Below, one piece after another: positions 1-48,107 of a DNA stretch of 48,107 nt; position 1 is the stretch's first letter, and every line of letters starts with the position of its first letter. The DNA lies in assembly GCF_001186125.1 (NCBI RefSeq), contig NW_014039990.1:11343-59449 (forward strand), written 5' to 3'. A program made the translations under genes and the position numbers. The notes beneath the pieces were generated by a model. That model had not been told where the DNA came from. It saw nothing but the letters and a program-made list of their open reading frames with translations, and did not search any database. The DNA comes from Sphaeroforma arctica JP610. Taxonomy: Eukaryota.

Positions 1-700
1 ATTGTTACCTTTCCAGGTAAAACTAAAGTACTTACGATGGGGTTCATAAATTTGCATTTGATGATACCCCTATGTTAGGTCTATGGATGTAAACACCGTA
101 GCACCTTCCATTCGACTCAGTAACTCGTTTATACGAGGGAGATGGAAGCTATGAGTCGGCAATAACTTTTTATTGGACTCATATCTAGGCATACCTTCTT
201 AAATGTTCCGTCTGAATTGTGCTGATCAACTGCCATTAATGCTAAGTTAACTGGCGTTTGTTGGTAATTAATTTCGATTACCCCATCGGATAACCATTTC
301 TCAACTTGTTCTTTAACTACATCTTCGTGTCTCCAAGAAACATAGTTTCTTGAAGGGCATTTGAGCTTAGTAAAGTCTACCTTGGTTGTCAAGGCCGACA
401 TATCTGTCGTTAAAGCGAAATTTTGCCCAATCTGTGATTTTTATCTTCTTATTTACTAGAATCAGATCCATGATTTTGTCCGCAAAGTCAGGTATTAATG
501 CCTTGACTGTGTCTGACGGGGGCTTATATGGTTTCAGATAGCTATCGTCTGATTGATCCTTTAATGGATCTATGTTATTTGGTAAACCAGTTATGATTAT
601 ACCTAGAGTGAGTAAATCACTCATTCCGACTATTAAGTCGTACCTCTGTGACTTCTTAACTATCACAGCTCGGGTAGTGATATTTCTATCATCGGCCAGG
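1..700 (-). mobile_element. Decayed Ty3/gypsy pol fragment (protease C-terminus to reverse transcriptase N-terminus), runs off the window edge
   Basis: Minus-strand translation gives YDLIVGMSDLLTLGI (protease end), VKEQVEKWLSDGVIE...KVCLDM and, in 1-128, LSRMEGATVFTSIDLT*GYHQMQI..HRKYFSFTW, which are gypsy RT motifs. It has stops and frameshifts. Confidence 0.85.
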
Positions 701-1208
701 GAGACTCATAAAATCCTATCTTTAGAAAAAAGAAAAGAAAAAAGAAAAATACTCTTGATGTCCATAGTTATTGCATTCACCAATAACTTGCCACTTATCA
801 AGAATTACCGACTTAGCCTTCATCAGACTGGCACATTTGGTTGGCTGAACGGAGGTTAAACTAGGTAACGCTAGTAGTCCCTAGAAACCTATATTCGGTT
901 GAGCCATCTCGCTACCGAAGTATTCAGATATAAATAGATTTGGAAAGTAAATATAGTTCTATTAATCGAACTAGACCAAATCATATGCTTGGTATTTTAC
1001 TGGAGCCTTTTAAGGGCCTTGTCCAAATATCTGAAATGTAAAATTAGAAAAATTATCAATTAATAAAACCGTTAAAACCCATTTAAGAAACTTAAGTTCC
1101 TTGTACTATTAAGTGTACTTTTGTAGTTTACGTACTGCTTAAGAGTACGTTTATCATAGAGTCTAATGTGGAGGCCCGGCTATTACAGGGATGATTTGGA
1201 TTCAATCC

Positions 1209-3321
1209 TTATTGGTCATCTATATTGACTGCCACGCTTTCTATACAGTTAACCCGTACGAAGTCCGAATCAATTGAGTCTGTTTTGTTCAAGTACCAAT
1301 CTGCTATAGGGGGCTTCAAATTAACAAGCCCCCTTGCAACCTGAATCTCATGATCTGCTAGATCAACTTCAGATAGTGAGATCACGCGTCTGTGTAGCGA
1401 TGCGATGGCACTATAATTTCGAAATTCTTTCATATTCAGTTCAATGTTGATGCGTTCTCTGGCAATGAATCTGTCATCCGCAGCACGCTGCTGCGATAAA
1501 GCTAATTGTCCATTTTGTTTTTCCTCGGGATGCACACGTATATAAGGTGTCGCTCAAGTTCATTTCTATCCGTGAGGCCCTTGTCATATAAGTAGCATAT
1601 AAATATTGTTTGGTGCACAACATCTGTTAGGCTAGTTGCTGCTCGCATTTTGCTACCATATGTTCATTTTTATGTATGCCTATATATGTGGAAGCCTCAC
1701 AATAACCTTTTGTAATATCGGCTATTACCACAAGCTATAACGTTGTGCTTGATGGTAGTACAATTCTTATATTCACTAAAGCTCGCTGAATATAAATCAT
1801 TTGATTTGCATAGAGGAGATTCAATCTTCCTCTCAGTGCAATCTCCGATAAATAAAGCCACTCCATCGTTCAGATCCAATGCTTGCTTAGTACGCTTTGG
1901 TGTGTATGCAGCAGCTTGCTGTGGCGTAGGGAATGTTTGTCTTGCTTTAAATATGTGTGAGATCTCTATACAAAACGTAGTGTATATTCTTCGAGCCGTT
2001 TGTTCGTGAATGTCAAAGTGCGCACCTGCAATTGCCATATCATCACGGCAGTCTGAAAATATAAGTATGAAAAGGACAAATTGCTCCCAGACTGGGAGCT
2101 TCTTACTACGCTTTCTGAGTTCGAAGTCTTCCTCATCACCATCAATACCATCTGCATTTAGCTCCATTGCCGCCGCTACTCGATTGCGTACTTTATCGTT
2201 CCATTGTGTCAGATTAACAAGTCGATCGCTATAGTTAAGATACTCAAACAACAAACGAAGCACCGTCAGATTCGGTTCTCCTGTTGCCTTGCGGCAGAAA
2301 GATGGACTCTCTAACATTTTGAAGAAGTGAACAGTGCACCAACCACTGTGTCCACTTAGATTTTCAGCTTCTCTAGCTCTCTGTTCAGGGTCCATCTCTT
2401 CACGTATCTTACTTCTGTGTGTTTGAAATAGCGGTGTAATAATATCACTAGCCTGAGTTATAGTTAGTCCCCTACCCAATCTTTGCTTACTACTATACTG
2501 TAATCTTGTAGCAAGGCTAGTCATTTCTCGCCGTTCAATCTGTTGTGAAGGACACTTCCGAGCTTTCATTACGATAGAAAGTACAACTCTAAACGTTGGG
2601 ACAGCATCTCCTTTGAGTGTTGTTCGTTTCCATTTAATACCAGGTGTATTGTCCATAAACTGATCAGGTGTGAAATGTCTACGATGCATACGTAAACCTA
2701 TACGCCCATCAGACTCTTCAATTTGCTTATTAAGTTTTCACTGTAGTTTGGCGTCTAATACTACACGTGACACCCTTAGTTTTGCACGTTTCTTGTCCTT
2801 GAGTAATTCGTGTCCATTCTCAAACATAATGTTTCCCCCGCTCTCTTCCTCCCCCAGTGTACATATGCACTTAATTACCTGCTTAGTGTGTGACGGTAGC
2901 TTAGTTACACGATCTAATTGATAGTCTCTAGACCACTGAAACTCGCGAAGTGGTTTGGCATCGATGCACGCCACGATCTGCCAGTTACCCTTGAAGGATA
3001 AACTATGTATAGGAAAGTGTTTTGCGTTGATAGCTGCATGATTCTTCTTTCCATCTCTATTCTTAAACGCCTTGGCTATTGCTTCTTGGTTGATGTCTGG
3101 TTGCACGGAATACAATCACTCTAGTGCGCTTGCATCTGCTTCTTTGACTTGTACTTTGTTTTTTTGTTTTTTTTTGGGTTGTTTGACTTTATCAGTGATA
3201 TGTATCTATCTCCTTCCTGTATACAACCACGTACACTACACATACAGGGAGACATGTACTTCTTGATCTTCTTAGCTGGTGGCTCGTTCTGTCGTTCAGA
3301 CTTACGCTTCATACTGAACAA
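1209..3321 (-). pseudogene. THAP + HTH + DDE_Tnp_4 transposase pseudogene (PIF/Harbinger-ISL2EU group)
   Basis: THAP-like motifs CMCSVRGC, HRRHF and LKGDAVPTF. HTH WEQFVLFILIF..AHFDIHEQTARRI. Catalytic motifs FIGDCTERKIESP..SFSEYKNCTTIK, LYDKG (~1575-1590) and IARERINIE. ORFs 2738-3115 and 1697-2689 are in one frame separated by a single TGA, with frameshifts elsewhere. No TIRs identified. Confidence 0.85.
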
Positions 3322-3977
3322 GTAACTAGTGACTTATCTGTGCATCAATAATACACATATGCGTGCACAGTCAATTTTGGGTGATTTCAGTACACGTGTA
3401 CTATAGAATAACCCAAGATATAGGGTTCCTTAACAAGGGGCCTGTTCATTTTACGTCCAGGAAAAAGCTAAACTTTCGATGTAAAACGCTAATTATCATA
3501 CCTACGGGCGGAGTTACAAAGTAACGGAGTGATGGGAGTAGAATCCGGCGGTCTGTAAAATGTAAATGTAATAGTCATACCCAATTGTCGAAAAAAGGGG
3601 CTCTCGCAAACTGTACGTGGGAAATAGTTCCCATCGCCTCGAACATTCTGTATGTACGATGTTTATGATTCCGTCGGTGTCGGGGAGCGTGTTCCGTCAG
3701 TGATCTCGTGTGCATACTTCTAGTATATAAAGTTTTGGTCTCCTCATCATTACCCTTGACTTCAGCCATCGTAGCCTGTATCTCTTTGGGTTTCCTTAGA
3801 AATGACATCAGTATGTACTGCATGATTCTCCTTTCACAATCATAATCAATTACTGTCAAATTAAACAGAAAATGACATGGTCCGGCCATACAACTTTAGT
3901 TCGTGCCCAAAAGTTTTAATGTAATTTCGTGTTCCTTTCGTTGAATATATTGTGATTATCACATGCTTTCTCTTTTA

Positions 3978-4000
3978 ATATATATATATATATATATATA

Positions 4001-4043
<43 letters not shown>

Positions 4044-4072
4044 TATATATATATATATAAATATGTATTTAA

Positions 4073-4138
<66 letters not shown>

Positions 4139-4156
4139 TTATATATATATATATAA

Positions 4157-4217
<61 letters not shown>
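3978..4217. repeat. (TA)n microsatellite
   Basis: Long imperfect TA run seen directly. Confidence 0.98.
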
Positions 4218-4220
<3 letters not shown>

Positions 4221-4599
4221 AAATTGGAATGGGGTCGTCAGTTACTATGATTTCATCTATTTATTTTGCTTTTTGTTGCAAATATTGCATGCGGATGTAT
4301 CAGCGGCAGTCACCCAAGTTACATATATATGGCAGGCATAAGCCGCACATACGTATCAGCATCAAAAAAATCTCACGTTGATTTTTTTATTTTACAGTAC
4401 ACTTTACTTGTTCTAAGTACCGATTGATTCTATTTATTTGTCTATAGTAATTACAGATTGGTTTTATATATCTGTTTATATTAGACGTTGTTTTTATTTA
4501 TGAACTTGCCCTGCACGTTGTTTTTATTTGTTTTTTATAGCGTACGTTGTTTTTATTATTGCCAGGAGTATATGTGTAAGTCACATAATTGGCTCATAA

Positions 4600-4845
4600 T
4601 TGGCGCATATAAGGCATCAGTTGATTTCGAGCAATCATATTATCGATCTATCTCTGGCAGGCATATGCGTCAGACTTAGGACCGCATGTATAAGCGTCAG
4701 TTGAGTGTCAGACTTAGGATCGCATGTATAAGCATCTATTGCTTAAGGGTCGCAAGGTTGAGTGTCATAATTAAGACGAGTCGCACTCGTAAGAGTCAAG
4801 TTTGATGGTTGCACGTGTAAGCGTCAGACTTAGTGGTCGCATTTT
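4600..4845. repeat. Diverged ~40-bp minisatellite
   Basis: Recurring GCGTCAGACTTAGGA(C/T)CGCATGTATAAGC-like units. Confidence 0.7.
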
Positions 4846-4899
4846 TAAAGTCGTAATTTTAAGTCGTAATTTTAGCGATTGAGGGTATAGGGTTTACAA

Positions 4900-6493
4900 G
4901 TATTATTCAACTTCATGTCTATTGACAGACAACTTGCGATAATCACTTGAAGATGAAGAGCTTATGATCGATCCTTGGACTTTATTTCAAACCCTATGCG
5001 CTATGTTCTTTACCGATCTGCTGCTCACATCTTGCCCGACCGATCAATCTATCTTATCTTGAACAACTTAAAGTGTATACACGGAGAGCTACCCCTTACC
5101 CCTATATGGCCACAGACGCTTGGCACACTCATCCCAGTACTACCACCACCATGATTCTATATGTTGTTCCCCAACTATCTACCATACCACCGCAGACATC
5201 GTCACCTCATGCATCATTTCACCATCTCCCCCTGTATCTCCCTTCTTTGTTCTGTGATCTCCCACAAATATCTTTCTCCTGACTCTATCAACTCTACGAC
5301 ACCCGTCTTCTGTTCAATCATGACCCCATTTCACTGCCTCCCAGTCTGATACCTATACCGCTATTCTTTGCCGATATTCTTCGACCGGCTCCACCTTCTA
5401 TCTCCAACTCTCCTCACCTGCCTCCCGAATCTGATGACAACTACCACTCGCCTTCTTCATCTCCTACAGCCCCCTTTGATGTTTGACCGTGCGACTATGC
5501 TCATATCCCTGACGTTCATGATCTCATGAACTCTCGTTCTCGTGACACCCGCCTTCTAAATTTGCACCATTACGTGAGTGACAATGCTGTCGTAGCCCAC
5601 GATCCTGCACATTCTGACATCACATTCCTAGAGCAGATTGCTAGTATGAACAATACACACTTTAAGAGTCTAGCCTAGGCTCAGTGTTCCCCGGTCTGGT
5701 CTGCGTGAAATGCTGCCATCCAGAAAAGACGCCTGGCACACATCACTAATGATCTCTATGATTTAGTCTGTGATTCTTCTGTCCGGCCCGGCACAAAGGC
5801 TATACATAGTAAGTACGTTCTTACTCGCAAGTACGATGAGAATGGCGTCCAAACCATCTTTAAGGCAAGAATTGTTGCTCGTGGAATTGAGCAAGAATAT
5901 GGCAACTCATATCTCGAAAGCTACGCTCCAGCAGGCTCCGCCACTACTGCACGCACGTTCGCCGCTCACGCAGCTTCTAAGGGCCTCGAGATTCCCCATT
6001 TTGACATTGAAACCGCTTCCTCTATTCTGTCCTGAACATGGTAGTCTATTTGAAGCCCTCCAAGGGCAGCGATAAAAGAGTCCTTTTGGTCCCAAACAGG
6101 CAGGCCGCCTGTGAAACCATGACATTGGTTCAAAACTCAGTTCTCCTCGGTTTAATCAGAGCTCCCGCCGATGAGCGTATTTATGCTCACTCCACCCTCA
6201 ATACCCGATTCGTTCTTTATGTCGATAAATTTGCCCCGGCTATAGTTAAAGGCTCTGTCGATGCTCAATGGTTGTTCCAGAAACTGTCCCGTCATTACTC
6301 ACTCAAGAATCTTGGGTTAGCTCGTTATCTCATCGGTCGTCGCATAACGCAACACGTTACTGGTGCTACCACCATAGATCAACACGCGTATATTACTCAC
6401 ATGATTGATACTTTTGATGTTGAAGATAATTCTATCCGCCACACACCTGGCCACGGCATTCATCCTGCGGCACTAGTTGACTCGCCTTTGTAG
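4900..6493 (+). mobile_element. Decayed Ty1/copia pol fragment (RVT_2-type reverse transcriptase), no LTRs recognised
   Basis: KAIHSKYVLTRKYDENG...FKARIVARGIEQEYGNSYLESYAP (~5790-5930) and FVLYVDKF...LKNLGLARYLIGRRI...IDQHAYITHMIDTF (ORF 6038-6493). A Pro/Ser-rich linker lies upstream. The 5' boundary is approximate. Confidence 0.85.
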
Positions 6494-7342
6494 CGGAAAA
6501 AATATTGAGCTGCTCTCTACGATGAAAAACAATACTAAGTATAATCGCTATCATATGTTGAAACTAGTCGCGAAGGCAATAGTACTTATACTGTTCTGGT
6601 ACGACATGTGGGTCACGTAGAGGATACAACAACTCTTACCATGTATTTAACATATACAGACTCTAAAACAAGTTTTGATATACTAAGCGAGCGAAGAAGA
6701 CTGACATTTACTACAGTAGGTACGTGATCTTGCTGACTGTTTCGTTCGAGTTGGGCATATGATACCCATAGAATCTTCAATTTAACTTCAGTATATATAC
6801 CATATGGTACAAGCCAGTGTGTTCAGTATCGTGACTCTAAAGTTATCAACAGCAGTTTCCAACTAATTATTTTGTCTTGGTCAATGTACATCAGACATAC
6901 ACACGCGAGCACCCGGCTTCTATTCATGAATGGTGAAAACTTATCCTCCAAGTTTCTTCCAGACAAGTGACAAATACTCTCTCAAGTGCAGAGTGTCAAC
7001 TAGCTACCGATTTTGTATGATCGGGGCCGGCCGTGCTTTCATTCATACTACACACACGCGCAAATAGTGATACTTTTCAATTTGGAGAAAATATTCAGTG
7101 TAGCATATATATATAAATAACCCAACATCTAGTACAACTCGCAATCCAGGAAACATATTGCACATTGATGAGATAAATAGAAGACCAACAATACGTTTTC
7201 GAACAAGACCGAGTTACTTAATCTCGCACACAACGACACAGATATGTTTGCTAATGTTTTACTTCAATGATTTCCTATTGACTTTTGAGTGACACCAAAC
7301 ATGCTTAACATCGCAGTTATACCAGAAGTTTTAGATTTACGT

Positions 7343-7522
7343 TGTAGTAAACACATCAAAATACGATACTAAAACCTACTGAGTCTCCCTGAGGCTCAGT
7401 GCGGTGTATTTATTCTTATAATTGATTGTCTACGTGGTCTACAAATAATTCACCTCGTGTGAATTAATTGTAAACTAATTTTATCTCCACACTGATAGTG
7501 GTTTAAGGGGACTTTTACTACA
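7343..7522 (-). repeat. 3' LTR of the mini chromovirus
   Basis: Direct repeat of 9130-9310 with about 7 differences by eye. TG...CA termini with an 8-bp inverted repeat. Confidence 0.95.
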
Positions 7523-7530
7523 CTCCCCTC
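7523..7530 (-). promoter_or_regulatory. Polypurine tract (GAGGGGAG)
   Basis: Purine run immediately preceding the 3' LTR on the minus strand. Confidence 0.85.
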
Positions 7531-8030
7531 AAGCTCAAGCGTCACCAGTGTTGGAAGAGCTTAAAATAAATGACCTCTTAAACTATTGAATATTAAACAA
7601 ATAAAACTAGTAGTGTAAATTAAACAAAATAAAAACTAGTGAAAATCCTTCTGCTGAGTAAGTTCGTGCCTTGGAAACTGGTCTTTTGAACCATCCCGGC
7701 TGTGCTCGTATATTTTCACCCCCCCCCCCAAAAAAAAGAAAGCTAGGGTATCCGCTGGTATGTTTCACCCCCCCCCCCNNNNNNNNNNNNNNNNNNNNAA
7801 AAAAAAAAACGGAAACTACGGGTTAAGGTTACCGTCCGCGTCGGTAGGTTCCGTTACCCCCNNCCCCCCCCCCATAAGCTAGGGTATCCGCTGGAGTTAT
7901 ACTCGCCTATAAGCTCGAGTTTTGGAATCGTCGTTCGCCTCTACACCGTGGTGAAATCTCACGAGGAGAGACAAACTCCGATCCGGAAGTAGATGGTAGA
8001 CATCTAGTATTCATCAACGTAACGTTGGAA

Positions 8031-8949
8031 TTATTGGTGTTGTGCCGCTTTCTTCTTCTGGCGAGTTTGCTCGGCTTTGTGGTATGCAGCGATATCATTC
8101 GGATAGTCAAAAGCTTCGGCTGACTCCCAAGTTGGATCACCTTCCCGCCAGCGTACCAAGTATTCTGTATTTCCTGTGGAATCATTCTGTCTATGTCGAA
8201 TGATGTAACGGAACGAGGAACTATCCTGCCACATATGGTCTTCTAAAGGTATTTCGGTGGCTCTATGGACTAATCGCAAAAGTTACACTCTAACTGGTTT
8301 ATCTTTGAAAGTATCTGGAAGTGAACCATCCTTGTGTGTCAGTTTATATCCTTGTCCCTGTCTGGCTTTGACAACGTATGGTCCAAACATTGGTCGCATT
8401 GCTTTGGTTGTGCGACCTTCGGACCGTACCATTACCACATCCCCTGGTTAAAAGGCGATAAAATCGTAAGCATGGAGGCGGTCAAACTGCCTGGATAGTG
8501 TGTCTGCGTATTTCTACGTGACCTTGTAAAGCGTCGGCAAGATAGCGTCGTGCAAACGATCCAGCCGGTGTGCCCAAGCCTCATTGGTGACCGGCTGATT
8601 CCCCGGAAGGTCATCCGTGAAGTCAGCAAACGGAACATGACGGCGACCGAAGTAGGCACTGAATGGTGCTGTCTTGTGTCGCCGAGATATTCGGAGGTTC
8701 TGGCGCAGCATAATAAGTGGTAGTTGGACATCCCATGCCGTAGGTAAAGATTCACATAGCTTGCGAACTCCTTCGTGTATGTCTGTGTCTTCTCTCCGCT
8801 GCTCCCAGAACCTGAGGACGATATGGTGGCGTCTTCGCATGCATCACTCCAACTTCTTGAGTCATTAATTTAACAATCCTGTTCGAAAACTCGCCTCCCT
8901 CGTCTGATTGAATTTTCCTGGGAAAACCGTGTTCCTCAAACACCTCCAT
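8031..8949 (-). pseudogene. Integrase core C-terminal part, GPY/F motif and chromodomain (frameshifted)
   Basis: HGFPRKIQSDEGGEFSN..TPPYRPQVLGAAER, WDVQLPLIML..APFSAYFGR, MFGPYVV, and YIIRHR...EYLVRWREGDPTWESAEAF. Confidence 0.9.
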
Positions 8950-9129
8950 AAATTTATTTTCACATATCTGTGCTCGGATGACTTTGTGTCGTAATTTGCA
9001 AGCTCCTTTCAGCTATCCGGTTCTGAGGGAAATCAACTCCTGTAATTTGTCAATAAAACGAATTTCTCCGTCTACTATTATCCCCGAGATAAAATCGAAT
9101 CATACACCTAAAGTAACTAGTCGTAAAAA

Positions 9130-9310
9130 TGTAGTAAACATATCAAAATACGATACTAAAACCTACTGAGTCTCCCTGAGGCTCAGTGCGGTGTATTTAT
9201 TCTTATATTTGATCGTCTACGTGATCTACAAATATTTCACCTCGTGTGAATTGATTGTAAACTAATTTTTATCTCCACACTGATAGTGGTTTAAGGGGAC
9301 TTTTACTACA
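9130..9310 (-). repeat. 5' LTR of the mini chromovirus
   Basis: Direct repeat of 7343-7522. Confidence 0.95.
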
Positions 9311-9839
9311 ACGTACGCCAGGAGAAATAGTATCCGCTTCGCTACTCACTAATACGCAATGGCACTTACTACAACAAAATGGGCTGAGCAGAGACGAACA
9401 GTATAAAGCGTACATTCGTATGTGAGATCGCCAACGCTATCGAAACCTTTGATAAGATGAGACACTACACCTCGCAAGTACGTAGATATCTAGCAAGAAA
9501 GTTCTACCCAGACGAGGAAACAGTTTTTTGGTTGTAAATCTGAATATGAAGAGATAATGTTCAACAGCCACTTAAAAATGCAGTTCGTTCGGAAAATCAT
9601 TCTTTTGTTTGACAATGCCTTATACTTGATACACACTTGCCAATACTCTTGTGCACTTTGATGTAGTAAGGATGTCAGCGAAGAAGAGCTATACTACTCG
9701 GCCATATGCAAATGCAGAAAAAGATCAACACTCGCAGTGTATGGTGCACTGACGGCTTACAACCAAGATCTCAACTCGACTAACCGCACGTCATCCCACT
9801 GGACACAGAACCAGCTTATCTATAAAATGCAACTATTAG

Positions 9840-10669
9840 CCAGGAGATAGTGTTGGAGGCAATAATGCGCTTTCCAAACAAGGTTCCTGATCCGGATGGT
9901 ATTCAAATCCTTAGTCTCAAGGCCGCATTATAACGATCAACTAACCCCTTGGATATGGGACGCCCTGACTTTAGCAGACCACTAATTAGAATCTTGGTTG
10001 AGATATTCTCCGCCATCTTAATGGCTGGTATATTCCCTATAGCTCTCAACTGTACCCTCCTAACAGTCCATCCAAAGAAAGCGGACATGTATATTGCATC
10101 CCCTGTCAACTTCCGACCGATAACCCTGACGCAGATTGTTCGACGCACTTTTGAGAAGTGCTCCCTACAGTTGATAACAAATCACCCCGTCTCAATCGCT
10201 CATGCCATCCAAACAGGATCCAAATCACACTACTTCTGTCAAACTTATGCCCTCGCAGCGATTAAATCTGAGACACGATTCGAGGATGTCTGGAATGATG
10301 TGTGTCTTGACATCACTAAAACACATGATAAAGGGCCCCGTCCGCGCATGTAGATACTGTTGCGTCACGCTATAGTGCCAGAGAATTGTATCAGTTGTCC
10401 CCGCGCTTTGTTTAAAACATTTCCCGTACTGGTGACGTATGTGCTAAGCTTTTTTCCTTTATTCGATGAAACAAATGCCATACTCCGAGGTTCGAGTGCC
10501 GGTTCACAGCTTTCTATCATCTATATGGACTCCCAGACTATTATGCTTGCGCAATTCCGGCCAAAACTATTCTTTTCTTTCCACTTTGTGGACGATACAC
10601 GCATCCAGGCTGCTCAGTCTGTTCGGCTGCAGCACTTTCTGAACGCAATTGATGATTGGGGTTGCCAGT
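9840..10669 (+). mobile_element. Non-LTR (LINE) reverse transcriptase remnant, interrupted by the copia insertion
   Basis: PDPDGI, HPKK..NFRPITLTQIVRRTFEK, QTG, CLDITKTHDK, RGSSAGSQLS..YMD and FVDD appear in LINE RT domain order. The sequence is cut exactly at the copia TSD. Confidence 0.85.
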
Positions 10670-10924
10670 TGTCAGGACAAACAAATCCACATTCTACAAG
10701 TCTCAAATACTAGGGCAGTTCAGTACCCCTGACTGTCACCAAGCGCCACCAAGTGTTACCCAATATATGACACCTACTATCACTATGACACCTATTATAA
10801 ATATGACGCCTATTATGATTGAACAGTGGTCTCGCCATAAGAATGTAAGGCGGTAGAATAAATATATAACACCTCAGAAGAGGGTACAATAAACTTACTT
10901 CTACTCAAGTTATATTTGTCAACA
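10670..10924 (+). repeat. Copia 5' LTR
   Basis: Direct repeat of 17834-18088 with roughly 30 differences by manual comparison. Confidence 0.95.
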
Positions 10925-10935
10925 GGTTATGGGCC
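10925..10935 (+). promoter_or_regulatory. Primer-binding site GGTTATGGGCC (half-molecule tRNA-iMet type)
   Basis: Immediately follows the 5' LTR. It matches the PBS complementary to the anticodon arm of initiator tRNA-Met used by Drosophila copia and yeast Ty5. Confidence 0.85.
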
Positions 10936-11132
10936 AATATTGGACGTAACCGTGTACGAGTACCAAACAAGCTACAACCAAAATACGCAACATTTTACGA
11001 CCTACTCTCGTATCTCTATAATTACGCTCAAAATTCGCAACTACACCTTATACACCACACATAACTAGCCATCGCACTTATCTCACATACGTAAGTCCAA
11101 ATCAACGAGCAAAACCTCTCTCCCACGACACC

Positions 11133-12540
11133 ATGGCTAGAATGGGACATATCACATGGCCAACTGCCTTTGAAGCTGTCGACGAAGCCAATCGCTTTCG
11201 CGATGAATTCTTCCCTGACTATCCCATGTACCCTAATGTGTCAGCCGCCAACCAACACCTCCAAGCCATCACTACTTGTATCAAGCAACCACGCAGCCCA
11301 CCCGATCAAGTCAAGTCTTTGGATCCACCACCCGAGCCTTATCACACTTTACCCTCGCAAAAAGCGATGCACAATTCACCAAGAAACTCAATACAGAACT
11401 TCAGGCCGAGATCGATAACTATAAACAACACAACGTCGACCTTGGCAAACGTGGCCAGTATGCCACCCTCCTCAATGAAATCAAAGACATTTCCGACCAG
11501 CTCCGTACAGCCCAAAATAATCTGCAACATCGCGATAGCCGCTCCACCTCCAATCTCACTGCCATGCAAGCTGAAATATACGAACTTCGCACCGAGCTTC
11601 AAACAGCACACGACACTATAGAACAAAATGTCAACCAGACACGAAAGTGTGAGAGCTACGCCGATCGATACGGCATTAGACCCGAAGCCCTCGGCTATTC
11701 CGCACAACTGCCGACGCAACAAACGTGTAAACTATGAAAACTTTGGGGCATGGTTTATTGGTCTTAAACTAGAGCTCGAACTCTTCGGCGTCATCCATCA
11801 CCTCCACTCTAAGTGCTCCGATTCTACAGTTGGTGGTTGCAGCGAAATTGTTGCCGATTCAAAGTGCCGACGTATCATGATCGACTCCATTGACGACAAG
11901 CTCGTCACCACCGTATACAAGAACCACCTGTCTGAAGCACCCTGGGAATTCTTTGAGTATATCTGCATCACGAATAATACCGGCAGCCAAGGACGTTTCT
12001 GGAACGGTATAAAGAAACGTACTAATTTCACTGCCACTGGTATTACTGAGTCCAGTATGCAAGCCCTATAGTCTATACGACAGGGACTACTCGACGTCGG
12101 CAAAATGATACCCGACGATTGTCTCATATGTGCTTTGCTTTACAGTCTCAGCGACAGCTATGATCTTCTCCGCTCCAGGATGTTTGTCACTGACACAGAC
12201 AAACTCACCCTCGAAGATGTCTACCAACAAACTTTAAGGTTTCAGGGTGATCATCAAATCTAACCCACCCCTAACCCCTCAGGTATCAACTCCGTCAAAA
12301 CACAATTGACAAATGGCACTGGTACCAATGGAGGCAACGGGAACCGAACCAAACGCGAACGCTACTGTCCCCTCTGTAACACTAACGAGCACGGACTTTT
12401 TAGCTGCCCAACTTCCATTTGTCGCAAATGTGGCTCGGAATACCACTTGGGAATCAAATATACTATCGACCGCAAAACACTCAAGTGCCGTAAATGCAAC
12501 AATGTGGAAGGACACAATGATCTCGCATTCTTCAAGTGAA
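11133..12540 (+). pseudogene. Copia gag (coiled-coil N-terminal extension, capsid region, zinc knuckles), frameshifted
   Basis: NYENFGAWFIGLKLELELFGV is a gag-start motif. CPLCNTNEHGLFSC, CRKCGSEYH and CRKCNNVEGH are knuckle-like motifs. Confidence 0.8.
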
Positions 12541-12689
12541 ACTACGGGGTCCGACCAAACGGTGGTGCTCATATTATACATAGCTCAACTACAAATACTC
12601 CACACATAGACTCCACGCCACCACCCTCACGTCATTACCAGAAAGGTATCGTATACACAATTCCGGAGGGACCCACAGCTCAATACCTT

Positions 12690-13000
12690 ACAGCATCTCT
12701 CATTGATTCCGGTGCTATTGTACATATTCGCAGCACAGAAACGGGAGTCATTGACATAGAACACGGGGATTTCATAGTGGAATTCTCTGACAAGACGTAA
12801 GTTGCCCTACACGAACGAGGTATACTTCCGGGTTTAGGCCCAGTGCTTATCATGCCTCAAGTTACACAGAATATACTATCAGTTCAGCTTCTACAACGTC
12901 ACTGTTACGGTATCTATTTCCCACCGGCAACCCATATGAACACAGCCACAGAATGTCACATTATCCACAATAATCAAACTATACATCGTGTACACTTGTC
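12690..13000 (+). pseudogene. Copia aspartic protease
   Basis: LIDSGAIVHI at ~12698-12727 and PQVTQNILSVQLL. Confidence 0.85.
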
Positions 13001-13069
13001 CGATGGTCACAATATAGCATTGTCAACATTGCTAGTGGATCACTCGATGAATGGCATAGAAAGCTTAGA

Positions 13070-13395
13070 TGTAGTATCTAGGGACCAGCTTATCAAAAAG
13101 CCAATACAAATCCCAAAACCCAGAATAATCAAATACTGAGTTTTGGAATTAGGATTGGAATATTTCTGATATTAGAGTCATCAGAAATAATATTGGTAGA
13201 ACCGGTAAGATATACCGGGACTCCCGCGTGTGAGAGAAACACTCAAGTAAACCCTGAGTCTAGTGAAAACACAAATAAAGACTCAGTTCGGTTTTCTCAG
13301 ACTAGGGATTTTTCCTAGCTGAGATAGCCGTACTTGAGAAGAGGTCTATTGTATCATATTGTCTCGTACCTTTCAGCTACTCTCCATACTCTACA
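13070..13395. mobile_element. Probable solo LTR inserted in the copia integrase N-terminus
   Basis: TGTAG...CTACA termini and an imperfect 4-bp TSD TAGA/TGGA. Removing it restores the codons W-H-R-K-L-G-H. Confidence 0.8.
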
Positions 13396-13479
13396 TGGAC
13401 ACACACATTCTGCTGTTAACAAAAATAGACTACTCAACAACAATATATCTATTCCCAGACCACCCCGACCCAGTATCGA

Positions 13480-13900
13480 TAATTATAAACTACATCCAGA
13501 CCTTTATCAAACATACGTCCTGGATATCTTTGGAGCTGTCGACATCGGCATATTCGCATCAGCCAACAATCATCAGGAACCTGTATATTGCAGCTTATAG
13601 CCCGATGCACCACTCGTCGATGCTTTTCAACAATCGTGGTGACAGCTCGACAAACACCTTTACGGCAATATTCCATCCCGGAGGAAAACTTGGTGCGAAG
13701 CCCTGCTCAAGTTAGAAAAGGACGACGGTCTGATGAATATGGCCTTCCCCTTGACACCTGGTACACAAAACTACAAGCAAACACTTCTGCAACTACATTC
13801 CCATGTGGAGATCATACGCACAACAGCAAACACTTTCCTCAAAAACGGCACGGGAGCCCGTTGGACCACCCAAAAGGCGATATATATGCATCGCACGTAT
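13480..13900 (+). pseudogene. DIRS/phage-Dam-like N6-adenine DNA methyltransferase domain inside copia Pol
   Basis: One frame reads NYKLHPDLYQTYVLDIFGAVDIGIFASANNHQEPVYCSL*PDAPLVDAFQQSW*QLDKHLYGNIPSRRKTWCEALLKL...MAFP. This follows the DIRS MT pattern L.p..f......G..diDLFAs..N.....ycs......DAF...W.....yaNPP. Recognised by eye only. Confidence 0.75.
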
Positions 13901-13984
13901 AGGTAATACAAAGCACGCAGTACCTCCCACGGATGACTTACTGTTCACGGAAGCCGATGTCATAGCGCACCTCTACAACCTCAC

Positions 13985-14640
13985 CTTCTGCACTCCTTAT
14001 GTGGAAAGCAAAATGCGACGCCGTCCCATAAGCATCCCGACACATATCCACCAATCGGAACGTAGACCTCGAAACAGGATTGCCCGCAACACCAAACGGC
14101 TACACGTCTAATATCAAATACTTAGACGGCAACTGTGGCATGATATTCTTCTTTCCCCTCAAACACAAAGATGATGCCACTGCTACACTGGATCAATTCT
14201 ACACCAAAATCGGCAAAGAAAAGCTTGCCATACTCACAGAGCTTAAATATGATCGTGGTGGTGAATTCATTTCTGTGGGCAAACAACATAATCATGAACA
14301 CAGTCAACAGCCTCTTAAAAGACAGCAATCAACTCGAATGTATGTGGGCAGAAGCAGCACGATATGCCGTCTTTACTCCAAACAACCACAAGAAGGACCG
14401 CAAACCTTCCTGAGAGCTGTTCTACGGAGAAAAACCGACCGACCGGCTTAAACACTTACATGTTTATTGATTTCAAGTAGCATTCATAAACCAGGACCCG
14501 GAGGGAAAATTGGACGACAGATCACTCATTGGTGTATACCTAGGTCATGACGATACCTCTAAATACTATGACGAGTGTCACATACTCAACCTCGAGTCTA
14601 GGAAGATCTGCCATTCCAGAGATGTTAAATTCAACTACTT
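13985..14640 (+). pseudogene. Copia integrase (CC half of the zinc finger, partly deleted rve core, SH3-like C-terminus)
   Basis: FCTPYVESKMRRRP, IKYLDGNCGMIFFFPLKHK..LKYDRGGEFIS, MWAEAARYA, and DDRSLIGVYLGH...SRDVKFN. Confidence 0.9.
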
Positions 14641-15590
14641 AGTCTTCCCGACTTGGTCCATGATAGAAAACACGCCGGTCCCAACATTCACGACCAAAGT
14701 CGAGGATGTTCCCACAATCTGCGAACTCACTCTTGCACTCGTTAATCAACGCCATTCAGACGCCACTAACGTAGACAGTGCCATCAGCTCTGATGCTAGT
14801 GCCATACCTTCTACGGACCCTACCATGCAACCGCAAAGTATCATACAACCACAGATAAGCGTAACACACGACCCTACGCGACTAACAGCCACCACTCCTC
14901 CTACAGCTTTACTGACGCATATCTTATTACCCACACCCAATGTTGCTCATGACGACACGCATCTTCCTAACATCGACAACACATTACCAAGTACGCCCAC
15001 ATTGGAGTCCACTATCAATGCCGACTTAGGCACGCATATTGCCAAACATCCCACATCTCGCACGCTCAAAGGCCTACTCCTTCTACCGCGCAATAATACC
15101 GGGGAACTCAACCAACCTACCCTCCCCGGAAACATGCGATGACATGTACACGTACAAAACAAATGCAGGCATACAGCGCAACTAATCAATTTGGCAACAC
15201 GTCCCCCGCCTTACCTGGTACGACACCAATCAACTTCATACCGCTTCATCGCCAGCGACTGTCATTCCCAAGGAGGTCACAATTACGCTTCCAGGGGAGC
15301 CACCGGCCATCACAGCACAGACAGCTCCGTCCATCGCCAGTTTAGCCACCCAATCTTGCAACAAACACGTCACATGGGCACTGGATATCGAAAACATCGG
15401 TCACCATCGACATGATCGACTATCGAACGGAAAAACTCAGCATTCGTGATTGACACATACGTGCCTTAGCCCATCTCAAGCGTGCACACAAACAAAACAA
15501 GGCAGACAAACAATTCAGACGCCCAGCTCGCCAGCTCGCCAAGACATGCACTAACAAACTCATGACTAATCTGCGCGCCATTATTAACGT

Positions 15591-16046
15591 TGTTAGCGTG
15601 CGGTGTGGGGGACTAATAGTAAAGTGCTAGTGTAGTTAAAGTATAGTGCATTCGAATCAATTTATTAATGATCTCACCCTCAGTTATATACTGATGATGT
15701 TTGTACTAGTGTTCAACCACTTGGGTTGGCCAGGGTAAAAACTCAAATGATTAGTATGAGAAACCTTATGCAGAACACTTTAGCACTCGGATATATTTTC
15801 CAGAAATAAATATATCATATTCTCTGTTACTACACTCAGTCTCGGACCTCGGCTTTCGGCTAGCCGGTGGCCCGTATTCTATAAATAGAATAATCTGAGA
15901 AGAAGTCTCAAATTACTCTTACGTTCTCTCGGGCTGACCCACCTATACTTATATTAATTTGAGAACAAGTCCCAAATTACTCTCGGGCTGACGACGTAAA
16001 ACGCTATTAACGTATATATAATTACGTCTACTACTGTAGTCTCTCA
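15591..16046. mobile_element. Solo LTR (family B) nested in the copia
   Basis: TGTTAG...CTCTCA ends and perfect 5-bp TSD AACGT (15586-15590 / 16047-16051). It is an inverted homolog of 22937-23378. Confidence 0.92.
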
Positions 16047-16199
16047 AACGTCATTCGTGTCCCTGCAAATCACGACTATGATGAGGACTACGATCTCCCA
16101 ATCCTCATCAATACACAACTACCCACCACAACAACATCACCCAATAGGGATCAAGCCAAACAACAGGCGATGTACTCAGAAACTGTCCAGAAGATCTAT

Positions 16200-17727
16200 A
16201 GTGTCTGTACTGCCGTACAAGTAAATCCATTAACTCCTAGCACCATCCGTGCAGCACTAAAAGGGCCCGATGCGGATTTATGGCGGGCATCTATGGAACG
16301 TGAACTCGCGAGTCTTCAGAAAACCGGCACCTTTTGTCGTCACAAAAAAATGGGTCTTCAAGGTCAAAATGATCGATGGCCTCGTTGACAAATACAAATC
16401 GCGTCTATGTGCCCGAAGCTTCACACGAACGCAAGGAATCAACTATGACGTGACATATGCACCTACCGTAGCCACGAAACACTTCACACTCTCTTAGCGG
16501 TTGCTGTATCAGCTGGGCGGCACGTTGTACGAATGGACGTCGACAGCGCCTATCTTTATGCCGACCTAGATGAACCCATATAAATGAAGCCTCCAAAAGG
16601 CTCCTTTGCAGTAGGTTTGCCGGACGATCATATCAGGAAACTGAAGAAAAGCCTCTATGGACTTAAAGAATTTGGGCGTCTCTGGCATGCTCTGATTCGC
16701 TCCAAACTACTCACAATGGGCTTTTAAGTAAGCACAACCCGACCCTTGTCTCTTCATCGCCGACACAAACAACCTCAAGTGTATCGTATTGCTTCATGTT
16801 GACGATCTTATCATTTGTGGCCAAACAGCAGCAAACGTTTAAACATTCAATCTACTCATCTCAAGCGAGTTTAGCTGCAGAGATCTAGGGACCCCACAAT
16901 GGCTATTAGGCGTTCGCATACTCACCACGCACGACTTAATCAGCATGTTACAAGACAACTACATCCAGGAAGCATTGGAGACATTTGACATAACAGTATG
17001 TCACCCAGACCCTACTCCCGCAACTCAACTACCAAACAGCGTAAACATCGGCACGGCCTTTGTATGCAAATACCGTTAATTGATCGGCACCTTACAATAT
17101 TTGTCAGTGCTCACTCGAATCGATATCACATATACTCTCAACACACTGGCAAAATATATGGCGAATCCGTCTGAACAATATTGGCACGCCGCGCCACGTA
17201 ATTTACAATACCTTAAATCTACGCCCAACCTCTGCTTAACATATCACTATCAGCCAGGACCACCTGTCGCTGATGCCATCGGCCACGCCGATTGCGCCGC
17301 TTGTCCCGTTACACGCCGATCGACAACTGGATACGTCCCACGTATCAACAAGACTCCTGTCGTCTGGAAATCAAAACGACAACTAGTTTTATCCAACAGT
17401 ACTGCCGAATCCGAATACTATGCCCTACCGGAAGCTGCTAAACACATCCAGTGGTTACGCCTCATCCTTCATGAACTCGGCTTGCCACAAACAGCCCCTC
17501 CTATTCTATATTGCGACAACAAGTCAGCCTTGCGAGCGATAGAGTCTACTGGTCCAACGAAACATCTCAAACGAGTGGACATCAGAGTTCATCATATCAA
17601 AAAATTACAGGAAATGGGAGTGATCGATGCTGCCAATATTAGCTCTCTCACAATCACGCCGATATTCTCACTAAGAATATTGCCCGACCCACGCACTCGA
17701 AACATACCTCGGAAATGCTCCGCATAA
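16200..17727 (+). pseudogene. Copia reverse transcriptase and RNase H
   Basis: ALKGPDADLWRASMERELASL, KWVFKVK..KYKSRLCARSF..GINYDVTYAP, LKKSLYGLK, LHVDDL, RRSTTGY, WKSKRQ..STAESEYYAL, YCDNKSA, and KHLKRVDIRVHHI. Confidence 0.95.
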
Positions 17728-17826
17728 TTCCACCAGCTCAGTAGAGAAACAATCCAGGGGAGACCATCACGGTGCACAAGCGAATAATAGAGATTATATT
17801 CTCGCCTTCATCAGTACATGGATTCC

Positions 17827-17833
17827 AGGGGAG
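17827..17833 (+). promoter_or_regulatory. Polypurine tract (AGGGGAG)
   Basis: Directly precedes the 3' LTR. Confidence 0.8.
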
Positions 17834-18088
17834 TGTTAGGACAAACAAATCCACATTCTACAAGTCTCACTACAAGGTCAGTTCGGTACCCCGGACTGCC
17901 ACCAAGTGTCACCAAGTGTCACCCAATATATGACACCTACGATCACTATGACACCTATTACAAATACGACACCTATTATGATTAAACAGTGGTCCCGCCA
18001 TATGAATATAAGGCGGTAGAATACAAATATGACCCCTCATAAGAGGGTACAATGTACTTACTTCTACTCAGGATATATTTTTCTAACA
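17834..18088 (+). repeat. Copia 3' LTR
   Basis: Direct repeat of 10670-10924, followed by TSD CCAGT. Confidence 0.95.
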
Positions 18089-19230
18089 CCAGTCCGGCCT
18101 AGAACAAGGGATTATTGAGCCCCGAAAGTGGCCATCGAGTAAGCTGCATGCGGTACCGCCTCTCCGTAATAGAGGACAACTAATCACGCTAACGCTAGTA
18201 GGCTTCCCTAATGTGAAAGCTCTTGACAGACACCGACTTATCCCTCCCATGCCCATGGCGGTGGAACTCTCTGGCATTTACTCCAAAAACCTAGGATTTC
18301 AACTGTCCCAGGCCATACCGGGTAACGTCCTTGTAAACACATGGACCACCTCGTGTCAGCACTATTTCAGGCTATAGTGTCCTTCCGGGCGTTTGGGTTT
18401 CATCGATTCAGCTAGCGCCATCCACGAAATCGATTGGCAATATTCGAGACATTCACTTTTTCTACGGTCACCTATGGTGGTCTGAACATCATTGCATGGG
18501 CTCCACCTATATGGCTTGTCGGATTGAACCAGTTGAACGAGCGGCACAACTCAACACTAATCCAGCAACAGCGATCATAACAGCCACTGTTTCTGTGGTT
18601 TACTTCCAGCATGACAATTTGCGGGGTACCTTGGTTAGCTACCTGGATCTACATCTCGATAAGATCAACAGTACAAACCGACTCGTCCTACTTACAAAAC
18701 TCGCTTGGACTCGTAATAGACCTCCAGACAAATTCCCGTTCAGTATTTACACTCATCTGAAATTGAAGGGCGGGTGTACACCCCAACACAAAGAACACCG
18801 TAAGGTACGCAAGCAGATCCAGCAGAATACCACGCGATGTCTCTTGGCTAATGAGATATCAATGAAAGCTCGCCGCCAGTACTACTATCGACATGTAGGG
18901 GGAAAGCTTTCCATCACGTACACAATCCGAATTCATGCCATGATAGCAACGAACAGGTAAATATTCAAATTGCTTGACTATCGGACTGGTGGATGCGCCT
19001 GTCCAGTGGTTGTGCCCCGGAGATAAGACTTTTACATCCAGCCACTTTGCTTATATCATTAGATTAATAAAACATATTCTGGTTGGCCCTAGTCTACCGC
19101 CAACTGGATCGGACTTACTACAAAAGCTACATAATCGCTTTCACTTCCCCATATTTATTTTTCACGACGGACCTTTGATCCACATTTCCGTCTCCGAAAC
19201 GTAAATCTCGGTGACCCGCAGGTCACCAGT
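18089..19230 (+). mobile_element. Probable 3' continuation of the interrupted LINE
   Basis: Contiguous with 9840-10669 once the copia and one TSD are removed. It has decayed coding-like sequence with no strong motif, and the end point is approximate. Confidence 0.55.
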
Positions 19231-19351
19231 GTAAAACTGACTACCCAATTTCAAAAACCCACAGACCCCACCAATAAGTCACATACTAGACCTGGAATGT
19301 AGATTTATTTTTTAAAACAAAAAAAAATCCAGTTGGGACCCACAGCCACAA

Positions 19352-20257
19352 ATGTTGGGCCAGGTCAAACCCCCAACTAAGACGTTCGTCACCAAGGACT
19401 CCTTGCCCAATGACCAATGGAAATTGGACTTACAAAAATCTATCACAGACCTCTCTGCCCAGGTCAATACTCTACAGGCCAATCTCAACCAAATGTCAGG
19501 ACCGGCTCTACCAAACCCGAACAATGATGGGCCCATTTCCAAGAAGCCTCTAGCTGACGACCAATGGAAATCAACCATGCATCAAATGCTCACTAAACTA
19601 TGTGTCAAGGTGAACAACCTCGAATCCGAACTCCGGGACCTAAAATTACAAACATGTGCACCTCTAAATGAAGGCACACCCCACACCATCCGAATCGGCT
19701 CCACAAGCCCGCCTGCCCCGCCAGCAAAAATACCGCGGCCGAAGGCACCCAATAGCAGCAGTGAGCCTCCCAGCTATTGCTCAAAAGTGGACAAACCCGC
19801 AAAACCGAGCCCCAAAAAAGGACCGACCACACCAGCTTCTCAACCCCTACTGCAGCCGCCAGTACCCACACACCTTTTGACGAAAGTGATGGGCCGCCCG
19901 ATGCCGGACAAAACTTTCCACAAAATGGATGACGTAACTCCGGTATGGCTCTTCTTTCGGGCAATTTTTCCTAGCGGCAAGCCTCCATCTCAATCAGAAT
20001 TTGAAAATTACTGGCACGCCCAACCGCTCCTCAATCGCCATCACTTCCTTTGGTATCTCCCGTCCAAACCGATTTATCAACTAAATCGCCACGGGAGTTC
20101 CACCAGTTTCGTCCGCCTTTGTGTTCCTAGTGACGCTGTTGCCCAGGTGAAACGAGACAGTTCTCTGTCTGTCGGTCTGTCTGTCTGTCTGTCTTTATAT
20201 ATATATATTTTGGGGGGGAGAGGGAGTGGATTTTTATTGTTCTTTTATATACATTAA
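19352..20257 (+). CDS. Unknown ORF with a duplicated coiled-coil module and Pro-rich linker (possibly a retroelement ORF1/gag), ending in microsatellite
   Basis: 301-codon open frame with two DQWK-led heptad blocks. Its 3' end runs into (TCTG)n/(TA)n. Confidence 0.35.
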   Translation: MLGQVKPPTKTFVTKDSLPNDQWKLDLQKSITDLSAQVNTLQANLNQMSGPALPNPNNDGPISKKPLADDQWKSTMHQMLTKLCVKVNNLESELRDLKLQTCAPLNEGTPHTIRIGSTSPPAPPAKIPRPKAPNSSSEPPSYCSKVDKPAKPSPKKGPTTPASQPLLQPPVPTHLLTKVMGRPMPDKTFHKMDDVTPVWLFFRAIFPSGKPPSQSEFENYWHAQPLLNRHHFLWYLPSKPIYQLNRHGSSTSFVRLCVPSDAVAQVKRDSSLSVGLSVCLSLYIYILGGRGSGFLLFFYIH

Positions 20258-20299
20258 ATCAGTGCAAATTATATTGAATAACCATTGGTCAAATTCTAG

Positions 20300-23200
20300 C
20301 TACTAATCTCACCTGTGTACATCCTAAAGCTGAAAATAGCTGCAAAGTTTGGTCCTCAGCTAAACGAATAGAAAAAGGGCTGTATCGACATTCGAAAAAG
20401 GAGACGAATCATATTTGTACATCTGAAAGTTACCAACGAAACCGTAAAAGAGGTATAACTGGGATTTCGGTTGTATATATATTCGTGTTATCACTGTTCA
20501 TGCAAAATTTAGCTGTTGTCGGACTTTTGCCAACCTGACTTTATTACTTTTTTATTTGCAGAGTACAACATGAAGATACTCAAAACCGGAAAAACTTTGA
20601 AAAGTTTTAGACAAGTATACTGCCCCACAAGCATCTTGATTCCGCTTCAAAAGCACAAGCAGAGTTGATACTCAAACCATCACAATTGAAAGGGCATGTG
20701 AGAACAGTAGCAAATCGTACATTGATCACACAAAACAACTACAACTGATAGACTCCGTACGAGATACTCCTATGAAGGTTCCAGACACTACATTCGTAAT
20801 GTATAAAACTACATGTACTTACTTAAAAACCGATATTCCTATGTCCGATGGAATCTACTTCGTACTTGGTGGCATGAAGTGAGTTTGTAAATATCTACCA
20901 AGATGAGATGCGTTCGATGCTGCACATATGAATACTATTTACAGTGGTGTACTTCAGTTTTTCACCACATACAATGCTAATGGCCATCTGGAGTTGTTGG
21001 CTATCTCGGCAGCGAGCAAAAGAAATGGGCTTTACTGGAACAGGTTCAAGGAGCTCTCTGATAGATATTCCAGATATATCTGCGTACCTCGTAGATAAAG
21101 AATAAGGTAAGTATATCGTTTTAGATTTATAGTGACGATACCATATTTTAAGTGGGATAAATCCATATTTAATATCTTTTATATAGAACAAGTATTTAAT
21201 AATTGGAAGTATAGCCGTGTTTAAATAGGCATTCATGAGGGTATCGCAAATTCAGTGCATCAAGTTGAAGATAGGACTTGTATACTGCATGCCATCAAAA
21301 TAATATGAACAAAGGTCGACTTGGTAGAAACGAAAAACCAACTCATCAGTCGATAATTGCTATGATTAGAGCTGCTACCGAACAGGGATACAACTTCCAC
21401 GCTCAGGTAAATATTTATTTGTATACAGACGAGACTAGGAATGGGCTTTTTCTTGCACTTTATGCACAATTGTGGGTTGGTTGTGAAAATATCTGCTTAC
21501 TTATGAATCTTAGAGTAATAGAGACTAACCACGAACTTGGAGAGAATATTATGGAATACTTAGAGAGCCGAAAGGAATAATTCGCTAAATATCTATTCGT
21601 GGAGGCTCGTCGAGAACACAATGCAGGCTTCACTGATCCAGAAACGTGCGTAATTGGTAGTTTAGTCCGACATGTTAATCGCCAATTGTATGTTTAGTGT
21701 TAATTAAGATGAATTATTCAACCTTTACAAATTCAACGCGGCTCCTCTCTTGAGTATCGGATATACAACAGCTATGGTTGTGTCAAAGGTCAAATAACTT
21801 ACAATGTGGCAGGTATGTAGACAATTCGTCATACACTTACCAGTGACTTGCCTTGCCGCCAAGAAAAACTAAAACCCTAAAAACACTAGTCAACCCCTAA
21901 AAGTATTTACTTCGCAATTATGACAGAGTAAGCAAATTTTGTGCACCTGGCCATGAGAAGTGTAATATAATCAATATGCTTATACTTTATTCGAATTGGC
22001 ATATGAAGAAGAGAAAAGAGTATCTGAAAGAAGCTAGACAACTGAAGCGTGAAGGAAAGCAGGTATTCAATATTGATATCAAATGAAACATGTTTGATCG
22101 ACCAACGCTTTTTACGGATTTTATTTCTCCAGGTGACACCCTGGGCAGTAGAAAAGACTATAGCCCACCTCAATAAGTTAAAACCATGCACCGTGATTAT
22201 CGTGAGGTTGGTTCGATTGACAGGTAAACTTCAAATCGCACAGTTTAACAGTCCAGACCTGCTCAGTCAAGCTGGTACACTCTCGGGGAGTTATAGATTG
22301 CTAGACCTGCAATTTGCATGTGTCTGAAGGTATCGCATACGGGCATGCTGCTAAGTGTTTTGTGCACATTGCTAAAGTATCTAACGTGAATAGTATCGCA
22401 AGTGAGTATAACCTGTACAACAAATGCTGGTATTCGCGATTGTTTTCGGTGAACAACATTTACATCTTGCAAACCAGTTTCACGGGACAATCGATTCCTT
22501 TAACTTTGAAAATATGGAGCAGCATTCACTGCTTCCCTGTCCTACACCGAGACCAGCGGATCGCCCAAAGAAACGGTACGAAAAGGTATCTTATAGGTAA
22601 GTAGTTGTGTTTTGATGCGTTTGCATTAAAAAATACTGACCTCTTTCAAAGACCAATATGTGAAATATCTTTTCCACTATGATTGTATCAGGGATCATGT
22701 GCTTAAGAAGACTATAACGTGCTCGAAGTGTGGAGAAGCTGGCCAGAACATCAACACCTGTGATGGCGAGTATGTAGTTTATTCCTTTATTTGATTCTGC
22801 GCGCGTGAGTCAGTCTCTACAGCATCCCTTGTGTCTTTTGTGTAATGAATTGTGGTTTTCTCGCTTAACTTTTCTATGACTCTCTTACAGCGACGTATAC
22901 GAAAGCCAATAGAAGATCTCGAGAGTTCAAGGTAAGTGAGAGACTACATGAGTAGACGCATTTTTTATATCCGTTAATAACGTTTTACGTCGTCAGCCCG
23001 AGAGTAATTTGGGACTTGTTCTCAAATTAATATAAGTATATGTGGGTCAGCCTGAGAGAACGTAAGAGTAATTTGAGACCTCTTTTATAGGACACGGGCC
23101 ACCGGCTAGCCGAGAGCTGAGGTCCGAGACTGAGTGTAGTAACAGAGAATATGATATATTTATTTCTGGAAAATATATCCGAGTGCTAAAGTGTTCTGCA

Positions 23201-23600
23201 CAAGGTTTCTCATACTGATCATATAAGTTTTTACCCTGGCCAACCCAAGTGGTTGAACACTAGTACAAACACCATCAGTATATAACTGAGGGTGAGATCA
23301 TAATTAAATTTATCCGAACGTACCATATTTTAGATACACTAGCACTTTACTTATAGTCCCCCACATCGCACGCTAACAGTAAGGATTTTTTTGTTTGTAA
23401 TACATTGAGTTTGTTGCTTGTGATGTATTGTGTAACTAACATCCAGGTGTTGTGAATCACCTGCTCAAACGCACAGAGAAAGAAAAAAGCAAACGAAGAT
23501 GCACGCAGTGGACCAAAACAGTGACACCGTCAAGGATTCGCCCCTACGGAAGATGCCAACGACTGATGCGCCACTATCGTCAACGTCATCTGTCACATAT
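20300..23600 (+). pseudogene. Intron-containing Mutator/MULE transposase pseudogene
   Basis: N-terminal Zn finger LTCVHP...SCKVW...NHIC (20308-20420). AFDAAHMNTIYSGVL (D at 20916) and ANGHLELLAI. RTCILH CxxH (21279-21290). GQITYNVA|gt, with the expected Glu codon split by an intron at 21813. SWIM-like ICMC (~22315) and knuckle CSKCGEAGQNINTC (22720-22761). Several GT..AG introns. Ends are approximate and no TIRs were found. Confidence 0.8.
22937..23378. mobile_element. Solo LTR (family B, opposite orientation) inside a MULE intron
   Basis: Reverse-complement homolog of 15591-16046 with TG...CA ends and perfect TSD GTAAG (22932-22936 / 23379-23383). Confidence 0.92.
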
Positions 23601-24696
23601 GTCTATTCGCTTTCTTTATAATATTGAATCGATGCTAATCAGGAAAGTAATTGGAGGGTTTCTTTTAATGATCGTGACTTTAACAAAAGTCCGTTCACGG
23701 AGAAAAGGCAAGACGCAGTAATACGTGTATCGAAGAACTGATGCCGGCAATGGGAACAAGCGATTTATTCGGGAGAGTATCAAAAGGGAGTTTCTCTACA
23801 TAAACTTATCAAGCAATATGAAAAGAGAGGGAAATTTTTCTCTTTATGGCTTTGCCTGATTTTGCCGGTATGTATACGATTAAACCATGTCAGTGGCACA
23901 TCGAATTGATATAGAACATTTTCAACATGTATCTCTCACAGAATAAATTGATACAAAGTCTGACTTCCATAGTTTAATTTGCCCTGCCACCGCCCTGTCA
24001 CAGATATCATTACGTCCGTCCCATACGCTGATAACAATCCGACCCGTATACAGGCGGAAAATTCGCCACTGAGATGTGACACGGAAATCGGTGAAAATTT
24101 GTTTTTCAGGCTGTATCTCTGGATATTTGAGTTAATGTAAAGACTATGTTTGAGTAAAATAAAGACTATATTCACATTTATGGCCTTAAAACTTGTGCTT
24201 GCTGACGAAAATATATACATTACTTGGAGACAGGCTCTTCCTCTGCCAGTGCAGACAAGGAACGGACATTGTATCAACAACGACAATGACTACGCATCAA
24301 GGTGTGTTTACATATTTGAGAATGACTGTCATTTCTCTATAAGATGAAGCTCGGTAAAGTCTTCACTGAACCCAATTTCCCAAGCTACCATTAGCAGTGT
24401 ACTGCCATGGGAATTAGAACATCGAACATAGCAGGCCGAAATTCATGCATCCGGTTCACCAATAAAAAAATGACTGCAAACCGCAATGCACGCCTAGCAG
24501 CCAAACGAAGTGAAAGGCTTGGCAAGTCTAAGGTGTTAATGTCTAGCAAAAATATGTTTTATCGATCTACGTTGCTGAGAAAGATAGCGTCGCCTTCTGT
24601 TAAGCAGTGAGAACAGTGAACATGTAGAAAAGAAGCGAAAGGAGATAATCAACGTAGTTACCAGTGTAGCAATAGGTACTGTGTCAGAGTCGAAGT

Positions 24697-24831
24697 CATT
24701 TTATATCGGCGACTGGATCTTGCAGGAAAGCAATGTATTACAATGCTGCGAACCAGGGGAGTGACATTTTATATCGGCGACTGGATCTTGCAGGAAAGCA
24801 ATGTATTACAAAGCTGCGAACCAGGGGAGTG
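24697..24831. repeat. 68-bp tandem duplication
   Basis: CATTTTATATCGGCGACTGG...CCAGGGGAGTG starts at both 24697 and 24765, and the copies are near identical. Confidence 0.95.
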
Positions 24832-25365
24832 GATCAAAGGCTCGCTTATATCCGGAGTATTCTACCATTTGTCGCAATTACCTTCTTAGGCTGTTCGTTT
24901 CTGTGATGCGAATACACATAGAGACTATTATACAGGTATTGTAGGGCAGAAAGCTTACGACTTAAGGGACCACCACAGGTGTCCGAAAGGATCTCTATAT
25001 TGATCCCGTGGAATCGTAGCAACGCATATTGGACCTTAGTGGTTGTTACATTGTACAAAACAACCGCAAGAATATCTATTTAGGATGGTATGCCAAGTCC
25101 TGCTAGAGCTGACGACCAATTCAGTTATATAGTACGATGGATAAAATGTTACCTCACAGATAATGTAACATACAGCCTCAGAGTAGGTGGTAAAACCCAA
25201 CACGACAGTTTTAGCTGTGGGGGGTTGCTTTGTGCCAATGCTAGAGCATTATCAGAAAATCTACGACTCGTGCATGATTTGGAGGCATTGTCTTCGCACG
25301 GCTATGTCACAAGTGTCCAATATGACAACAGAAATAGAAAATGGATTTCCAAAACACTATTTTAG
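24765..25365 (+). pseudogene. Ulp1/SENP-type (peptidase C48) protease domain, inactivated
   Basis: CEPGEWIKGSLI, then one frame reading ISILIPWNRSNAYWTLVVVTL..ARISI*DGM...KTQHDSFSCG. The catalytic His is read as Tyr (TAT at 25027), with Asp at 25084 and Cys at 25216. Confidence 0.8.
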
Positions 25366-28300
25366 TATGTTCCTGCAAAAGAGCATCACAGACCACGTGA
25401 GTTGCGCACCAGGCAGTGAGATAAGCTTGAATGAAGTAACATATATCAATACCAAATAATAAAAGACAACATCCCCCCCCCTTAACAAATTTATTCGTAA
25501 AAAATGGATGTAGCCGACGGCTCTTTAATTCAAAATTAAACAAATTTTGCACGATAAAGTCAGTAAATGTACATTAAAAAAAAATTATTGTCGCTATTAA
25601 AATGTACATTTGTACATAATTGATCAAAATTTCAGTACGTTTTCACCGGTATATTGGGGCGAATGTACGTTTAGTGACATTTTTGTTCTTGAAAGTACCA
25701 GTGGCAGCTTATTCGAACACTCTTCAAAGGGCCACCGATATTTCGGAAATAATTTCAATAGAACAAGCGATACTTGTTGGCGCTCCAAGTTGCTTGGCAA
25801 TACATTAACGCGATTGATATATGCATGAGCAAACATCTATTATCTTGGTGCATAGTGTACAGTTTTGTCGTATCCTTTGGATGTCGCAGATACCCGCTGG
25901 CAACTGAAAATCTGTAGATGATACTATGCTCGGTTATTTTAATATATATCCATTTCTAATCATATTGTTCACAATGTGAATCCGACAATAATTAGAAAGC
26001 ATTTCTCAACCATTATTCATGATACTGCTGGACAAGGACTGCTGTGTAGTGATGATCTGGAGGTTCTGGACTTAAGATGCACCTTGAAAGTCAACTTAAT
26101 AGCAGCACTCACGTCGAAGATGGTAAGATATATGGTAGCGCCCGCCACTTGAGCCTTAGCGATAGTAACAGGTGTAAGATTGTACGGCTATTCCTTTATA
26201 CATCATTTTATATATAAAAAAGTTTAAACTTCAAATTCATTGATAGCCTCTTCACACTATTAGAACACTTGTTATACACAAAACTGAACAAAATCGGTAA
26301 TTACTCATAGTAAAGATTTATATTCGATCACGAATTGGACTAATCGTGGCTTATATCATTCTGTTAATCAATTTAAAAGATGGGTGAAATTCTAGGTGTG
26401 GCTTGACATGATTACCAGGTTGATGATTTGATTTCAGAATTCACATTCAAAAATTTGATTTATGTATATCTTGTCAAGAGCGAGGTAAAAAAAATTCTAC
26501 TACGAAATCAGCTTGGGTTGATCATTGTAACTGATTCCCCAAATGAATCTAGATCAAGATATCCAGTGATAGGTTCCCATGTAGGCCATGTACATTTAGA
26601 GTATTTCCTCGCAGAGCTATGCATTCAAAGTCGCATCTCAAACCTCACTTTTATTCAATTTACTACCGACGTCTAAAGCTGAATTTCACTCGACCATTGG
26701 TCGACTCAATTCTTTCACGCGACGGCAATAAATAATGACAAGCGTACACAACCTAAATTTGCCTGGCCAACATGTCGGTTTTTGGCTATGTCTGGCGGTG
26801 CAAATTTTTGCATTTGAAAGTATCAATAAAAAAACATTCAACTGTAGCGCTTGTTCTTGTTTCACACCTTAAATCAATATGGTGTCGAGGAAGTTCGAGC
26901 CGGATCTAGTACTCAGTGCAGAAATGCCATATTCCAAATACAAGCAAGGGTATCGATAGAGATCTATCAACCAGTATATTGGGGACACTGGCTATATGAA
27001 ACAATGGTTTAGTAGCGGTATTTTATGTATCCTTTTTAGACATTCGAGATACGGTAATCTGTTCGTGAACTGTTTGTTTGCCATCAATGGGCCATTCTTT
27101 CAGCTTTCATTTTTTTCTAACGAGCATATAGATTTCTCATGAATGTTGGATCTGAAAGGTTATCTCCTAAACAAGTTGCTTGTTGTATAGTGATGAGGCC
27201 TTTGTAGTGGCATCGTATTATGCCATTTTTCAACTCTATCGATCCCTTTGAATATTTGTCATAAGGGGTATTTATGTGAATGCTTTTTGACCGATGCGAC
27301 AGTATCAAGGTTGGTTCTCAATTTCCTTTTAGTAACCTCGACACAATAATTTTTCAGTCAAAAGGTCGACATAAGCTTGCTATGCACTATACTGATAAGC
27401 GCACTCATCCTAGGATCAGAACATTGAAGGTTGTAACACAGCGTGCTATTGAAATCTTTGTAACGCTTGTTGTGTTAATGTAGTTTCAAACAGTGAAACA
27501 CGTCAGTGCTAGATTAAATCCAATTGGAAGGCGTTATTTTCAGGGTGCGTTTGGGGCTTCGCTTAGATAACTACTCATGCTCCGCAGTGAACATGCCTTT
27601 TTAAACATTTTCCAGCGTGACTGTGTTAAGTTATACACCGTTTGTGCAAGATGTTTCTAGATTAGTTATTTGAAGGTCATGGTCGAATGAGATATCATAA
27701 CAGAAATGCGGGCTTCTATCCTTGGGTGTTTTTAAATATTTCAGCAGAACGTTGACTATATCAACAGCACACTAATTGCTAGATAGAGTATATGAATTCG
27801 AAGTAAGGTAGAAATATCAATTGCCAGCCGACATATAAGTGATGTATATAAAAACAGGTTTGAACTCGCCCTAGCGCACGCACTACATAGCTCGTGGTAA
27901 GGTAGCTAAACTGATTACAGTTTTAAGCCTGATTCGATGCAAATATATAACAAGTATAACCAGCAAAAAAATGTTAAAATATCCACTTATAGTTCCGTAA
28001 CAATCAGCAGTCGTCACAAGGTAAATTTGTACCGACAGCACAGTAGCGTACGGTGCAGGATATTCGAATCGTTAGGAGTACTGGAAACTAGATATCGGAA
28101 TCTGCTTTCTTTTAAATAAACTGACTTCAGCCTGACTAATATATCACATATAATTAGTAATTGACCGTTTCAGGATGTTGTCCGTAGTAAAACCTTCTGG
28201 TTTATATAAGCCAGTCCCCTGCGAGGTACAGTGTCGACTAGCTTGTCAAGCTAAGAAATCTAATTCACCTCTTAACTCAACAACCAGGCAGGAAATAGTA

Positions 28301-28804
28301 TTTGTATATGATCGAGAAATTCGAGGGTTAAATGGTGATCAGTCAAAAATCAACCTTCACACAACCCGGATGTGAAACGGTTGTAAGATCTGTTGTCACG
28401 TGAGGACAAACTCCAGATTCAGCACGAGTAGTGAACATCAATTCGTTAAAGCGATTTAAAGCGATTTACCGGACTCGTTTATTCTCCAAGTTCCATTTTT
28501 TTTTACGTAAGTGAGGAATGGCATCCAAATTACCAACTTGATTGTCACTTATGTCTTTTATATCTATGTTAACGATATATTGAGACAGGCTTAAGGCACG
28601 CGGCGTTCTAAAATCTCAGTACTGCTGTAGCCAGTGACTATGGTATATCATACTTTCACGTTTATCGTATCCCAGATACCCTTTCTACCTATTCTAGCCT
28701 AATACTACTGTCCAACCTGACGAGCGCACTTGGAAAATTCAAATACCGCCACGGGAGTTGGTCTCCTTGGTATTTATAACAGCGAGTTAAAGAGTGGCAG
28801 TGTG

Positions 28805-28890
28805 CTTTCAAAAAGTTTCTCATACTGACCATATGAAATTTTAAGCTGGCTTATTCAAGTTGTTTGAAATAAAAGCATAAACACCAGAAG
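28805..28890. repeat. Short diverged relative of solo-LTR family B
   Basis: AGTTTCTCATACTGACCATATGAAATTTTAAGCTGGC..CAAGTTGTTTGAA resembles 23203-23257. Boundaries are unresolved. Confidence 0.4.
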
Positions 28891-29639
28891 ACTTACATTT
28901 GCACTTTGTTGCAAGTCTAACACTGGCATCTGGATACTTTGTAATCCAATATATGCAAATTCAATCTAAAGCAAACTCAACGAACAGGTTGGGATGGAAT
29001 AAAAAGCATCGGGTTTGGTCGAGAGAAGATAACCAATATAAGTGCCTAGAACTGCAATCACAAACAATAGTGTTAGTAACCATCTTTTCACTTTTAGAAA
29101 GGTGATACTGGGCGGGCATGGAATTGACGTATACCGCGAGGTGCAGTCGTACTGTCGGTTTAGTGGCAGGTGACTTGCTGATTTACACAGTCTACAAGGA
29201 TGTCGCCCTGCTCACACCAGAAGAACCTACTCGAACTGTCTGAAGATTTGCTCAAAGATATCTACATCACCTAAAGCCTAAAGAAATTCATTAGACAGAG
29301 AACTCAGAGAATAGCGTATCACATGAATATGAATTTATTTCTCATATAACGCATTGTATATCCGACTCCACCTCCCCCTGTATACAGTGCGAGTTGCTTA
29401 CATGTTTGTTTGTTATTACAGTCTTGAGATGCAAGCTTTATGTATTATGTTTCCAGGGGAGCACCGAATTGTGATGATACTGACGTACACGACCAGATGC
29501 AGTCGCAACCTTACAATCAAAAGAGAATTTCTGTATAACTCCCTCAACACTGTGAATCGGTAGGGTATATCCAACCAACACAGCGTTTTCTATACAGGAG
29601 TCGCAGTCGTACGAAAAACTTTTAAATTGTTTTTGTCGA

Positions 29640-29935
29640 ACACACAGTTTTACTATTATTATACGGAAGTCGCAGAGTACTGACCGGTTCTTGTGTATGG
29701 GTGCGCTAGAAGTGAGAATCATGATTGCTAGCAAGCTGTTGTAAGTGAAGCAAACGAATTCTCTTCTTGATTATCCGATGCAATTTGCGTTCATTTTAAG
29801 TAATTATCTACTCCGGATACCTACACTTTTCTATAATCGTTCATAATTCTTGGAACATTTTTGTCGTGCTTGTGCATGAGTGCGCTACAAGTGAGAAAAA
29901 CGATTGCTAGAAAGCCGTTGTAAGTGTAACTCAAA
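29640..29935. repeat. Diverged ~180-bp direct repeat
   Basis: GTGCGCTA(G/C)AAGTGAGAA..GATTGCTAG..AAGC.GTTGTAAGTG at ~29701 and ~29880. Confidence 0.75.
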
Positions 29936-30738
29936 ATTCAAATAGTTATTTGTTCAAATATCTACGCTTTTCTGTGATCGCCCACAGATATTGTAATATC
30001 ATGTCCATGCGCATTTTACCAATTTATTGTGAATCCACAACGAATTCGCGTACATCGGCTAAAAGTGCCTCAAGGTATTGTGTGTTGTTTGCTGTATTTT
30101 ATACTATCACATTATACCATCATGATTTGCACTCGTTCACTAAAAATGTTCTAGGAGGTCGTGAAACGTGTAGCTAATCATACAATGATGATCGTTATCA
30201 ACTAAATATACTTCAAATGAGAAGTAAAGTTATCCCCATTTGTACCTCCAATTTCATCACTGTAAAATAGGTTGCTATTTTTACCGGACCTCACTGATGA
30301 GCAGCAATGTCGAAGTAAAATAATATGAATATCGATATTGTAGTTTTGAAAGTTTGGCAGTAACAAAAGTACATGGTACGTCGATCTCAGATGACGACAA
30401 TGGGGAAAAATCTGCCCGCATTTGCGAGTCATCTTGTTTATACATAGCATCGCAGTTCTATGATGTTAGTTAAATTATGCATGTGGAGAAAATAGGTTTC
30501 CGACGACAGCGGCATGTTGAGGTACGCTTGAAAATTGCAGGAACGCGATTACATAGGGATTATCAGGTTTTAATGACTGATATGTCACTTGAGATTTGGG
30601 CTTTAGTGGTTTTCTCGGGACAGCCATGCTTCTTATCTCTGTGTGCTTCTCTTTCCTCAGAGATGTGGCCACTTTCGCACAACGGGTACATCCACTTTTG
30701 GTTTAAATCATATAACCATTATTGACGACTAAAGAAAG

Positions 30739-30860
30739 GTGGCGCTGAAGTTGTACGTGGCCATTCGGTCATACGAATGGGCGGTCAGACAGTTATTCTA
30801 TATAGGCAAAGCGAATGATAGATTGGAGTATAGAAATTTCAATCGCATGCGAAGAAGAAA
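30739..30860 (+). pseudogene. Possible GIY-YIG nuclease fragment
   Basis: KLYVAI...LFYIGKANDRLEYR has the Y..YIG..R spacing of GIY-YIG nucleases, but the match is short. Confidence 0.35.
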
Positions 30861-30904
30861 TATCCACAAATTACAGAATTATTCTATTGCAGAATCGCCG
30901 CAGC

Positions 30905-31105
30905 CCAACTTGCTACTACGGGGATATCACAGAGCTGCGATCTATGGGTTCGATTCCCCGATTTCCAAAAGTTTTCTGTGATAGCGTGTTGTCGCAGCGC
31001 TACTGAGTCCTGGGGAACAAGGGGACTCGTGCCTAATAGGTTACAGTTTTGTGATATCCTCGTAGTAGCAAGTTGGTTAACCACTCCTACTACGGGGATA
31101 TCACA
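30905..31105. repeat. Three-copy direct/inverted repeat (A, A', A)
   Basis: CCAACTTGCTACTACGGGGATATCACA at 30905-30931, its reverse complement with 1 mismatch at 31050-31076, and a 19-bp direct copy at 31087-31105. Confidence 0.9.
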
Positions 31106-31829
31106 GGTACAGTATCGACCACGGTGTATAAAGAGGTGTGATCTGGATTTCGTTGCTCGCACCTCGTTTCTAATGTAACTTCTGGGCCATATAGTCTGGG
31201 GAATTACCTAAGAAGTATTCATAGTTCTGGTTACAGAAGCCAGTATAGATAGCATCGACTCGTACGGTATTGATGCTTCGGTGATTCGCAGATTTATTGT
31301 AGTGGCCTGGTGACTTGGAAAAGTAGCTTCTAGTAGAGAGCACGAGATTAACTCTCATCATAGCCCCGCCACTTTTCCCATCCCCCGAATACGAGGCCAC
31401 TTCTTCACTACGATAGTCGTATTCACGGTTGTGTCTCGATCAATCTGGATTGGCACCGTGTGTGTACCGGACACATTTATTGGAGATTCCAGAAGAATGG
31501 CAGCTAAATATAAGTGTAAAAAAATAGTTCATATAAATTAATGCGGATACGGTTTTGGTGTATGTATTTGGAACATGCAGCACATCTAAGTATGACAAAA
31601 TTCATCGTTTGCGAATGCAGACAATTTGCAGAGACGATCAACATATCACACACAATTGTATTGATATTAAATCAGTTGAGCGTTGTCCACCGCGACTACA
31701 TTGGCGTACGAATTGCCATTTTATAGCTCCCAACCGAAAATCTTTGGATCACACAAAAATCAATCATGAAGGCTGTGAAGTATAATATACACTATTCCAA
31801 AATATGTATAGGTACAGGAGTTATACTTT

Positions 31830-32400
31830 ACTGACAAGAGTTTGAAATCGCGAAATGCCACAAAATTGCACACACATAACCAGAAGAATGCCACGCATGC
31901 GACGATATATAACTATCCTTTACTCTGCGTTTGTGTGTGCACAAACCTGGATTTATATCGATCTTCAGTTTGTTGCGGAAGTGTTCTGCGAGCTTAAGTG
32001 CAGATAGTTGCAGATTGCGAGGATTGTCTTGGCCCAGCTGTACATTGAGTGTCGAAATGAGCAAATTGTGTATAAGTATCGCTACGTCTGCTGACAAGCA
32101 TGAGAGAAGGGCATAACTGTCGAACTATTGGGAATCATAGTTGGGTGCGTGTGCCGGAGAGATCGAATTGAAGATATACGAGGACCCAATTTTCGTCTTA
32201 AGCACAGAATGTGGATCTGGACTGTACCTACCTACCTACAATAGGCTGATATGGACCAACATGCATTCTTATACCATCTACATGCTCACGGCGGTGTCCA
32301 CATAAACACCCCGACTGCACCATAGGCGATGCTGTCCCCATTCATGCAACAGTCAGCTTTGCGTAAAACTATATATTCTTGCGGTGAGTGTGCCATATTG
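31830..32400 (-). pseudogene. Possible decayed RNase H1-like domain
   Basis: Minus-strand pieces KADCCMNGDSIAYGAVGVF, YDSQ and SYISSHAWHSSGYVCA fall in RNase H motif order but are heavily degenerate. Confidence 0.3.
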
Positions 32401-33373
32401 CATGTATCAGTGCCCGCTAATGCCATTTAAAACTCAGAGACCAATAACTGCGCGCAGAGGTGTCTCAGATAAAATCCAAAACTAATCCGAGACCAAAAAA
32501 CGTATGTGAACCAACATACTTCGATTATAGAGTTTTTGAAGAGCTGCGCATATCGGTCCCTTCGCTTCGTATACGAGTCCGTCTTTTCCTTTCCCCCGTT
32601 ATCTGCGCCGATCAAAGCTTTAAGCTCTTTGCGTTCTCTCGGTGTAGCATAGCGTGCTTGCTTAGAAGGAAGTAACTGGTTGCGCAGCCGCCCGTGTGCC
32701 ACAGCTACGGACATCCCAGTCTCTCCCAATCCTACGGTTAAATTGCGTGGACGGGGGTTTAAAGGCTAATTTTAATCCACCCGTGGTTAAGATGTAGTTT
32801 GCGGTTTAGGACAACGGTATGTGCCGAATGTGGACAAACTTGGGATCTCTATCGTCGAGTAAGATATGCTGGTCGCGTCAAAGGTACACAGAACCTTTCC
32901 GCGAAAGTTGAATGTACTTTGATCCGAGCTCCCGTTTATCATAACACAAAGCGTGTGCCGCGTAAATAACAAAAGCACCCCCCCCCCCCCCCTTTGGTTG
33001 AACGTGTTTATAAAACGGATGCACAAAATGGAAAATGGGAGCATATCAGAAGTTTAGACTTTCAAATCAGCAATACAGGCACGAATATAGTCACGTGCGA
33101 GGCATGGGTTAGTATGTTTCTGTGTCTAAAGCTATTACTATTGGAATGGATCCTATTGTATAGACTTACCTTCAACATCTTGCAGAAGCACGGCTCCGAC
33201 CTTCGGGCTCTTGTTAGCTTTAATACCTTTCTTGGTATACGACTGCACACAAATAAATCAGAAATGAGAATGAGAAGAAAAAAAAGCCACAGCTACGCGG
33301 GAACGAGTTTTAATTCATGTACATGCAGATTATAAATTCAGGTCCAATAAAAGAATACAATACTATTCAGGTC

Positions 33374-33553
33374 AGACAACAACAGAATAATATGTATAAA
33401 TCCATTCAACATCTCATGCACAGGAATATTCATGACATGAGAGCATCCCAGTGGCAACCAAATTCCACTAGGACAACAAAACAATATATATAAATCCATT
33501 CAACATCTCATGCACAGCAATACTCATGACATGAGAGCATCCCAGCGGCAACC
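33374..33553. repeat. ~97-bp tandem duplication
   Basis: TATAAATCCATTCAACATCTCATGCACAG..CATGACATGAGAGCATCCCAG.GGCAACCA occurs twice. Confidence 0.9.
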
Positions 33554-33604
33554 ATGCTTGTAAATTTGATAAAGATACTCTTACATACGTAATTAAGTAT
33601 GATT

Positions 33605-33984
33605 TATGTATATATATATATATATATATATGAATACACAGACACAGACAATCACACGCACACATCTATATATACACATATATATGCATACATATATACA
33701 TGTGAATATACATATATACATACACACACACACACACACACACGCACATATATATAATATATAATATATATATATGCATATACATATACGTGAATTTATG
33801 TGTGCATATTTGTAAACATGGGTTTATATAAATATACACACAGACACACACATAGACACACAGACAAACACAGACACACATTCAAATATAAATATATATA
33901 CACACACACACACATATATATANNNNNNNNNNNNNNNNNNNNATACACGTGTACACAGACACAGACACAGACACACACACACGT

Positions 33985-34023
<39 letters not shown>

Positions 34024-34050
34024 AATATATATATATATGCTACATAAACA
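33605..34050. repeat. Compound (TA)n/(CA)n microsatellite with assembly gap
   Basis: Seen directly. N run at 33923-33942. Confidence 0.95.
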
Positions 34051-35355
34051 CATCTACATCAAACCTCACTCGCCAACATGCGCGCGAGGTCAAGAAGATC
34101 ATCACGTAGCAATAATCGGCTTGATGTGCTCACGATTACTGTCGCCAGCGATGGCGAGGACGATTTAATTCACTTGTCTAACGCTATATAGAGACATGTA
34201 TATAGCCTACCCTAATTTGTGTCGTTAAGATGCCAGTTAAGGGACGGGACGCACCATGCGGCGAGCCCCCGAAGTATTTAATTGCTTGAAACATATTCAC
34301 TAGTCAGTTCTCTCCGAGCGCTGTGTGCGTGCTGTGTGTATATACCCTGCCAAACTATATATGTATCTAACATGTATTCTAAATAAATTTATACATAAAT
34401 ACCATTTATAATTAATGATCTCTATTTATTTATCATACTCGTACATATTATTTATTTTAGCAAGTTAATCGTGCGCGTGAGCTCTCCTTCTCTCGCTATA
34501 TGATCACTGATATATTTACAAGAGAAGAGAGACAGAGCCCCATCTGACAGCTCAACAAAAAATGGCGGCACCTCGAAAATAGTTCGGTACATAAAATTTT
34601 GACCCGAGTTGATCTGTGGGGTCAAAATACGAATATTTAACACGTATCCTATTGTACATAATCGTCATCTGTATAAATATATATAGTAAATAAGCGAACA
34701 TGCATGTATGTGGCAGCTCAACATCCAGTATAATTAGTACACACAACATCCATGGATGCACACCATACCATTGTTCTTCAACGGATACTAGGATAGTATC
34801 TAAGAAGTAGTAAATTTTCTCTATCTGAAAGCACGTCCTGTTTCATACACTTGAAACCTCTTGTGCTCTGACGGACATGAGTCTCGGTGGCTTCGGTTCC
34901 GGCACCCCCGGTATGTCGAACAGGAGTAGAGTGCTCGTATGTCTCTTTGTGTAAACGTTTATATATATTAAAGTAGGCGTGTTGTATCCCAAATGCCTTG
35001 TCAGGTTTCGTTTCCACAACAAAATATAAAAGTTTTGTGTAGATCTGATCACATGCTTCCTGTAATTTGTGTTTAGTATAAATTGTACACGAACCGTCTT
35101 TTGCAGGTTTGATCGCATACAGGGTTGCTTTGTTCATACGATAACACACTATCTCGTTGATCTGATTTGTTCGTAATTCGATTGCTTAGTAAATTTTGAA
35201 CACATGCTTACGGTAGTCTGAATTTGTTCACGCCCGCATCTCAGACCAAGTGTATCGAGATACTCAGGATATATGCTTGTGAGTTAATGTCGTGTCAAAT
35301 GTTCCTCGGCTAACAGTAGCTTTAAGTATGTGTATCTATATGATACGATTGAATT

Positions 35356-35407
<52 letters not shown>

Positions 35408-35623
35408 NNNNNNNNNNNNNNNNNNNNTATATATAAATACATATAAACGTATACACAACCTATTATCTGAGTATAATCTTATTGGTCTCTCATGAACAAT
35501 AAGCAGTTTTGCGACATTGTGTATCAGTGAACAAATGTATCTCTTTTACCTACTATGCTCCACATGTATATATTCTTATATCTGATTGCTAACCTCACCT
35601 CTGTTTGTCTTGGCCACTGGTAG

Positions 35624-35674
35624 CTTTTGGCGGCGGCGGCTTCGGATCGGCGGCCAGGCAACAGCCAGCAGCAG
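35624..35674 (+). CDS. NUP98: NUP98 internal FG exon (51 nt)
   Basis: Branch point GCTAAC at 35588, TAG acceptor, GTGAG donor. Encodes FGGGGFG. Confidence 0.8.
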
Positions 35675-38600
35675 GTGAGAGTCTTGTGTCGAGTGGACCG
35701 GATATTCGTGTACTAACCTCACCAATTTCGGGCTTATTTTGACCTAAATATCGTGTAGTTTGATTTATATATCTGTAGTGACGTTGAAACAAAACATTCA
35801 CGGCACGCACTTTTCACCATCTATGCATGATATTGTACGTGTATATAGTTCGGCTCCTAGAGCTTGTTTGTTTGTTCGTGGGATAGAGTATAAACTTGCA
35901 TTCTGCACCCCTCTTGTCGAGGCCCTTGGACCCTGATAGCTTAAAAACCAATTTATAACACATAAAAACCACAATATGTTTATAGAACTTACCAGAATGC
36001 ATTTGCTTCATCATGTGCGTTTGGTTCAACAGGGGCGTTTGGTCAACCTCAGGCAGCAGCGGGTGGGTTTGGCGCCACATCGTCGGCTTTTGGGCAACCG
36101 GCGGCCGCTACCGGTGGCGGGTTCGGACAAGCCGCATCTAGTGGTTTCGGTATGCTAAGATGATAGTTATTAGCCAGAGTGATGTTGGTATATGAGGGCT
36201 GTTATAGCGGGGTTGTATTGGTTGTTAGTGTTGGACCGTTTCTAGGATGGCTTGCATTCCATGGTAGGTATTCGATGTTGGCTGTGTATGGGCGGCTATG
36301 AGCTTCTGTGTATTTATATGCGAATAGTGTACGCCCATGGGTCATTGAGGGGAGTGTGGCGATGTGGCAATGCCAGCTGCTAGCACAATACTATAGAGAC
36401 CTTTACCATGTGTGTACGGGTACCTTCAATTGGTGCTCGTGCATCATTTTGTCGCTTAGAGCTTGTGCATGTGCACGCTGTTTGGTTTTTTACTTTCTGC
36501 TTATGTCTAAGCAACATTGTTAATACGTCCATTCTGAACATCACTGTAGGTGCCGCACAGCCCAGCGGGTTTGGTGCAACATCAGGTGGATTCGGTAGCA
36601 CCAGTACAGCCACAGCCTCGCCCTTCGGGGCAAAACCGGCTCAAAACGCAGGGTTTGGGGCAAGTCCATTTGGGTCCTCGGGAGCCACGGGTGGCTCGGC
36701 TTTCGGTCAGACAGCAAATGCTGGTGGAGGCTTCGGTAGTGCGGTTAACACTGGCGGCGGGTTTGGATCTTCGACGGCGAGCGGATTCGGTACGTGGGCG
36801 AATCTGTTGCTGTCGGTTGTGCTATGAGAGGGGTGCTGGGGAAAAATACTAACTTCATGCACAATTTGTTTATTTTTTGTATTGACCATCAATATTTAGA
36901 CTATATTTGTTATGTAGACACTAGACATCACATCTAATTTGAATTTGCGCGTCCATGCTATTATGCTGTTTGATATACGAGATTTTAACTAGGTATAGCT
37001 GGAGTGAGATTAGTCTATAACTGGCTGTGCCTCGTGGGTTACGGTCTGTCCATGCGTGTAAGTCATCGTAGAGGGACCTGCTTGCGGTGTTACTTGCACC
37101 AATAAGATACTAGCATCGAGCGTGTAGAATCCATCCTATTTAGTGCGTGTGTACTCATGTGGGGTGCACAGAAACGCACCACAACCAAAGGGGCAGATGT
37201 TCCACTTTGGTTTCATGTATGCACGATTTCAAATCTGCGTGCGTGTGGCGCGTCAACGTATATGTAATTTGTGGTCAACGTATATGTAATTCAGTTCTGA
37301 TGTACATACAATGCTTCTTTATCCAAATTGCACCACAGGTGCAAAACCGTCCGCCTTTGGACAGAGTGCGACCGGCGGCGGTGGATTCGGGGCCACTTCT
37401 GGTGCGTTCGGAGGAGCGAATCATACCACTGGCTTTGGTGGTTCGTCAGGTAAGACTGTATGCTTGATACAACTGTCCAATAAACTCAAAGCCGTGTGCA
37501 AGATCGGGAGGACTAGTTTGTTTTCTAGTTCCCCTTGACTTAGTATTAAAATAAAAGGGACGCAGTGATACCAAAGACGTATCATGGCCTACAGCGCACG
37601 CCATGATCAGGGCCCGTTTATGTTGAATTGACACGTTTTACTCGTATTTATGAATGCTATCACGGTGCGAAAGGCGATGGGTATTATATCCATTATTCGA
37701 CATGGTGTGATTGAATAAACATCAAGGTAGACGATAGATATAGGTGCCTGTCTATGTTCATATGAATGTAGTGTTCCTATCGACTGGATGAGATGCGTCT
37801 GCTCGATGTCAGTGTCAAGCATTCAATCGAACGTTACTGACCATTGGGGCATTACCTGACATCCATTCAATCACAGGGTTTGGCGCCGCCAGTGGTACCA
37901 GCAACCAGCCGGGCACCGGACACACCCAATTCCAACTCACCAGATTCGACGATAACAAAACCATGGTGCAGCACACGTGCATCGCCGCCATGCCAGCCTA
38001 CGAGAACAAATGCCGGGAGGAGCTACGCTGGGAAGACTACCAGGCTAACCGGAAGGGCTCCGGTATGTCCGGCGGGTCTGTAGGGGGCGGGTTCGGTCAG
38101 ACGGCCACTTCCGCGTTTGGCCAGAGTCCAGGTACCGGATTTGGGGCAGTTGGTTCTACAGGTGGGTTTGGCTCGACTGCTGGTGCCAGCACACCGTTCG
38201 GGGCGACCTCGGCTCAAAATACTGGTCAGGGAGGTGCATTTGGGACCACTTCTTCGGGTTTTGGTGCAAGTTCGGGTGCGGGTGCGTTCGGTCAACCACA
38301 GCAGAGTTCTCCGTTTGGGGCTGCACCAGCAACCGGGGGCTTTGGCACACCAGCGGCTGGTACAACCGGGGCGTTTGGTGGAGGTAGTACGGGAGGTGGA
38401 TTTGGGTTCTCTACCGGCGGCTTTGGGGCAAGTACACCTGCTGCGACGGGCGGGTTCGGTAGCACTACTGGTGCGTTTGGGTCAACTCCGGGAGGTGGGT
38501 TTGGTCAGGCAGCCCAGAATACGACTTTGTCCGGAGGTTTCGGGGCATTGGGAGGCAATACAACCACCAGCGCCTTCGGCCAAGCCACACCCGCCGCCAA

Positions 38601-41220
38601 TACCACAACCAATGCCTTTGGACAGAGTGCGGGGGTATCTGCATTTGGCACACCTCAACCAGCCGCCACCTCGGCGTTTGGTGGGGGTGGATTCGGCCAG
38701 GCAGCGCAACAGGCGCGAACGGGCCAGACCTTGGGCTTCGGTCAGAGTGCGACTACCAACGCCACAAACACGGGCGGAGGTCCCTTTGGAAGCACAGCCC
38801 AACCCGCTGCGGCCACGGGTGGGTTTGGTGCACCGGCCAGTAATTCCTTTGGTGGCGCGACAGGCATGACAAGCTTCACACCCAATGGGAGCGCACAGCC
38901 TTTCGGACAAACGGCTCAAAACCAGGCGGGCTCAGGTGCCACTGGGACGCCATCTGGAGGGCTCTTCGGCGCGAACAACAACACCACGAATAGTTCCACT
39001 CCCGCGGGTGGGTTGTTTGGCCAGCAAGCTACTGGTGCTGCATCCCAGACTGCCGGCGGAGGTTTCAGCGGGACCTCTGGCGGATTTGGAGCCACAACTG
39101 GAGGAGGCTTCGGAGCAAGTACGCAGACCCAGGGTACTGGTACAAGTGCTGGGGGCCTATTTTCCACGCCCAGTAAGCCTACTGGTGGTTTCGGCGGTGG
39201 TGCGTTTGGGGCGGGGGCCACACCCGGAACGGGTCTGGGAACGAACCCTGCACAGACACCACAGCAAGGCACTTTCGGTGGCTTTGGCGGCGCGACTACT
39301 CAGGCGCCGACACAAGGACAGACTCAGGCACAGGCACAGTCGCTACCACAGACACTAACACAGACACAGACACAGACACAAGCACCGACAAATGCGTTTG
39401 GTCTGCAGCTGGGAACGGGTGGTGCACAGCCACAACAGCAAGTACAGGGATTTGGTACGGCTGCAGTCTCTGGCCAGCCCTCGTCGGCCCTCACAGGCAA
39501 CAGTGGACAGGCAGGAGGGGCAGGTCCTGGCGGCAGTGACAACTCGGCGGCTCGGGAAGAGTTGCGGAAACAGTCGCAACTACAGCAGAAGCACAAGGAG
39601 CAGCAGCGTCGGGCCAAGCAGAATGAGAGCAAGCCACAACAGTACCCGTTCTACGCGTACACTCCCCCCAGCACCCAGAAGGTGCGGTCGTGTGTGCGCA
39701 ACTACGGAGAGCCCGATGCCATCAGCACGGCGTTCTGGCAGGGCAACCAAGCCCATACACTGCAACGGGCCACGCCCAGCAGTCACCTACAGCTGCACCC
39801 GCTGGGCAGTCACAGGACCACGCAAATGGAGCTCAGAGTGGGAGGCAGTGCGCAGGCCAAGGAGAGCGCAAGCAACGGCAAGCCGGCGACCACCAGCACA
39901 CCCAACGCGGCACAACAGCGGGACGGTGAAGGGCAGGACAAAGAGGCGCCCAACACTGCGCTGAAAGCGGACAGGGCCGGGGGTGAGGGCAGGGCGAGAG
40001 GTTCGCAGGACGGGTCAAGTGGGGCTACGACCACTGCGGCGACCACAGCTGTGCCGAAGGCATCCAGTGGAGCGGAAGACAAGGACAAGGACAAGGAGAA
40101 GGGTGCACAGGGCGGGGACAATCGCAAGGACGGGCCGGCCCAGCCTGCCAGCCGGCTGCACAGTTTTAACCGACCCAATCCGAGTACGAAGCAGCCGCTA
40201 GACCCAACCAACAGTACGAGCACCGCTACCGCCAAGACCCACACCACCGCCAGTGCGAACATGAGTATGAAGAGCCTGGCGTCCTCGCTGGACGGTGTGG
40301 CCCGGTCGAACTTGCATATCCCACCGCCAACCCAGACTAACACCCACACACAGACCCAGACACAGCTGCACGCACAAGGGCTCGGGGGGGGCTTGACTAC
40401 ACCCATCCGGTCCAGGCCTCACTCGGCTCAGGCGGCCAAGTTCTTCACCCCGCCACCCTCTGTCACCAATCTGGACCTGGACTACGTGACAGGGTCGCTG
40501 AATGTGGGTGGGCTGGGAGTGCCCCGCGGGATTCACAGTATCAGCAACCCGCACCTCGTGGGGGTGGGTGTGGGTGTGGGTGTGGGCGTGGGGGCAGGTG
40601 CGAACAGCGCGGCCCTGCGGAACCACCGCAACAAGCCCAACTACCGGCTGTTTGAAATCACGCCGGGCGTAGACATGCACACACAGCCGTCCCTGCCTGA
40701 GCTGCAGGACATGACGCTGGCGCAGCTGTCGCACGTGGAGGACTTCACCATCATCAGCGCAGACTTCGGGAAGATCATGTTCAACCGCCCCGTGAACGTC
40801 GCCAGTCTGCGGGAGCTGCACCGCAATGCGCCGTTGGATGCGGTCGTGTGCTTTGCACGCAAGCAGGTGGAGGTGTACGAGTGCCCGGAGAAAGGCGGGT
40901 TCACCAAGCCCCTGCCCGGCACGGGGCTTAATCTGCCGGCCAGGATTACACTGTTCGATTGCTACCCGAAGCATAATGGGGATAGTCGACCGGCCGTACT
41001 GAGCTTTGATCCCGCAGAGAAGTCGCGGTGGGAGAGGACTCTGGGCCGGGCGTGTGAGACGGTTAGAGCGGAGAAGTCCGTGTTTGACTGGGACACGGGG
41101 AGATGGTCCTTTGATGTGAAGCACTTCTCCAGAGATCAGGACAACGACGACGACAAGGACGACAAGGAGGAGGAGTCTGTGGTGGGCGATGGCCACCGTG
41201 ATGAGAAGACGGGGGTATGA
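35624..41220 (+). CDS. NUP98: Nucleoporin Nup98 (FG repeats, GLEBS Rae1-binding motif, autoproteolytic domain), multi-exon; start exon not located
   Basis: Exons 35624-35674, 36033-36149, 36550-36789, 37339-37449 and 37877-41220 join in frame through GT-AG introns. GLEBS CIAAMPAYENKCREELRWEDY. C-terminal QPSLPEL..VEDFTI...FGKIMF..VEVY..KPLPGTGLNLPARITL..GRWSFDVKHFS. Confidence 0.95.
36033..36149 (+). CDS. NUP98: NUP98 internal FG exon (117 nt)
   Basis: CAG acceptor, GTATG donor. AFGQP/GGFG repeats. Confidence 0.88.
36550..36789 (+). CDS. NUP98: NUP98 internal FG exon (240 nt)
   Basis: TAG acceptor, GTACG donor. GGFG/SPFG repeats. Confidence 0.9.
37339..37449 (+). CDS. NUP98: NUP98 internal FG exon (111 nt)
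   Basis: CAG acceptor, GTAAG donor. Confidence 0.9.
37877..41220 (+). CDS. NUP98: NUP98 large exon: GLEBS, FG region, linker and autoproteolytic domain with HFS
   Basis: CAG acceptor at 37876, in frame with ORF 37963-41220. HFS codons at 41122-41130. Confidence 0.95.
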
Positions 41221-43584
41221 GAAGAGACGGAGTTAAAAAGGAATCGGGGACGTGGCGTGGTCGTACTGTGCGTAGGTCAGTTGCCGTGCAGCAGCAGATC
41301 AGGACCTGATGGGGCATAGTGGACTAAACTTTAGTTTCTGGGAGTGTAGCGCTCGGCCTGAGGCGTTGTGCAGGGGACATCTATCAATGATCTTGGCTTG
41401 TCAGGCGCGTTTCAACACAAACACGGGTGTGTGGATGTACTGCGTATGGTACAAATTCGTGGGAGTGACCAATTAGTATCAAGATGAGAGACAAATACCA
41501 GGCATACGATAGCAAGCATTTCTCTCCAGAGCCTAACCGGGTGGGGGCGGAAATGAACAAAGACTGCCAATCAGTGCGAGTTTCGACATCGCAGATGTAC
41601 ACTGTTTATGCGCTCCCATTGCGTCCGTTGTACACAAACACAAACGTATTTGTTAGTACGGCGGCGGACAACGAGAACGTGTTGGGGATATTGTTTATCG
41701 TTTCGTATGTTGGGCGTCTCCTCGCACTAGCAGCTTACCTGATTAAAAGTATCACGGACGTGCGCGATAGAAACGGTTATATACAGCAAACACGAACGAG
41801 CGTGGCACTAAATACGAGAGCATGCGTATGACGGCTGTGTGATACGATTGTTTGTTGCAACAACCATGACCAAGCCGGCAGACATGTGTAGTTGGACTCC
41901 AGAGGCCCCACTTTGTCCTGTAGTCCGGAATCCCTAAAACGAGGGCAGAGGGCTGAGTCTCGACGTTGTCCCAGTTTAACTAGCTGCTAAAGAGGTACGA
42001 TAGAAGCAATCAGCTCAACTCAGTGCAGATGCACCTCTACTTAGAATACATAGGCAGTGGGGTATCTTTGTTGAGTGGGTGGTGTTATAGGTAATATATG
42101 TATAGACAAATAAACACAAATGAAGACTGTTCCTTGGTCATTTGTTACAGTTGCGTTACTGTTAATAGTATGGGCTGGTCTTCGCCTTGCGACGTGACAA
42201 GAACCATTTATGGAACACTACTAAGTTTCGAACCGGAGTTGACCATGTGGATTCATTGTGGAGTACCCAAAGGAGGTGCAAATCAATATGCCCGGGCATC
42301 TGGGCATGTATGGATGCAAGTAAGGATTTATGTGTTAATGTATGTATGGATGTCCACGTATATTATATTTAGTTTGCGCGAAAAATCGGTAGGCGAGCAG
42401 TATACACATGTCGGTGGTACGGTCTTTTGAGCCCTACAGTTTGCTATGAATTTATAAACATACTATCTGATGGGGCCTATACCCCTGCCCATAGCCAGAT
42501 CGCGGCGTTTCGGGCCTATTACTACTGACTTAAACTCATCTGTTGTGGCCTGTGAGAGGTCGAGGGCCCCTTTGTCACCAAGGATAGCAGGTGTTGTGTT
42601 GCAATGTGTGTATGCATGCTCACAGCAGTCTCTCCATAGATAGAATACAGTGTGGTGTATGGCCTGATCACCCCACAGCGTTACTATCAATGAGACAGTT
42701 AACTAGAGGGAAGGTAGTCAACACTGCGCGGCTAAATAGGCCCTTTTTTTGGGGTGGGGGGTGGGGGGGTGTTGATGTCGTAGCCTCCCAAATCAAACAT
42801 AGAAGGCTATGACGTAGCATCACTTGTTACTGTCCGTGGAACTCGATTAACCGCTGAGCATGTGCACATAACTGGCCTAAACATCTACTCGACAGACAGC
42901 TCACGAGCGACGGACTACAACCGACTGTTTATTTGTCTACTATCGGCTGCAGCCTATTTTATTTCAAAAGCAAATCTGTATCGTAGAACTATCGACCTGC
43001 CAACTCGTATGCTTCGGGTTCCGAGATGGATGCACTTAAAAGGCAAAGTTTTCGACTGACCAATCAGAATGCGTGGATTTAAACTACTTAATCTGAACAA
43101 AATCATTTGCCGTACATAGCCCTTCAGACTATGCAGGCGTACTCGGCTACTGCGCCTGAAGCGGTGCGCGTAATGAGCTATTGCAATTTCCAGTAGAATT
43201 ATAGCCCGCTGACACCGAGACGAAGATAATCAGTCACTACATCAGGACTTCGATCGACTAATATTTAATGTTCGTTACAGTATTTGTGGTGTGAGCAGTC
43301 TGAAGTGGTCCAGGCGATGTTAGACGTACCAACCGGATGCTGAGATGCTGTGGACAAACTCGTGGGAAATGTCGTAAACTCTATCAGCGCAAACACACGT
43401 ACTGTTGCAAACGTGGATGTCTGCAAATCGTCACATATTCCGACGTCGCAGATGACTTGTCGTAAACCCCCATCCCCTTCGCCGGTGAGCATCGGCGGGT
43501 GATATAAACATGTGAAATCAACGTGTTCGCAAAGTTGCACTGCACTCGCCTTCACGCTGAGCCGAAGCCGTCGGAGGGCAATTC

Positions 43585-43845
43585 ACTCATACCTACTAAT
43601 ACCTTGGATTCATAAACACTAGTACCTTAGATCCCTATGGCCCCGTTTTGTTTTGGTTGGGGTGGTACCGTACTGGCCTAAGCGGCAAAGAAGTCATACC
43701 TACCAATACCTTGGATTCATATACACTTATACCTCAGATAGATCCCTATGGCCCCGTTTTGGTTTGGGTTGGCTTGGTTGAGGTGGGACCGTACTGGCCT
43801 AAGCGGCAAAGAAGTCATACCTACCAATACCTTGGATTCATACAC
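43585..43845. repeat. Tandem repeat of ~105-120-bp units (about 2.3 copies)
   Basis: TCATACCTACCAATACCTTGGATTCAT...AGATCCCTATGGCCCCGTTTTG...CCGTACTGGCCTAAGCGGCAAAGAAG is repeated. Confidence 0.9.
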
Positions 43846-43943
43846 TCTCACAGATGTGCTACCACAGACTCACAAGTGTGCTACCACAGACTCACAGGAT
43901 TGCTACCACAGACTTTACAGGATTGCTACCACAGACCCACAGG
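43845..43943. repeat. ~20-bp minisatellite
   Basis: TGCTACCACAGACTCACA(A/G)G units. Confidence 0.9.
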
Positions 43944-44724
43944 TTTGTGGTTTGTGGGCTACGACTGGGCCTTCTCCGAGATGAATGATTCTCAGGTGCA
44001 CATCGGTTCGGACATATTTTTACCTCCGCAGCATAGGATGGGACCATGCAGTGTTGTCACGTACAGTGTTGTCAGGGTACTGGGGGAAGAGGGAGTATAT
44101 AGATCATTCCCCGCATTCCGTCTCTGATCCCGTTGACATTTTCACTCCTTTTTGGTTATTGACACACTTCTTGACCTATATATATATATATATATATAGA
44201 TATATATAAGGTTGACACCGCTTTCGAGCCTGCCACAGTACCAAAGCACAACCTGAGACGTGTCGACGAGAAAACCCGAGCAACAAACGTTGCTATTCAT
44301 AAAAGCGTTGAGAGTAAGATGTCATTGCGAGGTCAAGCACTACGTTGGCACCATCACTACACAACGAGTGAGTGTGATTGTTGTTTGCCATATGTATCCT
44401 TTTAGCGAATTCGAGGATGCGGGTCTGAGGTGTGAGCATATGAGTACACCATTCCGTAAAGTAGACCAGCTTGCAAGTCGGTACCGAACTTCACCGAAGA
44501 TCGATCAAACTCAAAGAGGTCTTGAAATCGCCTGGCTGGAAGTATCAGACTTCGTACGCACACCTGATATCCCCTACAACCCTATACGTCCCTATACAAT
44601 ACAATCCACAACCCTAGAAGCAAGGAAGTCTTGCGTCACCAAGGTCGAAGGCAGAGCGTCGGCGAATGCGAAAGGTTCGATTGTGAACGCCCATAAACAG
44701 CATGTCCGTGGCAGCGTCAGGGTA

Positions 44725-44930
44725 CACTCGAGAGATCTAGTTTCTTCCTTTTACCGGGCTTACTGTCTGTTCACTCGAGATAAATGGCTTTTCCTTATAC
44801 TGGGGTCAGTGTCCACTTGAGATAAATGGCATTTTTTCTTATACTGGGTTTAGTGTCCACTCGAAAGAACTAGTTTCTTCCTTATACTGGGCTTAGTGTC
44901 CCTTCGAAAGAACTAGTTTTTTCCTTATAA
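44725..44930. repeat. ~40-bp minisatellite
   Basis: CACTCGAGA...TTCCTTATACTGGG..TAGTGTC units. Confidence 0.8.
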
Positions 44931-47080
44931 TAGGTCCCGTGTGCCACAGCACATCCTCGTCATCCACTAGCAGCACGGAGATGAGCGCATCCACCCGTTC
45001 CAATCCTGCAGACCAAGGACGAGCATTAACAACCCAACCCAACCCAACCCAACCCAAACCAAAACAAAACAAAACAAAACAAAACAAAACAAACCAAACC
45101 AAACCAAACCAAACCAAAGTAAAACACAGCAAAGCTCACAAAACGGAATGAAACCACACGAGGCCCCTGGACTTACCCGCCGGAAACTCAGCGACCAGCT
45201 GCTGCAGCGATATGACAAAAGTGCCGCTGGTGTAGCCCAGCTTAAACGACTCGCGCACACGCACGACCACCGGCGCGTGTGCATGTGCTACACCTGTATG
45301 AGCATAGGAGGCCGAAGGGTGCCCGTCCGTGGCTGTAGTGGCTGTAGTGTACTTGCCCATGTACGTCTGGAAGACCCCGGGGGTGTGTCCTATAGACGCG
45401 TGCGTGTGCGTGCGTGCGTGTGTGTGCGTCTGCATGGGCTTGTGCTTGCTCGCGAGTGTGTGGGGAGTGAGTTGCGCCACGACTTGACAGCCCTTGATGC
45501 GGTACTTAGCCGCTAGTTGATGTGCGGAGCAGCCTGTTTACGGGTGGGGGGTTGGGTTTTTTATCAGTATAAACGAGGTTTCTCTCTCTCGATGTTTCAG
45601 GGGTTGGCGGTAGTGGTATACCAGTCAGATTAAGCCGTTGGGTGTCTGTAGTATACAGACGGGCGGATAACAACTCACTACCGCTAGTTTGTACGAAACA
45701 GCCAGTGGGTTTCTAGGGTTTGAGGATTCGGTGGTGGTTGTGTGTTTAGGTACGTAGGCCATATACATACAAATATACAAATACAAATGCATATACTTGG
45801 TACTTATACATACATACATGTGCAGGTCTGTTCATACACGAATTAGCGAGGGCCGTGCATAAACAAATTGCGGCCAGAGTATGGAATAGCCTGGCATAAG
45901 AGTTTAGGGTCCTAAGTGTTCTGGGTCTGAGTTCCGAATATCAGCCGCCTGTTCCTTACACCTCATGCGTGTGATGGTCATTGGACTCGTACGTGTTTGT
46001 GACGGGGTGATTGGGTGGGCTAGGGCATACAAGGCAGTTCAAAGTACAGCTGCTACGGAGGAGTCCACTGCACAACCCAAGAACAAGAAAGGCTCAGCTC
46101 CACACTTCCAGCCCTTTTTTATATAGGGGTTTAGGGTTTTAAGGTTTACCGGGGTTGTGCTGTGTACCTACCTGTGCTTAGTTGAGGTTCATCCACAAAC
46201 CGCCGTCACCCCTTAGACAACCCGGAGTACACGATCAGTTGGTGGAAAGTGGCTCTGTATAAGCATGCATGCATGTATACGTACATCCACGAACATACAG
46301 TCGATATGAATGTAACCAAACACACGCGTGCACACGGATACGGCGCTTACCCGCCACAGACGCCATCACCACCTCCACTGACAGTTCGGGACTAAGGCTG
46401 GCGTTGACGTGAATCTGATCCTTGCTGTCTGAAGGAGGACTCACGGTGACCTATGGAATGGGGTCAGGAGGGCTGCGGTAAGAAGCATGCACTACGAGTG
46501 ATGCTCAAGCGGCTTAGTGTGCGAGGCACAGACAGACTTTTGGACGAACAGGTAGGTATGTATCTATATATGGATGTACACCAATGTACACTACCTTATA
46601 ACAGCCATATATACACACGGGTAGGTATGAATCTATATGTGTATGTGCACCAATATGTACTACCATGTAACAGTCCTATATACACACGGGTAGGTATGAA
46701 TCTATAGGTGTATGTGCACAAACGTACACTACCTTATAACAGACCTATATACACACGGGTAGGTATGAATCTATAGGTGTATGTACACCAATGAATTCCA
46801 CCTTATAAGAGCCCCATATATACACGGGTAGGCATGGATCTATAGGTGTACGTACACCAATGTATACTACCGTATACTTGTCCGGCAAATCCACGAGCCT
46901 GTACGCCAAACATATACTACAGATAGACACAATCATACACATAAAGCACAGACCACAACACACATTAGAAACACCTCAGACTACACAAGAACACTGTAGA
47001 TGTGTGATAAAAACCGACAGCAACAGCCATGCATACTACGCACATACCAAACGCACACACACAACATATCAAACATACAT

Positions 47081-47117
<37 letters not shown>

Positions 47118-47549
47118 ACACATACCAAACTCATATGCACACACACACATACCAAACTCATATGCACACACACACATACCAAACTCATATGCACACACAC
47201 ACATACCAAACACAACACAAACAACACACACAACATACATCCAATCGAACCCTGCTCTGCGACTGGAAAAAGTACTTAGGCAGTCCCACCGGCATCCGCA
47301 CGAGCGACCATAGGGCCATCAGCATGTACTGCACCCGTTCATTGGCCCTAATCTGGACTGTCCCGGGTGCAACGGTTAGGACCGCCTGACGCACGTGTTC
47401 GCATGCGCTGAGGTATTGCTGTGTGCACACACGCCCATGCCCGTGTCCACTCCCGCCTGCGGGGGTTGGGGGGCTTTTGCGGTCGAGTGAGCGGGTGGGG
47501 TTGGTACCTTTTGCGGCTTCCTGTTCCAGGGAGACCTGTGGGCTGGTGT
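44893..47549 (-). CDS. Putative multi-exon gene of unknown product, convergent with NUP98; exon chain not fully resolved
   Basis: GC-richer coding-like blocks bounded by splice signals on the minus strand: ~47549-47276 (VLTVAPGTVQIRANERVQYMLMALWSLVRMPVGLP), 46450-46351, ~45500-45177 (RVRESFKLGYTSGTFVISLQQLVAEFP|gtaag) and ~45007-44893 (LERVDALISVLLVDDEDVLWH). Exon phases could not all be reconciled. Confidence 0.4.
45030..45120. repeat. (AACCC)/(AAAAC)/(AAACC) pentanucleotide microsatellite
   Basis: Seen directly. Confidence 0.95.
46548..46870. repeat. ~70-bp minisatellite
   Basis: ACACGGGTAGGTATGAATCTATAGGTGTATGT.CACCAATG...CCTTATAA units, about 4.5 copies. Confidence 0.9.
47084..47240. 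repeat. (CA)n plus 26-bp tandem repeat
   Basis: CACACACACACATACCAAACTCATATG-like unit occurs three times. Confidence 0.9.
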
Positions 47550-48107
47550 CTGCGGGGGTTGGGTAGGTAGAATCAGAATAGAACAAAAGAAGGAGAGTGA
47601 GCTATAGGGCCATACGAATGCCGAGGCATAGCACATTCAACAGAAACCAACGCAGCGCTCAGCTGTAGCTGTTAAACCTGATGATCCTGATGTACGTAGG
47701 TAATATAAGTGAACGAGACCGCCCTTGTGACTGTGGTGGTATGGTTGCCGAAGCATAGCAGGCGTCTCGAGAAAGTGTGGTTGAAAGCTGCTGCAAGGAA
47801 TGGGAAAGTGCATTTGGCCATGCAAATGTGGGCACGAGACTCGCGGATTGTATCTGAGCTCGCAAATCCTTCAGGTATAGACCGAAGGATGGTACAAAAC
47901 TATTCATTCAAACGCTTCTACTTGGGTTGGTAATTGAAATGTGTCCAAAGTATGGGTATTTTACACTTGTACTACAGTCCACACGATATAAAAGCAAGTA
48001 TATAAAAGCAAGTATATAAAAGCATATACATATATAAATATATATATATATGTATACACACACACACACACACACACACATACACACACACACACATATA
48101 ATATATA

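What the first reader, a model, noticed from the sequence alone, without database searches (positions are those of the whole stretch)
13052..14030. Ty1/copia Pol with a Dam-like adenine methyltransferase domain inserted inside the integrase HHCC zinc finger
Seen: removing the solo LTR at 13070-13395 restores W-H-R-K-L-G-H, the HH half of the copia integrase zinc finger. The CC half (C-T-P-Y[probably C]..SKMRRRP) only appears at 13989, about 195 codons later. The intervening sequence continues the same frame (two stops, one late frameshift) and reads YKLHPDLY..IFGAVDIGIFASANN...YCS..DAFQQSW..LYGNIP...EALLKL...MAFP...NTFLKNG.EPVGPPK. Established: normal HH-to-CC spacing is about 20-30 residues. 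The DLFAS..N / DAF...W / NPP motif series characterises the phage-Dam-like MTase domain of DIRS tyrosine-recombinase retroelements, not Ty1/copia. Inference: a copia lineage captured an N6-adenine MTase and fused it within integrase, so it would travel with the pre-integration complex and could mark the cDNA or target site. The catalytic motif here is NIPS rather than NPP(Y/F/W), so it may be decayed or repurposed as a DNA-binding module. I know of no description of this architecture but cannot search.
Basis: partly seen in the sequence, partly recalled or inferred. Interest (0 to 1): 0.92.

Follow-up and report, generated by a model that had tools for sequence, protein, structure and literature searches.

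The report
Copia integrase carrying an adenine methyltransferase
A broken copia retrotransposon, likely from a single-celled relative of animals, and its sister copies carry an adenine-methyltransferase-like domain inside the zinc finger of their integrase, where it would travel with, and likely mark, the element's new DNA copies.

Summary
Confirmed. The segment lies in a decayed Ty1/copia element (10670-18088: LTRs, 5-bp TSD, PR-IN-RT-RH order, RVT_2). A profile of 108 non-Sphaeroforma DIRS/gypsy methyltransferase domains hits 13481-13855 at E 1e-14. A sister protein folds (pLDDT 85) like PCIF1 and phage Dam.

The domain is heritable. A sister copy lacks the solo LTR, keeps the segment and differs mostly at synonymous sites (pN/pS about 0.15). 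Six Sphaeroforma arctica gene models carry it; five also show adjacent HH, CxxC or integrase-core sequence. The catalytic Asn is kept in 5 of 5 readable copies (N-I-P or N-Q-P), and one sister reads NIPF.

A May 2026 preprint already describes Dam-bearing LTR elements, in S. arctica too. They are described as Ty3/gypsy-like, and 'copia' does not occur in its main text. So this is a new variant: a copia host, with the domain placed inside the HHCC finger.

Likely role: integrase-tethered adenine methylation of the new cDNA (about 0.5). Activity is untested, every copy seen is fragmentary, and I found none outside Sphaeroforma (weak searches).

The parts
10670..10924 (+). 5' LTR of the copia element (TG...CA), preceded by TSD CCAGT at 10665-10669
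   Evidence: 226 of 254 aligned positions identical (89%) to the 3' LTR
10925..10935 (+). Primer-binding-site-like sequence directly behind the 5' LTR
   Evidence: sequence; its likeness to copia PBSs is recalled
11135..12540 (+). Decayed gag region with Cys/His knuckle-like motifs near 12369-12536
   Evidence: translation; only weak zinc-ribbon hits; boundaries approximate
12702..13051 (+). Aspartic protease (D-S-G-A at 12705) and following beta-barrel/linker
   Evidence: 33% identity to P0005; Pol_BBD E 0.46, weak
13052..13069 (+). First part of the integrase HH motif (W-H-R-K-L)
   Evidence: sisters read W-H-D-R-L-G-H and H-H-A-R-F-G-H
13070..13395 (.). Nested solo LTR of an unrelated high-copy family; absent from the sister copy
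   Evidence: the sister contig skips 478 bases with 145 between
13397..13474 (+). G-H (second His at 13400) and a spacer of about 25 residues
   Evidence: the homologous stretch of P0005 aligns weakly to PF13976 gag_pre-integrs, E 0.064
13475..13898 (+). Dam-like (DIRS/PCIF1-type) N6-adenine methyltransferase domain, about 140 aa: motif-I-like 13541-13555, DAF 13619-13627, N-I-P-S 13667-13678; stops at 13598 and 13640, frameshift near 13850-13856
13899..13988 (+). Linker of about 30 residues after the MTase, shared with sisters; predicted helical in P0003
13989..14000 (+). CC half of the integrase zinc finger (C-T-P-Y here; CxxC in sisters)
14044..14647 (+). Integrase catalytic core (frameshifted) and SH3-like domain
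   Evidence: rve E 0.28 in the window, 0.001-0.004 in P0004 and P0006, which are 62-68% identical here; SH3_retrovirus E 3e-8
15591..16046 (.). Second nested insertion, with an inverted relative at 22937-23378
   Evidence: 89% over 457 nt
16345..17022 (+). Copia reverse transcriptase (RVT_2, PF07727) in three broken pieces
   Evidence: E 6e-7, 3e-16, 2e-11, covering profile positions 19-242 of 244
17080..17724 (+). RNase H region of copia Pol
   Evidence: motifs read from the translation; no Pfam hit
17834..18088 (+). 3' LTR, preceded by a polypurine tract and followed by TSD CCAGT at 18089-18093

Best explanation
A copia lineage carries a Dam-like N6-adenine methyltransferase domain fused in frame between the HH and CC halves of its integrase zinc finger, where it would stay attached to integrase after Pol processing and likely methylates adenines on the element's own cDNA during reverse transcription or integration. 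Shown: the copia host, the domain's identity and position, its presence in several sister copies, and purifying selection on it. Inferred: (1) the domain came from a DIRS-type element; (2) the finger still closes around zinc with the domain looped out; (3) the domain was an active enzyme; (4) the mark would be maintained by the host AMT1 system and keep new insertions transcribable, which is the model of the 2026 DAM-LTR preprint carried over to copia. The window copy is dead (stops, frameshifts, nested insertions).
For: Identity: HMM E 1.3e-14 in the window and 2.7e-21 for P0003; PHROG DNA methyltransferase E 1e-5 for P0003; 30 of 30 Atlas feature hits are Dam clusters; AF2 model pLDDT 85.5 matches PCIF1 at Z 10.2, rmsd 2.8 over 128 residues, E. 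coli Dam at Z 8.0, rmsd 2.9 over 115 residues, and phage N6-adenine MTases. Heritability: the sister contig in 4 of 4 runs lacks the solo LTR and is collinear across HH-MT-CC-IN; six S. arctica gene models carry the domain. Selection: 14 of 21 differences are synonymous where 5.8 are expected from shuffles matched for base change (p 5e-5); the two wrong frames give 3 of 21. Catalytic potential: motif IV Asn in 5 of 5 readable copia copies, against 23 of 108 comparison domains; N-I-P is kept with two synonymous differences between window and sister. N-I-P-F fits the motif of the active RNA MTases KsgA and ErmC' (PMC3814359). Gypsy DAM-LTRs in S. arctica show more 6mA and more expression than other LTRs (preprint).
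Against: No activity data. The motif is not NPP(Y/F/W), and the fourth-position aromatic is seen in only one copy (P0003). The preprint's heterologous DAM expression in E. coli gave no 6mA, and Iyer et al. predict DIRS MTases to be inactive. The nearest solved fold is an RNA cap methylase. The AF2 model leans on 76 non-copia homologues; with 6 copia rows it failed (pLDDT 36). No intact copy was found. No single natural protein spanning HH-MT-CC was retrieved, so closure of the finger was not modelled. The donor is unresolved: long branch, nearest neighbour a DIRS-type protein used in the seed.
Confidence: 0.5

Rival explanations
1. The domain is a catalytically dead or weak pseudo-enzyme kept as a nucleic-acid- or chromatin-binding module. 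It tethers integrase to cDNA ends or steers integration, for example toward 6mA-marked DNA.
For: The first Pro of motif IV is replaced (I or Q) in all five readable copies; 85 of 108 comparison domains have F or H in place of Asn yet persist; Iyer et al. propose inactive binding roles; negative E. coli assay; the position on integrase suits targeting.
Against: Asn is kept across subfamilies only about 40% identical, and the motif-I Asp and Phe are invariant in the 77-row alignment that includes P0003.
Confidence: 0.27
2. The domain is active but on RNA (element genomic RNA, its cap, or the tRNA primer inside the particle), perhaps as a dimethylase.
For: The top structural match is the cap-specific adenosine methyltransferase PCIF1, followed by KsgA and Erm proteins; DIRS MTases belong to the PCIF1 clade; N-I-P-F matches the (A/S/N)(L/I/V)P(Y/F) motif of RNA dimethylases.
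Against: Sequence and feature neighbours are phage DNA Dam enzymes; PCIF1 also tops the list because no DIRS or phage-Dam domain of this family was matched among solved structures; fusion to integrase points to DNA.
Confidence: 0.2
3. A one-off DIRS fragment inserted into a dead copia copy, with no role in transposition.
For: All copies seen are broken; only two copies at 80% identity or more are visible in the runs.
Against: Same position in at least three diverged subfamilies; in-frame fusion; pN/pS 0.15-0.19; DIRS proteins match the window only over the MTase, with no RT or RNase H; no terminal repeats.
Confidence: 0.03

Closest known systems
DAM-LTR retrotransposons, ichthyosporean lineage (bioRxiv 10.64898/2026.05.21.726589)
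   Same: LTR retrotransposon with a Dam-like domain in Pol; reported in S. arctica, the species of all six copia-type protein hits; same proposed 6mA logic.
   Different: Described as Ty3/gypsy-like and classified by RVT_1; 'copia', 'Ty1', 'zinc' and PF07727 occur 0 times in the main text. This element has RVT_2 and copia domain order, the domain sits inside the integrase HHCC finger, and the motif is N-I-P rather than N-P-P. The preprint's supplements were not seen.
Methyltransferase domain of DIRS1-like tyrosine-recombinase retrotransposons
   Same: Same domain family: 24-33% identity over the domain, same motif series.
   Different: In the DIRS-type proteins retrieved it follows RT and RNase H; most read FPPF (66 of 108). 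Here only the MTase was taken, into an element with a DDE-type integrase.
PCIF1/CAPAM and phage Dam (PF05869)
   Same: Same fold (Z 8.8-10.2 to PCIF1; Foldseek E to 4e-6 against phage MTases).
   Different: 12-19% identity; stand-alone or WW-fused enzymes, not Pol domains; P0003 scores 19.2 bits against PF05869, under the 28.1 cut-off.
DNMT-bearing retrotransposons (SymbioLINE, SymbioDIRS, KnitGypsy; PMC5890265)
   Same: Capture of a DNA methyltransferase by a retrotransposon under purifying selection.
   Different: Cytosine enzymes of another family; the paper states that Symbiodinium copia elements lack any DNMT.

Membership tests
Ty1/copia LTR retrotransposon | Paired TG...CA LTRs with 5-bp target-site duplication | tested here: met
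   10670-10924 and 17834-18088, 89% identical, CCAGT on both sides
Ty1/copia LTR retrotransposon | Pol order protease-integrase-RT-RNase H | tested here: met
Ty1/copia LTR retrotransposon | RT of family RVT_2 (PF07727) | tested here: met
   three pieces, E down to 3e-16
Ty1/copia LTR retrotransposon | Integrase HHCC residues present | tested here: met
   HH at 13055 and 13400; CxxC at 13989 with the second Cys in sisters
Ty1/copia LTR retrotransposon | HH-to-CC spacing of about 23-32 residues (recalled value) | tested here: not met
   196 codons; this is the novelty, not a reason to remove it from copia
DIRS/PCIF1-type Dam-like N6-adenine MTase domain | Profile match to the retroelement MTase family | tested here: met
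   E 1.3e-14 window, 2.7e-21 P0003; PF05869 only under its cut-off
DIRS/PCIF1-type Dam-like N6-adenine MTase domain | Class I MTase fold | tested here: met
   tested on sister P0003 (58% identical to the window peptide):
DIRS/PCIF1-type Dam-like N6-adenine MTase domain | Canonical (N/D)PP(Y/F/W) catalytic motif | tested here: not met
   NIPS, NIPF, NIP, NI then frameshift, NQP
DIRS/PCIF1-type Dam-like N6-adenine MTase domain | Adenine methylation activity | not testable with these tools
   needs biochemistry or modification-aware reads
DIRS element (nested fragment) | RVT_1 RT and RNase H adjoining the MTase | tested here: not met
   P0008, P0009 and P0011 hit the window only at 13472-13861
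DIRS element (nested fragment) | Tyrosine recombinase | not tested
   no dedicated search; the 196 codons are accounted for by spacer, MTase and linker
DAM-LTR as defined in the 2026 preprint (Ty3/gypsy-like) | RVT_1 RT and gypsy organisation | tested here: not met
   RVT_2 and integrase before RT
DAM-LTR as defined in the 2026 preprint (Ty3/gypsy-like) | DAM domain falls in the ichthyosporean DAM-LTR clade | not testable with these tools
   those sequences were not retrieved; the two gypsy DAM proteins found (P0122, P0128) do not group with the copia domains
DAM-LTR as defined in the 2026 preprint (Ty3/gypsy-like) | Excess 6mA and expression of copies | not testable with these tools
   only contigs were available

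The most novel reading that the evidence does not exclude
An undescribed copia lineage built an integrase-methyltransferase chimera: an active N6-adenine methylase with a KsgA/Erm-type N-I-P-F pocket looped out of a still functional HHCC finger. It rides the intasome and writes 6mA on the cDNA or the target site at integration, seeding the host's activating mark on each new copy. This would be an independent capture of the domain, in a second LTR superfamily of the same host.
Probability: 0.4. Interest if true: 0.85.

Novelty: new variant of a known kind. Interest (0 to 1): 0.66.

Why it matters
Copia elements rarely gain domains: a screen of 121 plant genomes found 15 unusual domains, all in gypsy and none in copia (PMC9289625). 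A Dam capture in copia, in a host that also has gypsy DAM-LTRs and a 6mA methylome, would be independent support for the idea that LTR elements exploit host 6mA. The position is informative in a way the gypsy cases (between RT/RNase H and integrase) are not, because it ties the enzyme to the protein that holds the cDNA ends. That narrows the open question of what retroelement Dam domains act on. It also suggests that the integrase zinc finger tolerates an insert of about 170 residues. Existing S. arctica nanopore data can test the model directly.

Tried and rejected
Searches that gave nothing:
- Pfam and PHROG gave no hit for the window peptide. A sequence search of solved structures with the alignment gave only titin at E 0.59.
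- AF2 on six copia rows failed, pLDDT 36. The IQ-TREE run timed out without supports, so only FastTree supports are cited.
- The wide VIA-align search never ran. No host genome is held, so no genome-wide copy census was possible.
- No RNA holder listed; this says nothing on expression.
- Earlier scan findings: three look-ups, none returned.

Searches for relatives outside Sphaeroforma found none:
- P0003 against longer proteins, 0 of 162 candidates; copia alignment, 5 of 3886; metagenome contigs, 0 of 79; viral contigs, 0 of 3.
- Mixed alignment against longer proteins: 106 hits of 7991, none with PF07727. That search also missed three of its own input proteins (P0004, P0005, P0008), so these blanks are weak.

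Dropped or treated as leads:
- P0014 (EGF-repeat protein) was dropped as a chance match to residues 3-29.
- Three of 111 comparison proteins (P0007, P0013, P0106) were dropped from the profile as under 100 aa.
- Atlas on P0004 residues 55-160 gave gag_pre-integrs at 0.89, a lead only.

Considered and rejected: a chance ORF (wrong-frame controls); an assembly artefact (the window stretch lies on single contigs with 0 differences); a nested DIRS fragment; a gypsy DAM-LTR mistaken for copia.

Full report
Observation. The window holds a full-length but decayed LTR element at 10670-18088. Its LTRs are 89% identical (226 of 254), start TG and end CA, and are flanked by CCAGT on both sides. Pol runs protease (D-S-G-A, 12705), integrase, RT, RNase H. 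The RT matches the copia family RVT_2 in three pieces covering profile positions 19-242 of 244. The integrase HH motif is split by a 326-bp solo LTR (13070-13395). After it the frame continues for 150 codons with two stops, shifts near 13850-13856 and reaches C-T-P-Y at 13989, 196 codons after the second His. The usual spacing of 23-32 residues is recalled, not from a call.

Identity of the insert. The window peptide, read with X at its stops, had no Pfam or PHROG hit. phmmer over 1.84 billion representatives gave 13 hits at E<=0.001. Six are Sphaeroforma arctica gene models (P0003-6, P0010, P0012; names). Six carry the retroelement MTase (P0007-9, P0011, P0013, P0015), three of them with RT or RNase H hits as in DIRS. 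One is a chance EGF-repeat match. A mixed alignment retrieved 106 longer proteins, mostly RVT_1 plus MTase, two with gypsy organisation. An HMM built from 108 of 111 non-Sphaeroforma domains hits the window at 13481-13855 with E 1.3e-14; the next locus scores 0.13. Those domains were collected with a profile that included copia rows, but the HMM contains none. P0003, which is 58% identical to the window peptide and spans the domain, hits PHROG DNA methyltransferase at 1e-5, and 30 of 30 Atlas feature hits are Dam clusters. With 76 homologues it folds at pLDDT 85.5. The best solved matches are PCIF1/CAPAM (Z 10.2, rmsd 2.8, 128 aligned) and E. coli Dam (Z 8.0, rmsd 2.9, 115 aligned), then KsgA, Erm and M.TaqI; the best viral matches are phage N6-adenine MTases. 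With only six copia rows the fold failed, so the model depends on the non-copia alignment.

Heritability. Public contigs from 4 of 4 runs hold a second copy at a depth similar to the window's own. It lacks the solo LTR (478 bases skipped, 145 between) and is collinear through the MTase, CxxC and integrase core. Only these two copies reach 80% identity over 13400-13760. Some of these runs may be the window's source, so they show copies within one organism, not spread. The six gene models lie on scaffolds of six different lengths. P0004 reads linker-HH-MTase-integrase core; P0005 protease-HH-MTase; P0010 (H)H-MTase; P0006 MTase end-CxxC-core; P0012 MTase end-core; P0003 MTase plus linker. They differ from the window and from the sister contig, which gives at least eight loci if the window is from the same species (inferred). 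They fall into subfamilies as distant as 38-40% identity. For the P0005/P0010 subfamily only the HH-MTase junction is seen, so placement inside the finger is shown for the closer subfamilies only. No retrieved copy is intact.

Selection. Over 13507-13612, where the difference list is complete, 14 of 21 differences are synonymous (pN/pS 0.15). Shuffles matched for base change expect 5.8 (p 5e-5), and the two wrong frames give 3 of 21 each. The C-terminal stretches give 4.5 of 7 and 12 of 19 (pN/pS 0.17 and 0.19), but those lists come from a truncated table. The ratios are uncorrected and include neutral decay after insertion. The sister has Asp where the window has Gly in motif I, a sense codon at the first stop and Cys at 13998, so these are lesions of this copy. 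It has frameshifts of its own.

Active site. Motif IV reads NIPS (window), NIP (sister contig, fourth residue not visible), NIPF (P0003), NI then frameshift (P0004) and NQP (P0005). Asn is therefore kept in 5 of 5 readable copies, against 23 of 108 comparison domains; 81 have Phe and 4 His. The first Pro is never kept. PMC3814359 (passages) says that the Asn/Asp side chain and the main-chain carbonyl of the next residue activate N6, and gives (A/S/N)(L/I/V)P(Y/F) as the motif of the active RNA dimethylases KsgA and ErmC'. PMC11789486 (passages) says the motif IV aromatic is required in those enzymes. So NIPF is compatible with catalysis and NIPS probably is not. The aromatic is seen in one copy only.

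Origin. The copia domains form one clade (FastTree support 0.995) on a long branch. The nearest neighbour is a DIRS-type Pol (P0011, 0.908), not the two gypsy DAM proteins. DIRS proteins match the window only over the MTase, and the insert has no terminal repeat of 7 bp or more.

Mechanism. From established copia biology (recalled), protease releases integrase from Pol, and integrase binds the cDNA ends and takes them to the target. A domain inside its N-terminal finger would stay attached and sit at the cDNA. The most likely role is adenine methylation of the new copy, then kept up by the host 6mA system (0.5). Rivals are a dead binding or targeting module (0.27), an RNA methylase (0.2) and a functionless insert (0.03). 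The architecture itself I put at about 0.95.

Prior art. The preprint 10.64898/2026.05.21.726589 (whole main text read; supplements and figures not seen) reports Dam domains moving from DIRS into LTR elements at least four times and calls this the first such report. One lineage is ichthyosporean, includes S. arctica and is described as conventional Ty3/gypsy. The paper finds raised 6mA and expression on these elements and no activity in E. coli. 'Copia', 'Ty1', 'zinc' and PF07727 occur 0 times in its main text. Its screen used RVT_1 and a Dam cut-off of E 1e-5, which P0003 (19.2 bits) would likely miss (inference). Its supplements may still hold these elements among the 46% orphan DAMs. PMC5890265 (passages) and PMC4738411 (passages) place Dam-like domains in DIRS only; the latter groups them with PCIF1 and predicts inactivity. 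PMC9289625 (passages) found no domain gain in plant copia. Nine library searches (listings only for papers not named here) showed no copia element with this domain. The library lacks most subscription papers and Repbase.

Verdict. Real, heritable and selected. It is a new copia variant of a kind first described for gypsy in 2026, with an unusual position inside the integrase zinc finger. Function is untested and the known range is one genus. Interest 0.66.

Noticed in passing
window 13070-13395: Solo LTR of a family with very high copy number (summed contig depth up to several hundred times the flanks); its internal region is not in this window.
   Followed up: partly
window 15591-16046 and 22937-23378, partial at 28799-28864: Non-coding repeat of about 450 bp nested between integrase and RT, with an inverted 89% copy elsewhere in the window; class not determined.
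   Followed up: partly
window 7343-9310: Short element of about 2 kb bounded by 96% identical TG...CA repeats of about 180 bp. On the minus strand it holds only the end of a gypsy-like integrase with an SH3/chromodomain-like tail: an internally deleted LTR element.
   Followed up: partly
window 5709-6490: Fragment of a second copia RT (RVT_2 E 1e-10 and 2e-5); no MTase hit near it.
   Followed up: partly
window 1697-2737 (-): 346-aa ORF with a weak THAP hit (E 0.018) and a Harbinger-like transposase look (recalled resemblance).
   Followed up: no
window 36384-41220 (+): Host Nup98-like gene with FG repeats, GLEBS motif and autopeptidase domain.
   Followed up: partly
P0005 residues 214-256 and P0010: In this subfamily a Cys (C-N-D-Y) lies about 24 residues after the second His, where PF13976 expects CxxC and just where the MTase begins. 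It may be a relic of the insertion point or an alternative zinc ligand.
   Followed up: no
P0125-P0127, P0130, P0131, P0133, P0134: Unnamed proteins of 1066-1195 aa with no Pfam hit at E 0.01; the three read show RT-like and RNase-H-like motifs and a C-terminal MTase containing a CxxC insert. Probably a divergent DIRS-like group.
   Followed up: no
P0122, P0128: Gypsy polyproteins with Dam between RNase H and integrase and an NPPF motif, matching the DAM-LTR layout of the preprint.
   Followed up: partly
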